Notes under the pieces: model-generated
What the model was told of the DNA's origin: nothing
What the model saw: the letters and a program-made list of their open reading frames with translations, nothing else
Database searches by the model: none
Assembly (NCBI GenBank): GCA_964607835.1
Contig: CAZSLL010000005.1
Span: 4,785 to 68,784 of the forward strand
DNA: 64,000 nucleotides
Source of the DNA: an uncultured archaeon
GTDB taxonomy: Archaea; Aenigmatarchaeota; Aenigmatarchaeia; QMZP01
Direction: 5' to 3'
Program-made: the position numbers and the translations under genes
Shown: positions 1 through 64,000 of the stretch, piece by piece
How the letters are laid out: every line of letters begins with the position of its first letter
Numbering within the stretch: position 1 is the first letter of the stretch

Positions 1-1071
1 GCTCGAACCGTTCTTGGCATAGACATCAACAGGACCGCACCAGTAGTCGCTGCATGTTACAGTCGCATAAAGGATGGTCTGGAGGCCGGGCTCGGAAAGG
101 GTGACAGGGTCGAAATAAACATTTTCCAGCCTGACCTCGCCAAGCATTACAGATACCTGCTTTTCGCTGCTGTAGGCGGTTTCCATCTGGTCGAGGTCAG
201 AGTCAGCCTTTATCCGGAATGTGTAATCACCCTTGTCAGCCCCGTATACAGTCCAGGTAAAGGTGCAGGGGTCACCGCTTCCAACCGAACCGCAGGAATA
301 TGGGTTCTGCTGGTACGATATAAGCCCGCTCGTTCCAGAGCTCATGGTAAGGAAGCCGGAAGTGCTTCCCTTTTCCTTGTACTGCAGTTCGGCGTTGACC
401 TGACCGCAGCTGTCCCAGCCACACTGGATATCGGCATGGACATTGAAGGAGTCTGTTTTGGAAATCTCGCCTGAAGGAGGAAGGCCCGAAGTGCTCATCG
501 AGGCTTCCATACCGTATGGCACTTTTTCGTACTGGACCCCAAGCCATGCTTCATAAAGCCACACCTGATATTGCTCGTCGTTGAGCATGAGCTTAATTTT
601 GAACTCGCTCCCGCATTCCTCGAACAATCCAGTGACATCGACACTGAATGTGCTGATTTCATTGTCAAAGCCGAATTTCCTTACGTATTCGTATGCGCCC
701 TGGCTGCAGTCATAGACGTAAATCCTCAGATCTGTGTCTGGATAAGAACGGTAGCTGCTGTGCCTTCCTTTCAGGTACAGCCTCGCGCTCGTGGACTCAA
801 TGATGTAAGAGCCGATTGTTGAGCCGTCGAAGGGGGCGTCAACCCACTTGTACTCCCTGTATACTGAATTTGACACGTAGTCATGATCTTCTGTGGAATG
901 GGTGCACACAGGAATCTTAGAGCTGTCACACTCCCAGCCAAAACAGTTGATGCTGCATGATCTGGCGCAGTCAGGGCATTCCACATAGGCATCAGCCAGA
1001 GCAAGCCCGGGCAATGAGCACAATAGAACAAATAATGCAATGAGGAACAGAATGCATTTGCTCAGCGCCAT
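1..1071 (-). CDS. Secreted cysteine-rich protein, partial (N-terminal part; continues past the window start)
   Basis: I translated the minus strand from the ATG at 1069-1071. The frame stays open for about 357 codons to the window edge. It begins with a signal peptide, MALSKCILFLIALFVLLCSLPGLALA, followed by many Cys residues. It is missing from the ORF track because no stop codon falls inside the window. Confidence 0.45.
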   Translation of the reverse strand, partial: MALSKCILFLIALFVLLCSLPGLALADAYVECPDCARSCSINCFGWECDSSKIPVCTHSTEDHDYVSNSVYREYKWVDAPFDGSTIGSYIIESTSARLYLKGRHSSYRSYPDTDLRIYVYDCSQGAYEYVRKFGFDNEISTFSVDVTGLFEECGSEFKIKLMLNDEQYQVWLYEAWLGVQYEKVPYGMEASMSTSGLPPSGEISKTDSFNVHADIQCGWDSCGQVNAELQYKEKGSTSGFLTMSSGTSGLISYQQNPYSCGSVGSGDPCTFTWTVYGADKGDYTFRIKADSDLDQMETAYSSEKQVSVMLGEVRLENVYFDPVTLSEPGLQTILYATVTCSDYWCGPVDVYAKNGSS

Positions 1072-1129
1072 ATTAATTAATTAAGGGCTTCTCGTATTTA
1101 ACATAAAGCCATAAAGGCATGGCTGCGGT

Positions 1130-2500
1130 TCAGGTGTTCAGCACCAGGGGCCTTGAGAATATTCTCCTGAGCTTTCCGTTGGGCTTGTTGTACCTTATGT
1201 AGGCCTTGGGCATCTTGAGGTTGCCGCTCACGAGGGCCTTCAGGGGGTAGGTGATTATCCTGGTCTCCTTGGGCCTTATGTCACCAAGCTTCCATATGAG
1301 CTCGGTGCCAGCTTCAGAGCGCTTCACAAGGGGCTTCATGGCGTTTATCTCGTTGTGGGCCACATTGGCGAGGGGAGTGACCCAGTCTCTCACTATGGCG
1401 TTTGAGAGGTTGTGGTAGAAGGGGTTCCTGACCTCGAGGACCACGTGGTGCCTGGGGCCCCCTTTCTTGACATGCCTCTTGATTATCACAGGTGAGCTGG
1501 CCTTGCGCATTCCATACATGAGGAGCAGGAATACCGCCACCAGAACCAGCCCGTAGGTGGCGTATATCGGGGTGTAGTCGAGCCTGTAGGTGAAGCTCTG
1601 CGACTCGCCAACATCCAGGTCGCTGAGCACATAGGTGCATGACTTCTCGTCACCACTGAGTACACACTCGTCAGGCTCGGTAACGAAGCCTGTTATCCAC
1701 TCGTTGCTGGGGACTATCTTGCTGGCCTCATAGACCGGCTCCTTTATGTTTCCCTCATTGACCACCGTTACCTCATATTCATCATACAGCATAGTGGAGG
1801 TCTTCTTGACCATCTCGGTCACCTTGTGCACAGGAGGAACAGTAAACATGCATTCCTTCTCAACTGGCGTGCCCTCCAGGCTAACCCTCACGTTGTAGTC
1901 GCCTGCAAGGATTCCCTTGGGCAGGGGCTCCTCAAGCTCTATGAGCGTCTCTCCGTCCACAGTGACCTGCCTCGAGAACTCCCTGAGCACGGTTCCTGAC
2001 TTGTCAAGCAGGGAGAATTCCAGGCTGGCATTCCTCTCGTCCTTGGAGGTCATTAGCATGGAAAGCGTGCAGGAATCGCCTGACTTTGAGGTCCTGAACT
2101 CGGCTATGTCAAGGGGCCTCAGCACATTCAGGGTGACCTCCTGGAAGGTGCTCGCTTTTGACAGGCTGTGGGAAAAGGCGCTGACCATGTATGTGAATTC
2201 GCCTGGTGTCTCGCCTGTGGGGAAGAACTGGACGCTGAAATCAGACTCCCAGCTGCCGGGAACACTGAGAAAACCAGGGTAACCCGAAATCCATTCCTGT
2301 GGTTCGCCTGAGACCGATACGCCCAGGTTGTTCCTAAGGGCCTGGTTGTTGCTTATGGTGAAATTGAAGGTCACCTCGTCCCCAAGGTACACGTCGAGGT
2401 TGCTCTGCTCTGCCTCCATCTCCAGATAGCTGGCGGACGCAGGGACTGGTATAATAAGAAGTGAAACCAAAATCAATATGAGCAAAATGTCACGCCTCAT
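1130..2500 (-). CDS. Secreted/surface protein with N-terminal signal peptide and C-terminal TM anchor
   Basis: 456 aa. The N-terminus is hydrophobic (ILLILILVSLLIIPVPASA). A single TM segment lies near the C-terminus (GLVLVAVFLLLMYGM) and is followed by basic residues. I recognise no catalytic motif. Confidence 0.5.
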   Translation of the reverse strand: MRRDILLILILVSLLIIPVPASASYLEMEAEQSNLDVYLGDEVTFNFTISNNQALRNNLGVSVSGEPQEWISGYPGFLSVPGSWESDFSVQFFPTGETPGEFTYMVSAFSHSLSKASTFQEVTLNVLRPLDIAEFRTSKSGDSCTLSMLMTSKDERNASLEFSLLDKSGTVLREFSRQVTVDGETLIELEEPLPKGILAGDYNVRVSLEGTPVEKECMFTVPPVHKVTEMVKKTSTMLYDEYEVTVVNEGNIKEPVYEASKIVPSNEWITGFVTEPDECVLSGDEKSCTYVLSDLDVGESQSFTYRLDYTPIYATYGLVLVAVFLLLMYGMRKASSPVIIKRHVKKGGPRHHVVLEVRNPFYHNLSNAIVRDWVTPLANVAHNEINAMKPLVKRSEAGTELIWKLGDIRPKETRIITYPLKALVSGNLKMPKAYIRYNKPNGKLRRIFSRPLVLNT

Positions 2501-2591
2501 GAACTATCCGTCCTTGTGTTTGGTAATATGAATAATATTTTTAATGTATTTAAATTTGATAGAGGCCAAGTCTTGGCACAGGGTGTGTTCC

Positions 2592-3599
2592 ATGAGCTCT
2601 GAGAAGACCTCAAAGAGAAAGGGCGACCACATCAGGATTTGCCTTGAGAAGGAAGTCGAGAGCGGCAGGGGCCCTGGCTTCGACAGGTACGAGCTGGGCC
2701 ACAAAGCCCTTCCTGAGCTTGGCGAGCAGGACCTGGACACCTCAACAGATTTTATGGGAAAGAGGTTCAGGCTTCCCTTCTTCATCGAGGCCATGACAGG
2801 GGGGTCGCCGGGTACAGAAAGCATAAACAGGAACCTGGCAAAGGCAGCCCAGGAAACAGGTATTGGTATGGGCCTGGGCTCGCAGAGGGCAATGATAGAG
2901 GACACTGAGCTGAAGTACACCTATGATGTAAGGCCCGTGGCACCGGGCATATTCCTGGTGGGCAACATCGGGGCCGCACAGCTCTCCTCATATCCTTACA
3001 GCGAGATAGCCGGGCTTGTGAAGAGCATAGGAGCAGACGCACTTGCGGTTCACCTGAATGCAGCCCAGGAGATGAGCCAGCCCGAGGGCGACAGGGACTG
3101 GTCAAACGTGCTCGAGGGACTGAGAAGGCTCTGCAGCAGGGCGGGCTTCCCTGTCATAGTGAAGGAGACAGGATGCGGCATATCAGGTGACGTTGCCCTT
3201 AAGCTGGAGGGTGCGGGAGCCGCTGCAATAGACGTGGCCGGGGCAGGGGGCACCTCCTGGACAGCCGTGGAGAGCCACCGGGGGTCTGAGACAGCCAAGG
3301 CGTTCATGGACTGGGGCCTTCCCACAGCAGACTCCCTTGTTCAGTGCAGAAGGGCAGTTAAGGTCCCCCTGATTGCCTCCGGAGGAATAAGAACCGGTCT
3401 GGAGAGCGCCAAGGCCATTGCGATGGGAGCCAGCCTGGCCGGGTTCGCCCTTCCCCTCCTCAAGCCTGCCACCCAGTCAGCAGAGGCCGTGGTCAAGAGG
3501 ATAAGGCAGTATGAGAAAGAGCTCAGGAAGGCCATGCTCCTCACAGGATGCAGGACCATAAGGGAGCTCAGCCACGCGGGCGTGACCATGAGGAAATGA
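2592..3599 (+). CDS. fni: Isopentenyl-diphosphate delta-isomerase, type 2 (FMN-dependent)
   Basis: The product resembles IDI-2 over its full length. It has the Gly-rich FMN/NAD(P)H-binding segments GIGMGLGSQR, LIASGGIRTG and VAGAGGTSW, plus the TIM-barrel signature. I chose the start at the internal ATG (MSSEKTSKRKGDH...). Confidence 0.85.
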   Translation: MSSEKTSKRKGDHIRICLEKEVESGRGPGFDRYELGHKALPELGEQDLDTSTDFMGKRFRLPFFIEAMTGGSPGTESINRNLAKAAQETGIGMGLGSQRAMIEDTELKYTYDVRPVAPGIFLVGNIGAAQLSSYPYSEIAGLVKSIGADALAVHLNAAQEMSQPEGDRDWSNVLEGLRRLCSRAGFPVIVKETGCGISGDVALKLEGAGAAAIDVAGAGGTSWTAVESHRGSETAKAFMDWGLPTADSLVQCRRAVKVPLIASGGIRTGLESAKAIAMGASLAGFALPLLKPATQSAEAVVKRIRQYEKELRKAMLLTGCRTIRELSHAGVTMRK

Positions 3600-3680
3600 G
3601 CGGTTCCGAGCCTTTGGGGTGTCCAGCGAAAAGGCCACGCATGGGCTTAATATTTATAGCCGGAAAGCGAATATTATAAC

Positions 3681-4319
3681 ATGGTTGACTCCAGGATAGT
3701 CAAGTACATCAATGACACTCTTTCTGCGGGATACAGCGAGGCTGACGTCAGGAAAGCCCTGGTGGGACAAGGATGGACGCCCCAGGAGGTAGAGGAGGCG
3801 TTCTCGCTGGCCGAGGCAGGCCAGGCTCCTGCAAAGGCGGCACAGAAGCCGGCGCAGGCAAAGCAGGGCGACAAGGCCCAGCAAAAGCCCGTTTCACCTA
3901 ATGAGCAAGAAATGGCCCAGAAGGCCCAAGCTGCACCTTCCGGGGCACAGGGGCCTGGCATAATCAGCGGCTCCTTTCTCATGATGGCCGCGGGCGGTGC
4001 CCTTATAATAGCAAACTCTGTCATGACACTGCTTGGAGCCGGCGACCTTCTGGCATTGTTCATGTCTAACATGGAATTCTCGCTGATGGGCATGTTCGAC
4101 GTTCAGCTCTCTGCGATGGACTCTTTCCTCGTGAACATGATAATAGGCGTATTCGTGCTGGCATCCTCTTTCATAGTGGTGAGGATGCCTGACAAGGCAA
4201 AGATAACAGCAGCATTCGTTATAGTCCTGTCAATAATATCCATTCTCATCGGGAACGGCTTCCTGATAGGAGGCCTGGTTTCTGTTCTCGGGGGCGTGTT
4301 CACCATGCTGGGCAAGTGA
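3681..4319 (+). CDS. Membrane protein (N-terminal soluble domain, Ala/Gln/Lys-rich linker, four predicted C-terminal TM helices)
   Basis: This reading is based on the hydropathy pattern of the translation. A TATA-like element (tttatagcc, near 3645-3655) lies about 27 bp upstream of the ATG. Confidence 0.45.
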   Translation: MVDSRIVKYINDTLSAGYSEADVRKALVGQGWTPQEVEEAFSLAEAGQAPAKAAQKPAQAKQGDKAQQKPVSPNEQEMAQKAQAAPSGAQGPGIISGSFLMMAAGGALIIANSVMTLLGAGDLLALFMSNMEFSLMGMFDVQLSAMDSFLVNMIIGVFVLASSFIVVRMPDKAKITAAFVIVLSIISILIGNGFLIGGLVSVLGGVFTMLGK

Positions 4320-4364
4320 GCCGGGATATCATTATATAACCATCCGTGACCTATTCTATTCCAT

Positions 4365-4718
4365 ATGTCATCTTCAGTGAACGCTGTTCTGATGATTTTC
4401 GCCATTTCCCTCTGCATAGCGCCAGCTCTGGCTGAGGCACAGTCAATCAATATAGTTCCGTGCTCCACGGGTGACACCAGGCCCTGCGGAAGCGGTGTGG
4501 GCGAGTGTGAGAAGGGGGTGACCACCTGCGAAAACGGCATATGGGGCGAATGCGATGGGGGAGTGGAGCCTGTCGAGGAGGACTGCTCCGACGGACTGGA
4601 CAATGACTGCAACGGGCTTGTGGATGACTGCGGATTCAACACCGTGTCCTACATGCTCATAGGCGCGGGGCTGATGCTTCTTGTCGTGGCCCTTGTGCTG
4701 AACAAGCTTGGAAAGTAG
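4365..4718 (+). CDS. Small secreted Cys-rich protein with a MopE-like putative metal-binding motif and a C-terminal TM anchor
   Basis: It has a signal peptide, then ...CSDGLDNDCNGLVDDCG..., then a TM segment (MLIGAGLMLLVVALVLN). The same CxDGxDNDCDG motif is repeated in the 1019-aa protein at 16374-19433. Confidence 0.5.
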   Translation: MSSSVNAVLMIFAISLCIAPALAEAQSINIVPCSTGDTRPCGSGVGECEKGVTTCENGIWGECDGGVEPVEEDCSDGLDNDCNGLVDDCGFNTVSYMLIGAGLMLLVVALVLNKLGK

Positions 4719-4745
4719 CCGGTTGAGGGCTATTATATAATAATA

Positions 4746-5711
4746 CTATCGCTGGTTCTCGTAAAGCTCTTTGGCCACATTCTCCAGCATTACCTCTCCC
4801 CTGACCTCCTCCCTGAAGAGGGTGAGGGTGAACACCTTATTTGAGCTGAACTTCTTCCTTATCTCCTCAAGCCTGCTGAGCTGGAGCTTCCTCTTCTCCC
4901 TGCAGAAATCGCACCCGTGATTCTCGGGTATTAGCTGGTTGACGTAAACGCTCTTGACAGGGATTCCCGAGTGCTTAAGGAAAATAGCGGAGCGCTCTGA
5001 CTCCAGGATGCTCATGGCCTCTGGTATCATGACTATGTTGTAGCTCGTCCGCCCGGGGTCGGAGAGTATCTCCTTGGCCTTCTCTATCCTGGCCTTCATT
5101 TCCTCGAGCTTCTCGAGGGCAACATCCTTCTCCTCTTCCTGGTCTCCAGAACCCAGGAACTTCTTGAACACCCCGGTGATGCCTGAGAGCCTCATCCTGA
5201 GCTTTATTATCTTTCCCACCCAGGATTCCAGGACGTCTGGAAGCGAGAGCAGCCTCAGGGTATGGCCCGTGGGGGCTGTGTCAAAGACTATGATGTCGTA
5301 CTCGTTTGAGTTCATGTACCTCAGGAACCGGTCAAAGCTGGCTATCTCGTCAATGCCCGGAGTCATGCCCGCCATGTCCAGGGTGTCCTCCAGGCCAAGC
5401 CCCTTGAGGGAGGATATCTTGTTCAGCTGCGGGGTGAGCATGTCCTTGTACTCTTTCATGGACTTGTCAGGGTCTATCTCCACTGCCCAGAGGTTCTTCC
5501 CGAGCTTCTGGATGTCCCCGCCAATCTTCTTGTCAAAAGAGTCAGCCAGGGAATGCGCGGGGTCAGTGGATATGACCAGTACTTTCCTTCCTTTTTTGGA
5601 GAGGTGGAGCGCAGTGGCTGCTGCCACAGATGTCTTTCCCACGCCGCCCTTGCCTGAGAAGAAAATGAAGCGGGTGTGCTTCTCCTTTCCCTTGAGCTTG
5701 TCAAGCACCAT
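4746..5711 (-). CDS. ArsA/Get3-family ATPase (arsenite-pump/TRC40-like)
   Basis: It carries the deviant Walker A motif GKGGVGKTS and the family signature DPAHSL. Family similarity covers the full length. Confidence 0.8.
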   Translation of the reverse strand: MVLDKLKGKEKHTRFIFFSGKGGVGKTSVAAATALHLSKKGRKVLVISTDPAHSLADSFDKKIGGDIQKLGKNLWAVEIDPDKSMKEYKDMLTPQLNKISSLKGLGLEDTLDMAGMTPGIDEIASFDRFLRYMNSNEYDIIVFDTAPTGHTLRLLSLPDVLESWVGKIIKLRMRLSGITGVFKKFLGSGDQEEEKDVALEKLEEMKARIEKAKEILSDPGRTSYNIVMIPEAMSILESERSAIFLKHSGIPVKSVYVNQLIPENHGCDFCREKRKLQLSRLEEIRKKFSSNKVFTLTLFREEVRGEVMLENVAKELYENQR

Positions 5712-5770
5712 AATCTAAATAATTGTGGAGCAACCTATAAGAAGCTTGGCTTCTGCGTGCGAGGCAGAGC

Positions 5771-5932
5771 TTTGGACGCCTGCCTGTCCAAAAAAGGTTC
5801 AGTTGCGGCAGCGGTCTTTTTCGGGAGCGTTTTTTGGACGCCTGCCTGTCCAAAAAAGGTTCAATTGCGGCAGCGGTCTTTTTCGGGAGCGTTTTTTGGA
5901 CGCCTGCCTGTCCAAAAAAGGTTCAAGCGGAG
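5771..5932. repeat. 62-bp tandem direct repeat, about 2.5 copies, each with a 10-bp-stem hairpin (TTTTTTGGAC/GTCCAAAAAA)
   Basis: The unit is tggacgcctgcctgtccaaaaaaggttcaNttgcggcagcggtctttttcgggagcgtttt. Copies start at 5773, 5835 and 5897. The unit resembles the 3' flank and intron region of the adjacent tRNA-Cys gene. Confidence 0.7.
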
Positions 5933-5935
5933 GCG

Positions 5936-6127
5936 GGGAGATTCGGAACCAATGTTCGCAACATCTGCCAAGCGGCAGCGGTGTTTCCGCGAACGCTTTT
6001 GCACGTTTATCATGTGCAAAAGGGCTCTGTCGAACCCCGTTAACCCGCTTTCAGCAACGCCCTGTCCTGAAAAGGGCTGCACTGCAGGCGGGCACATGGC
6101 CGTTCTGTCACCTCCGCTTTAATGCCC
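5936..6127 (-). tRNA. tRNA-Cys(GCA)-like gene with two insertions: an anticodon-loop intron of about 33 nt and a T-loop intron of about 89 nt
   Basis: On the minus strand I can pair the acceptor stem GCGGAGG/CCTCCGC with discriminator U, the D-arm ACAG-AACGGCCA-TGT, the anticodon stem CCCGC/GCGGG with loop CTGCA|intron|AA (anticodon GCA), and the T-stem CGGGG/CCCCG split after TTCGA. I folded this by hand. Confidence 0.5.
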
Positions 6128-6167
6128 GCAGGAGCAGGCAACTGGATAAAATAGGTGCGAAGGGCTT

Positions 6168-7112
6168 TTATTTGTTTGCAGAGAGCATTAAACTGCCTTC
6201 CCTGACAGCGTCCGAGTATTTCTTCAGGGCGGCATCGAAACTATCCCCCATCTCCAGGTATGACCTGATGCTCTCCACGCGCTCTACATAGTCATTGCAC
6301 TCTTTCTCATGCTTGCCCTTTCCGTTGGGTCCGGCGAAATAGCACTTGAGGGCCTCTTCCATGTCACCATCCTCATGAACCTCATAGTGCTTGAGAAGGG
6401 CCATGCCAGTCACAATGTTTGCGTAGGGGGATTCCCTCACCCTTTCCCAGACCTCCTCAGGGCCTCCCCCGAAGATATGGGCATACTTCTCAAGGGCATA
6501 CTCTCCTATTTCCTTTCTGGAATCATTGAATCTCTTTCCTTTGCCTGAGAAGAGCTCTCTCGTCTCGGCGCTTGAGACCTGGTTGAGCTGCATGTATCCG
6601 ACATTCCCTGTAATGGATTCAGCATCATGGTCTCCCCATGATTCCTTTCCTATCATTGCAAGAACGAGTTCAGGGTCGAGATTGAAATCACCTGCCACCT
6701 CATTCACGATACTCACGAAACCAGGTTCATCAGGTACGGTTGCAGCGCTCCTATAAGGCTCCGGCCCCGACCCCAGGTCTTCAGAGCTGAAGCCGGTCCT
6801 GGGGTTTATCATTGTTGGTTCAGGCACTAGGTCAGGGGCAGAGGCCGCCTTGGAAGGGTCAAAAGGAGGAGGCTCGTTCTCCTTCCAGGTTCCCTTTTGG
6901 CTCTCTTCCAGGAAATCCCTGTCCCTTTCATCGGCTTTACCTGGATGAGGCTGCCCAACATTCTCATAAGGATAATACATTGCATCAGCATCGTGGTCTC
7001 TCGGGATGCCAAAGAGGGCTGCAAGGCTCATGAATCCAGCAGCAGCTATCTCCACAGCGTATCTGGACACGAAGCCCCTTCCTTCACCAATCCCGGAGGT
7101 TTCTCTAGACAT
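6168..7112 (-). CDS. SLT-domain (lytic transglycosylase-like) protein with a low-complexity Pro/Glu-rich N-terminal region
   Basis: The C-terminal half contains the SLT motifs LVLAMIGKESWGD (catalytic Glu-Ser), GYMQLNQVSSAE and PYANIVTGMALLKHY...YFAGPNG. Confidence 0.5.
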   Translation of the reverse strand: MSRETSGIGEGRGFVSRYAVEIAAAGFMSLAALFGIPRDHDADAMYYPYENVGQPHPGKADERDRDFLEESQKGTWKENEPPPFDPSKAASAPDLVPEPTMINPRTGFSSEDLGSGPEPYRSAATVPDEPGFVSIVNEVAGDFNLDPELVLAMIGKESWGDHDAESITGNVGYMQLNQVSSAETRELFSGKGKRFNDSRKEIGEYALEKYAHIFGGGPEEVWERVRESPYANIVTGMALLKHYEVHEDGDMEEALKCYFAGPNGKGKHEKECNDYVERVESIRSYLEMGDSFDAALKKYSDAVREGSLMLSANK

Positions 7113-7161
7113 GTTATCACTACTAAATAGTTACTTATAGTATTTAAATGCTTTTCAGGAC

Positions 7162-7965
7162 CTAAAGGAGAACCCTTTCTGGCCTCACCCTTCCCTGCTC
7201 CAGCCTGGCCAGAAGCCCCAGCCTTCCCTGGGTATCGTAAAGAGCGAAAAGCGCCTTTGGCATGCTGCCTTCAAGACCGGGAACCTGCTCTGCAGGAAGC
7301 TTTGCTCCCTGCCTGAGCCTGTCCAGGACCGGCCCTTCCACAGTGAACCCCGGGAAGCCCACCCTATCCAGCGCTATCTCCACAGGGAACAGGCATTCCG
7401 GCCCCCGGCTCCGGAGCTGGTCAAAAGTGCAGGCCTCCTCTATCCTGAAGGGGCCTATGGCGGTCCTCCTCAGCCAGGCCATGTGGGCCCCTGCCCCGAG
7501 GTCCTCTCCGATGTCATGGCAGAGCTTCCTTATGTATGTCCCTGCCTCGCAGCTCGTGCGGAAGCGCACCTCCCGGCCCTCCACAGAGAGCACCTCGAAG
7601 GAGGTCACCTTTCTCTGCCTCTCCCTTCTGGCCACAGCGCTCCTTCTTGGAGGAACCTGGGTTATCAGCCCCGTGAACTTCCCGGCAGACCTGGCTATCT
7701 GGTCCTCTGAGAAATCGCCGTGCACCCTCATTGAACCCTCGTATTCCTTGTCCAGGCCCAGGAGAACGGGCATGGCCTTGGTGGCCTCGTCAAGGGCTAT
7801 GAGCATGAGCCCGGTAACAGAGGGGTCAAGGGTTCCTGAGTGTCCCGCCTTCCTGGTTTTGAGAATGGCCTTGGCCTTCTCAACGCACTGCATGCTGGTT
7901 AGCTCTCTGGGCTTGTCGAGCAGGAGTATTCCCCTGCTCACCGGGTTTGGGCTATTCCCTGCCAT
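7162..7965 (-). CDS. cbf5: tRNA/rRNA pseudouridine synthase Cbf5 (TruB family, H/ACA RNP catalytic subunit) with a C-terminal PUA-like region
   Basis: It contains the TruB/Cbf5 catalytic motifs LLLDKPRELTSMQCV and HSGTLDP. Confidence 0.8.
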   Translation of the reverse strand: MAGNSPNPVSRGILLLDKPRELTSMQCVEKAKAILKTRKAGHSGTLDPSVTGLMLIALDEATKAMPVLLGLDKEYEGSMRVHGDFSEDQIARSAGKFTGLITQVPPRRSAVARRERQRKVTSFEVLSVEGREVRFRTSCEAGTYIRKLCHDIGEDLGAGAHMAWLRRTAIGPFRIEEACTFDQLRSRGPECLFPVEIALDRVGFPGFTVEGPVLDRLRQGAKLPAEQVPGLEGSMPKALFALYDTQGRLGLLARLEQGRVRPERVLL

Positions 7966-8058
7966 GATACATATTTAAATACCTAGTTAATATGTTATTA
8001 GACCATGGCACCTGTGTGCTGGTTTTTGGCCTGATTCGGATTGGGCCGGAGGATTTAA

Positions 8059-8256
8059 TATGGCAAAGAACAAGTTCCCTGAGGCCGAGTCCAGGCTCTT
8101 CCAGAGGGTGTTCATCTGCATGAGATGCGGCATCAAGAACAGGGGAGACCTCATCAAGGTCAGGCAGGGGAAGGTCAAGTGCAGGAAATGCAAGTCCAAG
8201 AGGCTCAGGCCAATACACAAGGACACCAAGAGCTGATGCCGGGGGCATGCTTTTAA
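8059..8256 (+). CDS. rpl40e: Ribosomal protein L40e (zinc-ribbon)
   Basis: I translated it by hand as [54 protein letters not shown].... It matches the L40e pattern FPEAExRLF...CMRCG...CRKC...LRP. It is not in the ORF track. Confidence 0.55.
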
Positions 8257-8291
8257 GGCGACCCCGGGCCAATGTTTGAATGAGTGATAGA

Positions 8292-8549
8292 ATGGGAAGG
8301 ACATACTACAAGAGGGGATGGTCCCACACCAAGACCAGGGGCAAGGAAGGAAGCGTGACCTGCGGGTTCTGCGGCAAGAGGGTGCCAAGGTACAAGGCAT
8401 TCCCCACATTCAAGGGATTCTCCCTGAGCGACCCTGTCATAAAGGCAGAGCTCGGGACAAAGGGAAGGAGGCTCAACCTCTCCTCGCAGAAGGTTTACGC
8501 CTGCCCCGCGTGCGCAAGGCACAGGAACATAGTCAGGAAGAAGAGATAA
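8292..8549 (+). CDS. rps26e: Ribosomal protein S26e
   Basis: It has CGFCGKRVPRYKA...YACPACARHRNIVRKKR, which corresponds to the S26e signature CxxCxxxVPKDKA...YCVSCAIHSKVVRNR. I placed the start at MGRTYYKRGW. Confidence 0.6.
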   Translation: MGRTYYKRGWSHTKTRGKEGSVTCGFCGKRVPRYKAFPTFKGFSLSDPVIKAELGTKGRRLNLSSQKVYACPACARHRNIVRKKR

Positions 8550-8602
8550 TCTCTGGTTTTGTAAATAATAACCCTTATTACCGGGAAAGAACAATTATAA
8601 AC

Positions 8603-9481
8603 ATGGCTTTCGGCGCTTACAAGCGGCTCTCTGTGAGGGTTTTCGGAGGGTTCGCAAAGTCCTCTGAGAACAGCTTCAGGTCAATCGGGCCCTGGATGAA
8701 AGGGGCGGGCATCCACATGCTCGCAAGGACCTACATCTCCATGATTTACATGACCACTGTGCTGGCCTACATAGCGGGGCTGGCAACCGCGCTGGTTCTG
8801 AGCTCCCTTTTCGTGGAGGACCTGGTCATGATGGTGTACTACGTGACCTTCGGGCCTGTTCTCGGGGCCTCGGTTGTGTTCATGCTGCTGTATATATACC
8901 CGTCGAGCAGGTACAAGTCGGCCAGGAGGTCCATTGACAACAACCTCCCATTCGCGCTGATACACATGGACTCAATCTCCTCCTCAGGCATTCCAACGGA
9001 GTTTATGTTCGAGCTCCTGGGCAAACTGAAGGAATACGGGGAGATATCCAGGCAATCCAGACTGGTCATGAGGAACATAAAGACCTTTGGCATGAGCTCC
9101 ATAAGCGCTATCAACGACGTGGCAGAGAAGAGCCCGTCGCCTGCATTCAGGCAGGTCCTGACCGGAATCAGCTCCACGGTGGGGAAGGGAGGGAACCTCT
9201 CCGGTTACCTGAAGGAGATGAGCGAGAAGAACCTATTCGAGTACAGGATGAGTAGAGAGAAGTACGTCAAGACACTATCGACTTACGCGGACGTATACAC
9301 GGCTGTGCTGATAGCTGCCCCGCTCATGTTCCTTTCTGTGCTGGTCATGATGAACGTGATAGGGGGGGATGTGCTGGGAATGGCCATACCTGACTTCATA
9401 AATCTCATGACATATGTCATCGTGCCTGCCATGAACATCGGATTCCTGGCCTTCCTGCACACCAGCCACCCGGGAAGTTAA
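8603..9481 (+). CDS. FlaJ/TadC-like polytopic membrane protein (type IV pilus/archaellum assembly platform)
   Basis: The profile is multi-TM with a cytoplasmic domain between TM1 and TM2, typical of T2SS-F/FlaJ. It is convergent with the FlaI-like ATPase. I placed the start at the internal ATG (MAFGAYKRL). Confidence 0.6.
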   Translation: MAFGAYKRLSVRVFGGFAKSSENSFRSIGPWMKGAGIHMLARTYISMIYMTTVLAYIAGLATALVLSSLFVEDLVMMVYYVTFGPVLGASVVFMLLYIYPSSRYKSARRSIDNNLPFALIHMDSISSSGIPTEFMFELLGKLKEYGEISRQSRLVMRNIKTFGMSSISAINDVAEKSPSPAFRQVLTGISSTVGKGGNLSGYLKEMSEKNLFEYRMSREKYVKTLSTYADVYTAVLIAAPLMFLSVLVMMNVIGGDVLGMAIPDFINLMTYVIVPAMNIGFLAFLHTSHPGS

Positions 9482-9564
9482 AGCAATATCAGATTATTAC
9501 TTAATGCAGAACAGCATGCCAATGACAATAAGGAAGGCCAAACCCAGGAATGCGCAGCTCTGAA

Positions 9565-11481
9565 TCACTCTTTGGGATTTGCTTTCTTCTCCGCTTTCTG
9601 CGCGGGAGCTGCTGACTCCTCCGCTTTCTGCGCGGGAGGATTTGCTTTCTTCGGGGGTGACTCTTTTTCCTCCCCTCTCTTCGGGGGTGACTCTTTTTCC
9701 TCCCCTCTCTTCGGGGGTGACTGCTGTTTACTGGAAAGCTCAGACTCTGCCAGTTCCTCGTAGTCCTCGAGTACACCACTGATGCCATTTCTCCCGGGCT
9801 TATGCCTGGGCCTGGGCTTCTTCTTTGAGGCTGCCTCCTTGGCATGCTTCTCGGCATTCTCGGCCTTCTTAACCCTTTCCTTCTTGAATGGGGTTCTGTT
9901 CTCCCTGACCCATTTCATCACAGTAGGCTGGTCCTTGTAGTAGAGGTTGATAATCCTGCAAACGTCATGGAAGTACACAACAGAATGGGCCTGCATCCAT
10001 TCTATAACCTTCTTCCGCCTCTCGAGCTCTTCGCTCATCCTCCCGAAGGCCAGCCCCTCTTCAAATGATATCCTCTGGAGAATCTCAGAGCTGCCCGTGC
10101 TCTCCCTGTATACGTCCTCAGACGGAATCCAGGAGAATGACTCCTTGGTATGGGCCCGCCCTGTGTGGGAATCCACTGACTGGATTTCCACTATCCTCTT
10201 GACCCTTCTGGATGATTTGCCCTTCTCCTTTGCGTTGGTCATCACGACCATGGCGTCCAGGGCCTCCAGAAGGGAGGGCGAGAGCTCTATGGGAGGGGTA
10301 CTCAACCTCTTTATGACGTCTTCCACAGAGCCTGCGTGTATGGTGCCAAGCGAGGCGTGGCCCGAGGCCATTCCCTGGAACATGACGTAGGCCTCTTTTC
10401 CCCTGACCTCGCCCACCACAACGTATGACGGGTTCTGCCTGAAGGACTCTCTGAGAAGGTCGTAGAGCCCTATCTCCCCGTACCTTTTCCCGTTCGCCTC
10501 TGGCATACCGAAGCCCCTTCTGGATACCGATGGAATCCAGTTATCGTGGGGCAGGTTGATTTCCCTTGTGTCCTCGATAGAGATTATCTTGTCCTCGGGG
10601 GGTATGAACATGCTTATGGCGTTCAGGAAGGTGGTCTTTCCGGTGGAGACGCCCCCGCATATCATTATCGAGACATTGTACTGGCAGAGCAGCCAGAGAT
10701 AGGCAAGCATGGATGATGATACAGTGCCCATGTTTAGGAGGTCTATGGGCGAGAACGGGTGGCTCCTGAACTTCCTTATCGAGAAGCTCGGGCCCTTGGT
10801 GGTGACGTCCTTTGCCAGCGAGGCCTGCACCCTGGAGCCGTCCGGAAGGCTTCCGTCGAGCAGGGGAGACGCGTAGGATATGTACCTTCCGCACCTCTCA
10901 GCAATCTTGATTACCAGGTCAGAGAGGTAGTCATTGTCCCTGAAGGTAAGATTGGTCCTTATGGAGCCGAATACCTTATGAACCACGTATATCGGGCTTC
11001 CCACGCCGTTGCAGCCTATGTCCTCTATGTAGGGGTCGTGCATCAGGGGCTCTATCTCGTTGAGGCCTATGAAGTCACGGGCTATGTAGTACATCACCCT
11101 CTGGAAGGGCTTCCCGCCGAGGGTGAGGCCGAGCTCGTCAATGGCCTCCACGACCTTGCCCTGGAGATAGGACAGGGTCTTCTCGTCCTTCTGGAGGCTC
11201 TCCAGCTTGACGTCTATGACCTCCCTGAGGGCCTCCTCTATACTTGATATGGCCTTGTGCTCAGCAGGCCTGAGGCCAGGCTCCTCCAGGCTGTACAGAA
11301 GGGACTTCTCTTTCTGTGACCACTTTATCCTGGCGTGGGCATGGGGATCTATAAGGGGGTACCTTACATCAACCTTTGATGCGCTCTTGAATCCTGGTAT
11401 AACTACCAGCTTCTTGGGCTCCCTGAAGGAGAGAGGCTTATATCTCTTCTCGCTTTTCCTGAACAGACCCCTGAGCGCCAT
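9565..11481 (-). CDS. FlaI/VirB11/PilB-family secretion ATPase with a C-terminal Lys/Glu-rich repeat extension
   Basis: It has Walker A GGVSTGKTTFLNA, the Asp and His boxes, and Walker B VVVGEVRG. The C-terminus carries repeats (SPPKRGEEKESPPKRGEEKE...APAQKAE) encoded by the dispersed DNA repeats. Confidence 0.8.
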   Translation of the reverse strand: MALRGLFRKSEKRYKPLSFREPKKLVVIPGFKSASKVDVRYPLIDPHAHARIKWSQKEKSLLYSLEEPGLRPAEHKAISSIEEALREVIDVKLESLQKDEKTLSYLQGKVVEAIDELGLTLGGKPFQRVMYYIARDFIGLNEIEPLMHDPYIEDIGCNGVGSPIYVVHKVFGSIRTNLTFRDNDYLSDLVIKIAERCGRYISYASPLLDGSLPDGSRVQASLAKDVTTKGPSFSIRKFRSHPFSPIDLLNMGTVSSSMLAYLWLLCQYNVSIMICGGVSTGKTTFLNAISMFIPPEDKIISIEDTREINLPHDNWIPSVSRRGFGMPEANGKRYGEIGLYDLLRESFRQNPSYVVVGEVRGKEAYVMFQGMASGHASLGTIHAGSVEDVIKRLSTPPIELSPSLLEALDAMVVMTNAKEKGKSSRRVKRIVEIQSVDSHTGRAHTKESFSWIPSEDVYRESTGSSEILQRISFEEGLAFGRMSEELERRKKVIEWMQAHSVVYFHDVCRIINLYYKDQPTVMKWVRENRTPFKKERVKKAENAEKHAKEAASKKKPRPRHKPGRNGISGVLEDYEELAESELSSKQQSPPKRGEEKESPPKRGEEKESPPKKANPPAQKAEESAAPAQKAEKKANPKE

Positions 11482-11518
11482 GTATATTAATTGTCCAGGC
11501 CAGTTAAAATTAGTTCAC

Positions 11519-12211
11519 TCATCTCATTTTCATGAGGGCCTCTTCGTCCGGGTAGACCTCTATGCCCTTTCCTGTTATCCTGTAGGGGTGAAGCTTCTCT
11601 GAGTGATTGGAGCCCCTGACCTTCCACACCTGGATTGCCCTTGAGAATGCTGACTGAATCCTCTCGTAGTAGAGCACCACGACGCTGTCTGTCACGAACT
11701 CCTCCACACCGTAGCGTGATATGCCCCGTGTGCCGGGAACTATCTCGCTCACCAGGAGGGAGGTGCAGCCGAGCTTCCTGAGTATCATGGAGAGGTCGAA
11801 TATCATTTTCCTGAGCTCTGAGTCATCCTTTACGTGAAGCCCCAGGGCTGAGATGGAATCCACCACCACCCTCTTTGCCTTGACCTCCCTTACCTTTGAC
11901 TCCAGGATGTCGAAAACCTCCTCTATGTGGTAAGGGTCGTACTTGATGAAAGCAAAATCCCCGCTCTTCTCCAGGGAGGCCAGGTCCCAGCCGAACTCCT
12001 TGACGTTCTCCTTTATGGCTTCAGCGGGCTCCTCGAAGGAGAGGTACACGCCCTTCTCCTTGAACTTTCTGATTCCCTCGTATATGAACTGGGTGCAGAA
12101 AGTGGTCTTTCCCGTTCCGCTCGTGCCAGTGATGAGTGCCAGCTGCGCCTGGGGTATGCCTCCGCCCAGAATCTTGTCCATGCCCGGTATTCCGGTCTTT
12201 AGCTTGTCCAT
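11519..12211 (-). CDS. KaiC/RecA-superfamily ATPase (FlaH-like)
   Basis: It has Walker A GTSGTGKTTF and a KaiC-like fold signature (GIPGMDKILGGGIP). It sits directly upstream of, and co-directional with, the FlaI-like gene. Confidence 0.7.
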   Translation of the reverse strand: MDKLKTGIPGMDKILGGGIPQAQLALITGTSGTGKTTFCTQFIYEGIRKFKEKGVYLSFEEPAEAIKENVKEFGWDLASLEKSGDFAFIKYDPYHIEEVFDILESKVREVKAKRVVVDSISALGLHVKDDSELRKMIFDLSMILRKLGCTSLLVSEIVPGTRGISRYGVEEFVTDSVVVLYYERIQSAFSRAIQVWKVRGSNHSEKLHPYRITGKGIEVYPDEEALMKMR

Positions 12212-12265
12212 CTTGACACTGTATATAATTGCACGCCGGGTTAAAAATAACACCAGCGGGAGGCA

Positions 12266-12634
12266 TCATCCAATTATCCTGCCAATCTTCTTCGCAGACC
12301 TCTCCATGTTCATGAGAACAAGGCCGATGTTGACCTTGGGCTTCACGAGCACAGTGAGGATGACGTCAGGGGTGGCCCCTATGGACACAAGCTTCCCGTT
12401 TGCAGACTCCACGACGACCTGGATGAACTTTCCTATGCTAAGCTCGTTGCTGGCTGTTTCTCCTGTCCCCACTATGGCCGCGGTCATGGCTGCCACTGCC
12501 TTTGAGTTCACGTCCTCGGGAAGGCTGGACAAAACCATGAGGCCGTCCCTTCTGACCACCGCGGCCCCCTTTATGTCAGCAGCTGACTGGAGCTCGTCCA
12601 GAAGAGCCTTCAGTTCCTCTTCCTTGGTTGACAT
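12266..12634 (-). CDS. Roadblock/LC7-domain protein (MglB-like)
   Basis: 122 aa with a Roadblock/LC7-like pattern (GAAVVRRDGLMVLSSLPED...AAMTAAIVGTGE). Confidence 0.7.
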   Translation of the reverse strand: MSTKEEELKALLDELQSAADIKGAAVVRRDGLMVLSSLPEDVNSKAVAAMTAAIVGTGETASNELSIGKFIQVVVESANGKLVSIGATPDVILTVLVKPKVNIGLVLMNMERSAKKIGRIIG

Positions 12635-12646
12635 TGCATGACCTCC

Positions 12647-13813
12647 TCATATCTCCCATTTCTGCCTCTTGAGCACTATGTCAAAGAGCTTGTCAAGTGC
12701 CTTGTCTGTCCCTTTATTCTTCACGGCAACAATGCCAACAGCGGGATAGCCAAGCTCCTTCTCTATCTTTTTAGGGGACAACGCCCCCTTCATGTCCTGT
12801 TTGTTGGCCAGGACAAGAACAGGTATGCCCTTTGACTTTATCTTCCTGAGCATCTGCTTTGCCCTCTTTATGCTATCGGGCTGGGTGGAGTCCACCACCA
12901 GGAGAATGCCCAGCGTGCTCTTGGAGAGCATCTGGAGGGTCCAGTCAAACCTCTCCTGCCCGGGGGTGCCAAACAGGTCCACTGACATGCCCTTCTTTTC
13001 CACGTGACCGTGGTCCAGGGCTATGGTGGTGCCCATCCTGTCTATGCTAACAGGCCTCTGGGAAAGGGCCTTCACCACAGAGGACTTGCCAGCGTGGAAG
13101 GGGCCTGTCACGAGTATCTTCGGGATGTACATGGAAATGCCCGAAGGCGTTATCTCAAAGGGTATGGCGAACTTGAGCCTTGGCTTATGAACATAAAGCT
13201 GCTTGAGCACGAGTCCCTTGCTGTCAAAGGCCTTGAGCCATATCACATAATCAAAGCACTTGGCGAATCGCTGTATGTTGCTTGGCTTGAAGCCTATGTT
13301 GGCCATCAGGTAATATGAGATTGTCCTGGTGTCCCTGAGGTCCTTCTCAGTGTCCTTCAGGAACCTTTCCACATCGCTCCAGTGGCCTACCCAGAAATCC
13401 AGGGAATCGAACACAGCAGTGGTGCCATACCCCTTCATGCTCTTCAGGGCATTCCTGAAGACCTTCTTGGACTTCTCTATGTAAGGCCTTACGTTTATGG
13501 TCTTCTCATCTATCGAGTAGCTCTCCCTGCTCTTCCTTCCCAGGCTGTAGGATATGCCGTCTATGAAGGACATCTTGCTGCTGAACCTCTGCCAGCCGGA
13601 TATGTTCTGCTTTATGTAGTCAGGGGTCTTGTTGTTGATGAAGTATATGCCGTTGTCCCCCTCCTTCAGCCTGCTCGCCATGATGCTTATGCCGAACATG
13701 GCCTTGTCCACGAGCATGTCTGATATGACCAGGACCCTGGAGCCGTCCTCGAATCCGCCGTCAAAGAACTCATCGAGCTTGGGAATCGTGGTGGAGACTT
13801 TCATATGGCTCAT
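12647..13813 (-). CDS. Fusion of a degenerate KaiC-like domain (no P-loop) with a small Ras-superfamily, MglA-like GTPase
   Basis: The C-terminal 150 aa have G1 GPFHAGKSS, G3 DLFGTPGQE and G4 NKQD. The N-terminal domain is KaiC/RecA-like but lacks Walker A. Confidence 0.65.
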   Translation of the reverse strand: MSHMKVSTTIPKLDEFFDGGFEDGSRVLVISDMLVDKAMFGISIMASRLKEGDNGIYFINNKTPDYIKQNISGWQRFSSKMSFIDGISYSLGRKSRESYSIDEKTINVRPYIEKSKKVFRNALKSMKGYGTTAVFDSLDFWVGHWSDVERFLKDTEKDLRDTRTISYYLMANIGFKPSNIQRFAKCFDYVIWLKAFDSKGLVLKQLYVHKPRLKFAIPFEITPSGISMYIPKILVTGPFHAGKSSVVKALSQRPVSIDRMGTTIALDHGHVEKKGMSVDLFGTPGQERFDWTLQMLSKSTLGILLVVDSTQPDSIKRAKQMLRKIKSKGIPVLVLANKQDMKGALSPKKIEKELGYPAVGIVAVKNKGTDKALDKLFDIVLKRQKWEI

Positions 13814-13904
13814 TGATTAATTGTCGGGCCGGTCTTAAATACATTCGAGGGGGCCATTTTTCAGGGTATGATTTATAATGAATCGAGACGAATAATATCA
13901 TAGT

Positions 13905-14600
13905 ATGAAGAGCGCGACAGGAATTAAGAAGCTGGACGCCCTGCTTAAGGGGGGGTTCCCTGACAACTCCACCATACTGGTGAGGGGCGCCACAGGAACC
14001 GGCAAGTCAACGCTCTGTCAGCAGTTCATAAGGTCAGGCCTGAATACCTCCCAGCCCGCTGTTTACATAACCCTTGACACCTCCCCGGAGGACATACTCG
14101 AGAACATGAAGAGGTTCGGCGGGGGAATGGAGAAGTTCCTCACCAAAAAGGGAATGGTTTTCCTTGATGCTTATTCATGGAAAACGGGTGGGGGGAAGGA
14201 TGAGGACTGGAAGAGGGTTCTGAGGGGAGGGCTTGACATAAACAGCATAAATGTCATGCTCTCTGACATACTCAGGGAGCTAGACAGGGATGGCAAGAGG
14301 AGCGTTTTCGACTCAGTCTCAACGCTACTGCTCTACATACCCGTGGAGCTGGTGGTCAGGTTCATCCCAATCCTCATAGCAAAGTGCAAGCAGGCAAAAT
14401 CAACCCAGGTCCTCATACTCGAGGAGGGTGTCCACGACAAGGAAATCGTCAACACCATGGCATATCTCTCAGACGGGGTGATAGAAATGAAGCAGGAGGG
14501 CAACAAGAAAATGCTCAGGGTCAGCAAGATGAAGGGAATCTCCTGCACCAGGGACTGGATGGATTACGACATCAAGGAATCAGGCCTTGAGATTGCCTGA
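13905..14600 (+). CDS. KaiC/RecA-superfamily ATPase
   Basis: It has Walker A GATGTGKSTL and a KaiC-like architecture. It is divergent from the GTPase gene. Confidence 0.7.
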   Translation: MKSATGIKKLDALLKGGFPDNSTILVRGATGTGKSTLCQQFIRSGLNTSQPAVYITLDTSPEDILENMKRFGGGMEKFLTKKGMVFLDAYSWKTGGGKDEDWKRVLRGGLDINSINVMLSDILRELDRDGKRSVFDSVSTLLLYIPVELVVRFIPILIAKCKQAKSTQVLILEEGVHDKEIVNTMAYLSDGVIEMKQEGNKKMLRVSKMKGISCTRDWMDYDIKESGLEIA

Positions 14601-14975
14601 AAGCCGGCATGCCATGTTATAAATAAAAGACTTACCCGCTGAACAGTCAGTAATATTCACATCATGCTCCATAAGCAGAAAGCAATTCACCATACATGAG
14701 CCAAAGACTGGTTTGGTTCATTCCCAGGGAAACGGGCAATGGAAAGCCTCTGGCTTCTCGCAGCCCTGGACATATTGGCAATGGCTTTTTTGGCGATTAA
14801 CCTTTTCTCAGGAGGTCTCGCATGTTCAGAAAAGAGTACATCGGGGGTTTCCAGGTCGAGAGATGGACTGACAGGCTTTGCAGAAAGGCGAGGGACATCT
14901 CGAGCAGCATTGCTGAATTTTTCAGGAGGTTCAGGGTGTAGGCAGTGCTGAAAGGAGAAACCTTAAGCTTTCTTT

Positions 14976-14997
14976 AACCTTTTCAGGGAACCCAGGG
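14976..14997. promoter_or_regulatory. Perfect inverted repeat GGGAACCC-a-GGGTTCCC, about 160 bp upstream of aRF1
   Basis: I see an 8-bp palindromic arm pair directly in the sequence. This is a candidate transcription-factor site. Confidence 0.3.
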
Positions 14998-15158
14998 TTC
15001 CCGCATTGCTCTGTCAAATAAGAGGGATATTTATCAGAATCCCAATCTTTATAAGCAGGGAAACCAAATGCAGTAACATTCAAGCCACTCCTGGTTACGC
15101 GTCGGATTGCATTGCACTGGAGTGTGTGCAGGCGCCCGAGGCGCCTGAAGGAGAGAAT

Positions 15159-16367
15159 ATGCACGACAAGGAAAGCCAGCTAAGGGCCCTGATAAAGGAG
15201 CTGGAGGGCATAAAGGGAAGGCACACCGAACTGGTGACAATTTACGTACCTGCTGGTTTCAACCTCGACAAGGTGGCCGAGCAGATAAAGCAGGAGCAGG
15301 GGACTGCACAAAACATAAAAAGCAAGGCAGTGAGGAAGAACGTGCTGGGCGCGCTTGAGAAGATTATACAGCATCTGAAGCTTTACAGGCAGACCCCTGA
15401 GAACGGGATTGCTATATTCTGCGGCAACGTGTCTGACAAAGAGGGGGTCACTGACCTGGAGATATGGGCAGTGGAGCCCCCTGAACCGCTGAAGACCAGG
15501 CTCTACAGGTGCGACCAGGTGTTCGTCATGGACCCCCTCAAGGAGATGGTGAGGGAGAAGGAGCTCTACGGCTTCATTGTGCTGGACAAGTCAGAAGCAT
15601 CAATAGGCATGCTCAGGGGAACCAAGATGGTGAAGCTCAAGGACATGGAATCAGTGGTCCCCGGCAAGACCAAGGCAGGAGGCTGGTCCCAGGCCAGATA
15701 CGCCAGGGTAAGGGAAGGCCTTCTGAACGACTTCCTCAAGAAGGTGGGGGAAGTGGCCTCCTCAGAGTTCAAGGACAACAAGGACATACTGGGCATTGTC
15801 ATCGGAGGCCCTGGTCCCATAAAGGAGCAGTTCGCTGATGGAGATTTCATTCACTACGAGGTCAAGAAGAAGGTAGTGGGCATAGTCAACACATCCTACA
15901 CAGGCGAGTACGGCCTGAGGGAGGCCGTGGACAGGGCAGAGGACCTCATATCCGAGGCATCTGTCATGAAGGAAAAGCGGGTTCTGGAGAGGTTCTTTGA
16001 CGAGTTCGGGAAGGACAGCGGGCTGGCTGTCTACGGCTTCAAAGAGGTCACGGACGCAATGAAGCAGGGAAACCTGGAGATTCTCATACTATCGGAGAGT
16101 TTCGACTGGGTGAGGGCCGGACTTGAATGCGCCTGCGGATTCAGGACCAGCAAGGTGCTGGAGAGGGGCCAGCTCGATTCACAGCACTGCCCAGAGTGCA
16201 ACCAGAGGCTCGAGGTCACGCAGGAGAAGGAGCTCACAGAGGAGCTGATACAGCTCGCTGAACAGATGTCCACTACCGTGGAGATTGTCTCAGTCAACAC
16301 AGGAAGGGGCGAGCAGGTCAAGGAGCTTGGCGGTATAGTGGGCATTCTAAGATTCAGGCAGGAATAG
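15159..16367 (+). CDS. prf1: Peptide chain release factor aRF1 (eRF1 homologue)
   Basis: The NIKS motif is present (TAQNIKSKAVRKN), and eRF1 domains 2 and 3 plus a C-terminal zinc ribbon are recognisable. The GGQ loop reads AGGWSQARYAR. The stop codon is TAG. Confidence 0.85.
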   Translation: MHDKESQLRALIKELEGIKGRHTELVTIYVPAGFNLDKVAEQIKQEQGTAQNIKSKAVRKNVLGALEKIIQHLKLYRQTPENGIAIFCGNVSDKEGVTDLEIWAVEPPEPLKTRLYRCDQVFVMDPLKEMVREKELYGFIVLDKSEASIGMLRGTKMVKLKDMESVVPGKTKAGGWSQARYARVREGLLNDFLKKVGEVASSEFKDNKDILGIVIGGPGPIKEQFADGDFIHYEVKKKVVGIVNTSYTGEYGLREAVDRAEDLISEASVMKEKRVLERFFDEFGKDSGLAVYGFKEVTDAMKQGNLEILILSESFDWVRAGLECACGFRTSKVLERGQLDSQHCPECNQRLEVTQEKELTEELIQLAEQMSTTVEIVSVNTGRGEQVKELGGIVGILRFRQE

Positions 16368-16373
16368 GCCTCG

Positions 16374-19300
16374 TTAAGAGGAGCCCCAATTGCTCTTTAG
16401 GTTCTCCCACGTGAGTTCCTGGTTGTTCCTTTTGAAGTAGTACCAGAGCACCAGGACAACCGCCAGTATGACAATCCCTATCAGTGAGAGTAACCACCAG
16501 GGAAAGCCCCCGCCGTCTTGCGGTGTGGACTGATCCCCGCAGCCCTCGTCTATCTGGCCGTCGCAGTCGTTATCTATGCCGTCCCCGCAAATCTCTGTGG
16601 AGGGGAATATCGCACCCACGCAGTCGCTCCACTGGCCGTCCACGCATGTGGATGAGCCCAGGGCGCAGACCCCCATATTGGACTCCCCGCAGGGCTTTGT
16701 TTCGCCCTCGCTGATGCACTCGCAGCCATTGTTGACCGTGCCATCACAGTCATCGTCCCTGGAGTTTCCGCAGTCCTCTGTGGCCATGGGGAAGATTGCT
16801 CCCTCGCAACGGGTCCATTCCCCGTTAATACAGTCCCTGGAGCCGAACTCGCATATGCCGTAATCAGTGTCAGGGCCGCATGGGGAACCGGAAAGGTCCT
16901 CGTCAACCTCCCCGTCGCAGTCGTCGTCAAGGCTGTTGCAGGCCTCTTCCTCAGGGAGCTGGCCTCCCTCGCATCCCCCCCACATGCCGCTGGGAAGGCA
17001 TGTCCTGTTCCCAGTTCCCCTGCATATCCCCTGACCGTATGCCACCCCGCCGTCTTCTGGGTTGCAGGGCCTGACGTCGCCTGGCTCGCACTCTATGACC
17101 GAGAAGTTGAACGTGCTCTCCCCTGTGTTCTGGTTGACGTCTGTCCTCACTATGGAGAATCCGGTCTTGTCCACGTAGGTCTCGTAGGGAATCTCCCAGG
17201 AAAGGGTCCACTGGGTATCCCCGCTGGAGCCTGTCCTCTGAACCGGCTCCACTTCCTCATCCCCCATCAACAGGGAGACGTGGTCGATTCCTGACTCGTC
17301 GCTCACAATGGCGTTCACAAGCATGGGCTGGTAGTCTGATGATGCCACCTTCTTCGAGTACTGCGGCTCGTCATTGTCAATCTCAGGGGCCTTCGAGTCT
17401 ATGCGGGTGCCCACAATATCTGACCAGTCGCCCTTGTTGCCTGCCATGTCAAAGGCCTGGCAGGAGAAGTAATATGTACTGTTGTGCAGGCCCGTGAAGA
17501 GCCTTGAGGGCTCCTCGATGTCTGTCCAGCCCGAGGTGGGAGAAGTGCAGGGAGAGGGCTCTGATTTTATGCAGAGATCGTATTCCTTTATTCCTGAGCC
17601 AGTGTCCTGGCCTGACCAGTTGAGCATGAACGTGGTCTTGTTAACCACAGGGGGGAGGCTGGAAATATCACAGGAAGGCGGGAACGAGTCGATGACAAAA
17701 TCCTTGGTGTCAGCCTGGCTTGGGTTACCAGCCAGGTCAAAGCCGATCAGGGTAAAGGAGTATTCTCCTCCCTCTGCGCCTTCATACTCGAGGGATTTAA
17801 CCGACCCTCCGAGATGCCGGTAAAATTCACCATCAAGCCTGACGACATAGTAATCCATTCCCATGTCTTCCTGGGCCTCCCATGTGAGAGTGAAATTGCC
17901 CTGATTACTGTATCCAGTGTCGCTTCCTGTGAAAGAGACAACCGGCGGAACCGTGTCAAGTCCCATTGAGTGCATGCCTATAGAGGACGTAACGGTATTC
18001 CCGCTCCTGTCATAAGTTGCCTCGCATTCGAACCTGTACAAACCGTCATCATCCAGGGTAACGTCGCGTGTGGTCTGGGACTCTTCATTAATCGTGAATG
18101 AGTCAACGAACTCCTGGTAGGTGGAGCCACCGTCAAGGCTCCTCTTTGCCTGTATGCTGTATTCCACGAATGTGCTTCCTGAAACCGGGTCTTCGGAAAC
18201 CCACTCAAGCGTTGTTGTGGTCTTGTTGTTGTATTCAGGAAGATTTACAAACTCGCAGGTCGGAAGGTTCCTGTCAATAGTCACATGAAGGGATTTGTGG
18301 CCTTCCTCGTTGCCCACGTAATCCACTGAGTAGAACTCTGTGTAGTAATCGCATGTTTCCCCGTCCGGACAGTCAGAGCCAACGGTGACAGGGTCAGAAT
18401 ACTGCTCAAAACCAGAGCATTGGGTTGCGTCCCTGGCGTGGCACAAAAGGGTTTCAGCCACACCCGATCCCGCGTCCTGCGCGCTAAGCTTGATTACGAA
18501 CTCCTTTCCAACCGTTGTCCCGTCCCCCGGGCAGTCAACGCATGTTGTCTCGGGAGGTTCGGAGTCCCCCCATGTGCCTGAACTGCAGTAGCCCACGTCC
18601 TGGAGTGAGCTTCCGTCGCTATAGCATACGCCGCTGAAGACGCAGCTTCCCTCAGAAGGGCAGCATGAGATGTCATCAGTGCTCTCAGAGCAGACGCCTG
18701 TTCCGGCGTCAATGCAGTAGGAAAGGAATTCATCGCTGTCGTCCCCGCAGCAGCAGTCTGTCTGGTCGCCATCGTCAATGGGGTCGCAGTCGATACCGCC
18801 CGGGCCCCATGCATCGGCCCCCTCTGTGCACTGGCAGGCTTCCTGGTGCTTGTCCATATCAAAGTCGTCTGAGCTCGAAAGGCACATCTGCGAACTGTCC
18901 AGGCATTCGCCCACGAACTCGTACTGGTCATCGCCGCAGCAGCAGGAGGACTGGTCGCCGGACTCATCAGGGTCGCAGTCTATTCCGCCGATGCTCCATT
19001 TTCCCTGGCCGTGTCCGCACTCGCACCAGCCCTGTTCTGAGTCAAAGTCCACGAAATATCCCTCTACCGGTTCGGGGCCAAGCACTTCATAGGTGTTGTC
19101 AGTGAAAAAAACCTTCAGGGTTCCGTTGTACTGGCCCTCGTCAGGGCAGAAGGTGTAGCCTAGGCTGGTTGAGAATACAAAGGGGTCTTCGAGGGTAAGG
19201 CATGTGCCAGAGGTCTCGATATCAAGGTCTATTTCATTGCTGGTGGAGCCTTGGGCTGATATGAGTGTAAGGGTCATGCTGTCAACATCGCACACCTCGC

Positions 19301-19433
19301 ATGGGTCATCAGGAGTCCCCTCGCAGTCAGCGAAATCTGAAATCACGACACCGGATAGTGAGGAAAGAGCGATGGCGATGGATATCAAAGAAAGCATCGT
19401 GAGTGTTCGAATGCTCATAACATATATTTGCAT
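16374..19433 (-). CDS. Large Cys-rich cell-surface protein with internal repeats, MopE-like metal-binding motifs and a C-terminal TM anchor
   Basis: It has a signal peptide and a repeated module GGIDCDPxDxGDQxxCCCGDDxxEF. Four C-terminal repeats carry CxxxDDDCDG. A TM helix (WWLLSLIGIVILAVVLVLWYYF) lies near the C-terminus. Confidence 0.6.
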   Translation of the reverse strand: MQIYVMSIRTLTMLSLISIAIALSSLSGVVISDFADCEGTPDDPCEVCDVDSMTLTLISAQGSTSNEIDLDIETSGTCLTLEDPFVFSTSLGYTFCPDEGQYNGTLKVFFTDNTYEVLGPEPVEGYFVDFDSEQGWCECGHGQGKWSIGGIDCDPDESGDQSSCCCGDDQYEFVGECLDSSQMCLSSSDDFDMDKHQEACQCTEGADAWGPGGIDCDPIDDGDQTDCCCGDDSDEFLSYCIDAGTGVCSESTDDISCCPSEGSCVFSGVCYSDGSSLQDVGYCSSGTWGDSEPPETTCVDCPGDGTTVGKEFVIKLSAQDAGSGVAETLLCHARDATQCSGFEQYSDPVTVGSDCPDGETCDYYTEFYSVDYVGNEEGHKSLHVTIDRNLPTCEFVNLPEYNNKTTTTLEWVSEDPVSGSTFVEYSIQAKRSLDGGSTYQEFVDSFTINEESQTTRDVTLDDDGLYRFECEATYDRSGNTVTSSIGMHSMGLDTVPPVVSFTGSDTGYSNQGNFTLTWEAQEDMGMDYYVVRLDGEFYRHLGGSVKSLEYEGAEGGEYSFTLIGFDLAGNPSQADTKDFVIDSFPPSCDISSLPPVVNKTTFMLNWSGQDTGSGIKEYDLCIKSEPSPCTSPTSGWTDIEEPSRLFTGLHNSTYYFSCQAFDMAGNKGDWSDIVGTRIDSKAPEIDNDEPQYSKKVASSDYQPMLVNAIVSDESGIDHVSLLMGDEEVEPVQRTGSSGDTQWTLSWEIPYETYVDKTGFSIVRTDVNQNTGESTFNFSVIECEPGDVRPCNPEDGGVAYGQGICRGTGNRTCLPSGMWGGCEGGQLPEEEACNSLDDDCDGEVDEDLSGSPCGPDTDYGICEFGSRDCINGEWTRCEGAIFPMATEDCGNSRDDDCDGTVNNGCECISEGETKPCGESNMGVCALGSSTCVDGQWSDCVGAIFPSTEICGDGIDNDCDGQIDEGCGDQSTPQDGGGFPWWLLSLIGIVILAVVLVLWYYFKRNNQELTWENLKSNWGSS

Positions 19434-19517
19434 GAGCTTGAATAAAAAGCCGGCTCCGGGAATGGAACCACTACGCAGGACACTCTAATCACACGAAGAA
19501 CCAAGGAAAGGCCTTTC

Positions 19518-19736
19518 TCAGCAGCACTCCCTGAACTTCTCCGCAGACCGGTCATAGGTCTTTTCTGCTTCCTTTGAGAAAAGGCACCCGGGAATCTCGC
19601 CTCTCTCCCTGTGGTGCCTTATGCACTCGCAGCACATGCCCTGTCTGGAGCACGCCTCGTAGGTGCACGTGCAGTCCCTCAGGTTCCTTTCCCGGTTCAC
19701 GCATTCTGGCATAAACATATTTATCGCCTCCTGCAT
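19518..19736 (-). CDS. Small Cys-rich protein (11 Cys in 72 aa)
   Basis: The ORF is 72 aa and cysteine-rich. I do not recognise its family. Confidence 0.3.
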   Translation of the reverse strand: MQEAINMFMPECVNRERNLRDCTCTYEACSRQGMCCECIRHHRERGEIPGCLFSKEAEKTYDRSAEKFRECC

Positions 19737-19749
19737 AAGAGATTAACTG

Positions 19750-20517
19750 ATGAAGACCCGGATTCTCGCTCTGCTTATCGGTGTCGCCCTGGGCGCATAC
19801 ATGGGGGGCTATCTCAGCTCCGAGACCGTGACCTACTACAACTACTCCACCACTGTGGCTTCACTGAAGCCGCTTTCTGACATATTCAATGAGAGCGAGG
19901 TCTCCCAAGCCACCATAATCGTTCCCGCAGTTGACCAGAGCGGTCAGGGGGTGACCACCACGCTGGAGGTCCAGATAGTGCCGGGCTCCAGGAGGGCGCT
20001 GGTGGACATTGACAAGCTTCTGTTCTGGACAGACACCCAGAACTCCATAAGGGTGTCCAGGAGCGTGGCTGAGAACGTGACAGGCCTGGACCTCTCGTTC
20101 TACGACATCATCTATACCATAAGGGCAGAGGCCACTGTAATCGAAGGGCCATCCGCTGGCGCGGCCATGACCATAGCCACCATAGGGGCCCTGACAGGCA
20201 TTGGCCCTGGGAACGAGGTCATGATAACAGGAACCATAAACCATGACGGCACCATCGGCCCTGTGGGGGAGATTCTTTCCAAGGCCAGGGCAGCAAAGGG
20301 CATGGGAGCAGAGATTATGCTCGTTCCGGGGGGCCAGTCTGAGCAGGTGGTATATGAGAACAGGGAAAGCTGCTACAGGTCAGGGATAAGCAGGATATGC
20401 AGCATAGAGAGAGTGCCTGTGGAGGTGGACATAAGCGAGGAGGCAGGGATAGAGGTCATCGAGGTGGAGCATATAATGGAGGCTATTCCATATTTCTTTC
20501 AGGAGGAGAACGGTTAA
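19750..20517 (+). CDS. Membrane-anchored Lon-like (S16) serine protease domain protein
   Basis: It has an N-terminal TM segment and a Lon proteolytic-domain signature: GPSAGAAMTIATIGALTG, with the Ser, plus ITGTINHDGTIGPVGEI...KARAAKG, with the Lys. Confidence 0.65.
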   Translation: MKTRILALLIGVALGAYMGGYLSSETVTYYNYSTTVASLKPLSDIFNESEVSQATIIVPAVDQSGQGVTTTLEVQIVPGSRRALVDIDKLLFWTDTQNSIRVSRSVAENVTGLDLSFYDIIYTIRAEATVIEGPSAGAAMTIATIGALTGIGPGNEVMITGTINHDGTIGPVGEILSKARAAKGMGAEIMLVPGGQSEQVVYENRESCYRSGISRICSIERVPVEVDISEEAGIEVIEVEHIMEAIPYFFQEENG

Positions 20518-20552
20518 AGCCCTGAGCAGGTATTGTTTCTAACGGTGGAATT

Positions 20553-21308
20553 ATGATAGACGTGCACGCCCATCTTTGCTATAAGGACTTTGACAGGGAT
20601 GTTGATGAGATAGTGAAGAGGTGCAGGGAGGAGCTCGAGGCCGTGGTGGTCTCTGCTGCCCGCCATGACGAGGGGCTGAAGGTGCTGGAGCTGTGCAGGA
20701 GGAACCCTGGTTTCCTTTTTCCAACGCTCGGGTACCATCCCACAGAGGGCACGGGCTTCAGGGAGGTCATGAAGCTAATAAGGGAGAATTCTGATTCAGT
20801 GGTGGCAGTGGGCGAGGTGGGCCTGGACTACCACTGGGAGAAGAACCCGAAGAAGAGGAGGGCTCAGCAGGAGGTTTTCAGGGAGTTCATTTCCCTGGCG
20901 CAGGAGCTGAAAAAGCCACTGGTCATACACAGCTGGGACGCCGAGAGGGAGTGCTTCCAGCTCGTGAGGGAGAGCGGGCTTGCCTGCGTGTTCCACTGCT
21001 ACTCAGGGAGCAGGGAGCTGGCAGAGGAGATTATTCAGGTCCCGGATTTCTACGTGTCCATCTCCACCCAGATTCTGTTCAACAAGAACCTCAGGAAGGT
21101 TGCCAAGAGGATTCCACTGGAGAGGATGCTCCTGGAAACAGACGCCCCCTTCCTGTCGCCTGTGAAGGGGGAAAGGAACGTTCCCTGGAACATTCTGCTC
21201 TCAGCAGAGAAGCTCGCAAAGCTCCTTCATGTTGACTCCGCTGAGGTTCTCAACGCCGCGAGGGAGAACGCAGAGAGGGTGTTCGGTCTGGGGGACAAGA
21301 GTATATAA
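20553..21308 (+). CDS. tatD: TatD-family metal-dependent DNase/hydrolase
   Basis: The TatD motifs are present: MIDVHAHL, GEVGLDYHW, LVIHSWDA and LLETDAPFL. Confidence 0.8.
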   Translation: MIDVHAHLCYKDFDRDVDEIVKRCREELEAVVVSAARHDEGLKVLELCRRNPGFLFPTLGYHPTEGTGFREVMKLIRENSDSVVAVGEVGLDYHWEKNPKKRRAQQEVFREFISLAQELKKPLVIHSWDAERECFQLVRESGLACVFHCYSGSRELAEEIIQVPDFYVSISTQILFNKNLRKVAKRIPLERMLLETDAPFLSPVKGERNVPWNILLSAEKLAKLLHVDSAEVLNAARENAERVFGLGDKSI

Positions 21309-21330
21309 GAATTCAGGACATTCTTTAATC

Positions 21331-23463
21331 ATGAGCTTGCAGGAGCAGCCCAAGCAGGAGATGACCTCGCTGGACATAAGGATTATGGCCAGGGAGCTCA
21401 GGAAGGCCCTCACCGGCGGGAAGGTCAGGAAGATATACCAGTACGGGAGAGCGGGTTCAAGGAAGTTCCTGTTTGAGGTGTACATGCCACAGAAAGGGGC
21501 GGAGTGGTTGTATTTCGACAACTCAAAGATTTTCATGACCAGGAGGAAGAAGGCTGCGCCCCAGGAGCCCCCCACTTTCTGCATGTTCCTCAGGAAGCAC
21601 CTCATGAGCTCAAAAATCAAGAGCATAAGGCAGCACGAGTTCGACCGTATAGTGGAGATAATCTTCGACGAGAGCATACTAATCATCGAGATGTTCTCAG
21701 CAGGCAATGTCATACTCTGCGACACCATGTACAACATCATCATGCCGCTCGAGTTCCAGAAGTGGAAGGGCAGGGAGGTAAAACCCAAGGTGCCATACAA
21801 GTACCCCCCCAGGCTGAGCAATCCCTACGCCATGGAGTTCGACTCCTTCAGGAGGTCACTGGCAGGGAGCGAGAGGATCGCGGCCGCCCACCTCGCTGTT
21901 CAGATGGGGTTCGGGGCACAGTACGCCAATGAGCTCTGCGCGAGGGCGGGGGTGGACCCGGCAAAGCCAGGACAGCAGTTGTCACTGGAGGAGGCTTCAG
22001 GGATTTTCAAGGCCATTAGGGAGATGGACGAGGGTCAGGTGCTGCCATCCGTATACCAGGGCGCAGTGTCCCCGTTCCCGCTCAGGACCATGGCAAATGA
22101 AAAGCCAAAGGGAGCGGGAAGCCTCTCAGAGGCCTTCGACGACTTCTTCTCAGAGCAGCAGATTGAAACAGCCAGGGATGAGGCCGTCCAGGGAGCGGCC
22201 CAGGAGAGGGAGAGGGTTGACAGGATACTCACTCAGCAGGATCAGGCCAGGGAGAAGTGGCTGAGGATAGCCAACGAGTCCACTGAGAAGGGAAACCGGA
22301 TATACGGCTCCTATCCCGCAGTGGAGGCGGCGCTGAACGGGGTAGCCAAGGCAAGGAGCTCAGGGATGTCCTGGGACGAGATAAAGGAGGCCGTGCGGGG
22401 CGAGCAGACCCCTGAAGCAGAGTCCATAAAGGAGATAAGGCAGGGCGACGGGATTATGGTCCTTGACCTCGGCGGCATGGATGTGGAGGTTGAGGTCAAC
22501 AAGTCAGTGGAGGCGAACGCGGCCAGGTATTACGAGGACGCCAAGTGGGCCAAGAAAAAGCTCGAGGGAGCAGGGCAGGCACAGGAGCAGTTCACTGAGA
22601 AGCGCGAGCAGGCACAGGCCCAGGAGGACAGGGTGCTGGGAGAGGACTTCAAGAGCATGCTCTTCCCCAGGGAAAAGAAGCCTGCGGAGGATGCTGGCGA
22701 GCCTTCGCAGCAGGAGAATAGCGAAACTGAAAAGGCTGACAGCGAGGAGGCCATCCAGGAGCTGGAGAGGATTGCCGTGCAGGCCCAGGAGCCCAGGCCA
22801 GAGAAGAAGAGGTGGTACGAGAAGTTCAGGTGGTTCTTCTCGTCTGACGGCTTTCTGGTGGTGGCGGGAAGGAGCGCTGACCAGAACGAGCTCCTTCTCA
22901 AGAGGCACACAGACCCCAATGACATAGTATTCCACGCGGACATACAGGGCGCGGCCTTCGTGGTCATAAAGGCCCAGGGCCTCGAGGTTCCTGAAACCAC
23001 CAAAAGGGAGGCAGCGGAGTTCTCTGCAGCCAACTCCAAGGCCTGGAGCAGGGGGCTGGGGACGGTGGATATATTCTCGGTTCCCAGGGACAGGGTGTCC
23101 AAGAGCCCGCCCTCAGGGCAGTACCTGCCCAAGGGAAGCTTCATGATTCACGGTGAGAGGGAATGGTACAGGAACCTTGAGCTCAAGGTTTCCCTGGGTG
23201 TCAAGCTGGACAGGGAGGCGGGCAAGGCGAGGGTCCTTGCCGGGCCAGTCATGCCCATAAGGAAGGCCTCAAACTATTTCGTGACCCTGAAGCCGGGGTT
23301 CAAGAAGTCAATGGAGCTTTCGAGGACCATAAAGAACAAGCTCCTGGCCAAGGCCATGCCAGAGGACCGCTTCCTTCTTGAGAAGCTCCAGCTGGACGAA
23401 ATCCAGGTTGCCGCTCCGCCCGGAATGGCTGACGTGGTGGAGCACGCGGGGGAGGCGGTATAG
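21331..23463 (+). CDS. NFACT-family protein (Rqc2/NEMF/FbpA homologue)
   Basis: It has an NFACT-N region, a central coiled coil and an NFACT-R/DUF814 signature (FFSSDGFLVVAGRSADQNELLLKRH...DIVFHADIQGAAFVVIK). The stop codon is TAG. Confidence 0.75.
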   Translation: MSLQEQPKQEMTSLDIRIMARELRKALTGGKVRKIYQYGRAGSRKFLFEVYMPQKGAEWLYFDNSKIFMTRRKKAAPQEPPTFCMFLRKHLMSSKIKSIRQHEFDRIVEIIFDESILIIEMFSAGNVILCDTMYNIIMPLEFQKWKGREVKPKVPYKYPPRLSNPYAMEFDSFRRSLAGSERIAAAHLAVQMGFGAQYANELCARAGVDPAKPGQQLSLEEASGIFKAIREMDEGQVLPSVYQGAVSPFPLRTMANEKPKGAGSLSEAFDDFFSEQQIETARDEAVQGAAQERERVDRILTQQDQAREKWLRIANESTEKGNRIYGSYPAVEAALNGVAKARSSGMSWDEIKEAVRGEQTPEAESIKEIRQGDGIMVLDLGGMDVEVEVNKSVEANAARYYEDAKWAKKKLEGAGQAQEQFTEKREQAQAQEDRVLGEDFKSMLFPREKKPAEDAGEPSQQENSETEKADSEEAIQELERIAVQAQEPRPEKKRWYEKFRWFFSSDGFLVVAGRSADQNELLLKRHTDPNDIVFHADIQGAAFVVIKAQGLEVPETTKREAAEFSAANSKAWSRGLGTVDIFSVPRDRVSKSPPSGQYLPKGSFMIHGEREWYRNLELKVSLGVKLDREAGKARVLAGPVMPIRKASNYFVTLKPGFKKSMELSRTIKNKLLAKAMPEDRFLLEKLQLDEIQVAAPPGMADVVEHAGEAV

Positions 23464-24078
23464 ATGCCTGTGCTAATCAACTTCAAGATATGCGACAACT
23501 CAGAGGACTGCAACGGGATAAGAGCATGCCCATCAGGGGCCTTTCACTGGGACAGGAAAGGAAAGACCATTGCAGTGGATGAGGAGAGGTGCATAGATTG
23601 CGGAAAGTGCGCTGATGCCTGCGATGTGGGGGCCATAAGGTTCGCGAAAGACCAGGAAGAGGCCCGGAGAATCAAGAAGGAGATTGACAGGGACCCCAGG
23701 AGGGCATCTGACCTCTTCATTGACCGCTATGGTTCAGAGCCCGTGGGCAGGACGTACAACCTTCCCCAGAGGAGGTTCGAGAAGCTGGTCCTGAAGTCAG
23801 GGAAGTTCTCTGTCATAGAGCTGTTTGATGATGGTTCCATAGAGTGCCTTCTGAACTCCATACCCGTGAGGGAGCTGCTCAGGGACATCGACACCTTCTA
23901 CAGGAAGGTCAGGGTCGAGAAGGAATCCATACTCAAGAAGTTCGGGGTCAGGAAGCTTCCGTGCCTGCTCGTGTTCAACCGGGGCAAGCTGGCAGGCAAG
24001 ATAGAGGGCTATTACGACATCACCAGGAAGGAAGAGCTCAGGAAGAAGATTGAGAAAATACTGGACTCGATGGAGTGA
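23464..24078 (+). CDS. 4Fe-4S ferredoxin domain fused to a thioredoxin-like domain
   Basis: The ferredoxin part has CIDCGKCADAC and the thioredoxin-like part has KLPCLLVF. Confidence 0.5.
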   Translation: MPVLINFKICDNSEDCNGIRACPSGAFHWDRKGKTIAVDEERCIDCGKCADACDVGAIRFAKDQEEARRIKKEIDRDPRRASDLFIDRYGSEPVGRTYNLPQRRFEKLVLKSGKFSVIELFDDGSIECLLNSIPVRELLRDIDTFYRKVRVEKESILKKFGVRKLPCLLVFNRGKLAGKIEGYYDITRKEELRKKIEKILDSME

Positions 24079-24079
24079 G

Positions 24080-25042
24080 TCAAAGCTGCTTGTTCAGCTC
24101 GGCAAGGAATTTCCTGAACGTGCCGAGGGGAATCTTGGCACCCGCTGCTGCGGCGTGGCCTCCTCCGGAGCCCCCCACTGCCTCTGCCGCCCTGTCTGCC
24201 AGGGCATTGAGCTTGAGGGAATAGTCCCTGGTTCTCATGGTAATGTCAACGTACCTGGAGCGGGTGTGGGCAGAGACCCCCATGGGCTTGTCCCTGACTG
24301 TGGCAGCGAACAATGCAGATGGTCCCCTGAATCCGAATGTCGGAAGGTCCTTTATGAACCCCACCTTTCCGCTGGCCTGAGCCTTCTGCTTGATTATCTC
24401 ATAGAGCTCGAACTCCCTGTTCACAGCCTCCCTGGCGCTCTTGACCAGGCCGGGAATGTTGGAGGGGTTCTTCCCGCTGGCAAAGGTCTTTACCAAAGCC
24501 CTCTTTCCGTTGTAGTCAGCGAACTGGCTGTTCTTGATTCCCAGGCTGATGGCAGAGACCTCGAAATACAGGGCCCTCCTGTCCCAGTTCTTTATCCTTT
24601 CCCTGACAAAGGGGGTATCGTCCGAGTAGTCCCCTATGGCCCCGTATATTGCAAGCCAAATCCTCTCCCTGGGTATGGTGCCCATGAAGTGCCTGTATAT
24701 GAGCTCTGATGCGCTCACGTCCCTTCCGTGCTTATAGACGCTCACGGCATTGTCTATCTGGCCCTTCCTTATGGTGGGAGGGATGTTATGGTGGTCGAAA
24801 TAGAGTATCTCTGAGCCGCTTGCCTTCCTTTCGGACAGGAGCTTGACAACAGCAGGGGCGTCCTGCTTGGTGAGGGCTATGTCAGTTATCACTATCCTCG
24901 AAGACCTAAGGTCTATGAGGTCAGAGCGGATTGATGTGGGCCTGGTGAAGAAAACCCTTGATCCGGGGAAGGCGGTGAGCGCCACGGCTCCCGCGCATAT
25001 CCCGTCAGGGTCGGCGTGGGTGAGAATAATTGTGTCAGTCAT
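24080..25042 (-). CDS. DHH/DHHA1-family phosphoesterase (archaeal RecJ/GAN/nanoRNase-like)
   Basis: The DHH motifs are THADPDG, DHHNI and the DHHA1 GGGH motif (GGSGGGHAAAAG). Confidence 0.75.
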   Translation of the reverse strand: MTDTIILTHADPDGICAGAVALTAFPGSRVFFTRPTSIRSDLIDLRSSRIVITDIALTKQDAPAVVKLLSERKASGSEILYFDHHNIPPTIRKGQIDNAVSVYKHGRDVSASELIYRHFMGTIPRERIWLAIYGAIGDYSDDTPFVRERIKNWDRRALYFEVSAISLGIKNSQFADYNGKRALVKTFASGKNPSNIPGLVKSAREAVNREFELYEIIKQKAQASGKVGFIKDLPTFGFRGPSALFAATVRDKPMGVSAHTRSRYVDITMRTRDYSLKLNALADRAAEAVGGSGGGHAAAAGAKIPLGTFRKFLAELNKQL

Positions 25043-25108
25043 GTGCAATCCCTTTATATTGCACACCGCCTGAATAAATGCTTAAAAACCCTGCGGGAAA
25101 TTCATACC

Positions 25109-25267
25109 ATGGAAAGGCCAGGACTGTGCGTGATATGCGGTAGGGTCGCAGACCCGGCATACACCTGCATGCTCTGCGGCGCCATTGTGTGCTCAGAGCA
25201 TTTCGACATGGAGAAGGGTGTGTGCAACAGGTGCCTTTCCAGAACAGGGCGCTCTTCCGGGATTTAA
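25109..25267 (+). CDS. Small zinc-ribbon protein
   Basis: 52 aa with two CxxC pairs. Support is weak. Confidence 0.3.
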   Translation: MERPGLCVICGRVADPAYTCMLCGAIVCSEHFDMEKGVCNRCLSRTGRSSGI

Positions 25268-25288
25268 AACCCAGGGAGTTTGTTCGAG

Positions 25289-25568
25289 CCGGGGTGGCGG
25301 AACGGCTAGCGAGCTGGCCAGATTAAGAGTGATTGAATGCGGTCTGAAAGACCGGCGGTCAGCCGTCCGTAAAACGCGCACGACTGGAAACACAATCGCA
25401 CTGGAGCGTATGCGGCTGAGAAGCAGCCGATTGTGCCTTCAATCGTGTGTCCGAAAGGACGTGCAGGTTCAAAGAACCCTTTTGCGCAGGCAAGCGCGCA
25501 AAAGCGTTCGCGGAAAGAACGCTACCGCACTAATGCGGTCGGGTCTGGGAATCCTGTCCCCGGCGTAT
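25289..25568 (+). tRNA. tRNA-like gene of about 280 nt; the acceptor and T-arm halves bracket long insertions, and the T-loop insertion carries the conserved core
   Basis: The 5' end GCCGGGG pairs with CCCCGGC plus G at the 3' end. The T-stem GCAGG...CCTGT is split after TTCAA by an insertion that begins AGAACCCTTTTGCGC...GCGCAAAAGCGTTCGCGGAAA. An anticodon-like hairpin CGGT-CTGAAAG-ACCG is present, which would read GAA (Phe), but I could not fully resolve the D-arm or the remaining insertions. Confidence 0.35.
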
Positions 25569-25595
25569 TATTCTCGCAGCCAGCCGGAAGAATGT

Positions 25596-25660
25596 TTAAG
25601 TTGCTCCCCTGCTTGCGACTGAACCGGTTGGACCAAGCGGGAGCGTCCGTAAGCAGGGAT
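25596..25660 (+). ncRNA. Pseudoknot-like structured element, copy 1 (GCTCCC-CTGCTTG...GGGAGC...AAGCAGGG)
   Basis: It has two crossing helices (GCTCCC/GGGAGC and CCTGCTT/AAGCAGG). Against the copies at 31116 and 31239 the second helix shows a compensatory change (CCCGCTT/AAGCGGG). Confidence 0.45.
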
Positions 25661-25799
25661 TAGCCTGGCGTGGACGCGAACACCACAAGAAGGAGGCTCA
25701 GTGCAAGGATTATGGCCAGGATGTAGTGCTTCTTGATGACGAGCTTCTGCTTCTCCATGCTATATTTTCTTGTTGGTGTGATAAAAAGCTTGCCGACTG

Positions 25800-26349
25800 C
25801 TAGATAAGCTCCAGGCAGGTGTAGAGATCCTTCCTGAAAACCCTGGCATCAGCCCCCTCAATGGCCTCCAGCACGGCCTCCTCATCATCCAGTAAGAGGT
25901 CCACACTTATCATGGGAGTTCCCCTGTAGCCCACCTCCCTGAGCATCATGTCGTGCACGCCTGTCTTCATGACAAGCTCCAGGGCAGCGTCCTCTGCCTG
26001 GCTGAATTCAGGGGGAGGCTCCATGAGCATGCCCAGGTAGGCACCTGAGAGCTCTCCGTGAACACAGTAGGTCATCTCGTCTTCAGAGCCTACTGAGATG
26101 TCGCATGCTCTGGGCTCGTGAGAGAGCCCTGCCCCTTAGAAGATACACAAAATCCTTTGAGGACAGTGACCAGTCAGCCTTGCCGGAAAGGAATATGCCA
26201 GGGGCATCTATCTGATCTCCGTACCTGACCAGGCCGTCGAAGTAGCGGGTCTCCGGGCCATTTGTGTTGAAATTCCTGAAACTCTCCCTTATCTCTTCCA
26301 GGCTCCTGCCCGGGAAATACGCGAAACCCCTGACAAGCTGGTCAGACAT
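25800..26349 (-). pseudogene. Possible frameshifted gene: an 88-aa ORF and a 91-aa ORF in adjacent frames
   Basis: ORFs 26083-26349 and 25800-26075 are separated by 7 nt with a frame change of one. Both halves look coding by composition. I do not recognise the family. Confidence 0.3.
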
Positions 26350-26423
26350 ATGACTAGACGGTGACAGAAAGAAAAATAAAGGTTTGGGGGTTTCCCCCCA
26401 TGTTATTGTCAGTTCTTATGGGA

Positions 26424-27701
26424 TTACTTCTTGTCCACAGGCACGAGGTCTATGATTATGCCCGCGGCGATTGTCTTGCCCATGTCCCTGATTGCGAACT
26501 TGGCGAGCTGTGGGAATTCGCTCTGCTTCTCAACCGCGAGCGGCTGGGTCGGAACGACCTTTATCACAGCTGCGTCACCGCTCTTCAGCATGTCAGGGTT
26601 CTCCTCGATAGTGGCCCCGGTCTGCGGGTTAATCTTCTTCACTATCTCGGATATCTTGCATGCCGCGTGCGCGGTGTGTGTGTGGAACACTGGCGTGTAT
26701 CCCTTGGTGAGCACGGTCGGGTGCTGCAGGACGATTATCTGTCCGGTGAATTCCTTGACAACCGTTGGGGGGTTGTCAGGCCTTCCGACGACATCGCCTC
26801 TCTTTATGTCACCCTTTCCTACTCCCCTTACGTTGAAGCCCACGTTGTCTCCGGGCCCGGCCTGTGGAACCTGCTTGTGATGCATCTCCACGGACTTGAC
26901 CTCTCCTGTTGCTCCGCTGGGCATGAATACCACCTTTTCTCCGGGCTTGAGAAGTCCTGTCTCAACCCTTCCCACCGGGACTGTTCCCACACCTGTGATG
27001 GTGTAGACGTCCTGGACAGGCAGCCTCAGCGGCTTGTCTACGGGCCTCTCAGGGGCGTTGAGCTTGTTCTCAAGGGTTCCGATAAGGGTGTCCTCCTTGT
27101 ACCATGCGAGCTTGTCGGATTTCTTGGCTACGTTGTCTCCGACGTATGCTGACACAGGCACGAAGGGAACCTGATCTGTCTTGTACCCCAGAGAGCTGAG
27201 AAGCTTTCCTACCTGCTCCCTGACCTCGTTGTACTTGCTCTCATCGTAGTTAACAGCGTCCATCTTGTTCACTGCCACCACGACCTGGTTTATTCCGAGG
27301 ACCTTGGCCAGGTACATGTGCTCCTTGGTCTGCTCCTGCACACCGTCCTTTGCCGAGACAACCAGTATTGCGGCGTCTGCCTGGGAGGCACCGGTAATCA
27401 TGTTCTTGATGAAGTCCCTGTGCCCGGGCGCGTCGATTATTGTGATGTAGAGCTTGCCCGTGTCTATGGGCTTGTACATCAGGTCTATGGTTACGCCCCT
27501 CTCCCTCTCTTCTTTGAGGTTGTCCATGACAAAGGCGAACTCGAAGGTCTCCTTCTTGAGCTCCTTTGCCTTTTCCTTCAGCTTCCTGAGCTCCTGCTCC
27601 GGTATGGACCCGGAGTCGAAGAGAAGCCTTCCTATCAGCGTTGACTTTCCATGGTCAACGTGACCTATGGTTACCACGTTCATGTGGGGTTTATCTGCCA
27701 T
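26424..27701 (-). CDS. tuf: Translation elongation factor aEF-1 alpha
   Basis: It has [17 protein letters not shown] and NKMD, with full-length identity to aEF1A. Confidence 0.95.
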
Positions 27702-27878
27702 TGAATCACCTTAACTTCTCAATTGATGTTTCCATCAAATGAACTATTACATCCGGCTCGCACCCTGCCTCTCAGGGCGACGGCGCTTACCGAAGTCATA
27801 CCTAATATTATCCCTAATGTATTTAAATCTTTCGGTGCGTATAAGTAGCGCTTGTTACTGGTTTTGCGGGAACATGGC

Positions 27879-28292
27879 TCATTCCTCTGAGAACACCCTA
27901 AAAAGATAGAGATGACCAGACCCTGTGTCTTTGATGCCAAGGCTGAAATCAACACCGTCCTCTCCTGCATAGCCATTCTGTGAAAACTCGTCAGTGTTTC
28001 CGCAGTATTCAGGTATCTCCATTCCGACATCATTGGCAAGCCTCTTCATGTATTTTCTTGTTTTATCCGCTTCTCCCTCCATTCCTCTGAAAGCGTAGAA
28101 CCCAACTTCCTTTTCTAGAGCCGGGAAGGATTTTTCATAGATGGATTTGATATTTCCGTCCACATCAATGCCAATATCATTAGCCATGGATTTTGCCTTT
28201 TCTGCTATGCTTATGGCTTCCTTGAAATCTGATTCTTCTATGCATACCTCTGCTTTATCAAGCATTGTGAATACATCATTCTTTGTCACCAT
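27879..28292 (-). CDS. Hypothetical protein
   Basis: 137-aa ORF with typical codon usage. I do not recognise any motif. Confidence 0.4.
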   Translation of the reverse strand: MVTKNDVFTMLDKAEVCIEESDFKEAISIAEKAKSMANDIGIDVDGNIKSIYEKSFPALEKEVGFYAFRGMEGEADKTRKYMKRLANDVGMEIPEYCGNTDEFSQNGYAGEDGVDFSLGIKDTGSGHLYLFRVFSEE

Positions 28293-28342
28293 GTTCCAGA
28301 ATTATGGAAAAGACTTAAAAAGATGTCATTATAAGGTGGTAA

Positions 28343-29056
28343 CTACTGTCCTCCGAACCTGCGCTTCCTGTTCGAGAAGTCCTGGATTAAGGACATGAAC
28401 TCCTTCCTGTCCAGCTCAGGCCAGAAGGTCTCGGTGAAGGCCAGCTCTGAGTAGGCTGCCTGGAAAATCATGAAATTGGAAACCCTCTTCTCGCCCCCTG
28501 TCCTTATGATGAGGTCAGGGTCAGGGCTTCCGTTGGTCTGGAGGTTCTGCCTGAGCACCATGTCATTCACGTCCTCAGGAGCAAGCTTGCCATGGGAAAT
28601 CTGGAGGGCAATGCTTCTTGAGGCCTCGACGAGCTCCTGCCTCCCCCCGTAGGCCATGGCTATGTTGAGCCTGGCCTTGGTGTAGTGGCTGGTGGCCTTC
28701 TCTGCTCTCTTGATGTCATCCCTGAGCCCCTGGGGCAGTATGGAGAGCTTCCCGAAGAATTTCAGCTTTACATGGTTGGTGTGCACCAGGCTGTCATCGT
28801 GGTCAATCATGTCCGATATCTCCTTCCTGGCGAGATTGAGAAGGAAATCCAGCTCCTCACTGGGCCTCTTGTTCATGTTCTCGAGGCTGAGTGAATAAAT
28901 GGTTACATCATTGATTCCCAGCTCGTTGCACCAGTCGAGCACCTTCCTGAGTTTTCCCACTCCCCACTCGTGCCCCATTGAGGGCTGCTTCATGAGGCGC
29001 TTCGCGCAGCGCCTGTTTCCGTCGGGAATGATGCCTATATGCCTGGGAACATTCAT
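28343..29056 (-). CDS. uppS: Undecaprenyl-diphosphate synthase (cis-prenyltransferase, UppS)
   Basis: It has HIGIIPDGNRRCA and the characteristic C-terminal region LIIRTGGEKRVSNFMIFQAAYSELAFTETFWPE. I placed the start at the internal ATG (MNVPRH). Confidence 0.85.
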   Translation of the reverse strand: MNVPRHIGIIPDGNRRCAKRLMKQPSMGHEWGVGKLRKVLDWCNELGINDVTIYSLSLENMNKRPSEELDFLLNLARKEISDMIDHDDSLVHTNHVKLKFFGKLSILPQGLRDDIKRAEKATSHYTKARLNIAMAYGGRQELVEASRSIALQISHGKLAPEDVNDMVLRQNLQTNGSPDPDLIIRTGGEKRVSNFMIFQAAYSELAFTETFWPELDRKEFMSLIQDFSNRKRRFGGQ

Positions 29057-29156
29057 GTGACCCCTCTGGGGATGTAATGACGCGGACTGATTTATAAATG
29101 CATGCCGGCTGAATTGCGCTAAACAAATAATAATGGATATCAATAAATAATTAACC

Positions 29157-29996
29157 ATGTTCAGGTGGTACGGTGCCGTGGGCCTTTTCATGGTCCTCTT
29201 TGCCCAGGTCAATTTCCTGTTCAGGCTCCAGCCCTTTGCGCAGTGGTACTTTCCCATAATCTGGTTCGGGTTCATCTTCCTGGTGGATGCACTGGTATAC
29301 CACCTGAACAGGGAGTCACTTCTGATGAACAGGAGAAAGGCCTTCCTGGTCATGCTGGGGCTTTCTGCTGTGGTGTGGTGGCTTTTCGAGGCCATAGGCT
29401 GGTTGCTTGGCAACTGGCATTATTCAGGCATGGAGGGCTTCGGTGGCTGGGCAGAGAAGATGGCATTTGCCACCATATCATTCGCGACCGTGATTCCTGC
29501 CGTCTTCGAGGTGTCCATGCTCCTCAAGACCGTGCACCTTTTTGACAGGTGGAAGCTGAAAGAGAGGCATGATATTAACAAGGAACTGCTGTACGGCATG
29601 ATGTTTGTGGGCGTCCTGACGTTCATTGGCCCCGTGGCCTTTCCCCAGCTCTTTTATCCCCTCATATGGATATCATTCTTCCTGATACTGGACCCCATAA
29701 ATTACATGAACAGGAGGCCCAGTATAATCTCCCACCTCAAGGACAGGAGGCTGGCCGTGCCCGTGTCCATATTCGTTGGCGCCACAGTCTGCGGGTTCCT
29801 TTGGGAGTTCTGGAACTTCTGGGCCATACCAAAGTGGCACTACACCATACCCTTCGTGGATTTCCTCAAGGTCTTCGAGATGCCCATACTCGGTTACATT
29901 GGCTACGGGCCCTTCGGGCTGGAGCTATACGCCATGTACCATTTCTTCATGTGGCTGGTTCACGAGAAAAGGGCATCAGTGAAGCTATTTAAGTAG
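29157..29996 (+). CDS. Polytopic membrane protein (about 8 TM helices, Trp-rich)
   Basis: This call rests on hydropathy. It is divergent from uppS, so a role in glycan or lipid-carrier metabolism is possible. Confidence 0.5.
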   Translation: MFRWYGAVGLFMVLFAQVNFLFRLQPFAQWYFPIIWFGFIFLVDALVYHLNRESLLMNRRKAFLVMLGLSAVVWWLFEAIGWLLGNWHYSGMEGFGGWAEKMAFATISFATVIPAVFEVSMLLKTVHLFDRWKLKERHDINKELLYGMMFVGVLTFIGPVAFPQLFYPLIWISFFLILDPINYMNRRPSIISHLKDRRLAVPVSIFVGATVCGFLWEFWNFWAIPKWHYTIPFVDFLKVFEMPILGYIGYGPFGLELYAMYHFFMWLVHEKRASVKLFK

Positions 29997-30025
29997 GGCC
30001 GATTCATTTCCATAATGGTGAAAGA

Positions 30026-30847
30026 ATGATATTCGAGCTCCACTGCCACACGCATTATTCGAAGGGCACCAAGATTCCCACAGAGGTCATGATGAGCCCG
30101 AAAGAGGTGGTCAGGCTGGCCAGAAAGAATGGGATTGACGGACTGGCCATCACCGACCATAAGGTCACAGGGGCATGGAAAGAGGCAAGGCAGGAAGCCA
30201 AGAAGCAGGGAATAATGCTCATACCCGGGATGGAGGTGGAAAGCTCTGACGGGCATATCCTTGGCCTCGGTCTCTCCGAGGCAGTCCCCAACAGGCTCAC
30301 AGCAGAAGAGACCATGGAAAGGATAAGGGAGCAGGGGGGCTTTGTGGTGGCTCCGCACCCTTATGACATCAAGAATGACGGAATAAAGGACAAGTGCCTG
30401 GAGGCAGACGCAGTTGAGGTCTTCAACTCATTCGGCATGGACAGGATCGCTAACTGGTACACCAGAAGGAAGGCAGATAAGGCGGGCAGGCCCATGGTGG
30501 TGGGCTCTGACGTGCACATGCCTGAGATGATGGGACTCTCGGTGAACGTGGCAGAGGCCCGCTCAATGGATGAGCTGTTCTCTGAGATAAGGAAGGGCAG
30601 GGTGGGGTTCAGGACCCAGTGCGTTTCGGCAGGCCCGGTGGTGGGCTGGGCAAGGGACAGGATGGTTTCCTCATACGATGATGTGGTGAGGTATATCGAA
30701 AGGAATTACGGTGAGCCCAAGAAGTGGCTTTCCAGGACGCTGCTGGACAGGTTCGTGCACTCAGAGAGCTGTGTCTGGAATGCGCTGGGCAGCTTCTCCA
30801 TAACATGCGCAGTGGCCTACAGCGGTCTCAAGCTCTTCACTTACTGA
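30026..30847 (+). CDS. PHP-domain metal-dependent phosphoesterase
   Basis: It has ELHCHTHYS and ITDH, followed by PHP His/Asp motifs. Confidence 0.75.
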   Translation: MIFELHCHTHYSKGTKIPTEVMMSPKEVVRLARKNGIDGLAITDHKVTGAWKEARQEAKKQGIMLIPGMEVESSDGHILGLGLSEAVPNRLTAEETMERIREQGGFVVAPHPYDIKNDGIKDKCLEADAVEVFNSFGMDRIANWYTRRKADKAGRPMVVGSDVHMPEMMGLSVNVAEARSMDELFSEIRKGRVGFRTQCVSAGPVVGWARDRMVSSYDDVVRYIERNYGEPKKWLSRTLLDRFVHSESCVWNALGSFSITCAVAYSGLKLFTY

Positions 30848-30903
30848 GGAAAGCTTTTTAACCTAACATCTCCCTTTTAATCTTTAGCCCAAACCTTTCT
30901 TAT

Positions 30904-31048
30904 GCGGGAGTGTCCGAGCGGTCAAAGGGGCAAGGTTGAGGGCCTTGTGGCTTAGAACCCTTTTACAGGAGCCAAAGCGTCCGCAAAAGCGTTCGCGGAA
31001 AACCCGTAAAGGGGTAAGCAATGCCTTCGCAGGTTCGAATCCTGTCTC
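30904..31048 (+). tRNA. tRNA-Leu(GAG) with an insertion of about 66 nt in the variable arm that carries the conserved core
   Basis: The folded parts are acceptor GCGGGAG/CTCCCGC plus A, a class-II D-arm (GAGCGGTCAAA), anticodon stem CAAGG/CCTTG with loop TTGAGGG, and an intact T-arm GCAGG-TTCGAAT-CCTGT. The insert is AGAACCCTTTTACAGG...CCGCAAAAGCGTTCGCGGAAAACCCG.... Confidence 0.6.
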
Positions 31049-31115
31049 CCGCATTACACCTTTCTTTACAGGAGGTCACGACCTTCCTCAAGAAAGCCGT
31101 GGGAAAGAAATAATA

Positions 31116-31209
31116 ATGCATGTTGCTCCCCCGCTTGAGTGCCTGCCGGCCCATCCCCCTGCACAGTGGCCGGACGGGAAAGGTTTTCGGGAGCCTCTTG
31201 TAAGCGGGG
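31116..31209 (+). ncRNA. Pseudoknot-like structured element, copy 2 (long variable loop)
   Basis: ATGCATGTTGCTCCCCCGCTTG...GGGAGCctcttgtAAGCGGGG. The same two helices as copy 1 are present, and an inner GCCGGCC/GGCCGGC hairpin sits in the loop. Confidence 0.45.
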
Positions 31210-31238
31210 ATTGTATTCATCAATCTGGTTGGAAGCTT

Positions 31239-31289
31239 ATGCGTGTTGCTCCCCCGCTTGGAGAAGGCGGGAGCCTCTTGTAAGCGGGG
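31239..31289 (+). ncRNA. Pseudoknot-like structured element, copy 3 (short loop)
   Basis: ATGCGTGTTGCTCCCCCGCTTGgagaaggcGGGAGCctcttgtAAGCGGGG. Confidence 0.45.
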
Positions 31290-31346
31290 TATCATGTCTC
31301 CTGCTTTACGTTTTCTCTTTTTTGGAGTCGAGGGCCGAGATGCCCG

Positions 31347-31733
31347 TCAGGACATCTCAATCACATCCTCCTCCACCTTTCCGAGGTCGCGCTCAAGCCT
31401 CTCGATGTCCTTTTTCATGGCATCGAGATGTGAGAGAATCCTGTTCTTCTCCTTGTCGAACTCCTCCAGGGTGTCGAAAATCTTCTTGCCCTGCCTGAAC
31501 TCGGAAAGTGTCATCATGACATAGGGGTAGGTGTTCATGTTCTTGGACACCTTGGCGCACATGTCCTCCAGCCACTTGTTCATGTTGACCTTGACCTCTT
31601 TCTTAATCATCTTCTCCTTGTCAAGGTTCTTCTTCATTATCCTGACTATTGCTGCCTCAGGAAACGCTGTCCTTACCTGGGGCTCCTCCTTCTTCTCTTC
31701 CTTTTTCTCAGTTTTCTCGGCATGCTCTGCCAT
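31347..31733 (-). CDS. Histone-fold protein (archaeal histone / NF-YB-like) with a Lys/Glu-rich N-terminal tail and a C-terminal coiled-coil extension
   Basis: AFPEAAIVRIMKKNL resembles the histone-fold helix-1 motif LPIAxIxRIMK. At 128 aa it is longer than the canonical archaeal histones of about 68 aa. Confidence 0.45.
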   Translation of the reverse strand: MAEHAEKTEKKEEKKEEPQVRTAFPEAAIVRIMKKNLDKEKMIKKEVKVNMNKWLEDMCAKVSKNMNTYPYVMMTLSEFRQGKKIFDTLEEFDKEKNRILSHLDAMKKDIERLERDLGKVEEDVIEMS

Positions 31734-31834
31734 TCATCCACCTCCAAATCGAAACACTGCGTGATTATATTAATTATATAATTATATAATTGGTTAATTA
31801 ATAAAGGTTCCAGTAACAGCAAAAATATCAATCA

Positions 31835-32965
31835 TTGCTTATCATTATACGTATGGCGGATTCCGGGAAGAGAAGGAAAAGGCTCCTTGTGAACATCTCA
31901 ATTTCACTGCTTACCATCACCCTGCTTTTCGGGATAGCAGAGGTCTCTTGCAGGCTCTTCTGGGAGGACGAGATCAGCAATGATGACATGGACGGCAACC
32001 TGTATTCTATCACCTTCGGGGATCTCGGGGGCTCATTCGGGACCGGATACCTGATAAAGAACGGTCTTCTCTAAACACCCTCAGGGGAGATATCAAAATC
32101 CCACTACACCCGGTTTGTGAGCAGCGATTACGAGAATGATAAGGAGGATGGGGATTTCAGGATAGTGGTTTTGGGCGACTCCTACACCGCAAGGTACGGG
32201 CTCAGGGAAAAGGAAAGCTCATATACTGAGATTCTGGAGCGAAGGCTAGACATGTGGGAAGGGAAGAGCAAGCACGGAATAAGAGGTTTCCAGGTCATCC
32301 CTTTGTGCACGGATGGGATGAACACCTTCCAGGAGATCACCCTCCTCAAGGAGATGGGGCTGTCGTACGAGCCTGACATGGTGATACTGCAGTACTGCGA
32401 CAATGACATACTCGATGACATGGTGCCCGGATTGATTGGTGAGAATGCCGAAGATGGGACAATAAGTTTTAACCCTGATGTAAGGTATATAGCCGTGGGA
32501 AACAGCATTATCCCGGAAATGCCATTCACAGGAGAGGCCGCAAGCAAGACGCTTTTCAATTCACATTTCATGAGATTCGTTTCCTACAGGTTGAACACCA
32601 TTCTCATAATGCAGGACAACAGCTACAAGGAAAGCTTTGACTCCCTCAGGGAGCTTGATGAGATAACCGACGAGGAGAGCATACCCCTGATAATAATCAA
32701 TTTCCCGTATGCTAGCAGGAGCCATGACTACTGCAGCAATGATGTAGGTCTCATGGGAAAATCACTCCACATGGAGCTTTCTAGGCTTTAGAAAGAGCTG
32801 GATGTTCCCTTCCACAACATGTGCGATTTCGTAGACAATATATCAGAGATAAAAACCAACCTGAGAGCGGATGACGAGCATTACGGGGAGAAAGGCCACG
32901 AGATTGCTGCAGAGATTCTCAGGGACGCGGTCATAGAGACATTAGAAACAATTAAACACTGCTGA
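31835..32965 (+). pseudogene. SGNH/GDSL-family hydrolase in three pieces: a TM-anchor ORF, the core, and a C-terminal segment after an in-frame TAG
   Basis: The core has VVLGDSYT (the GDS motif). The catalytic-His region DDEHYGEKGHEIAAE lies after the TAG at 32789-32791, in the same frame. The N-terminal TM ORF (31835-32074) is in a different frame. Confidence 0.45.
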
Positions 32966-33405
32966 TAATTGATATTTATGGACACCAGAAAGGCGGGAAT
33001 GGCAGCAGGGTACCTTACATCATATTGCATTTTCACTTTCATGCTCTACTTAATACTGTCTTTCTCAGGCAGGCTTCCTGAGGGATGGTTCATACCGCAT
33101 GCAGTGATGATTTCTGGACTAATCAGCGCTTCAGGTTACGGCCTCAGGAGGTGGCTTTCATGAGGGATTTCCTGCGGGGATTCAGGGAGGGCATGAGGCT
33201 CTTTGGTGAGGGCATATCTGTCCTGGTGAACAGCGCCCTGCTTTCGCTGGTTTATCTTGTAGGTGTGGGGCTCACTGCAGCGGGAGCGAGGGCAAAAGGA
33301 AAGAAGTTCCTTGACATGGGAGAAGCAGATTGCGGGAGCTTCTGGGAGGATGCCCCGGAAGGGCAGGACATTGAGAGTTACTATAGGCAGTATTGAGGTC
33401 ATGCT

Positions 33406-35132
33406 ATGTATATATTAGGAATAGGGTGCTTCTATCACGACTCCTCAGCAACCCTGCTGAAGGACGGAAAGGTAGTCGCGGCAGCAGAGGAAGAGAGGTT
33501 CAGCAGGAAGAAGCATGACAACTCATTCCCTTTCAGGGCCATCGAATACTGCCTTGAGAGCCAAGGGATATCAATGAAAGGGGTTGACAGTGTGGCTTTC
33601 TACGAGAAGCCCATGATCAAGTTCGAGAGAATCCTGCATCAGCACATAGACGCTTTTCCAAGAAGCATGAAGACCTTTCTTGCGGGCATGCCTTCGTGGA
33701 TGACCGAGAAGCTTCGGGTAACAAGGATAGTCAGGAAGAAGCTCGGCTACGGGGGAGACGTGCTCTTCATTGACCATCACCTGGCGCACGCCGCCAGCGC
33801 TTTCATGGCCAGCCCCTTCCAGGAAGCGGCTGTTCTTGTGATGGACGCAGTTGGGGAATGGGCCACCACCAGCTACGGCGTAGGGGAAGGTAATGGGATA
33901 AGGCTTATGAAGGAGATAAGGTTCCCGCATTCGCTTGGTTTGCTCTATTCCACCATAACAGCCAACCTTGGTTTCAGCGTGAACAACTCGGAGTACAAGG
34001 TCATGGGGCTGAGCGCCTACGGGAACATGGACAGGAAGGAAAACCCCTATTACAGTAAGCTCAGGAAGGTTATTGATATCAGAGAAGATGGGAGCTTTGG
34101 ACTGGACATGGAATATTTCAGTTACCACTACTCTGACATGATGCCTTCTGACAAGCTGTGCGAGCTGCTGGGAGGGGAGCCAAGGAAAGGGGGGGGGAAG
34201 AGCTGGCAAAGCGGCACAAAGACATCGCAGCGGCCGTGCAAATGGTGACTGAGGACGCTGTCCTGAAGGCACTCAAACATGCCCACAAGGAAACGGGAAA
34301 GGAAAACCTGGTCATGGCAGGAGGGGTGGCCCTGAACAGCGCCATTAATGGCAAGGTCCTGAGTAAGACCCCATTCAAGAGGCTCTGGGTCCAGCCGAAT
34401 GCCACAGACGGGGGCGCCTCCATGGGAGCTGCTTTGTTTGCACACTGCTCTGTAATCGGAAAGGAAAGGAGTTATGTGATGATTGAACCCTGTATAGGGC
34501 CTGGGTTCTCCTCTAATGATATCAGGGCCAGTCTGGAGGATAATGGGGTCCCTTTCAGGGAGCTCGGGAGCGACAGGGAAATCGTGAGGGAAACCGCAAA
34601 ATCACTCACTGAGGGAATGGTTGTCGGATGGTTCCAGGGAAGGATGGAATGGGGTCCCAGGGCCCTGGGGAACAGGAGCATACTCGCTGACCCCACCATC
34701 CCTGGCATGAAGGACAGGATTAACGAGAGAGTAAAGCACAGGGAAGGGTTCAGGCCTTTCGCTCCTGCTGTGTGCGAAGAGGACGCGGGCAGGTTCTTCG
34801 AGGTGGACAGACCCCTGCCGGACCCCTCCAGGTTCATGCTCATGGTGTGCCCTGTGAAAGAGGCATGGATGAAGAGAATACCAGCCGTCACCCACGTTGA
34901 CGGAACCGCCAGGGTGCAGGCAGTGAGCAGTAAAACTAGTCCATTGTTCCATTCACTGATAAAGGAGTTCGGAAGGCGGTCCGGGGTTCCGGTTCTGCTC
35001 AACACCTCTTTCAACGTAAGGGGTGAGCCCATAGTGTGCACGCCCGGGGATGCCCTCGATTGCTTCAGGAAGACAGGGATAGACTTGGTGGTAATGGGCA
35101 GGTTTTTAATTAACAAAAGCAATATTGAATAG
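33406..35132 (+). CDS. Carbamoyltransferase (NodU/CmcH family) interrupted by a frameshift at a G9 homopolymer
   Basis: The N-terminal domain is Kae1-like (ILGIGCFYHDSSATLL, IDHHLAHAASAF) and the C-terminal domain is a carbamoyltransferase domain. The reading frame changes at GGGGGGGGG (34189-34197). Confidence 0.7.
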
Positions 35133-35142
35133 GAGATTGTTA

Positions 35143-35304
35143 ATGGCAAAAAACAAGAACCTTGTGAGCGAACTGTGGGGCTTCCTTAAGGTAAGGAAAG
35201 CCTGGTGGCTGGCTCCCATCGTGATAATGCTCCTGCTGGTTGGGGTGCTCATAATCTTCGGCCAGAGCACTGCTGTGTCGCCCTTCATCTACACACTGTT
35301 CTGA
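35143..35304 (+). CDS. Small membrane protein (53 aa)
   Basis: My translation is MAKNKNLVSELWGFLKVRKAWWLAPIVIMLLLVGVLIIFGQSTAVSPFIYTLF. I associate this type of small protein with carbamoyltransferase genes. It is not in the ORF track. Confidence 0.45.
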   Translation: MAKNKNLVSELWGFLKVRKAWWLAPIVIMLLLVGVLIIFGQSTAVSPFIYTLF

Positions 35305-35357
35305 GCAGGCCGAAGCTTTCTGGTAAGTTATTTAACATGAGGCACACAATAGGTTAA

Positions 35358-36539
35358 GTGAGTGACATGGTCGATTTTTACCTTGCTTCCATGCTGGTGT
35401 TCATACTGCTACTCCTGGGGTTCTTCTGGTACGACAGGAAGAACGTGGAGAGGCAGAGCATCATTTTCCTGAGGAAGACCGAGAGGGGAAAGAGGTTCCT
35501 CACGAACCTTGGAAGGAGGTTCCCCAGGCTGTGGTGGGTTTACGGGAACATGGCCGTCACGGTGGGATTCGCCGCCTCTGTGTTCATATCAGTGTTCCTT
35601 TTCATAACCCTGTCCCAGAGCCTCGTGGCGGATACACAAGCCCCTCTTGCGCTTGTCCTTCCCAGCCCCACCAGCGAGCTGGTTCAGGGTCCGGGTTTCT
35701 TCGGTGTCCCTTTCTGGTACTGGATAATAAGCATATTCCTGCTAATTCTGGTTCATGAGGGCTCCCACGGGATAATGGCCGCAAGGGAGAGGGTGAGGAT
35801 AAAGCACCTGGGATGGGGTGCACTTGCTGTTATTCCCCTGGCATTCGTGGAGCCTGACGAGAAGCAGCTCCAGAAGGAGAAGACCACCAAGCAGCTTAGG
35901 GTGTTCGCAGCCGGCTCGTTCGGCAATTTCATGCTGGCAGGCCTGGCAGCCGCCATCATACTTTCATCACTCCCTGCATTTTATGAGCCTGCAGGAGTGG
36001 GATTCAGCGGATTCATGGAGGGGCTTCCTGCACAGGAGGCTAACCTCACCGGAAGGATAATCGGGATAGACGGGCAGGAAATAAGCGATCTGGGGGACCT
36101 TTCAGCCAAGCTCGATGAAGTGGGCCCTGGAAAGACCATCAGCATAAGGACAATAGTGGAAACAGAATCCGGTCCAGAGGAGAGGCTGTTCACACTCACT
36201 ACAGAGGAGGACCCCAGCGGTCAGTCTGAAGGGGGGTACATAGGGATAGCCGGGGTATACACATCATGGGAGCTAAGGGAGGGAGTGGCAGCCCCGGGCC
36301 TCATGGCATTCCTTTTCGGCAGGAGCCCGAACTTCATGGGGCTTTTCTCATTCCTTTACCTCATCAACTTTGGAGTGGGAATGTTCAACCTCCTTCCCCT
36401 CGGGCCTCTTGATGGCGGAAGAATGTGGAGGCTGGTGCTGGACAGGGTCATCCCCAGGAGATCAAAGCAGGTCATGAACGGGGTGAGCTGGGTATTCCTG
36501 CTTCTTATAATACTGCTCTTCACCAGCGCCTTCATCTGA
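35358..36539 (+). CDS. Site-2 protease (M50 family) with a PDZ domain
   Basis: It has the HExxH motif VHEGSHGIMA inside a TM helix, the LDGG motif (NLLPLGPLDGGRM), and a PDZ-like central region. Confidence 0.7.
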   Translation: MSDMVDFYLASMLVFILLLLGFFWYDRKNVERQSIIFLRKTERGKRFLTNLGRRFPRLWWVYGNMAVTVGFAASVFISVFLFITLSQSLVADTQAPLALVLPSPTSELVQGPGFFGVPFWYWIISIFLLILVHEGSHGIMAARERVRIKHLGWGALAVIPLAFVEPDEKQLQKEKTTKQLRVFAAGSFGNFMLAGLAAAIILSSLPAFYEPAGVGFSGFMEGLPAQEANLTGRIIGIDGQEISDLGDLSAKLDEVGPGKTISIRTIVETESGPEERLFTLTTEEDPSGQSEGGYIGIAGVYTSWELREGVAAPGLMAFLFGRSPNFMGLFSFLYLINFGVGMFNLLPLGPLDGGRMWRLVLDRVIPRRSKQVMNGVSWVFLLLIILLFTSAFI

Positions 36540-36954
36540 CTACTCCCAGGAACCGTCCAGCAGCGAACCTGTCAGATTGTTTATTTGGATAAGCACTGTT
36601 CCGAAGGGCTGGGTTATAACGTAACCGGCAAGTGAGCCTTCCATGAAAACTTCGTAATAGCCGCCGTTCTGCAAGAAGCTGTAGCCCTCTTCGGTTAGGC
36701 CCCTGCACACACTGCAGAGGGGCTTTTCACTGCCAAAGAAGTACCTCGCCTCTCTCATTGCTTGAAAAGAGCACGGCAAGGCTTATAAACCCCTTATGGC
36801 AATTATGGATACCTTATATGCATCTGCATTGTACAGAATCGAACCGGGGTGCGTGCCGGCCAATGGCCGGAAGGAAAATTTAAAACCCGGTAGCACCAGA
36901 CCAATGGTCTCAGGCGGGGGTGCCATCCCGCCGGTGTTGCTGAACTGGGGGTGA

Positions 36955-37653
36955 ATGGATATGGCAAACTTCAAGATAGTGATATCAGACCCTAAGAACA
37001 GGAAGGCCTTCCAGAAAGAGATAGAGCAGAAGGCGTCCGGTTTCATGGGCAAGAGGATAGGAGAGAAGGTCAGGGGCGACGGCCTGGGCCTTCAGGGATA
37101 CGAGTTCCAGGTCACAGGAGGCTCTGACGCGCAGGGATTCCCCATGAGGAAGGACTTCGAGGGAATAGCCAGGAAGAAGGTCATCCTCTCCAGGGGGACG
37201 GGCTTCAGGACAACCGTGAGCGGGCAGAGGAAAAGGAAGTCCGTAAGGGGCAACACAATATCCCCTGCAATTGCCCAGATAAACGCCAAGATTGTGACCT
37301 ACGGGAGCAAGCCAATTGAGGAGCTCGCTGGCAAGGCAGAGAAGAAGGAGGAAAAGCTCTCCAAGCTCTCTGAGGAGGAGAGGAAGAAGAAGCTCCAGCA
37401 GGAACTCACAGGAATGGTTGAGGAGAAGGCTCCTGAGAAGAGCAGGAGCGAACAGATAAAGGATGAGATGGAGTCCCAGACAAAATCTCCTGATTCCGGT
37501 TCTGAGAAGCCTTCAGGGGAAGAGAAGCCGAACGATGAGCCAAAAAAGAAGAAGGCTTCGGCGAAGGGCGAGTCCCATGATGAGAAGGAGGAGAAGCCTG
37601 CTGCACAGGAATCAGAGTCAAAGGAAGGCTCCTCTGATAAGAAGGAAAAGTAA
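36955..37653 (+). CDS. rps6e: Ribosomal protein S6e with a C-terminal Lys/Glu/Ser-rich extension
   Basis: KIVISDPKN...YEFQVTGGSDAQGFPMRKD matches the S6e signature. Confidence 0.8.
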   Translation: MDMANFKIVISDPKNRKAFQKEIEQKASGFMGKRIGEKVRGDGLGLQGYEFQVTGGSDAQGFPMRKDFEGIARKKVILSRGTGFRTTVSGQRKRKSVRGNTISPAIAQINAKIVTYGSKPIEELAGKAEKKEEKLSKLSEEERKKKLQQELTGMVEEKAPEKSRSEQIKDEMESQTKSPDSGSEKPSGEEKPNDEPKKKKASAKGESHDEKEEKPAAQESESKEGSSDKKEK

Positions 37654-37926
37654 CGACCAAGTGAGGCCGGGGCTTCCCGGCCGAACCTTATTTTTTGTTC
37701 AGCAGTATCTTTTGTCATCTGGTTTTGTTGAGTAGCCGGTTCTCTCGCTGAGCAGTCCAAGGTAATGCCTGAGCGTGTCCTGCTGGCTCGAGCTTGATGA
37801 ACAGGCCCTTATTGCCCAGTTTATGTCACCAAGCGACAGGTCGGTTTTCTTCATGAAGCATCTCCAATTTTGACAAGAGCTATAATATTCACGCAACTAT
37901 TTAAAACAGATTCCCCGCAGAAGGAG

Positions 37927-38067
37927 GGCGGGATGCCTACCAGCAAAGACCGAACCACCTGCACTTGTGTCCCTTCATCCTTGCGATGCAGCAGTCCTTG
38001 CAGATTTTGGCTCCCTTCGGGTTGTGTATCTCACATGTCCGGCAAACTGACTGTTTGCCGCAGTCGT
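37927..38067 (-). CDS. Small Cys-rich zinc-finger protein (46 aa)
   Basis: I translated it by hand as MTCDDCGKQSVCRTCEIHNPKGAKICKDCCIARMKGHKCRWFGLCW. It is not in the ORF track. Confidence 0.3.
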
Positions 38068-38231
38068 CGCACGTCATTAAGTGTTTACACCATGCCTTGG
38101 GGCCCGTTGAAAACAGCGTATGCTTTTCGTAATGGCCTTAAGAGAATTTACTGGGGAATCATATATTTAAGCCTTGTCCCGGGCCCGGAAAACCGGGAGC
38201 CTTATAAAAAGTTTTTCTACAAAATCAAGCC

Positions 38232-39047
38232 ATGGCACTGCAGAGGATGACGGCAAGGAAGGCCAGGATTTCTGACATAGTCAACGGCAGCTGGGTGAAG
38301 AGGGAGGGTATGGAGCCCAGCTTCGTGATTACCGGCTCGGGCGAGAAGATATCAAGGGCCAGGGTCATGGGAACCATAGTGTCTGACTTCTTCGCAGAGG
38401 ACGGGAATTTCGGAAGCGTGACCCTGGATGACGGCACAGACACCATGAGGGCCAAGACATTCAAGACCGTAAAGCCCCTGGATTCATTCAGGCCCGGGGA
38501 CACCGTGGACATGGTAGGCAAGGTAAGGGAGTACAACGGGGAGATTTACATTATTCCTGAGGTCATCGCAAAGGTTCAGGACCCAAACATGGAGCTCCTC
38601 AGGAGGCTCGAGCTCATAAGCAAGGCCAGAAACCCTCCCCCGAAGAGAGGGGAGGATTCAGGAGAGCCCCCGAAGAGAGGGGAGCAGACTGGCAGCCCTT
38701 CCGCACAGGAAGCCGGCCCAGGAGCAGGGCAGTCCTTTGTCCAGGGTCAGGAGACAGGCCAGGCAACTCCTCCGCAGGCAGAGCAAGCAACACCTTCAGA
38801 AGAAAAGACTGGTTCCACCAAGGAGGAGGACAAGGCAAAAGAGGAGCAGAGGAAGAAAGAGGAGGAGGACTCCAGGATAAGGAAGGACATCCTCTCGGTC
38901 ATAGAGTCCAACCCAGAGGGGGTGGAGTACGGCGAGATAAGCCAGAAGGTGCAGGCCGAGGAGTCCAGGATAGAGAGCGTGCTCAACGACATCCTTGCAG
39001 AGGGCATATGCTACGAGCCCACCCCAGGGAAAGTCAAGAAGATCTAG
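38232..39047 (+). CDS. RPA-like OB-fold ssDNA-binding protein with a C-terminal winged-helix domain and a PPKRGE-repeat linker
   Basis: OB-fold segment (VMGTIVSDFF...GEIYIIPEVIAK), a low-complexity linker containing PPKRGEDSGEPPKRGEQTG, and a C-terminal wH-like domain (RPA32-like architecture). Confidence 0.55.
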   Translation: MALQRMTARKARISDIVNGSWVKREGMEPSFVITGSGEKISRARVMGTIVSDFFAEDGNFGSVTLDDGTDTMRAKTFKTVKPLDSFRPGDTVDMVGKVREYNGEIYIIPEVIAKVQDPNMELLRRLELISKARNPPPKRGEDSGEPPKRGEQTGSPSAQEAGPGAGQSFVQGQETGQATPPQAEQATPSEEKTGSTKEEDKAKEEQRKKEEEDSRIRKDILSVIESNPEGVEYGEISQKVQAEESRIESVLNDILAEGICYEPTPGKVKKI

Positions 39048-40342
39048 ATTCTCTTGTCATGCTCGACAGCGTCAATAAGGTCCCTGTAGACGTCAGGATA
39101 TGCCGAATGTACCCTCTCCCAGTTGGGTATCGTGTTTACCATGTCTCCTCCGACATATATCCCGTCATCATCGAGCATCTCGCGGTGGACATCCCTCAGG
39201 ACACCCGAGAAGGTCTCGATGCTCCTTTCTTCGCCAGAGCGCTCATGTACAAGGCCCCTTGATACAGCGTCTGCCCAGTATTTCTGCTCAAAATCCTGAC
39301 CCTTGCTGAGGTACATCCTCCCGATGGCGTTCAGCGTGTCATGGCCCAGTTCCATGCCATAGGAAATCAGCCCATCATAAAGGGCCCTTGTTATGGTAGA
39401 GGCCATAACCGTGAGGCCACCTTTACCATCGTCCGTGGTGAGCTGCTGGTGAAAATGGTCAAACCTATTGGCAATGGCCTTCTGGCATATCTGGCTCTTT
39501 CTGAGCTTGCGGAACGCCTCCATCTTCTCAACGGTCTCAAGGTCATAGTCATCAGTGGTCCTTTGTTTCATGGCAAAGTCAGCGCTCTTGAATCCCTCGC
39601 CAGACAAGAGATACTTGTGGGAAAGCAGGAACCTGATTAGATTGTGGGCCTCATCGTCAGGAGAGCACTGCCTGGCCTTGGATCTCAGGGAAGCGAGAAG
39701 AGGATTCATGAAAAGCCTGGTCACCCTGCCGTTCATCCTGTCATCATCTCCTATCCTGGCATAGTAACCGGTTCCGTACTCAAAATTCATGTCCGGCTGG
39801 AGCGGGGGATGAAGGAGGTTGCCGAGCATCTCCCTGGAGTATGTCCTGATGTCGCAGTCATGGTGAGCTATGAAGCCAGACTCTCCCCTTCCGATTATCA
39901 GGCCGTCAGAGAGCCACTGGCCCTGGCCCTTCTTCCCGTTTCCCACAGGACCGACCTCCTGGCTTATCCTCTCGAGTATTTTCTGGACCCTCGGGCTGTT
40001 TATCCATATTATGTCCGCTTTCCTTTCCGGCCTCTCCAGCCTGGAGAGCTCGGAGCGGGCGTGCCTGTACTGCCCCTCATCGGCCTGGCCAAGGGGCATC
40101 ACAATCTCATGGATGTAGGGCGGTATGCCATCAAGGGTGTCGATAATGTTGTACACGGGCTTGTCCCTGGGGCCCGCCCCCTCGGGGGGCCCGAACTCCC
40201 TGTAGGATGCCGGAAGGACAAGGGCCACGTTCGTTCTCATGGCATAATCAGAAAGCTCTTCCTCAAGGTTCTCTATGGGTCCTCCGTACATCCTTAGGGT
40301 TGTTATGAACTCGGTCTGGTCGAAGTCTGACATTATGGCCAC
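39044..40342 (-). CDS. Hypothetical protein, possibly a GT-A-type glycosyltransferase
   Basis: 432 aa. It contains HHDCD and acidic motifs, but I cannot assign a family with confidence. Confidence 0.35.
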   Translation of the reverse strand: MAIMSDFDQTEFITTLRMYGGPIENLEEELSDYAMRTNVALVLPASYREFGPPEGAGPRDKPVYNIIDTLDGIPPYIHEIVMPLGQADEGQYRHARSELSRLERPERKADIIWINSPRVQKILERISQEVGPVGNGKKGQGQWLSDGLIIGRGESGFIAHHDCDIRTYSREMLGNLLHPPLQPDMNFEYGTGYYARIGDDDRMNGRVTRLFMNPLLASLRSKARQCSPDDEAHNLIRFLLSHKYLLSGEGFKSADFAMKQRTTDDYDLETVEKMEAFRKLRKSQICQKAIANRFDHFHQQLTTDDGKGGLTVMASTITRALYDGLISYGMELGHDTLNAIGRMYLSKGQDFEQKYWADAVSRGLVHERSGEERSIETFSGVLRDVHREMLDDDGIYVGGDMVNTIPNWERVHSAYPDVYRDLIDAVEHDKRI

Positions 40343-40449
40343 CTTATTTTATGAATGTAAAATATTTGGTATGCAAGAATTTAAATCTCACCGGGCCCGG
40401 GGCTACTCAAGCCTAAAAAGGTTTTGCTTCAAGATTTTCTGGGAGGCCC

Positions 40450-42468
40450 ATGATTTCCAATGTCAGGCTCAGGAACTGGAAGTCGCACCTGGAGTCAGAG
40501 TTTTCATTCTCCCCTGGCGTGAACGCCATCATCGGTATAATGGGGTCAGGAAAGACCAGCATCCTCCAGGCCATATCATTCGGGCTTTACGGAACCCTGC
40601 CTGCCCTGCAGACCAGGAGGGTGAGCATGGACGACCTGATAATGAAGAGGCCCCAGGCAATGGACGAGGCCGAGGTCGAGGTGAGCTTCTCTTCGGGTGG
40701 GGAGGAGTACTCTGTGCTCAGGGCGCTGAAGAGGGGGAAGGGAACCGTGAAGGCCGAGCTCAGGAAGGCGGGTAAGCTCCTGGAGACCAACGCCCAGGGC
40801 GTGACCAGGGAGGTGGCCAGGGTGCTGGACATGGATTACGACATGTTCTCCAAGGCCGTATACTCAGAGCAGAACTCCATAGACTATTTCATGAGGATTC
40901 CCAGGGGACAGAGGATGGAGCACATAGACAGGATGCTCAGGCTGGACAGGTTCGAGAAGGTCAGGGAGCTCACGGTAACGCTGTCCAACAGGGTGAGGGC
41001 TGAGAGGGAAGAGAAGCTTAAGATGCTCAGGGAGCTCCAGAAGGAGGGCCTTCCGGAGAGAATAGCCCGGCTCAGGGGAGAGCTCGAGGAGCTCAACAGC
41101 GGAATCGAGGAGACAGAAAGGAATGCCCATGAGGCCGAGCAGGAGGCCTCCAGGCTCGAGGAGAGGGTGGCCCTGTTCGAGAGGGATGACAGGGAGCTCA
41201 ACAACATAGAGAGGGAACTGGGCGCGGTCAGGGAGGCACTTAAGCAGACCGAGCAGTCAATCAGGGACAGGGGCCAGGGGAGCAAGGACATGGACACGGG
41301 TGGTCTGGACTCAAGGCTTGGCTCCCTGGAGCAGGCAATAAGCGAGCTCGAAGAGGGCATATCCGCATCAAGGAAGGGAATGGATAAGGGAAGGGAGGAG
41401 GTGGCCTCACTGAACGCAGAGATACGGGCGGTCAGGGAGAACCTGGAGAATCTCGGCAAGCTCAGCGGAACATGCCCGCTCTGCGAGAGCGAGCTGAACT
41501 ATGAGAAGAAGAGGGAGCTCGAGGAGTCCAGGAAGGGAAAGGAGCGGGAGCTTCTTGAGAGGGCAGCGGCTGCTGCATCAGGGATGGAGGACTCGAGGAG
41601 AGCGCTGGAGGATTTCGAGGCAAGGATGAAGGAGAGGATGGAGGAAAGGGAGAGTCTGAAAGCACTTAAAAGGGAAATAGGCTACCTCGAGGAGCTGAAC
41701 AAGAGGAGGGGCGAGCACCTTAAGAGGAGGGAGGAGCTGGAGAAGAAGAAAGGCGAGGTGAGCGCACGGCTGGATGGCCGGGACATCAGGGCGTTGAGGC
41801 AGGCCCTCCAGGAGGCGGTCTCAGAAAGGAGCGTGATGAAGGCAAGGCTGGAGTCTGCCAGGCAGAGGATAAGCGACAAGCAGGAAATGCTGAAGGACCT
41901 CAGGAAGAGAGAGGACATGATGGTGAGGTATAACCAGGAGTCCATGCAGGCACATGAGCTCCTGGAGAGGATGGGGGCATTCACAGGCGCGCTCAGGCTC
42001 ACCCAGGACCAGCTCAGGGAGGAGTTCCTCAAGAGCGTGAACCAGACCATGGACATGATATGGGCAGAGCTCTACCCCTATGGTGACTACACGGGCATAA
42101 GGCTCGCCATCGAGAAGGACTATGTGCTCCAGCTCAGGGAAAGCTCTGGGTGGCAGAACGTGGAGGGCATGGCATCGGGAGGCGAGCGCTCAGTGGCGGC
42201 CCTGGCCCTCAGGGTAGCGTTCTCAATGGCGTTCATACCCAATCTCAGGTGGCTGATACTGGACGAGCCCACCCACAACCTGGACTCCAACGCCATAGAG
42301 CATCTCACAGAGACCCTGAGGGACAGGATAGGGGCATTCGTGGAGCAGGTCTTCCTCATAACGCACGATGAGAGGGTATCTGAGGGCGTGGGCGGGAGCC
42401 TCTACAGGCTTGAGAGGGACAAGGACCAGAACGGCCCCACCAGGGTTTCGGGAACAGAGAGCGAATAA
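40450..42468 (+). CDS. rad50: Rad50 (SMC-like DNA double-strand-break repair ATPase), short form
   Basis: It has Walker A GIMGSGKTS, a long coiled coil with a central CPLC zinc hook, the ABC signature SGGERS, and Walker B LILDEPT. No mre11 gene is adjacent. Confidence 0.8.
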   Translation: MISNVRLRNWKSHLESEFSFSPGVNAIIGIMGSGKTSILQAISFGLYGTLPALQTRRVSMDDLIMKRPQAMDEAEVEVSFSSGGEEYSVLRALKRGKGTVKAELRKAGKLLETNAQGVTREVARVLDMDYDMFSKAVYSEQNSIDYFMRIPRGQRMEHIDRMLRLDRFEKVRELTVTLSNRVRAEREEKLKMLRELQKEGLPERIARLRGELEELNSGIEETERNAHEAEQEASRLEERVALFERDDRELNNIERELGAVREALKQTEQSIRDRGQGSKDMDTGGLDSRLGSLEQAISELEEGISASRKGMDKGREEVASLNAEIRAVRENLENLGKLSGTCPLCESELNYEKKRELEESRKGKERELLERAAAAASGMEDSRRALEDFEARMKERMEERESLKALKREIGYLEELNKRRGEHLKRREELEKKKGEVSARLDGRDIRALRQALQEAVSERSVMKARLESARQRISDKQEMLKDLRKREDMMVRYNQESMQAHELLERMGAFTGALRLTQDQLREEFLKSVNQTMDMIWAELYPYGDYTGIRLAIEKDYVLQLRESSGWQNVEGMASGGERSVAALALRVAFSMAFIPNLRWLILDEPTHNLDSNAIEHLTETLRDRIGAFVEQVFLITHDERVSEGVGGSLYRLERDKDQNGPTRVSGTESE

Positions 42469-42493
42469 AAGGCTTTGGTGCTACTTCTTCTCC

Positions 42494-42823
42494 ATGGTAG
42501 TGGTATGGTACAAGGGGCAGGTTGACCCGTCAAGGCTCAGGGAAACCCATGAAGAGCTTACGGATAGCCCCGGCGAACACTATATAGAGCTGGGCGAGCA
42601 TGACCTCGGAGAGGGGATGGACACCGGCCAGTCTCATGGCGCCGGGGCCACCCTCCACAACCAGGACTATGGAGTGGTTTGCAGGTTCTTCGGGGAAATA
42701 TACGGGGGCGGTGACGGGCTGGTGGTATATCTTGCCAAGCAATCCATTGACAGCAATTCGCTTCCGGCCAGCCGGGCCCTGAAATGCAGGGCCCGCGTGT
42801 TCAGGAAGAAGGGCCTGTTTTAA
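42494..42823 (+). CDS. Hypothetical protein (109 aa)
   Basis: I prefer this ORF over the antisense ORF because of its codon usage. Support is weak. Confidence 0.3.
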   Translation: MVVVWYKGQVDPSRLRETHEELTDSPGEHYIELGEHDLGEGMDTGQSHGAGATLHNQDYGVVCRFFGEIYGGGDGLVVYLAKQSIDSNSLPASRALKCRARVFRKKGLF

Positions 42824-42848
42824 TAGGGACCCCTCACAAACATAATAC

Positions 42849-43061
42849 ATGGTAGACAAAAACTCTTCCCAAGAGAAAGGGGCGAAGAAGCCGCCCCAGA
42901 AGATGAGCGAAAGGAAGTCCGTATCTGACCTTAACCAGAAGATAAAGAAGCTGGACACCAAGATGGAGACCCTGAAGAACGAGGGCTCTGAGAAAGGGGC
43001 AACCCCTGGTAAGGAATCAGGGGGCTTCCTGGAGAAGCTGAAGAGAATCTTCTCAAGGTAG
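42849..43061 (+). CDS. Small Lys-rich coiled-coil protein
   Basis: 70-aa ORF with typical composition. Confidence 0.35.
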   Translation: MVDKNSSQEKGAKKPPQKMSERKSVSDLNQKIKKLDTKMETLKNEGSEKGATPGKESGGFLEKLKRIFSR

Positions 43062-43104
43062 ACATGGACTCTGATTTAATAGGGAACCCTGACCAATAGT
43101 AAAC

Positions 43105-43695
43105 ATGGCGGTTAGAAAGAAGTCCAGGCCCTCCCCAAAGAACGCTCTTTCTGAGATGTCAAGGAAGCTGGACAGGCTGGAGAAGAAGATTGACTTCATA
43201 AAGAAAGAGCAGCTCAAGACCGAGAAAGAGGTCCACGAGGAACTGGAGAACTCAGAAGAGGCCGGCAAGGAGATTCAAAAGGTCGAGGAGGAGCTTCTCG
43301 AGCTGGGGAGGTTCACCTTCGAGAAGGAGCACGTCATGGAGCTAGCCAGGGGAGCTGCGGGGGCCTTCCTGGGAGTGGGCATAGGGATGGGAATCCGGTA
43401 CATGCCGGGAGTCGCCGAAAGCCTGGAGTGGGCGAACGCCATAGGAATACTCATATTCATATTCGCACTGGGCGGAATGCTGATATACAAGAACGAGAAG
43501 GACTGGATAAAGAAGCAGGGAATGGCCTTCATACCCAAGAGGCTCATTCACCTTTTCATAATCGCGATTGGGGTGGACCTCGTAGCGTTGGTCCTGTTCA
43601 ATGTCCTGCCTGCTGAGCCGGAATTGCTAATCAAGACACTGATAGTGGGGTCATATCCCGCGATGTCAGGGGCCATTACCTTCACCATTGCCTAG
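43105..43695 (+). CDS. Membrane protein with an N-terminal coiled coil and four C-terminal TM helices
   Basis: This call rests on hydropathy. Confidence 0.45.
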   Translation: MAVRKKSRPSPKNALSEMSRKLDRLEKKIDFIKKEQLKTEKEVHEELENSEEAGKEIQKVEEELLELGRFTFEKEHVMELARGAAGAFLGVGIGMGIRYMPGVAESLEWANAIGILIFIFALGGMLIYKNEKDWIKKQGMAFIPKRLIHLFIIAIGVDLVALVLFNVLPAEPELLIKTLIVGSYPAMSGAITFTIA

Positions 43696-43952
43696 TCCAG
43701 GGACATTATGAGCAGGCCGTGCTTCTGCAGTGCGGCCTGGTCCCAGAACAGGGCATCTTTCGTCCTCATGGCATAGCCCACACTCTTCTCAAGCACCCTT
43801 CCGGTGAAGGCCCCCTTCCCAGGGTCCCACTCCCTGAGGACCAGGATGTCACCTGGCCGGCAGTCGAAATCCGCTATCCTGGCGTCAAACCTCTTCCTGC
43901 CTTCAAGAATGGCCCGGAACATATCCGGCCAGCACTTCTTCTCGATTCTCAT
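43692..43952 (-). CDS. ASCH/PUA-like domain protein (DUF3850-like)
   Basis: MRIEKKCWPDMFRAILEGRKRFDARIADFDCRPGDILVLREWDP fits the pattern of ASCH-like small proteins. Confidence 0.5.
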   Translation of the reverse strand: MRIEKKCWPDMFRAILEGRKRFDARIADFDCRPGDILVLREWDPGKGAFTGRVLEKSVGYAMRTKDALFWDQAALQKHGLLIMSLD

Positions 43953-43990
43953 GGCTAACAGTTGGCTTGCTGAAATAAAAACCGCAGGGA

Positions 43991-44995
43991 TTATCTTGCG
44001 CCCTCTGCTTCCTTCTCTATCCTGTTCCTCTCGGACACGGAGAAGCTCTTGGAGTCGTTGTTGTAGGCGGCTATGAGCTCCTCTGCTATGACCTGGGACA
44101 GGCTCTTTGTCTTCCTGAACGAGGCCCTGTATATGCCCTGGGAAAGGTGCCTGAGGGCTATGTCCAGCCTTCTCTGGGGAGAGGCGATTACAGAGTTCCT
44201 GGCTATTATGCCACCCAGCCTGTAGGATGCAACCTCCTCGAGCAGGGCGGCGTTCTCAATGGCCCCCACAAGGACCTGGACCGGGTTCTGCTTGGTCCTC
44301 TTCTCTATGAGAATGAATGCCTCTTTCATGCTGTTGTAGAGCCTGGGGGTCTTGCCCACGTTGTTTCCTGAGGTAATCTTGTGCTTCTTGCCCCTGTGGC
44401 CGGCCACCATGAGCTTGTTCATGAACCTCTCGATTACCGAAATCTTTCTTTTCTGGATGCTGTCCCTGTTGTACCTCCCGCCGGTCCTTGGCACAGCAAG
44501 GGTGTCCAGGTTCATGTACTTCTTCAGGCCGGCATCTTTAAGGGCAACGTCAGAGGTGTCCCATCTGTTGAAAAGGAGCATCCTCACACCATGCTGTCTC
44601 AGGAGGGAGACCCTCTCTTCTGTTTGCTCCCCTCTCTTCGGGGGAGACTCTGTTTGCTCCCCTCTCTGCGCGGGGGGCTTCTCTTTCATCTCCGCTTTCT
44701 GCGCGGGGGGCTTCTCTTTCATCTCCGCTTTCTGCGCGGGGGGCTTCTCTTTCATCTCCGCTTTCTGCGCGGGGGCTGATGACTGCTCCGCTTTCTGCGC
44801 GGGCCTTGCATCAGGCTTCCTGTCCTCATTCTTCTCAGGAGAGGGCTTCTTCACCTGAGGCTTTTCCTCGGGTGGTTTTGCCGGGGGTTTCTCATTAACA
44901 TGCTGTGCCTCAGTCTTTGCATGGTCAGCCTTGCCTGTGCTGGCATTGGCCTTGTCCTCTTCAGGGGGCTTTGCCCCGGTCTTCTCCTCAGTCAT
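43991..44995 (-). CDS. rps7: Ribosomal protein uS7 with a long N-terminal Lys/Glu-rich repeat extension of about 150 aa
   Basis: The C-terminal 190 aa are S7 (NSMKEAFILIEKRTKQNPVQVLVGAIENA...). The N-terminus contains three copies of KPPAQKAEMKE and also SPPKRGEQTE. Confidence 0.85.
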   Translation of the reverse strand: MTEEKTGAKPPEEDKANASTGKADHAKTEAQHVNEKPPAKPPEEKPQVKKPSPEKNEDRKPDARPAQKAEQSSAPAQKAEMKEKPPAQKAEMKEKPPAQKAEMKEKPPAQRGEQTESPPKRGEQTEERVSLLRQHGVRMLLFNRWDTSDVALKDAGLKKYMNLDTLAVPRTGGRYNRDSIQKRKISVIERFMNKLMVAGHRGKKHKITSGNNVGKTPRLYNSMKEAFILIEKRTKQNPVQVLVGAIENAALLEEVASYRLGGIIARNSVIASPQRRLDIALRHLSQGIYRASFRKTKSLSQVIAEELIAAYNNDSKSFSVSERNRIEKEAEGAR

Positions 44996-45089
44996 TCCTC
45001 ACCTGCAAAACCATGGCCCACCAGGAACCCGCAAAAGCGGCAGGCCAGCGTGCGCCATGCTCCGGGCCATGTGTCAGAGACTCGCGCAA

Positions 45090-45512
45090 TCACGCGCCCT
45101 TGGGCTTCTCCTTCTTGCCCTTGAGCAGTTCGTTCAGGGAAACCCCTGACACCCCTGTGACCTTGTACTTGATTCCGTGCATGGAACCCACGGCCCCTCC
45201 CTGGGAACCGCCCATGCCCTCGAGCATGACCTCGTTGTGCTCGTCCACGAACTTGATTGCATTGGTTCCCGGCACGAATGCCGTGACCTGGATGCCGTTC
45301 TTGATGAGCTGGACCCTCGCGGCCTTGATTATCCCGGAGTGGGGCTGCTTCTGCTCCACTCCCTTCTTCTTGAGCACAATGCCCCTTCCGAGAGGGGCTC
45401 CCTGCAGAGGCTCCTTTTTCCAGAGCTTCTGGAACTTCCTCTTGTGGTTGGTGCTCTTCCACCTGAACTTCTTCCTTCTCCGCTTCAGGTCCCTTGCGTT
45501 GAACTCTCCCAT
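45090..45512 (-). CDS. rps12: Ribosomal protein uS12
   Basis: It has [19 protein letters not shown] and [18 protein letters not shown]. Confidence 0.9.
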
Positions 45513-45681
45513 ACTAACCTATCCTTCGGGTGCCAAGCACCCGCATGCGCTCCGGTGCGATTGAGCCCTTGATAAAAGGCCTATAATATATTAACCGTTA
45601 ACGGTTATTGTCTGTGAAATTATCTCAATAGTTATTTAAATAGGTTTTTAAAGGTAATGCGGCCCTCGCTCCGGAATTCCG

Positions 45682-45882
45682 TCACAGGTGGTGCTTGACG
45701 CCCACGGCAGTGTTAATCCATAGCAGGCCGCCTATGAGGATGAATATGAGGGACACCACCATGGCAATGGCATAGCCCATCTCGCTCACTCCGAGGCCGA
45801 ACTCCAGGTTGTTGACTATCCAGGCACCTAAAAGAACGAACACTCCTCCCAGAACCCATGAGAAAATGAGTTTGGAGGACAT
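45682..45882 (-). CDS. Small two-TM membrane protein
   Basis: 66 aa and hydrophobic. Confidence 0.35.
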   Translation of the reverse strand: MSSKLIFSWVLGGVFVLLGAWIVNNLEFGLGVSEMGYAIAMVVSLIFILIGGLLWINTAVGVKHHL

Positions 45883-45884
45883 GA

Positions 45885-46667
45885 TTATAATTTGCCGGCG
45901 TTCTTTTTAAATTCCTCAGCCTTGGTCTGCAGGAGCTCAGCGGCCCTCTCCACTATGGCAGCGGGCTCCAGGCCTGAAACGCTTTCCACCCTGAAGACGA
46001 ACTTCGATGGATTGGCCCTTACCTTCACGCCCTCGGCCTTCTCGCAGTTGAGGCAAAGGTCACACTTAGCGGGGTCCTTTATGGTCAGCTTGCCCGCCTT
46101 GAGCTCAAGCACATCCCTGGGGCAAAGGGAAACGGCATTCTTAAGGTCAGCGGGCTTGGCGTCCTTGCTCACCTCCACTTCCGGGTAGTACTGATAGGCC
46201 GCGTTGGCTGCCTGCCACTTGGCGTGCTTCCTGCCAGTGCCAATCTCTGCCCTGGCCTCGAACCTGAGCTCCTGGTTGTCCAGCAGCTCTGCGATGGGGA
46301 ACTTGGGGCTCGTGGCCTTTACGTCCTTGTTGGTGGATTTCAGGTCACCTGAGTATACCACCTTTGGGCCCTTGGCGTCCACTGCGAACACCACTTCGCA
46401 GACAGGGCAGCCCTTGCCACCGCATTTGCACTCCTCTTTGGTGCTGAACTTTGAGGGGTCGAACTTGAGGGGCATGAGGCCCAGCCTGTGGGCCAAAACC
46501 TCGTCAAATAGTATGGTGCTGTTCTGGTGGAAATCCACCCATTCCACCGCCATGGTTGGAACCTCTGATATCATTATCCTCCTGAGAGCGTTAGCGAACG
46601 CTGGAGTGGCGCCCTCGAGCACAAAAGTGAGGGTATCTCCCTTCTTGTTAAGCACATTGACCTTCAT
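45885..46667 (-). CDS. rpoD: DNA-directed RNA polymerase subunit D (Rpo3) with a 4Fe-4S-type Cys cluster
   Basis: It has ATPAFANALRRIMISEVP and HRLGLMPL, plus the Cys clusters CKCGGKGCPVCE and CDLCLNC. Confidence 0.8.
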   Translation of the reverse strand: MKVNVLNKKGDTLTFVLEGATPAFANALRRIMISEVPTMAVEWVDFHQNSTILFDEVLAHRLGLMPLKFDPSKFSTKEECKCGGKGCPVCEVVFAVDAKGPKVVYSGDLKSTNKDVKATSPKFPIAELLDNQELRFEARAEIGTGRKHAKWQAANAAYQYYPEVEVSKDAKPADLKNAVSLCPRDVLELKAGKLTIKDPAKCDLCLNCEKAEGVKVRANPSKFVFRVESVSGLEPAAIVERAAELLQTKAEEFKKNAGKL

Positions 46668-46690
46668 GAAATCTTCCTCCCTGGCACCCC

Positions 46691-47095
46691 TCACCTCAGC
46701 CTCACTGCCTTGATGCCGAAATGCCTCTTCATAATATCCTTTATCGCCTTAATATTCTTACCGTTCTTGCCTATCACAGCCACCCTGTCGCTGGCGGGCA
46801 CGGTCATGTTCACGTTCTCGCCCCTGACCTCCACGTTCTTGGCGGTGGGGACCATGCCCTTTATCATCTCAGCGGGCTCCTTGTGGTACGGGAAGAGCCT
46901 TATGCTCTTGCCAAGGGATTTGCTGACCTCCTTTATGTTGGAGCCGTTCCTTCCTATGGCGACCCCCAGCTTGTCAGGCTCCACCAGGAAATAGAGCGTG
47001 TCCTCGACCTCGATGCAGTCCTTTGCATGCACCCTGGTCATCTTCTCGAATGCCGCTATTATCCTGATGGTCTGCGTCTCAAGCTTGACTGGCAT
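46691..47095 (-). CDS. nusA: Archaeal NusA homologue (two KH domains)
   Basis: The two KH motifs are VAIGRNGSNIK and AVIGKNGKNIKAI. It sits next to L30e, as is typical. Confidence 0.75.
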   Translation of the reverse strand: MPVKLETQTIRIIAAFEKMTRVHAKDCIEVEDTLYFLVEPDKLGVAIGRNGSNIKEVSKSLGKSIRLFPYHKEPAEMIKGMVPTAKNVEVRGENVNMTVPASDRVAVIGKNGKNIKAIKDIMKRHFGIKAVRLR

Positions 47096-47136
47096 CGAAT
47101 CATTTCCCTTGTTATTTCTTTACCCCGTGGCTTAAA

Positions 47137-47400
47137 TCACTTTTTGATGGCTATGAGCAGTATGCTGAAGGGCTTTCCGCAGAGCTCCCCCAGCTGCAGA
47201 GAGTTGCCCGGGTACTCCTGGGCAGTGAATCCTGATATGCCTGAGTAGTGGCTGATGTCCTCCACCGTGCCCCTGGGGGCGTTCTTCGCGTATATGACGC
47301 TCTCGACCTTCCCGTTCCGGACAGCCCTGAGCACGCCCCTGGTTCCTATGAGGAGCCTCTTCTCCTTGATTGCGTCCTTGATGTCGTTGTCTATTGCCAT
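47137..47400 (-). CDS. rpl30e: Ribosomal protein L30e
   Basis: The signature is KEKRLLIGTRGVLRAVRNGKVESVIYAKNAP. Confidence 0.8.
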   Translation of the reverse strand: MAIDNDIKDAIKEKRLLIGTRGVLRAVRNGKVESVIYAKNAPRGTVEDISHYSGISGFTAQEYPGNSLQLGELCGKPFSILLIAIKK

Positions 47401-47401
47401 G

Positions 47402-47752
47402 CTATCCTATCCCCACGTTAGAGCGCGGAGGGGCCTGCATGCCCTCCTGCCTTCTCTTCTCAAGAAGGGCCCTCTTCTTGAGCCTGAAGAACTCCTGGTA
47501 GCTTTCCCAGACATCCTTCTGGTCAGCCTTCTCCACCCTCTTGACCGCTATCATCCTGGGCCTGTTCATCTTCTCGCTTATCGGGTAGTAGTCCACCAGG
47601 ACCATGTCCCCTTTCCTGAGCTGGGCCGCTATGTCATCTGAAACCTTGACTGTGTGGAGGTTCTGGTCCCAGAACCTGACAGTCGCGGCCGCGGCCTCTG
47701 CCTTTCCCCTGGAAGGGAACACGCTGAGCACCTTACCCGGATGGAAGACCAT
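47402..47752 (-). CDS. Hypothetical protein (116 aa) between S8 and L30e
   Basis: Conserved-looking ORF that I cannot assign to a family. Confidence 0.4.
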   Translation of the reverse strand: MVFHPGKVLSVFPSRGKAEAAAATVRFWDQNLHTVKVSDDIAAQLRKGDMVLVDYYPISEKMNRPRMIAVKRVEKADQKDVWESYQEFFRLKKRALLEKRRQEGMQAPPRSNVGIG

Positions 47753-47761
47753 GAAAACACC

Positions 47762-48148
47762 TCAGTACACGAACCCCAGGAGCTTTCCTCCTGTCCCTTT
47801 CTCCCTTGCCTCCCTCTGGTCCATGATGCCCTGGGAGGTCGTGAGTATGAGAAAGCCTATGCCCTCTGCCGGAAGGAACCTCTTCTCCCACCTTATGAAC
47901 TCCTGCACAGGGACAGAGAACCTGGGCTTGACCACATTGGCGTTGTTTATCCTGCCCAGGAGCTTTATCCTGAACTTCCCGCCCTTTCCGTCGTTGATGT
48001 ACTCAAACTCTCCAATGTAGCCGTGCTTCTGCATGGCCTTGAGCACGCCCTTGATTACCTTGGACGCGGGCGTGGTGCACTCCTTCCTTCCGATTGCCTC
48101 AGTGTTCTTAACTATGGAGAACACGTCAGCCAGCAAGTCATGTCTCAT
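47762..48148 (-). CDS. rps8: Ribosomal protein uS8
   Basis: It has LLADVFSIVKNTEAIGRKE and HGYIGEFEYINDGKGGK. I chose the start at the internal ATG. Confidence 0.85.
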   Translation of the reverse strand: MRHDLLADVFSIVKNTEAIGRKECTTPASKVIKGVLKAMQKHGYIGEFEYINDGKGGKFRIKLLGRINNANVVKPRFSVPVQEFIRWEKRFLPAEGIGFLILTTSQGIMDQREAREKGTGGKLLGFVY

Positions 48149-48156
48149 ATCATCAC

Positions 48157-48378
48157 CTAATCGAACTTCCTGAACCCGAGCTTCTCGGCCTCCTCCCTGA
48201 AGCACTGCCTGCAGTACAGGAGCCCGTACTTCCTGATTAGCCCGGCCTTCTTGCCGCACTTCCTGCATTCCCGAACGTTCTTGCCGAACTTGCGGTCCTT
48301 TGTCTTGTTGAACCTGTCGTACCTGGCAGCCTTCACAGGCTTGTTTTCTATGGATTTCCTCACTTTCTCGAATGTCAT
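48157..48378 (-). CDS. rps14: Ribosomal protein uS14 (zinc-binding type)
   Basis: It has [25 protein letters not shown]. Confidence 0.85.
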
Positions 48379-48395
48379 GTCGCACCTCTTCCGGG

Positions 48396-48926
48396 CTAGT
48401 AGCCCCTTTCCACCTCGTCTGTCACCTTTATCTGGAAATTATCCTTCATCCACTTCTGAGCATCATCAGGGGTTATCCTGTGGCTCCTGCCGATTCTTCG
48501 GGGCCTGAGCCTCCTCCTGGACACCCTGAAACCCGGCCTTTTGAGTGTGAGGCAGACGTCAAAGCCTATGATTCCGATGTCAGGGTCGTACTTGATGCCC
48601 GGGATGTGGATGTACTCTGCTATGCCGAAGGACACGTTGCCCTGCCTGTCGAACTGCCCTGGCTTCAGCCTGTTCTCCTTGGCCTCCAGGAGCTTCCTTA
48701 TGAGCTCCATGGCCTCCTGGCCCCTTACTGTGACCTTGGCGCCTATGGGCCTTCCCTTGGCCCCTCCGAAGGTGCTCCTCTTTATGGAGTAGGTGGTGAC
48801 CACCTTCTTCTGGGAGAGCTTGGCGAGCAGGGCCTTTCCCTTCTCCAGCCCCGGGCCAGCCTCCCCGGCCCCAATGTTGAGGGTGAGCTTGTCCAGCACT
48901 ATCCTTCGCATGGTGTTCTCTGCCAT
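48396..48926 (-). CDS. rpl5: Ribosomal protein uL5
   Basis: Full-length family similarity ([11 protein letters not shown]..., [11 protein letters not shown]). Confidence 0.85.
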
Positions 48927-48936
48927 GTCATCACCC

Positions 48937-49629
48937 TCACTTCTTTGCCTCCGGGTCCTCGGTTATGAATATGTAGTCTCTCAGGGTCTTGATGTCCTTC
49001 TTCCCTGACTCCAGTATCACAGTGGACTTCTCAAGCATGTGCTGCTTCCTCTCGATATCCTTTATCCTTCCCCTGGTACCTGCGTTCCTTCCCGCGGTTA
49101 CTATGCAGTGGGCGCCCTTCTCGAACCTGTGGTGCTTCAGCACCTTCTGGCCCGGGATGGAAATGGTTATTGAGTCTCCCACGCTGTAGGAGTCCTTCTT
49201 GACTAGGATGTTTCTGCTGTCATGGAGGTTGAGCTGCTGGATTCCCTTCTTAAGGGTGGTCTTGCCCGATATCCTGCACAGCTTCTGGGATGCATCCGCC
49301 TCCCTGATCTCCCCGGGAACCAGTCCGCCCTTTCCAGGGAGAATGGCGTAATGCTTCTTGACCTGGGGTATGGAAATCACGTCCATGAGCCCGACAGGGA
49401 AATGGTCATCCTTCCTGGGCTTCTGGTCCACGAGCACGAGCTTCCTGTTCAGGATGTCCCTGGCTTCCTTTGCGTTGTCAGCCAAACCCAGCACGTTCCT
49501 CAGGAGCATCCTCAGGGGTATGCATTCCCTCTTTGCGTGGGGGCCCGGCCTGGGAGTGGCCGCGAACTTGTCGCCCTTCCTTCTCATCTTCCACATGCCG
49601 GGTATTCCCAGCCTCTTTATGTGCGTCAT
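48937..49629 (-). CDS. rps4e: Ribosomal protein S4e
   Basis: The S4e signature is present (HIKRLGIPGMWKM, PVGLMDVISI). Confidence 0.85.
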   Translation of the reverse strand: MTHIKRLGIPGMWKMRRKGDKFAATPRPGPHAKRECIPLRMLLRNVLGLADNAKEARDILNRKLVLVDQKPRKDDHFPVGLMDVISIPQVKKHYAILPGKGGLVPGEIREADASQKLCRISGKTTLKKGIQQLNLHDSRNILVKKDSYSVGDSITISIPGQKVLKHHRFEKGAHCIVTAGRNAGTRGRIKDIERKQHMLEKSTVILESGKKDIKTLRDYIFITEDPEAKK

Positions 49630-49633
49630 ATCA

Positions 49634-50233
49634 TCACTTTTTCTCTTTCAGCTCCGCTTTCTGCGCGGGGGCTGCTGACTCCTCCGCTTTCTGCGCGGGG
49701 GCTGCTGACTCCTCCGCTTTCTGCGCGGGGGGCTTCTCTGTTTTCCTCTCCCCTCTCTTCGGGGGAGACTCTTTCTGCTCCCCTCTCTTCGGGGGAGACT
49801 CTGTCTGCTCCCCTCTCTTCGGGGGAGACTTTTCAGAGCGCTCCAGTATGGCCTGCCTCTTCTTGTCATCCAGCTTGAGCTTCGTTATCATTATGTTCGA
49901 GGGCTGCAGCGGCATGTGCACCTCTGAGCCGTCGCTCTTCTTGGTTTTGAGCTCCTCCACGTATACCCTGCTCTTCCCAACATCGACCCGGTCAACGGTC
50001 CCGAGCTTCTTCCTGAGGGAGCCCCTGAGGACCTTTACCTCGTCTCCCTTGCGAACCCGCATGGACCTCCTGCTGTAGCGCTTCCTGAGCTCAGGGGACA
50101 GGTGCACGGAGAGGAAGGACTGCCTCACATGGGACGGGGCGTTGAGCCTGTATTTCCTCTGCTTCCTGGGCTGGACGCTCGCCAGCCAGCTCTTTGACCA
50201 GTTCTTAATCATGCCTATCTTCCTCTCCTTCAC
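49634..50233 (-). CDS. rpl24: Ribosomal protein uL24 with a C-terminal repeat extension
   Basis: The KOW region is VRKGDEVKVLRGSLRKKLGTV. The C-terminus has three copies of SPPKRGEQxE and three of APAQKAEES. Confidence 0.8.
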   Translation of the reverse strand: MKERKIGMIKNWSKSWLASVQPRKQRKYRLNAPSHVRQSFLSVHLSPELRKRYSRRSMRVRKGDEVKVLRGSLRKKLGTVDRVDVGKSRVYVEELKTKKSDGSEVHMPLQPSNIMITKLKLDDKKRQAILERSEKSPPKRGEQTESPPKRGEQKESPPKRGERKTEKPPAQKAEESAAPAQKAEESAAPAQKAELKEKK

Positions 50234-50377
50234 CGTATCCGGCCGGCCTCACCGGCATGTATCCCTTCTCTTCCATGCGGGAATCATATACAGACCAGTT
50301 TTCTCCAACTTTCCCGAGCATCCACTCATCCACGGGCCTTCCGTTCACCTTCAGTGTCGGGGTTTTTTCGAAAATCA

Positions 50378-50776
50378 TCATACCACCTGTTTTGATATCT
50401 TGCCTATGGTGGAGAACCTCTCGACAGCCTCCCTTGCCACAGGGCCCTTGACGAGCGAGCCCCTTGCCTCGCCCTTGTCGTTTATGAGCACAACGGCGTT
50501 GTCCTCGAACGATACCCTCAGGCCGCTGGCCCTCCTGTAGGGCCTCCTCTGCCTTATGACAACGGCCTTGTGGACCTCATGCCTTACCTTGACCTCGCCC
50601 TTTATGACCTTGACGTTGACCCAGCTCGCCACCCCCGCGGCGGGCTTGGTGAGCCTCTTGCCCTTGTACCCCTTTACGGATATTATCTGCACTATCTTGG
50701 CGCCGCTGTTGTCAGCGCAAACCAGCTCAGCGCCTACCGGAAGGCCCCTTGTTATCCTGGTGGAGATAGCCTTCAT
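50378..50776 (-). CDS. rpl14: Ribosomal protein uL14
   Basis: It has LVCADNSGAK and the uL14 signature. Confidence 0.9.
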   Translation of the reverse strand: MKAISTRITRGLPVGAELVCADNSGAKIVQIISVKGYKGKRLTKPAAGVASWVNVKVIKGEVKVRHEVHKAVVIRQRRPYRRASGLRVSFEDNAVVLINDKGEARGSLVKGPVAREAVERFSTIGKISKQVV

Positions 50777-50785
50777 GAAAATCAC

Positions 50786-51268
50786 CTATTTGCCTGTCTC
50801 CCCTTTCTTGGGGCGAGACTTCCCGGCCTCCTTTTTGGATACAGGTTTTTCCTGGGATTTGTCTGGAGATGACTTCTTCTCAGAGGCCTTCTTCACTGCC
50901 TCCTCCTCAATCTCAGCCACCTTGAACTCTGTCTGCTCCACTTTCCTCTTGGGAACGGCAACCACCACGAAGCTCTTGGTCTTGGAGAGGGGCCTGCACT
51001 CCGCTATGACCACCTCGTCGCCGTCCCTGGCCTTCTGGCAGGGCGGGTTGTATGCTACCACCCTGCTCCTGCGCCTCTCGTACCTCTCGTACTTTGGAAC
51101 GAGCTTGGTGTAGCCCCATTCTACAATGACTGTCCGCCTGGCCTTGGATGACCTGACCACTCCCTGGAAGGTCCTTCCCCTGACTGACAGGTTTCCGTGC
51201 CATGCACATTTCCTGTCATCGCACTCCCTCTCAGGGGGCTTCACTGGTATCCCGATGCTCTTCCTCAT
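50786..51268 (-). CDS. rps17: Ribosomal protein uS17 with a C-terminal Lys/Glu-rich tail
   Basis: It has GIPVKPPERECDDRKCAWHGNLSVRG, consistent with archaeal uS17. Confidence 0.8.
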   Translation of the reverse strand: MRKSIGIPVKPPERECDDRKCAWHGNLSVRGRTFQGVVRSSKARRTVIVEWGYTKLVPKYERYERRRSRVVAYNPPCQKARDGDEVVIAECRPLSKTKSFVVVAVPKRKVEQTEFKVAEIEEEAVKKASEKKSSPDKSQEKPVSKKEAGKSRPKKGETGK

Positions 51269-51520
51269 GCACTCTTTCTCCTCGACTGCAAGCACTCCTG
51301 CATACATTCCGGTTCGATATCACGAACGGTGCTGACTCCTCACCCGGCAGTGCGGGCAGAGCGTATTCACATGTAGAGAAACAATCAAGCCTCTCTACCT
51401 TCACCGGACCGCGGCCCGGTGGTGGGTAACTCAGCCTATCGCTAGGTAGCATGCCTTTAAACACGCTCTGTGAGTTAACTAATTAGATGCACCACTGTAT
51501 TTAAAAAGCTTTTGCAGAGG

Positions 51521-51799
51521 CTACCATTTCCTCTGCTTCTTCTTGACCCTGTCCTCTGGCCTGGCCACCAGCAGGCTTCCCCTGACCCTCACCCACTGGC
51601 CCGAGGGAATTCGGAAAGAGAAGACGCACTGGTCCTTGGGGAGGTGGCTCACCTTACCCTGGGATTCTATGGAGAGCATGTTCCTGGACTCGTCCACCAC
51701 CCTGCCGCCTATGCCCGTGTGGGCTGGGTTGGAGGACTGCGTGACCTTGACCTCCAGGCCCACGAGCTCGTGCCTGACCAGGTTCTCAGGGGTTATCAT
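51521..51799 (-). CDS. rnp1: RNase P protein component Rpp29 (Pop4)
   Basis: It has ELVGLEVKVTQSSNPAHTGIGGRVVDESRN, and sits in the canonical position between S17 and SUI1. Confidence 0.75.
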   Translation of the reverse strand: MITPENLVRHELVGLEVKVTQSSNPAHTGIGGRVVDESRNMLSIESQGKVSHLPKDQCVFSFRIPSGQWVRVRGSLLVARPEDRVKKKQRKW

Positions 51800-52011
51800 G
51801 CTATATTATTGGATTCCGGAATTAATATGCTTGAAAAAGCCTGGCAACAAGGTTTATCAAGGTTATTAACCAGGAATCCAGCCTACCAGGTATTCTGGAC
51901 AGCCTACTGGGGGCTGGCATCACTGCTTATCATGGCATATATAATGAGCATCTGAACCCAGCAAGAGCAGGGGCTAGAACCAGTTCCATTGCCAGCGGTT
52001 CGGATGGACAG

Positions 52012-52317
52012 CTATGCGACCTCAATCTGGTCCCTAGAGAATCCCAGCTTGACCAGGACCTCAAGGACCTTGTTCCTGTGGTTTCCCTGGAGCTCTATAA
52101 CGTTTCCCTTTAGAGTGCCTCCGCAAGCAAGCCTGTTCTTGAGCTCTTTCAGAATCCGCTTGTTGTCAGAGTCCTTGCCGATTCCCTCGACAACGGTTAT
52201 GTGCTTTCCGTATCTTCTCCTGTCCACCGAGACCCGTATGCTTTCCTTCTCCTTCGCTATGGTCTCGCATGCGCAGAGTTCCTTGGGAAGACCGCATTTT
52301 TCGCAGATTTTATCCAT
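52012..52317 (-). CDS. sui1: Translation initiation factor SUI1/aIF1
   Basis: It has KHITVVEGIG and GGTLKGNVIELQGNHRNKV. Confidence 0.85.
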   Translation of the reverse strand: MDKICEKCGLPKELCACETIAKEKESIRVSVDRRRYGKHITVVEGIGKDSDNKRILKELKNRLACGGTLKGNVIELQGNHRNKVLEVLVKLGFSRDQIEVA

Positions 52318-52537
52318 TAGCCTTCTTTCCCTCCGGATTTACAGACCTCTCCCTCTCGATGGTGAGAATTCTCGCAATGCTTCGCCTGGTGTGCTTTATC
52401 TGTCCGGGAGAAGTCACGGAAGCCCCTATGTTTATCTTTGCCCGCTCCTTCGAGAGCCCGAGCCGTAGCTCGTCAAGCTTCTTCCGGGCGTCCTTGCTGT
52501 CAAGCTTCCTTATGTCCTTTTTCTTCATGGTTGCCAT
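52310..52537 (-). CDS. rpl29: Ribosomal protein uL29
   Basis: It is small and basic, with a KELRxxxxxEL-type uL29 signature, and sits in the conserved position. Confidence 0.75.
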   Translation of the reverse strand: MATMKKKDIRKLDSKDARKKLDELRLGLSKERAKINIGASVTSPGQIKHTRRSIARILTIERERSVNPEGKKANG

Positions 52538-52585
52538 ATGTTCACTTCATAATTGTTTAGAATGATTTAAATTGGTGCCTGGGGC

Positions 52586-53572
52586 TCACTCCTTCTCGGT
52601 TTCCTTTGGAGGCTTATCCTCTTCCTTCTTCTCTGCGGGCTTTTCCCCTGACTCCTCCTTCTTGGGCCCGGGTTTCTTTTCATCGGGCTTATTTTCCGGT
52701 ATCTCTTTCACAGGCCCATCTTTTCCGGCTTCTTTGGGCTTCTCCTCCAACTCCGCTTTCTGCGCGGGGGCTGATGACTCCTCCGCTTTCTTTACGGGTT
52801 TTCCCTCTTTCTTTTCCGAATCCTTTTCTGGCTTCTTCCCGGACTCTTCCTTCTTGGCAGGGGAAGGCTTTTCTGCTCCCTTCTCTGTCTGCTCCCCTCT
52901 CTTCGGGGGAGACTCTGTCTGCTCCCCTCTCTTCGGGGGAGACTCTTTTTCCTTGTCCTCCCCGCTCACGTCAATCCTGTGCTCCACCTTGTCCCTTATC
53001 TCGCCTGTGATGTCCTGGAACTTGCTCATTATCTTGACCTTGACCCCAATCTTTCCCGGCCTGGTCTGGGCCTCCTCGAAGCCTGAGTCCACCAGGGTCC
53101 TGGCTGGCTCGCCGCAGTGCTTGAGATAGCCCTCCTGGAACTTGCCCACCACGCCCTTTCCGCCGCCCAGCTTGCCGGATATCACTATCTGGGCACCTAT
53201 GGCGCCTGAGTTCATGATTCTCTTCATGGTGAGGTTCCCTATTTTCTTGTAGTTGTACCCCTTCTCCAGGGCGGAGGAAATCTGCTTGGCAACTATCCTA
53301 GAGTCGAGGTTGGGGTTCTTTATGACCTTGACGTCCAGCTGGGGGTTGTCCAGGCCAAACCTCAGCTTGATGGCCTCGGTCATGTCATTGATGTTCTTGC
53401 CGCCCTTGCCGATTATCCTTCCGGGCTTGTTAGTGTAAATGAGAATCTTGAGCCCCAGGGGAGTCCTCTGGAGTTCGGTCTTGGAGTAGTCCCCAAGCGG
53501 GAACTTCTTCCTTATGAACTCGTCTATCTGGGCCTCCTTTATTCCCTGGTTGATGAAGAAATCCTTAATCAT
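52586..53572 (-). CDS. rps3: Ribosomal protein uS3 with a long C-terminal repeat extension
   Basis: It has a KH domain (GRIIGKGGKNIND) and the S3 C-domain. The C-terminal 120 aa contain KESPPKRGEQTESPPKRGEQTE and SSAPAQKAE. Confidence 0.85.
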   Translation of the reverse strand: MIKDFFINQGIKEAQIDEFIRKKFPLGDYSKTELQRTPLGLKILIYTNKPGRIIGKGGKNINDMTEAIKLRFGLDNPQLDVKVIKNPNLDSRIVAKQISSALEKGYNYKKIGNLTMKRIMNSGAIGAQIVISGKLGGGKGVVGKFQEGYLKHCGEPARTLVDSGFEEAQTRPGKIGVKVKIMSKFQDITGEIRDKVEHRIDVSGEDKEKESPPKRGEQTESPPKRGEQTEKGAEKPSPAKKEESGKKPEKDSEKKEGKPVKKAEESSAPAQKAELEEKPKEAGKDGPVKEIPENKPDEKKPGPKKEESGEKPAEKKEEDKPPKETEKE

Positions 53573-53952
53573 TATCTCGCCTCCAGAACGACCTGCAGGT
53601 TTGTGACCTTGGCCTGTTCCCTCCTTCTCTTCCATCCCCTTGGTCTGAAGAAGCTGAACCCCCTGTGTGCAGTGGCGTGGATGTGCATGCTCTCTGTGTC
53701 AAGGCCCTGGCCCTCGGCGTTGGCCTCTGCTGACTTGACTATGTCGAGTATGCTCCTGGTGGCATTGGTGTAGTACTTGCCGCCGATGCTCTTCCTCTCA
53801 TCCAGAAGGTCCTGGAGGAAGGCCTTTCCCTTCTCCAGCCTCATGCCGGTGAGGCTCCTGCAGACAGTGACCGAGCTCTTTGGGGATATTCTCAGGCCTC
53901 GCCCGAAGGCCCTCGCGGACTTCTTCCTGTCTGCCTTGTTTGCGTATTCCAT
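53572..53952 (-). CDS. rpl22: Ribosomal protein uL22
   Basis: YANKADRKKSARAFGRGLRISPK...CRSL matches uL22. Confidence 0.8.
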   Translation of the reverse strand: MEYANKADRKKSARAFGRGLRISPKSSVTVCRSLTGMRLEKGKAFLQDLLDERKSIGGKYYTNATRSILDIVKSAEANAEGQGLDTESMHIHATAHRGFSFFRPRGWKRRREQAKVTNLQVVLEAR

Positions 53953-53963
53953 GACTATGCTCC

Positions 53964-54329
53964 TTATATCAGGTCCGGGTCTCCTCCTGATTCCAGGTAC
54001 TGCCTCACGTCCCTGCTGCCCCATGCGCCAGGCCTTGGACCAGGCCTGTGCAAGGAAGGGTTCCTGTTACCGTATATCATGATGACGTTGCCTTTGCCAT
54101 GGGCACCGTAGCTCTGCTCCAGGTCCATCTCTCCCCAATGGGCAGTGCCTTTTTCCATGGCACGCAGCTCAGGGTCAATGTTTGCCGAAAGGCGTCCTTT
54201 CATCAGGAAATCCCTTGTAACCGGAATCTCTGTGTCGGGGATTTCCTGACCAGAAGGCCCGGTATCGCCTATGATTTCAACGTCTCCGTATTTACCGGGC
54301 TTCACGGTCTCTATCCTCGAGTCATCCAT
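53964..54329 (-). CDS. Orphan hypothetical protein inserted between uS19 and uL22
   Basis: 121 aa with coding-like codon usage. I recognise no family. Its position is atypical for this conserved cluster. Confidence 0.4.
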   Translation of the reverse strand: MDDSRIETVKPGKYGDVEIIGDTGPSGQEIPDTEIPVTRDFLMKGRLSANIDPELRAMEKGTAHWGEMDLEQSYGAHGKGNVIMIYGNRNPSLHRPGPRPGAWGSRDVRQYLESGGDPDLI

Positions 54330-54339
54330 GCTTTCACCT

Positions 54340-54723
54340 CTACTTCAGGGGCACGTACTTGCTGGACCTGGTGGCGCCGAATCCAGGCGATGAGTGCTTG
54401 ACCATCTTCCTGGTGGTCACGAACTCCCCAATCCTGTTTCCGAGGTGCTCGGGCCTTATGTCCAGCGTGACGTACTCCTTTCCGTTGTACACCCCCAGCT
54501 TCGCTCCGAGCAGCTGGGGCACTATAACCATCTCCCTGGCGTGGGTCTTCCTGAACTTGTCCGGGTTCTTCTGGACCTTCTCCAGGAGCTTCTTCTCGGT
54601 CTCAGTGAAGCCCCTCTTAAGGCTCCTCCTCTCCCTGGAGCCGCAGAGCTTGGCGAACTCCTCGACCGGCATTCCCTTGAGCTGGTCCAGGCCAACTCCC
54701 CTGAAAGTGAATTCCCTTGCCAT
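54340..54723 (-). CDS. rps19: Ribosomal protein uS19
   Basis: It has MAREFTFRG...RSLKRGF and LGEFV.TR. Confidence 0.85.
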   Translation of the reverse strand: MAREFTFRGVGLDQLKGMPVEEFAKLCGSRERRSLKRGFTETEKKLLEKVQKNPDKFRKTHAREMVIVPQLLGAKLGVYNGKEYVTLDIRPEHLGNRIGEFVTTRKMVKHSSPGFGATRSSKYVPLK

Positions 54724-54796
54724 GTTAATCCTTTCCTTCCGCTTCCAGCCAACCCCGGTTCCCTGGGAACCGGCAGGCAATCGGAAGCGGCATGCT

Positions 54797-55213
54797 TTAG
54801 ACTCTCCTTCCCCTCCTGCCCCCGGCCTTCCTGGTGGTGTCGTGGGGTATTGGGGTCACGTCCTCAATCTTTCCAATCCTGAGGCCTCCCCTTACCAGGG
54901 CCCTTATGGCGGGCTGGGCACCCTGGCCTGGCATCCTTTTCTTGTGGCCTCCCGGGGCGCGTATCCTGAGGTGGATTCCCATGATTCCCTTGTTCAGGGC
55001 GTCACTGGCCGCCTTCTTGGCAGCAATCATGGCAGGGAACGGGGAGCCCTTGTCCTTGTCCCTGTTGGTGACCATGCCCCCGCTGAACTTGGATATGGTC
55101 TCGGCTCCTGTGAGGTCTGTGATGTGGATGACCGTGTTGTTCTCTGAGGAATATATATGGGCTACTCCCCACCTTCTCCTGGGCTGCTGGGCCTGCTCTT
55201 CCATGTCATCCAC
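54797..55213 (-). CDS. rps11: Ribosomal protein uS11
   Basis: It has [23 protein letters not shown]. Confidence 0.85.
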
Positions 55214-55661
55214 CCCTTATCCTTATCTTTCCCTCTTCCTCGCTCTCCACGAGGTAGGAGGGGAACTTCACCCTCCTGTCATCAATCATGACGTTTCCGT
55301 GTGTTACCATCTGCCTGGCGTGCAGAGGGGTCTGGGCCAGCCTCATCTTGGAAACCACTGTCTGGAGCCTCCTGTCCAGTATGCTTGTTATCTGAAGGGC
55401 GAGCACGTCATCGAGCTCTGCCTGCTTGCTGAGCATCCCCAGCTTCACGAGCCTGTCGAGCAGGGTCTTCTGCTTTTCAGGGTCCTCTGCAGAGATGAGC
55501 TCCCTGGCCCTTCGCCTGAACTGCCTCAGTATCTCCTGTGCCCTCCAGAATTCCCTCTTGCTCCTGAGGCCGTAGTTGCGCATGAGGTTCTTCTCCTCTT
55601 CTATCCTGATGGAGTCGTAGGGCTTCTTGGGCCGCTTGAACTTCTTCCTGATGGTCCTCAT
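55206..55661 (-). CDS. rps4: Ribosomal protein uS4
   Basis: Full-length family similarity ([11 protein letters not shown]...). Confidence 0.85.
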
Positions 55662-55665
55662 GCTA

Positions 55666-56133
55666 TCACTTGCCTCCCTTCTTCCTGCTCACGCCCACGG
55701 TCTTGCCCCTCCTGAAGGCGCCCCTGGTCCTCTGGCCCCTCACCGGAAGGTGCTGGATGTGCCTGACACCCCGGTAGGTCTTGTTCTTCTTCATCCTGTC
55801 AATATCCATCTTCTGTGTGAAGTCGAGGTTGGACACAGAAAAGTGGGAGGTCCTCCCGGTAACGGGGTCGAGCCTCCTGTTAAACATCCACTCAGGGATG
55901 CTGTGCTTGTGGGGATTGAGAATTATCTCCTCGAGTTGCTTGAGCTCGGCTTCGGTCAGGTCAGCGAGCTTCTTGTCGCCAAAGCCCGATATCTTGCATA
56001 TGGCGTTGGAGAACATGAACGACACGCCCTTCACGCTTCTTATGGCTGTCTTCACGGGCTTGCTTCCGTCGATGTTGGTCTCTGCAAGCCTGATAATCTG
56101 CTGCGTGGGTTTGCGTGTCCTGTCCTCGGCCAT
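55666..56133 (-). CDS. rps13: Ribosomal protein uS13
   Basis: It has IRLAETNIDGSKPV, GVRHIQHLPVRGQRT and the rest of the uS13 signature. Confidence 0.85.
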   Translation of the reverse strand: MAEDRTRKPTQQIIRLAETNIDGSKPVKTAIRSVKGVSFMFSNAICKISGFGDKKLADLTEAELKQLEEIILNPHKHSIPEWMFNRRLDPVTGRTSHFSVSNLDFTQKMDIDRMKKNKTYRGVRHIQHLPVRGQRTRGAFRRGKTVGVSRKKGGK

Positions 56134-56268
56134 GGTAAGCTCCCTCCGGCTCTTGCGTGCCGGGAGCGGTATAGCGTCAATAGACGCCTGCAATGATGGC
56201 AAAACCGCTGCCATCAAAAAGCCATGTCATTAGTATGAGGTAAGGTATTTAAATGTGTTGGGAAGGTT

Positions 56269-57135
56269 TTATTGCAGAATATGGCTGAGCTTTATTGCAT
56301 CAGGATTTTTCCTGAGCTTCCTTTTGGCCTTCTCAATCTTCTGCCTAACAGCCTCGCCGCTATCCAGGTATTTCTCGGCAATTTCCCTGGGCCTAAGCTT
56401 ATTGAACACATTCTCCTCGAAATATACCCTCTCCCATGTGTCCAGTGACGAGAGTATATTATCGCAGAGCCCCGCCATCTGCTCTTTCGCCGCCTCATCT
56501 TCTGGCAGGCTGTCTACTGAAGGCACAAAGTCTATAAGCGAAGCATCGCTTTCAGGAAAAGAGGCATCAAGGCTAAGGTAGTATGGATGGCCCGCATTGT
56601 TGCGCATCAGCTCAAGCTCATAAAGGCTGAATGTGGCGTCAATCTCTCTCTGGATTTCCTCTGCATTCTCAGGGATTCTCTGCATATCCTCGAGCATACC
56701 CAGATACCTGCGAATCCTTTTCTGGAGAATTGGCCCGATCCTGTATGCCCCCCTGTTGTCTGTGATATAGCTGAATATTTTAAATCTTATCCAAGAGGTA
56801 AGATATGTGCTCGGCATTAAGCCCCTTTCGGGCTCGTATTTCTCCAGGCCCCTCAGAAGCCCCATGTTTCCCTCCTGAACGAGATCCATTAACGGGAACC
56901 CGGGCCCAGAATACATTCCTGCAACCTGCCTGACCATCCTCTGGCATCCCTCGACAAGCTCTTCCCTGGCTTTGCTGGCAGACTCTTTGTCACCGTTTTT
57001 CATGGCAAAGTGAACCGAATCAAAGGCTTGCTTGTCAAAATAGAGCCTTCCCGAGAAATCTGCCTCCTTGCTGTAATGATACTCAGTGTCATCGGTATGG
57101 AAAGGCCCTGTATAGGGCTTGCTTCTCTGTTTCAT
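56269..57135 (-). CDS. Sigma-70-family RNA polymerase sigma factor-like protein (regions 2, 3 and 4)
   Basis: Region 2 is MDLVQEGNMGLLRGLEKYEPERGLMPSTYLTSWIRFKI (compare DLIQEGNIGLMKAV.KF...STYATWWIR). A region-3-like segment is SLDASFPESDASLIDFV. Region 4.2 is ...KLRPREIAEKYLDSGEAVRQKIEKAKRKLRK. It lies directly upstream of, and co-directional with, S13-S4-S11. Confidence 0.7.
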   Translation of the reverse strand: MKQRSKPYTGPFHTDDTEYHYSKEADFSGRLYFDKQAFDSVHFAMKNGDKESASKAREELVEGCQRMVRQVAGMYSGPGFPLMDLVQEGNMGLLRGLEKYEPERGLMPSTYLTSWIRFKIFSYITDNRGAYRIGPILQKRIRRYLGMLEDMQRIPENAEEIQREIDATFSLYELELMRNNAGHPYYLSLDASFPESDASLIDFVPSVDSLPEDEAAKEQMAGLCDNILSSLDTWERVYFEENVFNKLRPREIAEKYLDSGEAVRQKIEKAKRKLRKNPDAIKLSHILQ

Positions 57136-57192
57136 CTTCTGTCTGGTTCTTTTCGGAAATATTTAAAGCCTTGCTCAGTCAGTGTATATGCC

Positions 57193-57795
57193 ATGGAAAC
57201 GAGGATGGCGCTGGTGAGGCACGGAGACGCGGGCTATCCCTGGGGGACCCTGGTTGGGTCCACTGACGCTGAGCTGGCTGAGGGGGCCCTGGAGAAGGCG
57301 GGTAAGGTCGGGAAGAGGCTTAAGGCAGAGGGCCTGTCTGCCCTTTATTCGAGCGCCCTGAAGAGGGCCTGGAAGACAGCAGAGGCCATCGGAAAGGAAA
57401 CCGGACTGGAAAATGAAAGGATAAGGGAGCTCAACGAGATAAGCTTCGGCAGGCTGGAGGGCAAGTTCAAGGGCAAAATCATGGAGACCTGGCCCACCTT
57501 CGAGGAGGAGTTCAGGAAGGACCCCTGGGGGTTCAGGTTCCCTGGGGGCGAGACCTTTACCGAGGTGAGGGAGAGGACACTGCCAGTAGTGGAGGAGCTC
57601 TTCAGGAGACACGAGGGCAAGGCATTCTGCGTGGTGGCCCATGGTGACGTCAACCTCATACTGTTATCCGCACTGACCGGGATGCCCGTAATGGAGGCCA
57701 TGGACAGGGGGCTTCCCAACCTGGCCACCCTGTTCTTTAAAAAGAATAGGGACAAGATTGCACTGGAGAAGAGCTGGGGGATTCAGTATGAGTGA
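57193..57795 (+). CDS. Histidine-phosphatase superfamily protein (phosphoglycerate-mutase-like)
   Basis: It has LVRHGDAG (the RHG motif) and a downstream His (VVAHGDVN). Confidence 0.6.
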   Translation: METRMALVRHGDAGYPWGTLVGSTDAELAEGALEKAGKVGKRLKAEGLSALYSSALKRAWKTAEAIGKETGLENERIRELNEISFGRLEGKFKGKIMETWPTFEEEFRKDPWGFRFPGGETFTEVRERTLPVVEELFRRHEGKAFCVVAHGDVNLILLSALTGMPVMEAMDRGLPNLATLFFKKNRDKIALEKSWGIQYE

Positions 57796-58195
57796 TTACG
57801 AGAAACTTCTGGAAAGGGGGCTGAAAAAGGTCCCGGACAAGCAGAAGGCGGCCGACAGGTTCGTCATGCCCACCTCAAGAATCCAGAAGTCAGGGAGCAG
57901 GAGCATTATCACGAATTTCCAGGAGATAGCGGGGGCGCTGAGGAGGGAGCCGAAGCACCTCATGAAGTTCCTCCTCAAGGAACTGGCCACCTCAGGAGAG
58001 CTCAAAGGCCCTGCACTGGAGGTCCAGGGAGGGTTCAGCGCTGATATAGTGAACAAGAAGCTGGACAAGTACGTGGTCAGCTACGTGCGGTGCCCGGAGT
58101 GCGGTAAGCACGACACCAACCTGGTCAAGGAGAAAGGCACCTTGCTCATAAAGTGCGAGGTGTGCGGGGCCAGGGAGCCTGTGAGCAAGGTTTAG
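57788..58195 (+). CDS. eif2b: Translation initiation factor aIF-2 beta subunit
   Basis: It has a C-terminal C4 zinc ribbon (CPECGKHD...CEVCGA) and an eIF2-beta core. Confidence 0.8.
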   Translation: MSDYEKLLERGLKKVPDKQKAADRFVMPTSRIQKSGSRSIITNFQEIAGALRREPKHLMKFLLKELATSGELKGPALEVQGGFSADIVNKKLDKYVVSYVRCPECGKHDTNLVKEKGTLLIKCEVCGAREPVSKV

Positions 58196-58249
58196 CCTGC
58201 AAGGTTATTAACGCATAGAGCGATTCTTTTTATCAGGGAGATGTTTCAC

Positions 58250-58666
58250 ATGAGCAGGAAGTACAGGTTCATAGACGATTTGACGTCTGACGTCATGTTC
58301 GAGGCCAAAGGGAAGGACCTGAAGGAGGTATTCGAGAACGCTGCAGAGGCCATGTTCACGGTAATATGCCAGCTGGAGAAGGTGGGGCAGAAGGAGAGCA
58401 GGGAGGTCGAGGTCACGGGCAGGGACCAGGCTGACCTGCTGTTCAACTGGCTCCAGGAGCTAATCGCCCTTGTGGACATCGAGGGCATGTTCTTTTCCGG
58501 GTTCGAGGTGAAGGAAATCGGGCCCAGAAAGCTGAAGGCAACGGTGAGGGGGGAGCCCGTGACGCCTGAGAAAGGGGAGACCGTGGTCAAGGCACTCACC
58601 TACTACGGGTTCTCGCTCAGGGAGAACAAGGAAGGGTTTGTTGCCAGGGTGAGCCTGGACATATAA
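58250..58666 (+). CDS. Archease (RtcB activator)
   Basis: It has YRFIDDLTSDVMFEAKGKDLKEVFENAAEAM, and it is adjacent to rtcB. Confidence 0.8.
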   Translation: MSRKYRFIDDLTSDVMFEAKGKDLKEVFENAAEAMFTVICQLEKVGQKESREVEVTGRDQADLLFNWLQELIALVDIEGMFFSGFEVKEIGPRKLKATVRGEPVTPEKGETVVKALTYYGFSLRENKEGFVARVSLDI

Positions 58667-58694
58667 CACCATTATATCTTTGCACCGCCAAGAG

Positions 58695-59003
58695 CTACCT
58701 TTTCTCGAGTGAGTTCAGCGCCCGGTACACCTTATTGGAGAAGTTCTCAGGCCTGGGGGTCTGTGCATTGCCCTCGAGTTCGTACATCCTCATGAGCAAG
58801 TCAACCCCGGGCTGGCCCGCCTCTGAGTCAAGGCCGTCCGGGAAGACCTGCAGGTGCCCGCCTGACTCAACCAGGCCCCTCATGAAATCCAGGTCTGCGT
58901 TATAGGCAAACAAGAGATCAGGCCTTCTGATGACTGATATACTGTCCCCGACTGCATCGAACAGCTGTCTGTAGGTGGCCATCTTAGGCAAGGTATTTGT
59001 CAC
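58695..59003 (-). CDS. Hypothetical protein
   Basis: 102-aa ORF. Confidence 0.35.
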   Translation of the reverse strand: MTNTLPKMATYRQLFDAVGDSISVIRRPDLLFAYNADLDFMRGLVESGGHLQVFPDGLDSEAGQPGVDLLMRMYELEGNAQTPRPENFSNKVYRALNSLEKR

Positions 59004-59214
59004 CGAACATTTATAAACCCAGCATGTATACTATGCATATTGCGTGTGCCCGACGCAACCGGCTGTTTCGGGGAAGCAGTTTCGAACACGGCCGGCGTAT
59101 ACGGGCGCAGGGCAAAGCCTTTCAGGCTCTTGTTCTCGTCTTGTAAATGAGGAAATATAACAGTGTTATATCGGCTTGCAGAGCCGTCACTGTACAGAGA
59201 AGGATGTGATTGAA

Positions 59215-60615
59215 ATGAAGGAGAAGCTGGAGAATGTTAATGATTATGAGTGGCACCTCCCAAAGAGCGCCAGGAACGAGATGAGGGTGGATGCCAGGGT
59301 GTTCATGAACAAGCAGCTCATGGACGCGGCAGAGGACGCTGCTGTGGAGCAGCTCACCAACGTTGCCACCCTTCCCGGGGTCATAAACCCTGTTATAGGC
59401 CTCCCCGACATGCACTGGGGCTACGGCCTTCCCATGGGGGCTGTATCAGCGTTCGATGCCCAGGAGGGAATAATATCAGCAGGGCTCTGCGGATTTGACA
59501 TAAACTGCGGAATCAATCTCATAAGGACCAGCCTCAGGGCTGACGAGATAAGGCCCAGGATAAAGCAGCTCATGTCCGAGCTCTTCAATACCATACCCTG
59601 CGGGGTAGGCACCAAGGGAAAGCTCAGGCTCACCCCTGACCAGCTTGATGAGGTTTTGGTCAAGGGCGTGGACTGGGCAATAGAGAACGGCTACGCCACC
59701 AAGGAAGACAAGGCCACCACAGAGGAGGGCGGCCGTATGGAGGGAGCAGACCCCTCCAAGGTGTCTGACCTTGCCAAGAAGAGGGGAGCCCCCCAGCTGG
59801 GCACCCTGGGAGCAGGAAACCACTTCCTCGAGGTCCAGGAGGTCACTGACGTCTTTGACGAGGGAAACCCCTGGGGAGTGAAGGAGAAGGGGCAGACCCT
59901 CATCATGCTGCACTGCGGCTCCAGGGGGCTTGGCCACCAGGTGGCCACTGACTACCTCAAGATACAGGAGCAGGCAGTCAAAAAGTACAACATATGGCTC
60001 CCAGACCAGCAGCTCTCCTGCGCACCAGCCACATCCCAGGAGGGCCAGGACTTCTTCGCAGCCATGAAGGCCGCGGTGAACTACTCATTCACCAACAGGG
60101 CGGTCATGACCAAATGGATAAGGGAGACGTTCGAGCGGGTGTTCGGCCAGTCATGGAAGGACATGGGTATGCAGAATGTTTACGCCATAGCCCACAATAT
60201 CGTGAAGCTCGAGGAGCACAGGATAGAGGGCAAGACCAGGAAGGTCTACGTGCACAGGAAGGGAGCAACCCGCTCCTTCCCGGGAACCCCTGTCATCATT
60301 GCGGGCTCTATGGGCACCTCATCCTACCTGCTCAAGGGCACGGAAACCGCCATGCAGAAGACCTTCGGCAGCTCTGCCCACGGAGCAGGCAGGTCAATGA
60401 GCAGACACGCCGCAATCAAGAGGTTCTGGGGCGGCAAGGTCAGGGAGGACCTGGCAAAGCAGGGCATAACTGCGCAGAGCACCCACCCCAAGGTCCTGTC
60501 AGAGGAGGCCCCCAAGGCATACAAGGACGTGGAGGCTGTCATCGAGACCGTCCACAATGCAGGCATATCCGAGAAGGTGGCCAGGATGGTTCCAATGGGA
60601 GTGGCGAAGGGTTAA
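59215..60615 (+). CDS. rtcB: tRNA-splicing ligase RtcB
   Basis: Full-length RtcB similarity (GAGNHFLEVQEV, HCGSRGLGHQVATDY, AHNIVKLE). Confidence 0.9.
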   Translation: MKEKLENVNDYEWHLPKSARNEMRVDARVFMNKQLMDAAEDAAVEQLTNVATLPGVINPVIGLPDMHWGYGLPMGAVSAFDAQEGIISAGLCGFDINCGINLIRTSLRADEIRPRIKQLMSELFNTIPCGVGTKGKLRLTPDQLDEVLVKGVDWAIENGYATKEDKATTEEGGRMEGADPSKVSDLAKKRGAPQLGTLGAGNHFLEVQEVTDVFDEGNPWGVKEKGQTLIMLHCGSRGLGHQVATDYLKIQEQAVKKYNIWLPDQQLSCAPATSQEGQDFFAAMKAAVNYSFTNRAVMTKWIRETFERVFGQSWKDMGMQNVYAIAHNIVKLEEHRIEGKTRKVYVHRKGATRSFPGTPVIIAGSMGTSSYLLKGTETAMQKTFGSSAHGAGRSMSRHAAIKRFWGGKVREDLAKQGITAQSTHPKVLSEEAPKAYKDVEAVIETVHNAGISEKVARMVPMGVAKG

Positions 60616-60625
60616 CCCTTAAATA

Positions 60626-61450
60626 GTGGTAACACAACAAGGAAACATGCCAGAGATAAGGAACCTCTTCACTGATTACAACGGGACAATTGACCCCAAG
60701 TACCTGGAGATGCCCCTAGCTTACGCTTTGGCACAACGCCACCATGAACGTGGAGAATTCCTCAGGGAATGCTCCCTCAGGATTCCCGGCCAGTGCCTGA
60801 TATGGTCGAAATATTTTAGAAAGGGCTCTGACGCGGTCCTGCCGTACTATGTCAATAAAGTGCTCAAAGGAGAGACCAGAGATGCCCTTGATGATTCCAT
60901 GAGAAGGGTAATTGATATGGACGGTAACCTTACCAGAGGATTGTTCATAAGGGCCATGAAATGGTGCGCTGGTATGGCAGATACAAAGCTGTCTGAAAAG
61001 ATTGGCGAGAGGATATCCGGCGAGTTTGACCCCGAGGCAGTGGAGGTCTTCGAAAAAGCAAGGGAGAAGGGAATGCCCACCGGCATATACTCCCGCTCCC
61101 TGAGGCCGCTCATCCAGGGCTATCTTAAAGGAACCGGGAAGGACGTGTTGTTCGATACGGTCATGGCCAACGAACTCCTTTACGAGGACGGTGTGGTTGC
61201 GGGCCTTCAGGAGAGGGTTGCATCAGGCAAGCCGGGATTCTCCGATGACCTGGCTGCGGCGGGATTCGATGCCAGGGAAACCGCATACGTGGATGACCGT
61301 GATATGGCCCCGCTTGAGCAGGCTGGCCTGGGCATCCTGGCTCCCGGGGCAAAGGAAGAAACAAGGGAGCGCTGCGAGGGCACAAAAATAAAGATTGTGT
61401 CCAGGTGGGGGGAGGTGGGAGACCTCCTGGGGCTCTGGTCTCCTGACTGA
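60626..61450 (+). CDS. HAD-superfamily-like hydrolase (degenerate motif I DYNGT)
   Basis: It has FTDYNGTID and a C-terminal AYVDDRDMAPLEQAG motif-IV-like segment. Confidence 0.45.
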   Translation: MVTQQGNMPEIRNLFTDYNGTIDPKYLEMPLAYALAQRHHERGEFLRECSLRIPGQCLIWSKYFRKGSDAVLPYYVNKVLKGETRDALDDSMRRVIDMDGNLTRGLFIRAMKWCAGMADTKLSEKIGERISGEFDPEAVEVFEKAREKGMPTGIYSRSLRPLIQGYLKGTGKDVLFDTVMANELLYEDGVVAGLQERVASGKPGFSDDLAAAGFDARETAYVDDRDMAPLEQAGLGILAPGAKEETRERCEGTKIKIVSRWGEVGDLLGLWSPD

Positions 61451-61485
61451 GCAGGTTTTATAAACCTCCCGCTCCCTTTCTTATT

Positions 61486-62385
61486 ATGCCAGCATACACC
61501 GAGATGATGAGGCCCGGCAACTGCGCCATGTCCATTGTGGCCGCCCTCATAGGCGCCCTCCTCGCCACAGGGGGGAACCTCACCATATTCATGGACCCGC
61601 TCTCCCCGGCCTACCTGGCCGCACTGGTGGTCTTCCTGATAACGGGAGCGGGCAATGTCATAAATGACTACGTGGACGTGGAGGCAGACAAGGTCAACCG
61701 TCCAAAGAGGCCCATACCCTCGGGAAGGGTCTCCTCGCGTGCCGCGCTTGCCTTTTCTGTCATCCTGTTCGGTTCAGGCATAGCCCTCAGCGCTTTCCTG
61801 ACCTATTACGCACTGGCCCTTGCAGTCTTCAATTCTCTCCTCCTGGTGGTGTACTCGTACCACCTCCAGAACAAGATTCTCATGGGCAACCTGGCCATAG
61901 GCTACCTTGTGGGTTCCACTTTCCTCTTTGGGGGAGCGGCATTCGGCAACCTCTTCCTTGCATCTCTTCTGTTCCTCCTGGCCATGTTCGCCACCATATC
62001 CAGGGAGATAGTCAAGGACCTGGAGGACCTGGAGGGCGACCGCCAGAGCTTCCTCAAGCGGCTCACATCAGGGGCCAAGAAGGTGGCCGAGAGATTCGGG
62101 GTCAAGGACAAGGTGGCTGGCCTTAAGATAGAGAAGAGGAACGCCAAGGCCATAGCATCAGCGAGCATGGTCCTGGCCATCGCTGCATCCCCCCTTCCAT
62201 ACATTTTCGGGGTGCTGGGCATGGTGTATCTGATACTGCTCATACCCACTGATGCGGTTTTCCTTTACTCACTGGTCTCCATAATAAGGGCGGACAAGAG
62301 GAAGCAGTTCAGGAGGAGCAGCAGGCTCATCAAGCTGGGAATGAACATAGGGCTCATAGCGTTCATAGCGGGCGTGCTGGCCTGA
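61486..62385 (+). CDS. Digeranylgeranylglyceryl phosphate synthase (UbiA-family prenyltransferase)
   Basis: It has NDYVDVEADKVNRPKRPIPSG and multiple TM helices. Confidence 0.8.
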   Translation: MPAYTEMMRPGNCAMSIVAALIGALLATGGNLTIFMDPLSPAYLAALVVFLITGAGNVINDYVDVEADKVNRPKRPIPSGRVSSRAALAFSVILFGSGIALSAFLTYYALALAVFNSLLLVVYSYHLQNKILMGNLAIGYLVGSTFLFGGAAFGNLFLASLLFLLAMFATISREIVKDLEDLEGDRQSFLKRLTSGAKKVAERFGVKDKVAGLKIEKRNAKAIASASMVLAIAASPLPYIFGVLGMVYLILLIPTDAVFLYSLVSIIRADKRKQFRRSSRLIKLGMNIGLIAFIAGVLA

Positions 62386-62395
62386 TTCGCAGAAT

Positions 62396-62959
62396 TCATT
62401 TCTTTGATGCTTTCTTGGAAGCAGCCTTCTTGGCTGGCTGGTTCCCTTTCTTCGCCCCTTTCTGCGGGGCAGGTTTCCTCGACGCTTTCTTTGCGGGTTT
62501 TGCCTCTTGCTTAGGAGCGGGCCTCTTAGCAGGCTGCTTTGGTACTGTAGCCGATTCCTTCTGGGCAGCGCCGGGCTGTGCCTCCTGGGGAGCAGGCCTG
62601 GTGTCGCTTTCCTCCACAGGGGTGCCCCGGGGAAAGGCGAAGTGCTGCTGCTTTCCCGGGCTCTGGGCATGCATTACCGGCCTGGGATGCATGAACTCGG
62701 TGAGCCTGGCCATCCTCAGGAACTTCTTCTTCCTGAGCCCGGCGAATGCGGGCAGGAGGCAGGAGAGTATGTACGGAAGGACCAGGATATATGCCACGAA
62801 GGAGAACGCTCCCTGCTGTGTTCCCAGGTTCTCCACCACAGGGGAGCCAGGGAAGGGCTGGAACACAGTGTCGTAGAGGAATATCATGACGAATATCATA
62901 ACAAAGAGCATTATCCTCCCCCTGGTAGGGGCGAGGAAGTCCTTGATACCCATCAGCAT
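62396..62959 (-). CDS. Membrane protein with a C-terminal Lys/Ala/Pro-rich tail
   Basis: There are two or three TM helices and then a tail PAPKQEAKPAKKASRKPAPQKGAKKG.... Confidence 0.4.
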   Translation of the reverse strand: MLMGIKDFLAPTRGRIMLFVMIFVMIFLYDTVFQPFPGSPVVENLGTQQGAFSFVAYILVLPYILSCLLPAFAGLRKKKFLRMARLTEFMHPRPVMHAQSPGKQQHFAFPRGTPVEESDTRPAPQEAQPGAAQKESATVPKQPAKRPAPKQEAKPAKKASRKPAPQKGAKKGNQPAKKAASKKASKK

Positions 62960-63067
62960 GAAACCACTGATTATATTATTGCTGACCTAGTATAAAAACA
63001 AAACCCGGACGCGGAAGCGGCCGCAGGTGAGCTTAATTTAAATCATAAGACAAGAAGGAAAATGATG

Positions 63068-63296
63068 GGCCCGTAGTTCAATGGATTATGGCCTGCCTTG
63101 GCGGGCTGTCCGGAGAGAATGCGGGATTGCGGATCCTGTGATCTGGGTTCGATAGAACCCTTTTGGCCGGTAAACGTCCAAAAGCGGTGTCCGTAAGGAC
63201 ACCATCTGCCAGGGAACCTGACAGAAGCGTTCGCGGAAAGGACGCTGCCGAACTGAGATTTCAGAGGCATTGTTCACGCACGCCCCAGCGGGCCCA
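63068..63296 (+). tRNA. tRNA-like gene of about 229 nt with a T-loop insertion carrying the conserved core, plus further 5' extra sequence; isotype unresolved
   Basis: Acceptor GGGCCCG/CGGGCCC plus A. T-stem CTGGG/CCCAG is split after TTCGA by TAGAACCCTTTTGGCC...CCAAAAGCGG...AGAAGCGTTCGCGGAAAGGACGC.... I could not fold the D and anticodon arms cleanly. Confidence 0.4.
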
Positions 63297-63306
63297 TCCA
63301 TATTCA

Positions 63307-63846
63307 TCAATATTTTGGCCTGCCCCTTCTCCTCACTACGGGCTTGTCCAGGTTCTTCGTGTCTATCCTGTACTTCCTGGGGTTCGTGAACTCAGGAGGG
63401 GACGAAAAGTCATGGAGGTAATCATCAAACTCTATAGTATCGTACGAGAAACCCGCATCCTCTCCCATATATGTCACGAACTTGCCATAGGGCACCGGTA
63501 GCCTCCACCTGGTCTCGGTGAATATCTTCCCGTGGCAAATCTGCTTCACCGCATCCCGCTTGGCCTTCCCGTTAGCCTTCAGCTCGATTATCACTGCATA
63601 CCCGGTGTCCAGCGGAGGTTCCTTATGCCCGTTAGGACCGTGGACGATAATAAGGTCAGGGAACTTGCTCATCTTGATTGGCCTGTGAGGAACCCATATG
63701 GCCTCCTTTGTTATGAGGTCTGCGTTGTGCCTGTCCTCACCAATCTCATCAAGGTGCCTGAGAAGCCTGTTGAGCTCGCTTGAGTGGGGATAGCTGTTGT
63801 AGTCTGTCTCCAGTCTGACTTCCTCAAGAATCCTTCTTCCGCCCAT
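63307..63846 (-). CDS. PD-(D/E)xK-nuclease-like hypothetical protein
   Basis: FPDLIIVHG...AVIIELKANG fits the PD...ExK pattern. Support is weak. Confidence 0.4.
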   Translation of the reverse strand: MGGRRILEEVRLETDYNSYPHSSELNRLLRHLDEIGEDRHNADLITKEAIWVPHRPIKMSKFPDLIIVHGPNGHKEPPLDTGYAVIIELKANGKAKRDAVKQICHGKIFTETRWRLPVPYGKFVTYMGEDAGFSYDTIEFDDYLHDFSSPPEFTNPRKYRIDTKNLDKPVVRRRGRPKY

Positions 63847-64000
63847 GTGTTCCCGAATACGTGTTAGAGGCAGGGATTAAATTCTGACACCGTGCCTGGA
63901 TAAAAAGCTTGCCTTCAAAAATTAAGGACTGATTCTTTCATCCCTTCAGGAGCTTCAGGTCTTCCTTCTCCAGCTCCACTCCCTGCTCCCCTTTCTGGCT

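Follow-up and report, generated by a model that had tools for sequence, protein, structure and literature searches.

The 64 kb stretch of DNA analysed here (the window), which belongs to a tiny, symbiotic-type archaeon of the DPANN, carries four tRNA genes, for tRNA-Cys(GCA), tRNA-Ser(GGA), tRNA-Leu(GAG) and tRNA-Arg(GCG). On the raw window ARAGORN called no tRNA gene at all, and Rfam at its gathering threshold matched only the tRNA-Leu, with an insert of about 80 nt; once the inserts were removed in silico, ARAGORN returned clean cloverleaves for Ser(GGA), Leu(GAG), Arg(GCG) and Cys(GCA). The four loci are confirmed as real, multiply interrupted tRNA genes, and no uninterrupted tRNA gene was found in the 64 kb. 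They share the motif CARAAGCGTTCGCGGAAA, which occurs four times in the window (5984-6001 on the minus strand, 25499, 30984 and 63222) against an expectation of 0.01, a count reached by none of 100 shuffles, and all four occurrences lie inside the tRNA genes, each of which contains one copy of a common element, hereafter the cassette. An earlier note on this DNA had proposed four tRNA genes with non-canonical introns built on a shared structured core, and this proposal is supported, as splicing in silico restores canonical tRNAs; the spans given for the genes, however, had to be corrected to 5926-6117 (minus strand), 25288-25565, 30904-31053 and 63067-63296, the former tRNA-Cys coordinates of 5936-6127 being off by about 10 nt. 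A Pfam scan of about 49 ORFs of the window found the tRNA-splicing ligase gene rtcB (59176..60615, plus strand; Pfam RtcB, E = 2.8e-155), whose product is the expected exon joiner, and detected no EndA, reverse transcriptase or transposase; as no EndA domain occurs among these ORFs, the EndA gene presumably lies elsewhere in the genome.

The tRNA-Cys(GCA) gene (5926..6117, minus strand, 192 nt) has two introns, and when both are removed ARAGORN predicts a tRNA-Cys(gca) of 71 nt. Its T-loop intron at position 59/60 (5940..6028, minus strand, 89 nt) is a full cassette that scores 62.5 bits with the cassette covariance model, folds as RNA with a z-score of -3.1, and possesses a strict hBHBh′ junction, wherein helix a is CGGGG/CCCCG, helix c is UUCG/CGAA, the two 3-nt bulges are ACA/UCU and helix d is GAGCC/GGUUC. 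The core of this copy (5984..6024, minus strand) comprises the hairpin CCCUUUUGCAC..GUGCAAAAG, the turn CGUUCGCG and a subsequent GAAA. The anticodon-loop intron suspected beforehand is found at 37/38 (6050..6081, minus strand); ARAGORN also calls it at 32 nt, and its removal restores the loop CUGCAGA. Because it starts with UGCAGCCCUUUU, this intron could be related to the cassette in degenerate form. Downstream of the gene, 2.5 tandem degenerate cassette units of 62 nt (UGAACCUUUUUUGGAC..GUCCAAAAAACGCUCCCGAAAAAG..; 5771..5925, minus strand; Tandem Repeats Finder, period 62, 98% match) follow the discriminator immediately. These units, which are not introns, match the covariance model at 22.9 bits each and carry a U-A/A variant in layer 1 of the core. 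This array (5771-5925) and a further copy 3′ of tRNA-Leu (31058-31110) had been missed in the earlier note.

The tRNA-Ser(GGA) gene (25288..25565, plus strand, 278 nt) occupies the locus that had previously been left unnamed, and has three introns, in the D-loop, the anticodon loop and the T-loop, with tRNA-Ser(gga) as the spliced product. The T-loop (59/60) intron (25474..25551, plus strand, 78 nt) is a full cassette and the best covariance-model match, at 69 bits; its fold (z = -3.3) has a 3′ hairpin in addition to the closing helix and the core hairpin, its junction is a relaxed BHB with helix c UUCA/UGGG, and its core is placed at 25477..25516 (plus strand) by both the motif and the covariance-model match. 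Removal of the D-loop intron (25306..25369, plus strand, boundaries approximate to within a few nt) gives a valid D-arm, and removal of the anticodon-loop intron (25390..25441, plus strand, 52 nt), which contains an internal stem CACAAUCG/CGAUUGUG, restores CACGA-CUGGAAA-UCGUG. The same three-intron architecture is found in the Ser(UGA) gene of a related MAG (L029), with exons 93% identical to those of the window gene and the cassette intron 80% identical, but the other two introns only 36-38% identical, the D-loop insert being at the same place and unrelated in sequence. These comparisons bear on whether the loci could be decaying, repeat-invaded tRNA pseudogenes from which no functional tRNA is expressed, as the failure of ARAGORN on the raw window and the two to three inserts per gene might suggest. 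We regard this as scarcely credible, because the exons are intact, the spliced products are canonical cloverleaves with correct identity elements, the 64 kb yielded no uninterrupted tRNA genes, and the related MAG keeps both the architecture and the exons.

The tRNA-Arg(GCG) gene (63067..63296, plus strand, 230 nt; spliced product tRNA-Arg(gcg)) has two introns. That in the D-loop (63089..63116, plus strand, 28 nt) restores GUUC-AAUGGAUUA-GAAU upon removal. That in the T-loop, at 59/60 (63154..63282, plus strand), gives two covariance-model matches, at 63154-63205 (32.7 bits) and 63213-63247 (26.9 bits), and about 38 nt are inserted between its hairpin strand CAAAAG (63179-63184) and GCGTTCGCGGAAA, which is why we read the intron as a composite of two partial copies; it folds with a z-score of -4.6 and has a relaxed BHB with helix c UUCG/CGCA. 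In three of the genes the insertion had been described as splitting the T-loop right after TTCGA or TTCAA. The inserts do lie in the T-loop, but the BHB geometry puts them at 59/60, after TTCGAC, TTCAAA and TTCGAT.

The tRNA-Leu(GAG) gene (30904..31053, plus strand; Rfam tRNA, 39.8 bits with the insert) contains its intron (30956..31021, plus strand) in the variable arm, just where the earlier note had located it, and is spliced in silico to tRNA-Leu(gag). The intron is a short form of the cassette without the 3′ hairpin (50.8 bits with the covariance model), with helix c GCUU/AAGC, bulges AGA/AAU and the closing helix ACCCUUUUAC/GUAAAGGGGU, and an Aenigmatarchaeota MAG (L036) has a cassette copy at the same variable-arm position. 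This copy reads TTTTA, not TTTTG, and its CCCUUUU pairs better with a downstream AAAGGGG than inside the hairpin, which counts against the structural model proposed below. The diverged copy in the 3′ trailer of the gene (31058..31110, plus strand), with CUUUCUU..AAGAAAG, the turn CCGUGG and then GAAAGAA, is the only purine mirror repeat of the window preceded by a complementary pyrimidine strand, and similar trailer copies are present in L029 and L093.

Absence of bulge-helix-bulge motifs at the junctions had been named beforehand as an outcome that would refute the introns. The motifs are present, strict in Cys and relaxed in Ser, Arg and Leu, the relaxed ones having been judged by eye, with three to four of the four central pairs and one irregular helix; with a strict or relaxed BHB at all four junctions, the intron reading is supported. 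Over the whole cassette family, a rigid geometry test recognised a strict hBHBh′ in 32 of 139 copies, and the other 107 stayed unclassified because the scorer tolerates neither a shifted helix nor a mismatch in helix d. When the cassette was excised from copies in reference genomes, ARAGORN found a tRNA in 31 of 39 cases. The 4-nt intron segment that forms one side of helix c (c′) follows its target, giving UUCG/CGAA, UUCA/UGGG, UCCG/UGGG, UUAG/CUGA in 16S rRNA and CUUA/GAAG in an anticodon loop. Gene structure and BHB-compatible junctions are observed, whereas actual splicing, cleavage by EndA and ligation by RtcB are inferred in the absence of expression data. Removal without EndA would be expected if the core were a small self-cleaving or self-splicing ribozyme, and a compact, highly conserved junction within introns, with an invariant GAAA and CG-N4-CG beside a helix, is what such a ribozyme might look like. 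We nevertheless hold this to be most improbable, as the junctions obey the protein-dependent BHB rule with cut sites outside the conserved core, the same core recurs in trailers, where no excision is needed, and Rfam gave no match to hammerhead, twister, pistol, hatchet, HDV-like or group I families, even at E <= 10 on the locus.

Beyond this genome, which EF-1alpha assigns to Aenigmatarchaeota, the cassette occurs in several DPANN phyla and is thus not confined to one lineage. Pattern and covariance-model searches provided, among the matches listed, about 140 distinct copies that could be parsed, from Aenigmat-, Micr-, Alti-, Woese- and Pacearchaeota MAGs and from metagenomes, and the metagenome scan matched at least 120 loci. 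In an exact-pattern scan of 185,579 species genomes, 34 of the 36 matches were to DPANN or unclassified archaeal MAGs; the remaining two, in Flavobacterium and Desulfovibrio, lack the hairpin and look like chance, as do all four matches in a scan of viral contigs, none of which has a real hairpin. Because these searches demanded the core sequence, the conservation of the core is partly imposed by the search. Position 59/60 in the T-loop is the hot spot (42 of 140 copies, among the matches listed), and other copies reside in the anticodon loop, the D-loop, the variable arm, 16S rRNA introns, tRNA 3′ trailers and intergenic clusters. The window itself displays related intron sequences in four tRNA genes and at two positions, and two of its tRNA 3′ trailers hold copies as well; the copies of L055 fall within a 16S rRNA match, and in one MAG at least five different tRNAs bear, at 59/60, one hairpin variant, GCCC[A/U]GUAAACGUGC, marked by a common internal C.U mismatch. 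Since the trailer and intergenic-cluster copies lack the GGUUC partner, the cassette is not only an intron. The idea of a CRISPR-like array, in which the core would be the repeat and the inside of the hairpin the spacer, was also considered and rejected; the loci that prompted it are intergenic clusters of structured hairpins without regular repeat-spacer order.

In its general anatomy, the cassette starts with GAACC, which pairs with GGUUC at the 3′ end, followed by the hairpin C-UUU(U)...(A)AAA-G, the turn CG-N4-CG and then GAAA(A). The four window introns have RNA fold z-scores from -3.1 to -4.6. The compensatory changes that the earlier note had seen in the hairpin are real and extend to the whole family, with 154 double-sided changes versus 52 in shuffles, and 92% of the hairpin cells are paired versus 78% after shuffling and at most 57% in slid controls. 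Past the turn, the strand repeats the purine strand of the hairpin in mirror order, with identical bases in 134/135, 134/135, 135/135 and 135/135 copies for layers 1 to 4. At layer 1, positions 7/36/45 read CGG in 53 copies and UAA in 12, and mixed combinations are practically absent. In polypurine copies the mirror spans 8-14 layers, and 82 of 103 higher-layer positions are identical, compared with a mean of 42 and a maximum of 59 when third strands were swapped, none of 2000 swaps reaching 82; longer purine runs also go with longer mirrors (Spearman 0.57, p about 1e-12). The four window introns have short mirrors of only 4-6 layers. Where the purine tract is periodic, the third strand could instead pair antiparallel with the pyrimidine strand over almost the same length, 5-11 bp versus 7-12 mirrored, and G.U and A.C pairs in the hairpin, counted to tell the folding strand, number 30 versus 37. 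The alignments were fitted to the proposed model, and cassette copies are not phylogenetically independent.

The three-way covariation is observed and is the sequence signature of a triple helix, whereas actual triplex geometry is an inference from the sequences. Purine-motif (R*R-Y) triplexes are well established for DNA and regarded as unfavourable with RNA third strands. Read in antisense, these sequences would form a classical U*A-U / C+*G-C triplex. Known RNA triple helices, such as those of the ENE, MALAT1 and telomerase RNA, rely on a U-rich Hoogsteen strand (U*A-U) or on A-minor contacts without sequence specificity. The inferred fold of the cassette resembles these, and A-rich strands in the groove of a pseudoknot stem, in folding a strand back along a U-A-rich helix through a short stem-loop connector, likely with a stabilising effect, but its third strand is purine and a base-for-base copy of the purine strand, and the classical U*A-U would arise only in antisense. 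Other structures were considered for the core and set aside. The hairpin GCGUUC/GAACGC preferred by RNAfold is broken by the U-A/A variants, and variation at positions 49-52 is uncompensated; pairing of GCGG(42-45) with a conserved downstream CCGC fails in that A42/A45 variants leave the CCGC unchanged. Inspection alone revealed no GA/AG arrangement in the register required for a K-turn / L7Ae motif under either strand assignment, and no hammerhead, pistol or twister core in register. Rfam 15 contained no relevant family at E <= 5 for the window or at E <= 10 for the Ser locus, only tRNA being matched at the gathering threshold.

The order of the strands raises the question of whether the feature belongs to DNA, either as a class II intrastrand-triplex/hairpin repeat of pyrimidine, purine and reverse-Hoogsteen strand, or as a MITE-like element spreading as DNA, with RNA splicing merely making the insertions tolerable. 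Chemically, purine-motif triplexes are best established for DNA, and tandem arrays and copies outside exons do occur. The PIT, BoxC and 'TM' class II intrastrand triplex repeats are G/C-rich intergenic bacterial DNA linked to genome instability (Holder et al., 2015, PMC4666352), and the strand order and mirror rule of the cassette match their class II motifs exactly (PMC4666352); PIT/BoxC and the cassette have in common the order pyrimidine, purine, mirror purine on one strand, the C-G*G and T-A*A code, and a multi-copy, dispersed occurrence. Unlike PIT/BoxC, however, the cassette is A/U-rich, lies in sense in archaeal stable-RNA precursors and has BHB-forming ends. Its orientation is always sense to the host RNA gene; its ends are fitted to each target so that a BHB results, c′ covarying with the exon, which indicates selection on RNA; and helices c and d of the strict-BHB copies contain many U.G pairs and almost no A.C, although the test itself allowed G.U. 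No associated transposase or recombinase, no target-site duplications and nothing in viral contigs were found. A DNA-level origin of the pattern therefore appears unlikely.

Based on these findings, we consider it reasonably probable that the inserts are BHB introns of one modular, probably mobile, structured RNA cassette common to DPANN archaea, wherein the hairpin and three-way covariation and the distribution are observed, and the mobility and the role of the core are inferred. First, the tRNA gene would be transcribed with the cassette inside it, and the 5′ GAACC of the cassette would pair with the GGUUC near its 3′ end to form helix d. The next four intron nucleotides (c′) would then pair with the last exon nucleotides before the cut, which in the T-loop are the universal U54-U55-C56-R57, and two 3-nt bulges flanking the resulting 4-bp c helix would make up the BHB motif. 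EndA could cut both bulges, and RtcB could join the exons and probably circularise the intron. The core is predicted to sit directly on helix d as a pyrimidine-purine hairpin, C-UUUU.../...AAAA-G, with the turn CG-N4-CG and a purine strand, GAAA..., folding back as a putative third strand on the hairpin so that G faces C-G pairs and A faces U-A pairs. Such a three-stranded module may lock a compact, self-contained intron fold that holds the ends together and leaves the BHB exposed, by virtue of which the cassette could occupy almost any loop of a stable RNA; 59/60 would be the hot spot because c′ needs only four nucleotides and UUCR is in every tRNA. More tentatively, and with the odds against it, the core might be an undescribed RNA fold, a purine-motif three-stranded helix (C-G*G, U-A*A) with a two-base-pair turn, used across DPANN as a portable module within those parts of stable-RNA precursors that are removed, namely tRNA and rRNA introns and trailers, and serving either as a stable excised RNA or protein platform, or as an RNA-level mobile intron that inserts where four nucleotides complete a BHB.

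Whether the cassette is a passenger at all can be disputed. It could be a host-beneficial functional RNA module, not a selfish one, with the core acting as a platform to which a DPANN protein binds, for example a chaperone, a processing factor or the EndA that bears the insert, or with the excised, probably circular, intron or released trailer acting as a stable small RNA, tRNA and rRNA precursors being the delivery vehicles. Conservation of the core sequence over several phyla would fit, as would the 80% identity of the Ser cassette introns beside other Ser introns that cannot be aligned, and the copies in trailers and promoter-proximal intergenic clusters, whose retention is not explained by spliceability. 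An EndA-specific 'L3' insert has been described in diverse DPANN lineages and tied to more frequent disruption of tRNA genes (Kaneta et al., 2018, PMC5829648). However, no partner protein has been identified, and neither a K-turn nor any other known protein-binding motif was seen on inspection; the same genomes also contain tRNAs without the element, so that tRNA maturation as such does not depend on the cassette; and decaying, tandemly duplicated and composite copies are what would be expected of a proliferating element. We therefore treat a host function as a doubtful possibility that has not been dismissed, and retain the probably mobile BHB intron cassette as the preferred reading.

Introns of this general kind, which a broad-specificity EndA cuts from non-canonical positions and after which RtcB seals the exons, are known in archaea. 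The 59/60 intron of tRNA-Cys(GCA) in ARMAN-2 (Micrarchaeota) is cleaved in vitro by the epsilon2 EndA (PMC3239211), and it shares with the window introns the tRNA host, even the 59/60 position in tRNA-Cys, the 4-bp helix with 3-nt bulges in strict or relaxed form, and the DPANN affiliation, while multiple introns per gene are a feature common to archaeal non-canonical BHB introns. The ARMAN-2 intron, however, is 13 nt long without internal structure, whereas the window inserts are 66-129 nt with a core that is shared across phyla and that also has copies outside introns. In Thermoproteales, related intron sequences occur in different tRNA genes and positions and have been read as transposition of non-coding BHB introns (Fujishima et al., 2010, Mol Biol Evol 27:2233, as cited in PMC3239211 and PMC10714607). 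The cassette is alike in that similar introns occupy different tRNA genes and positions of one genome; it differs from these TACK introns in being a cross-phylum DPANN element, in its presence in 16S rRNA and tRNA trailers, and in possessing a defined core that covaries and bears a three-strand signature. Among 185,579 species genomes, the exact-pattern scan gave no cassette match in Thermoproteales, a result obtained without direct comparison to the published introns. A literature search found no paper with the core sequence, and none on DPANN tRNA introns or triple helices that describes the cassette. The transposing BHB introns of Thermoproteales are the closest concept, with no Rfam family or paper found that describes the cassette itself.

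The three-way covariation is unusually clean; if a purine-motif RNA triple helix is indeed formed, it would be a new natural RNA motif, and if it is not, the pattern would still need explaining. Complete tRNA sets have not been predictable for some DPANN genomes (Kaneta et al., 2018, PMC5829648), and the covariance model of the cassette provides a direct handle on hidden tRNA genes and on 16S introns. Moreover, a single cassette that recurs in several phyla, many genes and many positions, and that carries a 4-nt segment matching its target, gives a concrete means of asking how genes gain BHB introns, a question that has stayed open since the work on Thermoproteales and for which reverse splicing and DNA-level spread are the candidates.

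The window contains four copies of the 18-mer CARAAGCGTTCGCGGAAA, at 5984-6001 (minus strand), 25499-25516, 30984-31001 and 63222-63239, against 0.01 copies expected, and four or more copies arose in 0 of 100 dinucleotide shuffles. Run on the unprocessed 64 kb window, ARAGORN detected no tRNA, and the sole Rfam match at the gathering threshold was a tRNA-Leu (30904-31053) whose variable region contains an insert of ~80 nt; a permissive Rfam scan brought up nothing else of relevance. The exon-intron boundaries of the four loci were proposed by reading the sequence, and upon removal of the inserts in silico ARAGORN recognized clean cloverleaves for tRNA-Ser(GGA), Leu(GAG), Arg(GCG) and Cys(GCA). 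This confirms the observation of an earlier note, that four tRNA genes carry long inserts with a common core; its coordinates were 1-10 nt off, its assignments of Cys(GCA) and Leu(GAG) hold, and the two genes it left unnamed are Ser(GGA) and Arg(GCG).

The tRNA-Cys gene (5926-6117, minus strand) carries introns at 6050-6081 (position 37/38) and 5940-6028 (59/60), and the tRNA-Ser gene (25288-25565) carries three, in the D-loop (~25306-25369), the anticodon loop (25390-25441) and the T-loop (25474-25551). The tRNA-Leu gene (30904-31053) has one, in the variable arm (30956-31021), and the tRNA-Arg gene (63067-63296) has one in the D-loop (63089-63116) and one in the T-loop (63154-63282), the latter being a composite of two partial cassette copies; the D-loop boundaries are approximate. 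The Cys anticodon-loop intron and the Leu insert had already been noticed, while two of the Ser introns and one of the Arg introns had been missed. The Cys anticodon-loop intron starts with UGCAGCCCUUUUCAGG..GGGC, similar to the cassette 5′ end, and L002, a cassette-bearing locus outside the window, has a short D-region intron of the same kind, GAACCCCUCC..GAAGGGGU; such short introns may be cassette remnants without the core.

In the bulge-helix-bulge (BHB) splice motif, the 5′ strand runs through exon helix a, the 4-nt helix c, a 3-nt bulge and helix d, and the 3′ strand runs through d′, c′, a 3-nt bulge and a′; the cut in each bulge follows the second base. BHB motifs, the absence of which would have refuted the earlier note by its own criterion, are present at all four loci. 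The Cys T-loop intron forms a strict hBHBh′ (a CGGGG/CCCCG; c, spanning U54-G57, UUCG/CGAA; bulges ACA and UCU; d GAGCC/GGUUC), and its splicing in silico yields the mature T-loop UUCGACU. Relaxed motifs, read by eye without a tool score, were assigned to the Ser T-loop intron (c UUCA/UGGG, one bulged C in d), the Arg T-loop intron (c UUCG/CGCA with 3/4 pairs, one extra A) and the Leu variable-arm intron (c GCUU/AAGC, bulges AGA/AAU, d of 10 bp, outer helix weak). Helix d is the conserved GAACC of the cassette 5′ end. A rigid scorer (d 5/5 pairs, c at least 3/4, a at least 4/5, bulges exactly 3 nt) passed 32 of 139 copies among the matches listed, and in these c′ tracks the target: UUCG goes with CGAA, UGAA or AGAA, UUCA with UGGG, UGAA or UGGA, UCCG with UGGG, and at other sites UUAG with CUGA in 16S rRNA and CUUA with GAAG in an anticodon loop. 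Taken together, d′ and c′ (GGUUC and YGAA) resemble a T-arm, and U54-U55-C56-R57 is universal, from which we infer why 59/60 is the hot spot; the T-loop is the site of 42 of 140 copies among the matches listed.

The core was numbered on the Ser copy (25473-25524), where helix d is G2-C6 and is followed by a hairpin in which C7-U11 plus variable bases pair with variable bases plus A32-G36. Paired cells make up 92.1% versus 77.6% in shuffles, double-sided changes number 154 versus 52, and slid controls reach at most 57% paired, with variants such as UUUA/UAAA, UUUG/CAAA and CCU...AAACG; the alignment was fitted to the model, which biases these values towards the structure. The compensatory changes claimed in the earlier note are therefore found family-wide, while the TTTTG/CAAAAG hairpin as written there is absent from the Leu copy, whose CCCUUUU is predicted to pair with a 3′ AAAGGGG instead. 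Next comes a turn of C37-G38, four bases and C43-G44, with an almost invariant stem (one compensatory CC...GG, two wobble cases) and a variable loop, mostly UUCG or UUCA, also CUUC, CUCC, UGUA or UCAA, or replaced by long inserts; a closing helix would fit the turn, with weak covariation support. The third strand is G45-A46-A47-A48(-A). In class 1 copies, the window type, R-N3-GCU-N-CCGC comes after it, and a 3′ hairpin is frequent. The hairpin of class 2 copies, which occur in Alti-, Micr-, Woese- and Pacearchaeota, is polypyrimidine/polypurine. Related introns at loci outside the window repeatedly contain another conserved hairpin module, CCCAGGAGCAACAU(A/G)AACAAUCCUGGG, either 3′ of the core or within the main hairpin loop (L016 ~6340-6400, minus; L029 ~1700-1770, minus; L018 873-953; L093 11468-11548; L033 444-526), and its varying places make the introns look like assemblies of several reusable modules.

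The third strand repeats the hairpin purine strand backwards, as a mirror. Among the matches listed, pattern matches with a real hairpin have C/G/G (n=53), U/A/A (n=12) or U/A/G (n=1, probably a chance match) at positions 7/36/45, and no other combination. Counting each hairpin base pair with its matching third-strand base as a layer, the post-turn base equals the purine-strand base read backwards from G36 in 134, 134, 135 and 135 of 135 copies at layers 1-4 among the matches listed, including 16 U-A/A cases at layer 1 and 2 C-G/G cases at layer 4. The mirror is short in the four window introns (4-6 layers) and spans the whole hairpin in 17 of 24 polypurine copies among the matches listed (7-12 layers; 8-14 overall), with at least eight different purine patterns; at L079:7551, outside the window, GAAAAGAAGG mirrors GGAAGAAAAG, and even the G of a U.G wobble is copied. 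In the polypurine copies among the matches listed, identity holds at 82 of 103 positions past layer 5, against 42 on average and at most 59 when third strands were swapped among copies (82 matched in 0 of 2000 swaps), and mirror length correlates with homopurine run length (Spearman 0.57, p ~1e-12).

Antiparallel Watson-Crick pairing is impossible for a mirror repeat. In periodic tracts the third strand could pair with the pyrimidine strand in a shifted antiparallel register, but such pairing never exceeds the mirror in length, and it leaves the strict coupling of C/G/G to U/A/A unpredicted. In RNA, a third strand made of purines is regarded as unfavourable, and the classical arrangement, U*A-U / C+*G-C, would arise from the antisense strand of the core; one in the minor groove can be conceived as well. 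The core has the same base code and strand order as the class II intrastrand triplex, a purine-motif triple helix (PMC4666352). On this comparative evidence we propose a three-strand interaction in the core, and do not claim its geometry.

An exact pattern, CCCTTTT-N10-40-AAGCGTTCGCGGAAA, scanned with one genome per species, gave 36 loci, 34 of them in MAGs from DPANN or unclassified archaea (Aenigmat-, Micr-, Alti-, Woese- and Pacearchaeota, one bin labelled Thermoplasmatales, and 'uncultured archaeon' bins); the remaining two, both bacterial, were rejected, as they lack the hairpin and their number fits the ~2 chance matches estimated. A looser pattern gave at least 120 loci in metagenomes, and viral contigs gave chance matches only in the pattern scan. 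A covariance model built from 35 copies matched 7 times in the window, 52 times in the genome loci and 90 times in 100 metagenome loci among the matches listed, and the searches together yielded at least ~140 distinct copies. Since the searches started from the core, its conservation is partly imposed, and with related copies the counts do not represent independent events. When the cassette was cut out by brute force, ARAGORN recognized a tRNA spanning the join for 31 of 39 genome copies, with many different anticodons. Many copies sit at the canonical 37/38 site, in hosts including Leu-UAG, Trp-CCA, Gly-UCC, Arg-UCU and Leu-CAA (anticodon loops read by eye), and others in the D-loop, the variable arm or directly past the 3′ end of complete tRNAs. 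The cassette serves also as an rRNA intron: at L055, a 16S rRNA gene is interrupted by two copies (350-411 and 992-1083, plus strand), the second with a strict BHB (a GCUGG/CCAGC, c UUAG/CUGA).

BHB introns as such are already known, and we class the cassette among them, as introns with family character. In DPANN, a 13-nt intron at 59/60 of ARMAN-2 tRNA-Cys is cleaved in vitro by epsilon2 EndA (PMC3239211), and increased tRNA disruption has been noted (PMC5829648); common 'transposing' intron sequences have been reported from Thermoproteales (Fujishima 2010, as cited in PMC3239211 and PMC10714607). No Rfam family matches the cassette, and we found no description of it, its distribution or its three-strand covariation in the literature, the coverage of which was incomplete, so that a prior description is not excluded.

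The window encodes archaeal eRF1, aEF-1alpha, an NFACT protein, RtcB, many ribosomal proteins and a TruB/Cbf5-like protein, with no EndA domain among the ~49 ORFs scanned; the nearest named EF-1alpha relatives are from Candidatus Aenigmatarchaeota MAGs (76-79% identity). The TruB/Cbf5-type pseudouridine synthase gene (7162-7965, minus) lies ~1 kb from tRNA-Cys, and the usual target of such enzymes, U55, is in the T-loop interrupted by the cassette. Adjoining tRNA-Cys, an ORF at 6168-7112 (minus) encodes an SLT lytic transglycosylase domain, a peptidoglycan-degrading enzyme type in an archaeon. A 288-aa ORF (56269-57135, minus) encodes a Sigma-70 region 2 domain of bacterial type (Pfam E = 5e-16) in a window whose other content is archaeal and may be horizontally acquired, and a carbamoyltransferase is split into overlapping plus-strand ORFs (33406-34248, N-terminal domain; 34158-35132, C-terminal domain), which could reflect a frameshift, sequencing error or pseudogene. 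Ribosomal proteins are unusually long (S7 334 aa, S3 349 aa, L24 199 aa, S8 207 aa, S17 173 aa), and near-perfect 30-33-nt tandem repeats lie within their genes (44657-44775, 49652-49834, 52872-52946), in the S7 N-terminal and the L24 and S3 C-terminal extensions, and also at 9648-9722 and 38637-38698.

Three copies of another repeat, GUUGCUCCCC(C/U)GCUUG ... GGGAGC(C/G)U..GUAAGC(G/A)GGGA, follow tRNA-Ser and tRNA-Leu (25600-25660, 31122-31212 and 31245-31292, plus strand), each past an AT-rich stretch, with a related sequence past tRNA-Ser at L029. GCUCCC/GGGAGC and CCCGCUU/AAGCGGG are complementary in crossing, pseudoknot-like order around a middle of variable length; Rfam has no match, and the copies may represent structured small RNAs transcribed together with the tRNAs.

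The cassette also has non-intron copies: 2.5 tandem degenerate 62-nt units form the tRNA-Cys trailer (5771-5925), starting at the base after the discriminator, and a diverged copy (31058-31110) lies 4 nt past tRNA-Leu. Promoter-proximal intergenic clusters at four loci outside the window (L090 ~5300-5700, minus; L097 180-370; L122 ~1400-1790, minus; L133 2350-2880) start directly past an AT-rich promoter-like stretch and hold 2-3 cassette cores, then highly repetitive GC-rich hairpins, such as GGGGUGUGCG..CACACCCC and GGGCGAUAGCCC; they may belong to a larger unannotated non-coding RNA. The existence of such trailer and intergenic copies, with sequence conservation across phyla, supports the main rival explanation, that the core is retained for host benefit as a protein platform or stable excised RNA, while decaying copies and the element-free tRNAs that coexist with cassette-bearing ones in the same genomes weigh against it.

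The window Ser(GGA) gene and Ser(UGA) of L029, from another MAG, have the same three-intron architecture, with exons 93% and the cassette intron 80% identical, whereas the D-loop and anticodon introns are unalignable (36-38%); therefore, either constraint acts on the cassette or it postdates the other introns. In MAG CAYMDJ01, at least five different tRNAs carry one hairpin variant at 59/60 with the same internal C.U mismatch, which, judged from sequence alone, suggests recent spread within the genome or gene conversion, and tandem, composite and degenerate copies are typical of a proliferating element. Most likely, then, the cassette is a family of BHB introns and related spacer copies built on one self-folding unit, with splicing inferred without expression data; DNA-level, ribozyme and pseudogene readings are considered less likely. 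In such a family, EndA and RtcB would remove the cassette from precursor RNA, the three-stranded core, stacked on helix d, would keep the intron ends together, and the cassette would spread among the stable-RNA genes of DPANN archaea.

What the first reader, a model, noticed from the sequence alone, without database searches (positions are those of the whole stretch)
6168..7112. SLT-domain lytic transglycosylase in an archaeal context
The catalytic ES motif and the other SLT motifs are present. Archaea lack murein, so such enzymes are rare in them. In episymbiotic or predatory archaea they have been proposed to act on bacterial or host cell walls. Together with the sigma-70 gene, this points to bacterial-derived genes in this genome.
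Basis: partly seen in the sequence, partly recalled or inferred. Interest (0 to 1): 0.5.

Follow-up and report, generated by a model that had tools for sequence, protein, structure and literature searches.

The report
Fast-evolving murein-cleaving enzyme gene in an archaeon
An archaeon of the tiny-celled Aenigmatarchaeota (DPANN) group really does carry a membrane-tethered enzyme of the type that cuts bacterial cell walls. The gene is an old, clade-wide but unusually fast-changing resident of its chromosome, not a fresh import.

Summary

The window is archaeal, and its closest relatives are Candidatus Aenigmatarchaeota MAGs.

The protein has three parts: an N-terminal hydrophobic anchor, an acidic proline-rich linker of about 95 aa, and the SLT domain.

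It belongs to a tiny orphan subfamily: 27 hits in 1.84 billion representative proteins, of which about 8-9 are true family members.

In six genomes the gene sits at one locus, TruB - SLT - tRNA-Cys - (variable) - ArsA. Six more distant Aenigmatarchaeota have TruB next to ArsA with no SLT gene. That pattern fits one old insertion in a subclade, not a recent island.

The gene evolves about 3 times faster than its neighbours (21-35% against 59-75% identity). Its GC3 is 0.15-0.25 lower than theirs in every carrier. One allele has a swapped catalytic core.

The best reading is an outward-facing glycan-strand cleaver that acts on bacterial murein. The substrate is inferred, not shown. No donor can be identified. 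This is a new member of a known kind (SLT enzymes in DPANN archaea).

The parts
6168..7112 (-). Complete ORF of 314 aa plus stop: membrane-tethered SLT-domain protein
   Evidence: ORF list; Pfam SLT 37.6 bits; an identical protein is on record from one NCBI contig of 77,297 bp.
7005..7061 (-). aa 18-36 (YAVEIAAAGFMSLAALFGI): the only strongly hydrophobic segment, a putative signal-anchor or transmembrane helix
   Evidence: Kyte-Doolittle 19-residue maximum of 1.72 here. All 8 family members have their hydrophobic maximum within the first 40 residues. AF2 draws a helix at 14-34, at low confidence. The N-in/C-out topology is inferred from charge distribution, not computed.
6723..7004 (-). aa 37-130: acidic (pI 4.35), proline-rich, predicted-disordered linker
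   Evidence: 16 Pro, 10 Asp and 10 Glu in 94 residues, GRAVY -1.27. pLDDT is below 50 for aa 1-124. This is the least conserved part of the family, at 11-24% identity.
6171..6722 (-). aa 131-314: SLT / goose-lysozyme-like catalytic domain
6639..6644 (-). Codons for catalytic E157 (6642-6644) and S158 (6639-6641)
   Evidence: Read from the sequence. Aligned to the 'ES' of MltE. Invariant in alignment A1.
7141..7148 (-). TTTAAATA, a TATA-box-like element about 32 nt upstream of the ATG, inside the 49-nt TruB-SLT spacer (possible own promoter with a short or absent leader)
   Evidence: Sequence read. Inference only; no archaeal promoter tool was available.
5926..6117 (-). tRNA-Cys(GCA) with two apparent introns, 50 nt downstream of the SLT stop. 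It marks the conserved flank of the insertion point.
   Evidence: blastn with the intact tRNA-Cys of L085 matches window 6117-6082. The exons were reconstructed by hand and with ARAGORN on spliced candidates. The pre-tRNA folds with a closed acceptor stem, z = -4.05. tRNA-Cys lies in the TruB-ArsA gap of the SLT-less relatives L009 and L022, and directly after the SLT gene in L085.

Best explanation
The gene encodes a small lytic transglycosylase or muramidase of the SLT/GH23 family 1 type, held on the outside of the archaeal cell.

Shown:
- An SLT fold with the catalytic Glu-Ser pair.
- The G-x-x-Q motif, the Y..G remnant of the AYNxG motif, and a conserved C-terminal Tyr.
- All of these are invariant or nearly invariant in a family that is otherwise only 21-35% identical.

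Inferred:
- The N-terminal hydrophobic helix (aa 18-36) anchors the protein in the membrane with the C-terminus outside.
- The disordered acidic, proline-rich linker of about 95 residues acts as a flexible stalk. It lets the 185-residue catalytic domain reach through or beyond the cell's own surface layer.
- There, E157 cleaves beta-1,4 MurNAc-GlcNAc bonds of murein.
- Archaea of this group make no murein. The substrate would therefore be the wall of bacteria the cell touches (host, prey or competitor) or bacterial wall debris.

Evolutionary reading:
- The gene entered once, between TruB and tRNA-Cys, in the ancestor of one Aenigmatarchaeota subclade.
- It has been kept intact since then.
- It diverges about three times faster than its neighbours, keeps a lower GC3, and exchanges its catalytic core between strains. 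This is the pattern expected for a surface protein engaged with a changing external target.
For: Domain, fold and motifs.

N-terminal hydrophobic segment in all 8 members and the disordered acidic linker.

Archaeal, Aenigmatarchaeota-like genome.

Same locus in six genomes: window, L001/L002, L003, L084, L085-87 and L088. In L003 only the downstream flank (ArsA) is on the 1.8-kb scaffold.

Absence from the TruB-ArsA gap (191-804 bp) in L007, L009, L018, L020, L021 and L022.

The four carriers in the T2SSE neighbour-joining tree form one clade together with L019, whose fetched locus lacks the TruB-ArsA segment.

Global identities: TruB 59-71%, ArsA 67-75%, SLT 21-35% overall, 24-45% in the domain and 11-24% in the N-terminal part.

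GC3 is 0.15-0.25 below the neighbours in all five carriers measured.

Mosaic allele: L003 is 90-91% identical in nucleotides to L084 on both sides, but its central ~450 bp are unmatched there and about 71% identical to L001.

The ORF is intact in every member seen.

Literature: SLT-domain proteins of other DPANN phyla are read the same way (PMC8204110, PMC9723730, PMC10936187). Archaeal peptidoglycan hydrolases were shown to kill bacteria (PMC12352652).
Against: - No activity or substrate has been measured.
- No cell-wall-binding domain (LysM, PG_binding, SH3b) is present; Pfam finds only SLT.
- The Asn of the AYNxG motif is Phe in this protein and varies across the family.
- Only 4 of 8 family members match Pfam SLT at E <= 0.01.
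- The topology is inferred from hydrophobicity alone, and the helix has low model confidence.
- Known DPANN hosts are archaea, and the main Aenigmarchaeota study expects archaeal hosts (PMC8407114).
- I could not check the rest of the genome for murein synthesis or muropeptide uptake genes.
- Fast divergence and low GC3 could also reflect weak constraint and low expression.
Confidence: 0.55

Rival explanations
1. The enzyme has the same fold but a different substrate. It would cleave chitin or chito-oligosaccharides, or an archaeal glycan (host pseudomurein, a surface or extracellular polysaccharide), for feeding or attachment.
Against: All seven best structural matches, and every sequence match in Pfam, NCBIfam and the PDB, are murein lytic transglycosylases. 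Ser166 aligns with the Ser that follows the ES motif in MltE, and the GxxQ motif is kept.
Confidence: 0.17
2. It is a housekeeping 'space-maker' for the cell's own envelope. Like VirB1, EtgA or FlgJ in bacteria, it would open a surface layer for the neighbouring type IV pilus-like machine (T2SSE/T2SSF/KaiC-like genes 8.3-12.3 kb), or act in division.
Against: At least 50 Aenigmatarchaeota loci keep the T2SSE/T2SSF/S26e cluster without any SLT gene within the fetched flanks. Six relatives have TruB directly next to ArsA. No murein-like wall is known in DPANN. The divergence rate and the cassette swap are unlike a housekeeping partner of a conserved machine. TruB and S26e lie between the SLT gene and the pilus genes.
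Confidence: 0.08
3. It is a decaying or non-catalytic relic of an old transfer (possibly from a phage), drifting under weak constraint.
For: The divergence is very fast, GC3 is low, and half the members fall below Pfam detection. The closest outgroup hits examined lie in phage neighbourhoods.
Against: The ORFs are intact in all 9 members seen. Fourteen invariant positions include the catalytic E-S, GxxQ and the C-terminal Tyr. The domain is better conserved than the linker, 24-45% against 11-24%. The fold is predicted with high confidence.
Confidence: 0.07
4. It is an artefact: a bacterial or phage fragment mis-assembled or mis-binned into an archaeal contig.
For: SLT and sigma-70 are typically bacterial or phage genes, and both have atypical GC3.
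Against: The gene is flanked on the same contig by archaeal genes on both sides. The same arrangement recurs in independent assemblies from NCBI, ENA, JGI and Logan. No relative was found in viral contigs.
Confidence: 0.02

Closest known systems
Family 1 lytic transglycosylases of bacteria (Slt70/LtgA/Slt, MltC, MltE/EmtA; Pfam PF01464, CAZy GH23)
   Different: The host is an archaeon without murein. The anchor is an N-terminal hydrophobic helix plus a ~95-aa disordered stalk, not a lipobox or an Slt70 superhelical domain. The motif III Asn is not kept. Sequence similarity is confined to about 50 residues (PDB E 0.005-0.05).
[quoted passage not shown]
   Same: An SLT domain in a DPANN archaeon, predicted to be extracellular, with the same proposed role of acting on bacterial walls.
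   Different: Those proteins reach up to about 3,000 aa and occur in other phyla. This one is 314 aa, belongs to a separate orphan subfamily (27 hits in 1.84e9 proteins), and sits at a fixed chromosomal locus in an Aenigmatarchaeota subclade. I did not compare sequences with fam00969 directly.
Modular archaeal peptidoglycan hydrolases shown to kill bacteria (PMC12352652)
   Same: An archaeal enzyme of bacterial or phage type directed at murein, with patchy distribution and an arms-race style of evolution.
   Different: Those were defined by a catalytic domain plus a wall-binding domain, and are often on plasmids or small contigs. This protein has no binding module and is chromosomal and syntenic.
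Phage virion-associated or endolysin SLT proteins (PHROG 13449 'transglycosylase', PHROG 669 'endolysin')
   Same: These are the best profile match outside Pfam (phrog_13449, 39.7 bits). The two closest non-family proteins I checked lie among phage tail, baseplate or DNA polymerase genes.
   Different: Similarity covers only motifs I-II. No virus-like genes surround the archaeal gene, and no relative was found in IMG/VR contigs.

Membership tests
SLT domain / GH23 family 1 lytic transglycosylase | Pfam PF01464 score above the gathering threshold | tested here: met
   37.6 bits against 21.3, E 1.8e-9. Only 4 of 8 subfamily members match at E <= 0.01.
SLT domain / GH23 family 1 lytic transglycosylase | Motif I: catalytic Glu followed by Ser (E-S) | tested here: met
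   E157-S158 align to the ES of MltE and are invariant in A1.
SLT domain / GH23 family 1 lytic transglycosylase | Motif II: G-L-M-Q | tested here: met
   G172-Y-M-Q175. G172 and Q175 are invariant.
SLT domain / GH23 family 1 lytic transglycosylase | Motif III: A-Y-N-x-G | tested here: inconclusive
   The sequence is C257-Y258-F259-A260-G261. The Tyr is kept in 7 of 8 members and the Gly is invariant, but the Asn is present in only 2 of 8 and is Phe here.
SLT domain / GH23 family 1 lytic transglycosylase | Conserved C-terminal Tyr (motif IV; Y192 in MltE) | tested here: inconclusive
   Y275 is invariant in the family and lies in the expected helix. Residue-level equivalence to the MltE Tyr was not shown by any printed alignment.
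SLT domain / GH23 family 1 lytic transglycosylase | All-helical goose-lysozyme-like fold | tested here: met
SLT domain / GH23 family 1 lytic transglycosylase | Non-hydrolytic cleavage of MurNAc-GlcNAc giving 1,6-anhydroMurNAc | not testable with these tools
   Needs an enzyme assay with LC-MS of the products.
DPANN giant murein-like transglycosylase proteins (fam00969) | Very large (up to ~3,000 aa) extracellular multidomain protein of Woesearchaeota or Pacearchaeota | tested here: not met
   314 aa with a single domain. The lineage is Aenigmatarchaeota-like.
Modular peptidoglycan hydrolases (catalytic plus wall-binding domain) | At least one recognised cell-wall-binding domain | tested here: not met
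   Pfam lists only SLT. The N-terminal 124 residues are predicted to be disordered.
Specialised transglycosylases of envelope-spanning machines (VirB1/EtgA/FlgJ type) | Encoded with, and co-occurring with, the machine's genes | tested here: not met
   The T2SSE/T2SSF/KaiC-like cluster is kept in the Aenigmatarchaeota loci L004-L083, none of which has an SLT gene in the fetched flanks. TruB abuts ArsA in six of them.
Recently acquired genomic island or mobile element cargo | Flanked by integrase or mobile-element genes, present or absent among close relatives, foreign composition | tested here: not met
   There are no mobility genes. It is a positional orthologue in six genomes whose neighbours are 55-80% identical. 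The low GC3 is shared by all carriers. It does lie next to a tRNA gene, with variable cargo on the tRNA's 3' side in relatives.

The most novel reading that the evidence does not exclude
The hypervariable, recombining, outward-tethered murein-cleaving enzyme marks one Aenigmatarchaeota subclade as episymbionts or predators of bacteria. That would be a cross-domain DPANN-bacterium association, and this locus would be the interface under an arms race with the bacterial wall. The variable catalytic cassettes would then track different bacterial partners.
Probability: 0.2. Interest if true: 0.75.

Novelty: new member of a known kind. Interest (0 to 1): 0.4.

Why it matters
Whether any DPANN archaeon lives on bacteria rather than on other archaea is still open, and murein-cleaving enzymes are the main genomic hint.

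This locus gives a compact, expressible candidate: a 185-residue domain with a clear catalytic Glu. It comes from a phylum whose main genomic study does not mention such enzymes (PMC8407114).

It also comes with a natural series of highly diverged alleles at one fixed chromosomal site. That makes substrate tests and partner-tracking feasible.

By itself it is one more archaeal SLT protein, so the immediate surprise is moderate.

Tried and rejected
Searches that led nowhere:
- The word-indexed protein search with the protein found only itself. With the family alignment it returned four proteins, including P0028 and the weak hit P0029.
- The genome-contig scan with the SLT protein found no relative, so the window's own genome is not searchable there. 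Alignment A1 was too divergent for that tool.
- The viral-contig scan with A3 found no relative.
- The AFDB Foldseek library was unavailable.
- Rfam at permissive E-value on 5600-6300, and ARAGORN on the window, found nothing. The tRNA-Cys was found only by blastn with a relative's tRNA.
- Hidden divergent SLT genes in the 718 and 804 bp TruB-ArsA gaps of L018 and L021: none.
- A second copy in the window: none.

Ideas rejected:
- Recent island or HGT, because of the conserved synteny.
- A pilus-assembly accessory role, because the pilus cluster occurs without the gene.
- Mis-binning, because the same arrangement appears in independent assemblies.
- A nameable bacterial donor. The outgroup similarity is too short and weak for a tree, so no phylogeny was attempted.

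Not pursued: residue-level structural superposition, a signal-peptide predictor (none available), and sequence comparison with the Woesearchaeota/Pacearchaeota giant proteins.

Full report
1. THE OBSERVATION

The stated coordinates are exactly one ORF on the minus strand, 6168-7112, 314 aa, ATG start.

Sequence matches:
- Pfam gives one significant family, SLT (PF01464): 37.6 bits against a gathering cut-off of 21.3, E 1.8e-9, in two stretches. The best stretch is aa 137-186.
- NCBIfam gives only weak partial matches to EmtA, MltC and a flagellar lytic transglycosylase.
- A sequence search of the PDB gives only MltE/EmtA, at E 0.05. That alignment pairs 'LAMIGKESWGDHDAESITGNVGYMQL' with '[27 protein letters not shown]'. 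So E157-S158, S166 and G172-x-x-Q175 fall on the catalytic Glu-Ser, the following Ser and the GLMQ motif of MltE.

Structure:
- An AlphaFold2 model built on the family alignment is confident for aa 131-290 (pLDDT 85-96) and unstructured for aa 1-124.
- Foldseek gives the same list.

The SLT assignment is therefore solid.

2. THE ORGANISM

The contig is archaeal.
- Around the gene lie an ArsA/Get3-type ATPase, a Cbf5-type TruB, ribosomal protein S26e, FlaJ/FlaI-like T2SSF/T2SSE, KaiC-like ATPases and a Roadblock plus small-GTPase pair.
- Further along are aRF1, NFACT, aEF1A, S6e, an Rpb3-type RNA polymerase subunit and RtcB.
- There is also an intron-containing tRNA.
- A scan of GTDB species genomes with the T2SSE protein returned 80 loci. 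Nearly all of those whose record title names a phylum are titled Candidatus Aenigmatarchaeota, at 50-69% identity.
- The window's own genome was not found there.

3. ANATOMY OF THE PROTEIN

- aa 1-17 are polar and include three Arg.
- aa 18-36 (YAVEIAAAGFMSLAALFGI) form the only strongly hydrophobic stretch.
- aa 37-130 are acidic (pI 4.35), proline-rich (16 of 94 residues) and predicted disordered.
- aa 131-314 are the catalytic domain.
- All eight aligned family members have their hydrophobic maximum within the first 40 residues.
- The 49-nt spacer after TruB holds a TATA-like TTTAAATA about 32 nt before the ATG. This is consistent with an own promoter, but it is only an inference.

4. THE FAMILY

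- An exhaustive HMMER pass over 1.84 billion representative proteins found only 27 hits at E <= 1e-3, and four at E <= 1e-10.
- Seven hits of about 300 aa (P0002-5, P0014, P0017, P0022) align with the query over the whole domain. P0028 was added later.
- Fourteen positions are invariant: E157 S158 S166 G172 Q175 K209 Y210 G216 W222 N232 G236 A254 G261 Y275.
- Each member is a singleton cluster seen on one to three contigs.
- Only half of them match Pfam SLT.
- The family profile still finds only MltE in the PDB, through motifs I-II.

5. GENOMIC CONTEXT AND HISTORY

- Six family members have the same context. They are the window, P0014 (L001/L002), P0028 (L003), P0004 (L084, GCA_030672315.1), P0017 (L085-87, GCA_030637705.1) and P0002 (L088).
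- The shared order is (Roadblock - KaiC-like - T2SSE - T2SSF - S26e) - TruB - SLT - tRNA-Cys - [TrmB regulator, MFS transporter, or nothing] - ArsA - ....
- L003 is a 1.8-kb scaffold that holds only the SLT gene and the start of ArsA. The tRNA-Cys was detected downstream of the SLT gene in the window, L001/L002, L003, L085-87 and L088.
- In six more distant Aenigmatarchaeota (L007, L009, L018, L020, L021, L022) TruB and ArsA are only 191-804 bp apart. That gap holds no SLT-like ORF even at permissive thresholds. In L009 and L022 it holds the tRNA-Cys.
- In a T2SSE neighbour-joining tree the four carriers included form one clade. The clade also contains L019, whose fetched locus lacks the TruB-ArsA segment altogether. 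L084 was left out because its T2SSE is incomplete.
- The simplest history is one insertion between TruB and tRNA-Cys in the ancestor of this subclade. This is not a recent island.
- Three further members (P0005, P0003, P0022) lie on 1-2 kb contigs in other contexts. One of them is followed by a proteasome alpha subunit gene, so it is also archaeal.

6. UNUSUAL EVOLUTIONARY BEHAVIOUR

- Between carriers, TruB is 59-71% identical and ArsA 67-75%. The SLT protein is 21-35% identical overall: 24-45% in the domain and 11-24% in the N-terminal part.
- In all five carriers measured, the SLT gene's GC3 is among the lowest in its locus, 0.15-0.25 below the conserved neighbours. In the window it is 0.559 against about 0.73.
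- L003 and L084 are 90-91% identical in nucleotide sequence on both sides. The central ~450 bp of the gene, the catalytic core, have no match in L084 and are about 71% identical to L001. The result is an in-frame mosaic protein.
- Short-scaffold chimerism cannot be excluded without read mapping.
- Together these features fit a surface-exposed protein under diversifying pressure with allele exchange. Weak constraint is the duller alternative. The invariant catalytic set and the better conservation of the domain than of the linker argue against simple decay.

7. ORIGIN

- No donor can be named.
- Outside the family the best hits are at E of about 5e-6 and cover only some 50-87 residues, essentially motifs I-II.
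- The two I looked up sit in phage contexts. One is among T4-like tail-tube, baseplate and gp32 genes. The other is on a 43-kb phage record with DNA polymerase A.
- The best PHROG match is a phage 'transglycosylase' family, at 39.7 bits.
- No relative was found in IMG/VR contigs.
- A phage origin is possible but unproven.

8. MECHANISM

Shown: the fold, the catalytic residues and the conserved locus.

Inferred: a C-out membrane anchor, the stalk function of the linker, murein as the substrate, and bacteria or their wall debris as the target.

I put about 0.55 on 'externally tethered enzyme acting on bacterial murein'. Within that reading I cannot separate attack on living cells from scavenging of wall fragments.

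Rivals:
- Another glycan substrate (0.17). Support comes from the GH23 chitinase match, the lack of a binding module, the variable motif III Asn, and the published expectation of archaeal hosts (PMC8407114).
- A role in the cell's own envelope or pilus (0.08). This is contradicted by the many relatives that keep the pilus cluster without the gene.
- A decaying relic (0.07).
- An artefact (0.02).

9. COMPARISON WITH WHAT IS KNOWN

- SLT/GH23 domains in DPANN archaea are documented. Large extracellular proteins occur in Woesearchaeota and Pacearchaeota and in a few other genomes, and are interpreted as tools against bacterial walls (PMC8204110, PMC9723730, PMC10936187).
- Sigma-70-type genes in DPANN are documented too (PMC8204110).
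- Archaeal peptidoglycan hydrolases can kill bacteria (PMC12352652). That survey required a wall-binding domain, so it would have missed this protein.
- The main Aenigmarchaeota genomics paper does not contain the words peptidoglycan, murein or transglycosylase.
- This is therefore a new, very small and very divergent member of a known kind. Its architecture (anchor - stalk - single SLT domain) differs from the giant DPANN proteins.

10. VERDICT

It is right on domain, rarity, archaeal setting and the co-resident sigma-70 gene at 56269-57135. It is wrong on island context, and it is unproven on donor and target.
- Interest is 0.4. The gene class is known, but the fixed-locus hypervariability and the cassette swap make it a usable handle on the open question of DPANN-bacterium interactions.

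Noticed in passing
window 5926-6117 (-): tRNA-Cys(GCA) that appears to carry two introns. Exon 1 is 6117-6082. An intron of about 33 nt sits next to the anticodon. A short middle exon reads AGCGGGTTAACGGGGTTCGA. An intron of about 89 nt lies in the T-loop (position 58/59 or 59/60). The last exon ends CTCCCCGCCTCCGCT at 5926. ARAGORN and Rfam both missed it. The pre-tRNA folds with a closed acceptor stem and a helix flanked by 3-nt loops at the first intron (z -4.05). L001 also matches only the first 37 nt of the intact tRNA.
   Followed up: partly
window 5771-5926: A 62-bp tandem repeat, 2.5 copies, 98% identical, starting exactly at the 3' end of the tRNA-Cys and ending about 60 bp before the ArsA start. 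Each unit carries a T6 run on the minus strand and a short GGAC...GTCC hairpin. It may be reiterated terminators or a duplication scar. No Rfam match.
   Followed up: partly
window 56269-57135 (-): A bacterial or phage-type sigma factor gene, 288 aa (Sigma70_r2 58.6 bits; PHROG sigma factor E 2.5e-28), in an archaeal contig. Its GC3 is 0.58 against about 0.73 for neighbouring genes, the same anomaly as the SLT gene. Sigma-70 genes in DPANN have been reported (PMC8204110).
   Followed up: partly
L003 505-957 compared with L084 and L001: An SLT allele with 90-91% nucleotide identity to L084 on both flanks but a replaced ~450-bp catalytic core, about 71% identical to L001. This is either recombination between lineages or a chimeric short scaffold.
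   Followed up: partly
L001 9015-9710; L085 11023-12198; L001 5813-6943 and L085 7965-9089: There is variable cargo on the 3' side of the tRNA-Cys in relatives: a TrmB regulator in L001 and an MFS transporter in L085, with nothing in the window, L084 or L088. A low-GC3 gene of 374-376 aa with no Pfam or PHROG match lies between S26e and TruB in L001 and L085 and is absent from the window.
   Followed up: no
window 33406-34248 and 34158-35132 (+): A carbamoyltransferase (Carbam_trans_N plus Carbam_trans_C) is split into two overlapping ORFs. This is a frameshift, a sequencing error or a pseudogene.
   Followed up: no
window 30904-31053 (+): A 150-nt tRNA match in Rfam (39.8 bits), long enough to contain an intron, that ARAGORN did not call.
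   Followed up: no
window 9648-9722, 44657-44775, 49652-49834, 52883-52946: Near-perfect 30-33 bp tandem repeats. The first encodes a Lys/Glu/Pro-rich repeat in the T2SSE C-terminal tail, the second lies in the N-terminal extension of ribosomal protein S7, and the others fall within minus-strand ORFs 49634-50233 and 52586-53635, which I did not characterise. The same repeat motif (CTCCCCTCTCTTCGGGGGAGA) recurs at several sites.
   Followed up: no
window 12266-13813 (-); also L001, L019, L085: A Roadblock/LC7 protein and a 388-aa KaiC-like plus Arf/Ras-like small GTPase fusion lie next to the KaiC-like/T2SSE/T2SSF cluster. The arrangement is conserved in relatives. It looks like an MglA/MglB-type switch beside a type IV pilus-like machine.
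   Followed up: no
L001 1681-4089: In this relative the T2SSE ATPase is called as an 802-aa protein with N-terminal SAM-methyltransferase domains fused to it. The window's version is 638 aa without them.
   Followed up: no
window 4365-4718 (+) and 16374-19433 (-): A 117-aa protein and a 1,019-aa protein share a Cys-rich motif. It matches Pfam MopE (Cu-binding_MopE, 'putative metal-binding motif') in the large one, which also has fn3 and Big_7 domains. Both have hydrophobic ends, so they are likely surface proteins. The small one is conserved next to ArsA in relatives.
   Followed up: no

Follow-up and report, generated by a model that had tools for sequence, protein, structure and literature searches.

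A KaiC-MglA fusion encoded with a type IV pilus motor in an aenigmatarchaeon suggests that an archaeal pilus may be under G-protein control, though the GTPase module mostly lies away from pilus genes elsewhere

DPANN archaea cannot do without physical contact with host cells, for which pili are the foremost candidate structures. To our knowledge, nothing has been established on how DPANN pili are switched on. The locus described here, from an uncultured member of the Aenigmatarchaeota, raises the question of whether an archaeal pilus could be under the control of a small G protein. It was analysed within the window, i.e. the whole stretch of 64,000 nucleotides (64 kb), to which all positions refer.

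ORF analysis and Pfam profile search confirmed six genes with the domains, order and orientations that a first, sequence-only reading had given them (Table 1). On the minus strand the fusion, Roadblock, KaiC_A and pilus ATPase genes follow one another with gaps of 12, 12 and 37 bp. The TadC gene is convergent to the pilus ATPase gene, and the KaiC_B gene is divergent from the fusion gene. In the divergent region a TATA-like box can be read ~20-35 nt 5' of each start codon, and these two boxes are candidate promoter elements of the fusion and KaiC_B genes.

Table 1. Features of the locus and their positions in the window
Feature	Position	Strand	Length	Basis
TadC/TadB-like half-size pilus platform protein	8603-9481	+	292 aa	Pfam T2SSF 6e-10, residues 122-244
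Type IV pilus (Tad/GspE-type) assembly ATPase	9565-11481	-	638 aa	Pfam T2SSE 6e-33
KaiC_A, single-domain KaiC-like ATPase	11519-12253	-	244 aa	Pfam KaiC 9e-73
Roadblock/LC7 (MglB-like) protein	12266-12634	-	122 aa	Pfam Robl_LC7 2e-14
iKaiC-MglA fusion	12647-13813	-	388 aa	Pfam KaiC 2e-6, residues 6-114; Pfam Arf/Ras 4e-14, residues 232-367
Fusion, C-terminal MglA-type small GTPase domain	~12647-13138	-
Fusion, N-terminal inactivated KaiC domain	~13139-13813	-
Divergent intergenic region, fusion / KaiC_B	13814-13904		91 bp	Sequence inspection
TATA-like box of fusion, CTTAAATAC (TATTTAAG on minus strand)	13834-13842			Read from sequence
TATA-like box of KaiC_B, TTTATAAT	13871-13878			Read from sequence
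KaiC_B, single-domain KaiC-like protein	13905-14600	+	231 aa	Pfam KaiC 7e-38

The fusion protein and its Roadblock and KaiC-like partners

Both the view of KaiC as a 'signal transduction hub' and the concept of iKaiC are reportedly due to Makarova et al. 2017. The N-terminal domain of the fusion is an iKaiC in this sense, with the KaiC/RecA fold kept and the Walker A motif and catalytic glutamates lost, and the fusion of a pseudo-KaiC to a GTPase seen in the sequence-only reading was thereby confirmed. The Walker A consensus GxxGxGK[ST] is replaced by SDMLVDKA and the catalytic EE by NK, while the AlphaFold2 model of the fusion (pLDDT 86.5, pTM 0.80) contains a complete KaiC/RecA fold in this domain. 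At the junction no linker is present in the model, and the final KaiC strands continue straight into strand 1 of the GTPase, giving a rigid two-domain protein. The best Foldseek match of the inactivated domain was the hexameric ATPase PH0284 (E 3e-16, TM 0.77-0.81), and its closest paralogue by BLASTP was KaiC_B, with 27% identity (9e-11, versus 1e-4 for KaiC_A). As this domain takes up ~225 of the 388 aa, the protein departs from the single-domain small GTPase architecture of the MglA family.

In the GTPase domain the motifs G1 (GPxxAGKS), G2 (GTT) and G3 (GTPGQ) are invariant among 43 homologues, and G4 reads NKQD. In the fusion itself G3 reads LFGTPGQERF, lacking the universal aspartate. 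G2 reads RMGTTIALDHG, in which Thr-Thr (T262 and T263, both invariant) stands where Group 1 has Arg-Thr, its intrinsic arginine finger. GTPGQ in G3 together with TT in G2 is the signature of MglA Groups 2-5, and the G1-G2 insertion found in MglA is bacterial only (Wuichet & Sogaard-Andersen 2014, PMC4316618). This insertion is absent from the fusion GTPase, where GKS and TT are spaced by 18 residues. By the published motif signature the domain can be classed as MglA-type. Arf was its first match in Pfam and PDB profile searches, which upholds the earlier proposal of both MglA and Arf affinities. Aligned with a myxobacterial MglA-type TVPGQ GTPase it showed 29% identity (E 7e-13), and the alignment required gaps of 9 and 3 residues in the window protein. 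The same motifs recur in stand-alone relatives of 160-177 aa.

The Roadblock protein scored 53.6 bits with Robl_LC7 (Pfam cut-off 23). In the PDB it matched the Roadblock/LC7-domain structures 9jue, 7f8m and 7yh1 at ~1e-15, CvnB5 at 2e-6 and MglB at 0.035. Its translation contains an Asp-Gly pair (RRDGL), a feature of the MglB partners of Groups 2-5 (Wuichet & Sogaard-Andersen 2014, PMC4316618), and the 12 bp between its gene and the fusion gene correspond to the genomic coupling of MglA and MglB. By analogy it is presumed to be the regulator (GAP) of the fused GTPase.

KaiC_A, whose gene lies directly upstream of that of the pilus ATPase, has an intact Walker A motif (GTSGTGKT) and the catalytic EE. 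In KaiC_B the Walker A motif is likewise intact (GATGTGKS) and EE is changed to DT. In the PDB search KaiC_A matched KaiC CI (3e-77) and PH0284 (2e-50) and no FlaH structure at 1e-5 or better. The FlaH-like label given earlier to the KaiC-like ATPase could not be maintained, as ArlH/FlaH scores were 45.8 bits for KaiC_A and 53.5 bits for KaiC_B against an NCBIfam cut-off of 215. A bona fide circadian KaiC was also rejected, both proteins being single-domain and not tandem CI + CII, and the locus showed no KaiB-like gene.

The pilus motor

The pilus ATPase scored 114 bits with T2SSE (cut-off 24.9) and TadC 39.5 bits with T2SSF (cut-off 25.2) in Pfam. The locus accordingly has a T2SSE/VirB11-family ATPase and a T2SSF platform protein, the pair that marks an archaeal type IV pilus (Tad-like). 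The closest structure to the ATPase is A. fulgidus GspE (2oap, 2e-107), ahead of FlaI (1e-79) and CpaF (8e-41). Its C-terminal tail of ~110 aa is rich in K, E, P and A and built of 30-bp repeats. TadC has a single T2SSF domain and ~4 predicted TM helices, and no TadC paralogue was found in the window.

The three protein superfamilies are those of the archaellum motor and have a similar neighbourhood, and FlaI and ArlJ are the top-scoring NCBIfam names, so that the locus could also be read as the core of an archaellum-like rotary motor (ArlH/ArlI/ArlJ) to which a G protein has been added. Such a reading is very improbable. The ATPase reached 374 bits with FlaI/ArlI and TadC 83 bits with ArlJ/FlaJ, both against a cut-off of 550, and the ArlH scores given above are likewise well under theirs. 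The ATPase is nearer to afGspE than to FlaI, and KaiC_A finds KaiC and PH0284 rather than FlaH. TadC, at half the length of ArlJ, matches profile positions 6-246 of 555, and as with UpsF it is the first half only that is matched, far under the cut-offs. The FlaI-like and FlaJ-like labels of the sequence-only reading do not hold, if taken to mean archaellum orthologues. Moreover, seven components occur in all archaellated archaea (PMC4858521), whereas the window scans found no archaellins, ArlF/G, ArlC/D/E or ArlX.

When all window ORFs were scanned for class-III signal peptides and ~39 of them with Pfam, no gene for an archaellin, FlaF/G, a pilin or a prepilin peptidase came to light in the 64 kb, in line with the absence of archaellin and FlaF/FlaG genes noted before. 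One hallmark of type IV pili, class III signal-peptide pilins with a prepilin peptidase, was therefore not detected in the window. These genes may be encoded elsewhere in the genome, as pilins often are in archaea (PMC4858521).

Conservation of the module and of its linkage to pilus genes

The fusion belongs to a large, functionally unannotated family of 1,804 database homologues, all with generic annotation, and 81 clusters (50% identity, E<=1e-30). It occurs in DPANN archaea and in Methanosarcinales, including ANME-2 (ANME-2c) and Methanoperedens. Among 27 well-flanked loci a Roadblock gene lies <=1.5 kb from the fusion in 24, and a KaiC-like gene <=3 kb from it in 21, those of ANME-2c and Methanoperedens included. 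The products of these KaiC-like genes match KaiC_B best and KaiC_A less often. Fusion and Roadblock form a conserved core, in most cases accompanied by a KaiC-like ATPase.

All eight close relatives (60-78% identity) having downstream sequence, namely L001-L003, L013-L015, L017 and L094, retain the linkage to the pilus motor, so that the cluster is conserved in relatives, as the sequence-only reading had proposed to check. Because the whole block recurs in these eight related contigs, the arrangement is not due to chance. In L001, L002 and L015 the KaiC_A and pilus ATPase genes abut (0 bp), and a TadC size of 290-292 aa is kept in L001, L013-L015 and L094. In L094 the block persists despite a different right flank, and a gene for a V4R sensor domain has been gained. 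The left flank, containing aRF1, is also syntenic within the close clade, so that simple collinearity may account for part of the block conservation. The syntenic neighbours of the block also include a large Cys-rich surface protein.

Of 23 well-flanked loci of <45% identity, 22 have no pilus ATPase within 6 kb. A rate of 1/23 is about that of chance proximity in a genome of ~1 Mb with few pilus loci, and the GTPase module is not a dedicated pilus regulator. On nanohaloarchaeal and Aenigmatarchaeal contigs of 120-940 kb the fusion-Roadblock pair stands beside unrelated genes, whose products are diverse (small membrane proteins, V4R, RuBisCO, Nre, helicase). These observations would fit genes that are neighbours only: a general-purpose signalling or cell-biology module (e.g. 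for membrane remodelling, division or stress) without regulatory tie to the pilus, a module that, in a compact and collinear genome, happens to adjoin a pilus ATPase associated with KaiC. The conserved aRF1 flank, as a sign of general synteny, and the lack of conserved neighbours of archaeal Group 4 MglA (Wuichet 2014, PMC4316618) agree with such an explanation. We nevertheless consider it somewhat unlikely, given the tight co-directional spacing with its 0-bp KaiC_A/ATPase junctions, the survival of the block through flank change and gene insertion in L094, and the recurrence of Roadblock genes in archaeal pilus loci (PMC4858521). A separate case also argues against it. At L081 (39% identity), four class-III-signal pilins, T2SSE and two T2SSF genes are followed directly, on the same strand, by the fusion and Roadblock genes, so that the pair is independently embedded in a complete pilin/ATPase/TadB/TadC operon.

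The four canonical pilin genes of L081 also speak against a further explanation, in which the ATPase and TadC, under control of the GTPase module, drive not an adhesive filament but some other process of type-IV-filament kind, such as DNA uptake, protein secretion or the bindosome-like assembly of surface binding proteins. The absence of pilin genes from the window, the Cys-rich surface protein nearby and the import of DNA or nutrients proposed for DPANN pili (PMC9563170) would be compatible with this. There are also matches of the ATPase to BasE and of TadC to BasF, weak ones that stay far under the NCBIfam cut-offs (193 against 1000 and 35 against 1300). Considering also that archaeal pilins are often encoded away from the motor genes (PMC4858521), a non-adhesive function appears improbable. 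On balance, we incline to the reading of a general KaiC/G-protein signalling module that has been wired to the type IV pilus motor in this DPANN lineage.

A possible switch on the pilus ATPase and related systems

The operon structure suggests how GTPase and pilus could be coupled. One module consists of the iKaiC-MglA fusion, a Roadblock/MglB-like partner and one or two KaiC-like ATPases of single-domain type, and this signalling unit is widely conserved in archaea. The other is a minimal type IV pilus motor of Tad/GspE-type assembly ATPase and half-size TadC. In this DPANN lineage the two appear to be joined in one transcription unit running from the fusion through Roadblock and KaiC_A to the pilus ATPase. 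The fusion GTPase would cycle between GTP and GDP, as its intact G1-G4 motifs suggest. Roadblock, presumably as a dimer, would serve as its GAP or GEF, like MglB for MglA, to judge from homology and near-universal adjacency. The dead KaiC domain, predicted to be unable to bind ATP, may dock by inserting into or stacking on the rings of KaiC_B and KaiC_A, a role proposed because of its paralogy and hexameric PH0284-like fold. KaiC_A, from its place in the operon, may bind the hexameric pilus ATPase as ArlH does ArlI in the archaellum, and the nucleotide state of the G protein would thereby gate pilus assembly or placement. That fusion, Roadblock and KaiC-like ATPases form a composite ATP/GTP switch docking directly on the pilus ATPase and setting when or where the pilus is built is a tentative proposal, and we regard it as rather doubtful. 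Counted against the coupling are the convergent TadC gene, which lies outside the operon, and the lack of pilin or prepilin peptidase genes in the window.

The locus thus offers a concrete hypothesis of a GTPase and its GAP tethered via KaiC-type domains to a pilus ATPase. If true, it would represent the first surface machine under G-protein control in archaea, and the switch could govern host attachment in host-dependent DPANN cells. It would also mirror the pilus control by bacterial MglA/MglB and suggest that the link between GTPase, Roadblock and pilus is ancient and not a myxobacterial invention.

Like MglA/MglB of Myxococcus xanthus and Thermus thermophilus (Group 1), the window encodes a Ras-superfamily GTPase without the G3 aspartate beside a Roadblock-fold partner. 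In Myxococcus, MglA-GTP is reported in PMC7519303 to promote type IV pilus formation. Unlike Group 1 MglA, the window GTPase has GTPGQ and TT, lacks the intrinsic arginine finger and the G1-G2 insertion, and carries a dead KaiC domain as fusion partner. KaiC-like ATPases take the place of the RomR/RomX/SgmX partners of bacterial MglA, and the pilus motor genes share the operon of the GTPase. Archaeal Group 4 MglA (PMC4316618) resembles it more in GTPGQ, TT, the missing bacterial insertion, the adjacent Roadblock gene and the occurrence in Methanosarcinales. That group was described as single-domain, nearly exclusive to methanogenic Euryarchaeota and without conserved neighbours (PMC4316618), whereas the window family is iKaiC-fused, abundant in DPANN and conserved next to KaiC genes, to which one clade adds a pilus motor. 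The picture of the archaeal MglA group published in 2014, of single-domain proteins without conserved neighbours and restricted to methanogens, is in this way widened.

The novelty claimed for the arrangement in archaea holds in part. KaiC ATPases and Roadblock proteins (arCOG02603) are already known to be frequent in archaeal type IV pilus loci (Makarova, Koonin & Albers 2016, PMC4858521), where, as here, single-domain KaiC-like ATPases are co-transcribed with a VirB11-family ATPase and TadC. Tad clusters with two kaiC genes occur in Nanohaloarchaeota MAGs (Xie et al. 2022, PMC9563170), and PMC5847659 cites fusions of inactivated KaiC domains to signalling domains. In the literature consulted, no mention was found of a small GTPase in archaeal KaiC/Roadblock pilus loci or of an iKaiC-GTPase fusion, though Makarova et al. 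2017 may list the fusion.

For a KaiC-like protein docking on a motor ATPase, the ArlH-ArlI-ArlJ core provides a precedent. In that core, as in the window, a KaiC-like protein adjoins a hexameric ATPase of the FlaI superfamily and a polytopic platform of T2SSF type. The window differs in scoring below every curated cut-off, in lacking filament and stator genes and in its half-size platform. PMC10983859 implicates the KaiC-like CirA, with ArlI and ArlJ, in the regulation of pilin-mediated motility in Haloferax. The Streptomyces conservon CvnA-D (MglA Group 2) likewise combines a GTPGQ-type GTPase, a Roadblock protein and an ATP-dependent signalling enzyme in one operon (PMC4316618). It differs in being bacterial, with a histidine kinase in place of KaiC, no fusion and no pilus link; its CvnB5 is a detectable relative of the window Roadblock protein.

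Gene content of the locus and type of its motor genes

ORF calling placed six genes within 8603-14600, and the ORFs and Pfam searches bore out the coordinates, order, strands and domain content assigned to them in the sequence-only reading. The intergenic gaps on the minus strand are 12 bp between the genes for the iKaiC-MglA fusion (a dead KaiC domain joined to an MglA-type small GTPase) and the Roadblock protein, 12 bp between Roadblock and the KaiC-like ATPase KaiC_A, and 37 bp between KaiC_A and the pilus ATPase. The fusion gene and the divergent gene of the second KaiC-like protein, KaiC_B, are separated by a spacer of 91 bp, in which a TATA-like box seems to precede each start codon by ~20-35 nt. 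A hydrophobic micro-ORF of 23 aa (MIQSCAFLGLAFLIVIGMLFCIK), whose GTG start overlaps the pilus ATPase stop codon, is unlikely to be a conserved gene because the gap between the pilus ATPase and TadC genes is only 14 bp in L001 and 3 bp in L015, two homologous loci of relatives.

Features of the window, with strand, order of transcription and domain matches
Feature	Position	Strand	Remarks
iKaiC-MglA fusion, 388 aa	12647-13813	minus	first transcribed; Pfam: weak N-terminal KaiC, C-terminal Arf/Ras
Roadblock, 122 aa	12266-12634	minus	second transcribed; Pfam Robl_LC7
KaiC_A, 244 aa	11519-12253	minus	third transcribed; Pfam KaiC 9e-73
Pilus ATPase, 638 aa	9565-11481	minus	fourth transcribed; Pfam T2SSE
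TadC, 292 aa	8603-9481	plus	convergent on the pilus ATPase gene; Pfam T2SSF
KaiC_B, 231 aa	13905-14600	plus	divergent from the fusion gene; Pfam KaiC 7e-38
Micro-ORF	9497-9568	minus	
30-bp repeat sites	9591-9720, 38634-38698, 44629-44803, 49652-49834, 52753-52946		
Tandem repeat	5771-5926		62-bp unit, 2.5 copies, 98% identity
Lytic transglycosylase protein	6168-7112	minus	Pfam SLT 2e-9
Region without convincing ORF	14601-15158		~550 bp
Surface protein, 1,019 aa	16374-19433	minus	
tRNA, 150 nt	30904-31053	plus	Rfam, 39.8 bits
Sigma-70 region 2 protein, 288 aa	56269-57135	minus	Pfam 5e-16

The motor genes are of pilus type and not archaellar. The best structural match of the pilus ATPase was GspE of A. 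fulgidus (2oap, 2e-107), ahead of FlaI (1e-79), and the protein scored 374 bits with the NCBIfam FlaI model, for which the cut-off is 550. TadC reached 83 bits with ArlJ (cut-off likewise 550) and covered the first half of this model only; since it also contains a single T2SSF domain and its size of 290-292 aa is kept in relatives, it is a half-platform protein in the style of TadB/TadC. The names FlaI and FlaJ proposed earlier could thus not be retained, and the same is true of the FlaH-like label, as KaiC_A and KaiC_B gave 46 and 54 bits at an ArlH/FlaH cut-off of 215. In structure searches KaiC_A resembled KaiC CI domains and PH0284, a hexameric ATPase of P. horikoshii (1e-50 to 1e-77), while no FlaH structure was matched at 1e-5. 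Neither KaiC protein is an orthologue of ArlH/FlaH. KaiC_A carries both the Walker A motif and the catalytic Glu-Glu pair; in KaiC_B Walker A is present and the Glu-Glu position reads Asp-Thr in the translation.

No pilin, archaellin or peptidase A24 was detected by Pfam among ~39 of the window's ORFs, in agreement with the absence of archaellin noted before, and a scan for class III signals that covered every start codon yielded nothing but false positives, which were internal or in membrane proteins. Within the window no paralogues of TadC or the pilus ATPase were found either, the additional 'FlaI' matches coming only from a common low-complexity tail. With scores under the curated cut-offs and components missing, an archaellum was rejected as an explanation of the locus.

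The iKaiC-MglA fusion protein

An AlphaFold2 model of the fusion, built with 43 homologues (pLDDT 86.5, pTM 0.80), showed a complete KaiC/RecA fold from residue 1 to ~225, for which PH0284 was the top Foldseek match (E 3e-16, TM 0.77-0.81). SDMLVDKA stands in place of the P-loop GxxGxGK[ST] and NK in place of the catalytic EE, so that this domain is an inactivated KaiC and should be unable to bind or hydrolyse ATP. The pseudo-KaiC call of the sequence-only reading is borne out by this combination of degenerate motifs and a preserved fold. The concept of such iKaiC domains was reportedly introduced by Makarova et al. in 2017. The domain resembles KaiC_B (27% identity, 9e-11) more than KaiC_A (1e-4), which suggests an origin by duplication of a KaiC_B-like neighbour. 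No linker is present in the model, the final iKaiC beta-strands passing directly into strand 1 of the GTPase.

The GTPase domain contains the motifs GPFHAGKS (G1), GTT (G2), GTPGQ (G3) and NKQD (G4), of which GTT and GTPGQ are invariant in the 43-sequence alignment. Exactly the same signature, GTPGQ with loss of the universal G3 aspartate and a Thr replacing the arginine finger of Group 1, defines MglA Groups 2-5 (Wuichet & Sogaard-Andersen, PMC4316618), and like archaeal MglA (PMC4316618) the domain has no bacterial G1-G2 insertion. Its nearest relatives outside fusions are archaeal GTPases of 160-177 aa that stand alone and share these motifs. The earlier MglA-like assignment is therefore kept as probable on the basis of these motifs and the coupling to Roadblock; the Pfam match itself is to Arf/Ras. 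In nanohaloarchaeal homologues of the fusion (e.g. P0037 and P0053) the alignment shows NFQN at the guanine-specificity motif NKQD, a change reminiscent of the NxFD variant in the actinobacterial Group 2 of MglA (PMC4316618); nucleotide specificity may be altered in these members.

Distribution of the module and its association with pilus genes

A homologue search with the fusion gave 1,804 sequences at E<=1e-3, and an exhaustive search at E<=1e-30 gave 81 clusters at 50% identity; an exact-sequence look-up of the window protein matched no record. Named members belong to Nanohaloarchaeota, Aenigmatarchaeota and Micrarchaeota, and further ones to Methanosarcinales, with ANME-2c and Methanoperedens among them; the only annotations given to the homologues are 'GTP-binding protein', 'ATPase domain-containing protein' and 'KaiC'. 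Among 89 loci surveyed, 27 had flanks of 3 kb or more on either side of the fusion gene. A Roadblock gene was located within 1.5 kb of the fusion in 24 of these 27, a KaiC-like gene within 3 kb in 21 and a pilus ATPase within 6 kb in four. Based on these counts, the invariant core consists of the fusion and Roadblock, usually with KaiC, and the pilus motor lies outside it. Pilus genes were absent near the module in L095 (fusion identity to the window protein 50%), in nanohaloarchaeal contigs and in large aenigmatarchaeal contigs. Small genes adjoining the module in L010 (Aenigmatarchaeota), considered as pilins, encode multi-TM membrane proteins instead.

All relatives with 72-78% identity and available downstream sequence (L001-L003, L013-L015, L017) show pilus linkage, and in three relatives the KaiC_A/pilus ATPase junction measures 0 bp. 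The linkage is also kept in L094 (60%), where the right flank has changed. In the distant locus L081 (39%) the linkage takes another form: a single strand encodes, in this order, a large surface protein, four proteins whose class III signal peptides are of textbook type, T2SSE, two half-size T2SSF proteins, the fusion, a small protein of the membrane and Roadblock. The cluster is conserved in relatives at 60-78% identity, while outside this clade the pilus linkage was found in only one of 23 well-flanked loci.

The best reading is that a general KaiC/G-protein signalling module was joined to a type IV pilus motor here and, as a separate event, in one or more other lineages. It appears somewhat probable that the module controls this motor. 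Real coupling is indicated by the operon structure including the 0-bp junctions, by retention of the block despite the flank change and by the L081 operon, and it fits the published observation that archaeal pilus loci recurrently contain KaiC ATPases and Roadblock proteins (PMC4858521), as well as the Tad clusters with two kaiC genes in Nanohaloarchaeota MAGs (PMC9563170). That the module merely neighbours the motor, with no regulatory tie, is possible but rather unlikely. Such proximity would agree with the single case in 23 outside the clade, which is no better than chance, and with the synteny of the aRF1 flank within the clade, since part of the conservation may then be collinearity; the lack of a pilin or prepilin peptidase in the window also counts against coupling. 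Under control by the GTPase module, homology and gene context suggest that Roadblock could act as GAP or GEF of the GTPase, that the dead KaiC domain could dock the GTPase onto KaiC_B or KaiC_A rings, and that KaiC_A could touch the pilus ATPase as ArlH does ArlI.

A V4R (small-molecule-binding) gene is inserted after Roadblock in L094 (7677-8756) and likewise follows it in L095 (9593-10261); its product may provide the GTPase module with an input for sensing ligands.

Already known are MglA/MglB pairs, archaeal Group 4 MglA, iKaiC domains and pilus loci associated with KaiC or Roadblock. Full-text literature searches gave no description of the fusion as a family (although Makarova et al. 2017, mBio 8:e01959-17, may list it), of its conserved KaiC neighbours, or of any archaeal pilus operon that contains a small GTPase. 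Group 4 MglA was described as having no conserved neighbours and being almost restricted to methanogens (Wuichet 2014, PMC4316618), whereas the fusion family has conserved KaiC neighbours.

Other features of the window

The genes around the locus belong to the usual housekeeping set of archaea (r-proteins S26e, S6e, S7, S3, S4e and L24, EF-1alpha, aRF1, RtcB, NFACT, Rad50-like and RPA-like), and the closest contigs bear DPANN-type names. Two DNA-identical 30-bp coding repeat units encode PAQKAEES-like and SPPKRGEEKE-like peptides, and no fewer than five unrelated proteins carry them in a tail or linker: the C-tail of the pilus ATPase, the RPA-like protein, the N-extension of S7 and the C-tails of L24 and S3. 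With 11 and 12 matches against 0.04-0.06 expected, they look like a low-complexity cassette moving between genes by recombination. The Sigma-70 region 2 domain is of bacterial type in an otherwise archaeal segment.

Lytic transglycosylases of the SLT type are peptidoglycan-cleaving enzymes, and the archaeal SLT protein might have a partner or prey bacterium as its target. The tandem repeat is intergenic between this gene and one for an ArsA-like ATPase, and long ORFs overlapping it look spurious. The region after KaiC_B gave no Rfam match at E<=1, and the start of aRF1 is likely the Met at 15159; in L001, L002 and L094 the KaiC_B-aRF1 distance is only 14-43 bp. The aRF1 of L001 and L094 measures 903-920 aa, with an intein annotated for L094. 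The surface protein is cysteine-rich; it starts with a signal peptide, is anchored in the membrane at its C-terminus, and contains fn3/Big_7 domains and metal-binding motifs of the MopE type (DDDCDG). L001 and L002 have a homologue of it in syntenic position, and it is possibly an adhesin working alongside the pilus. The tRNA, which was missed by ARAGORN, presumably contains an intron.
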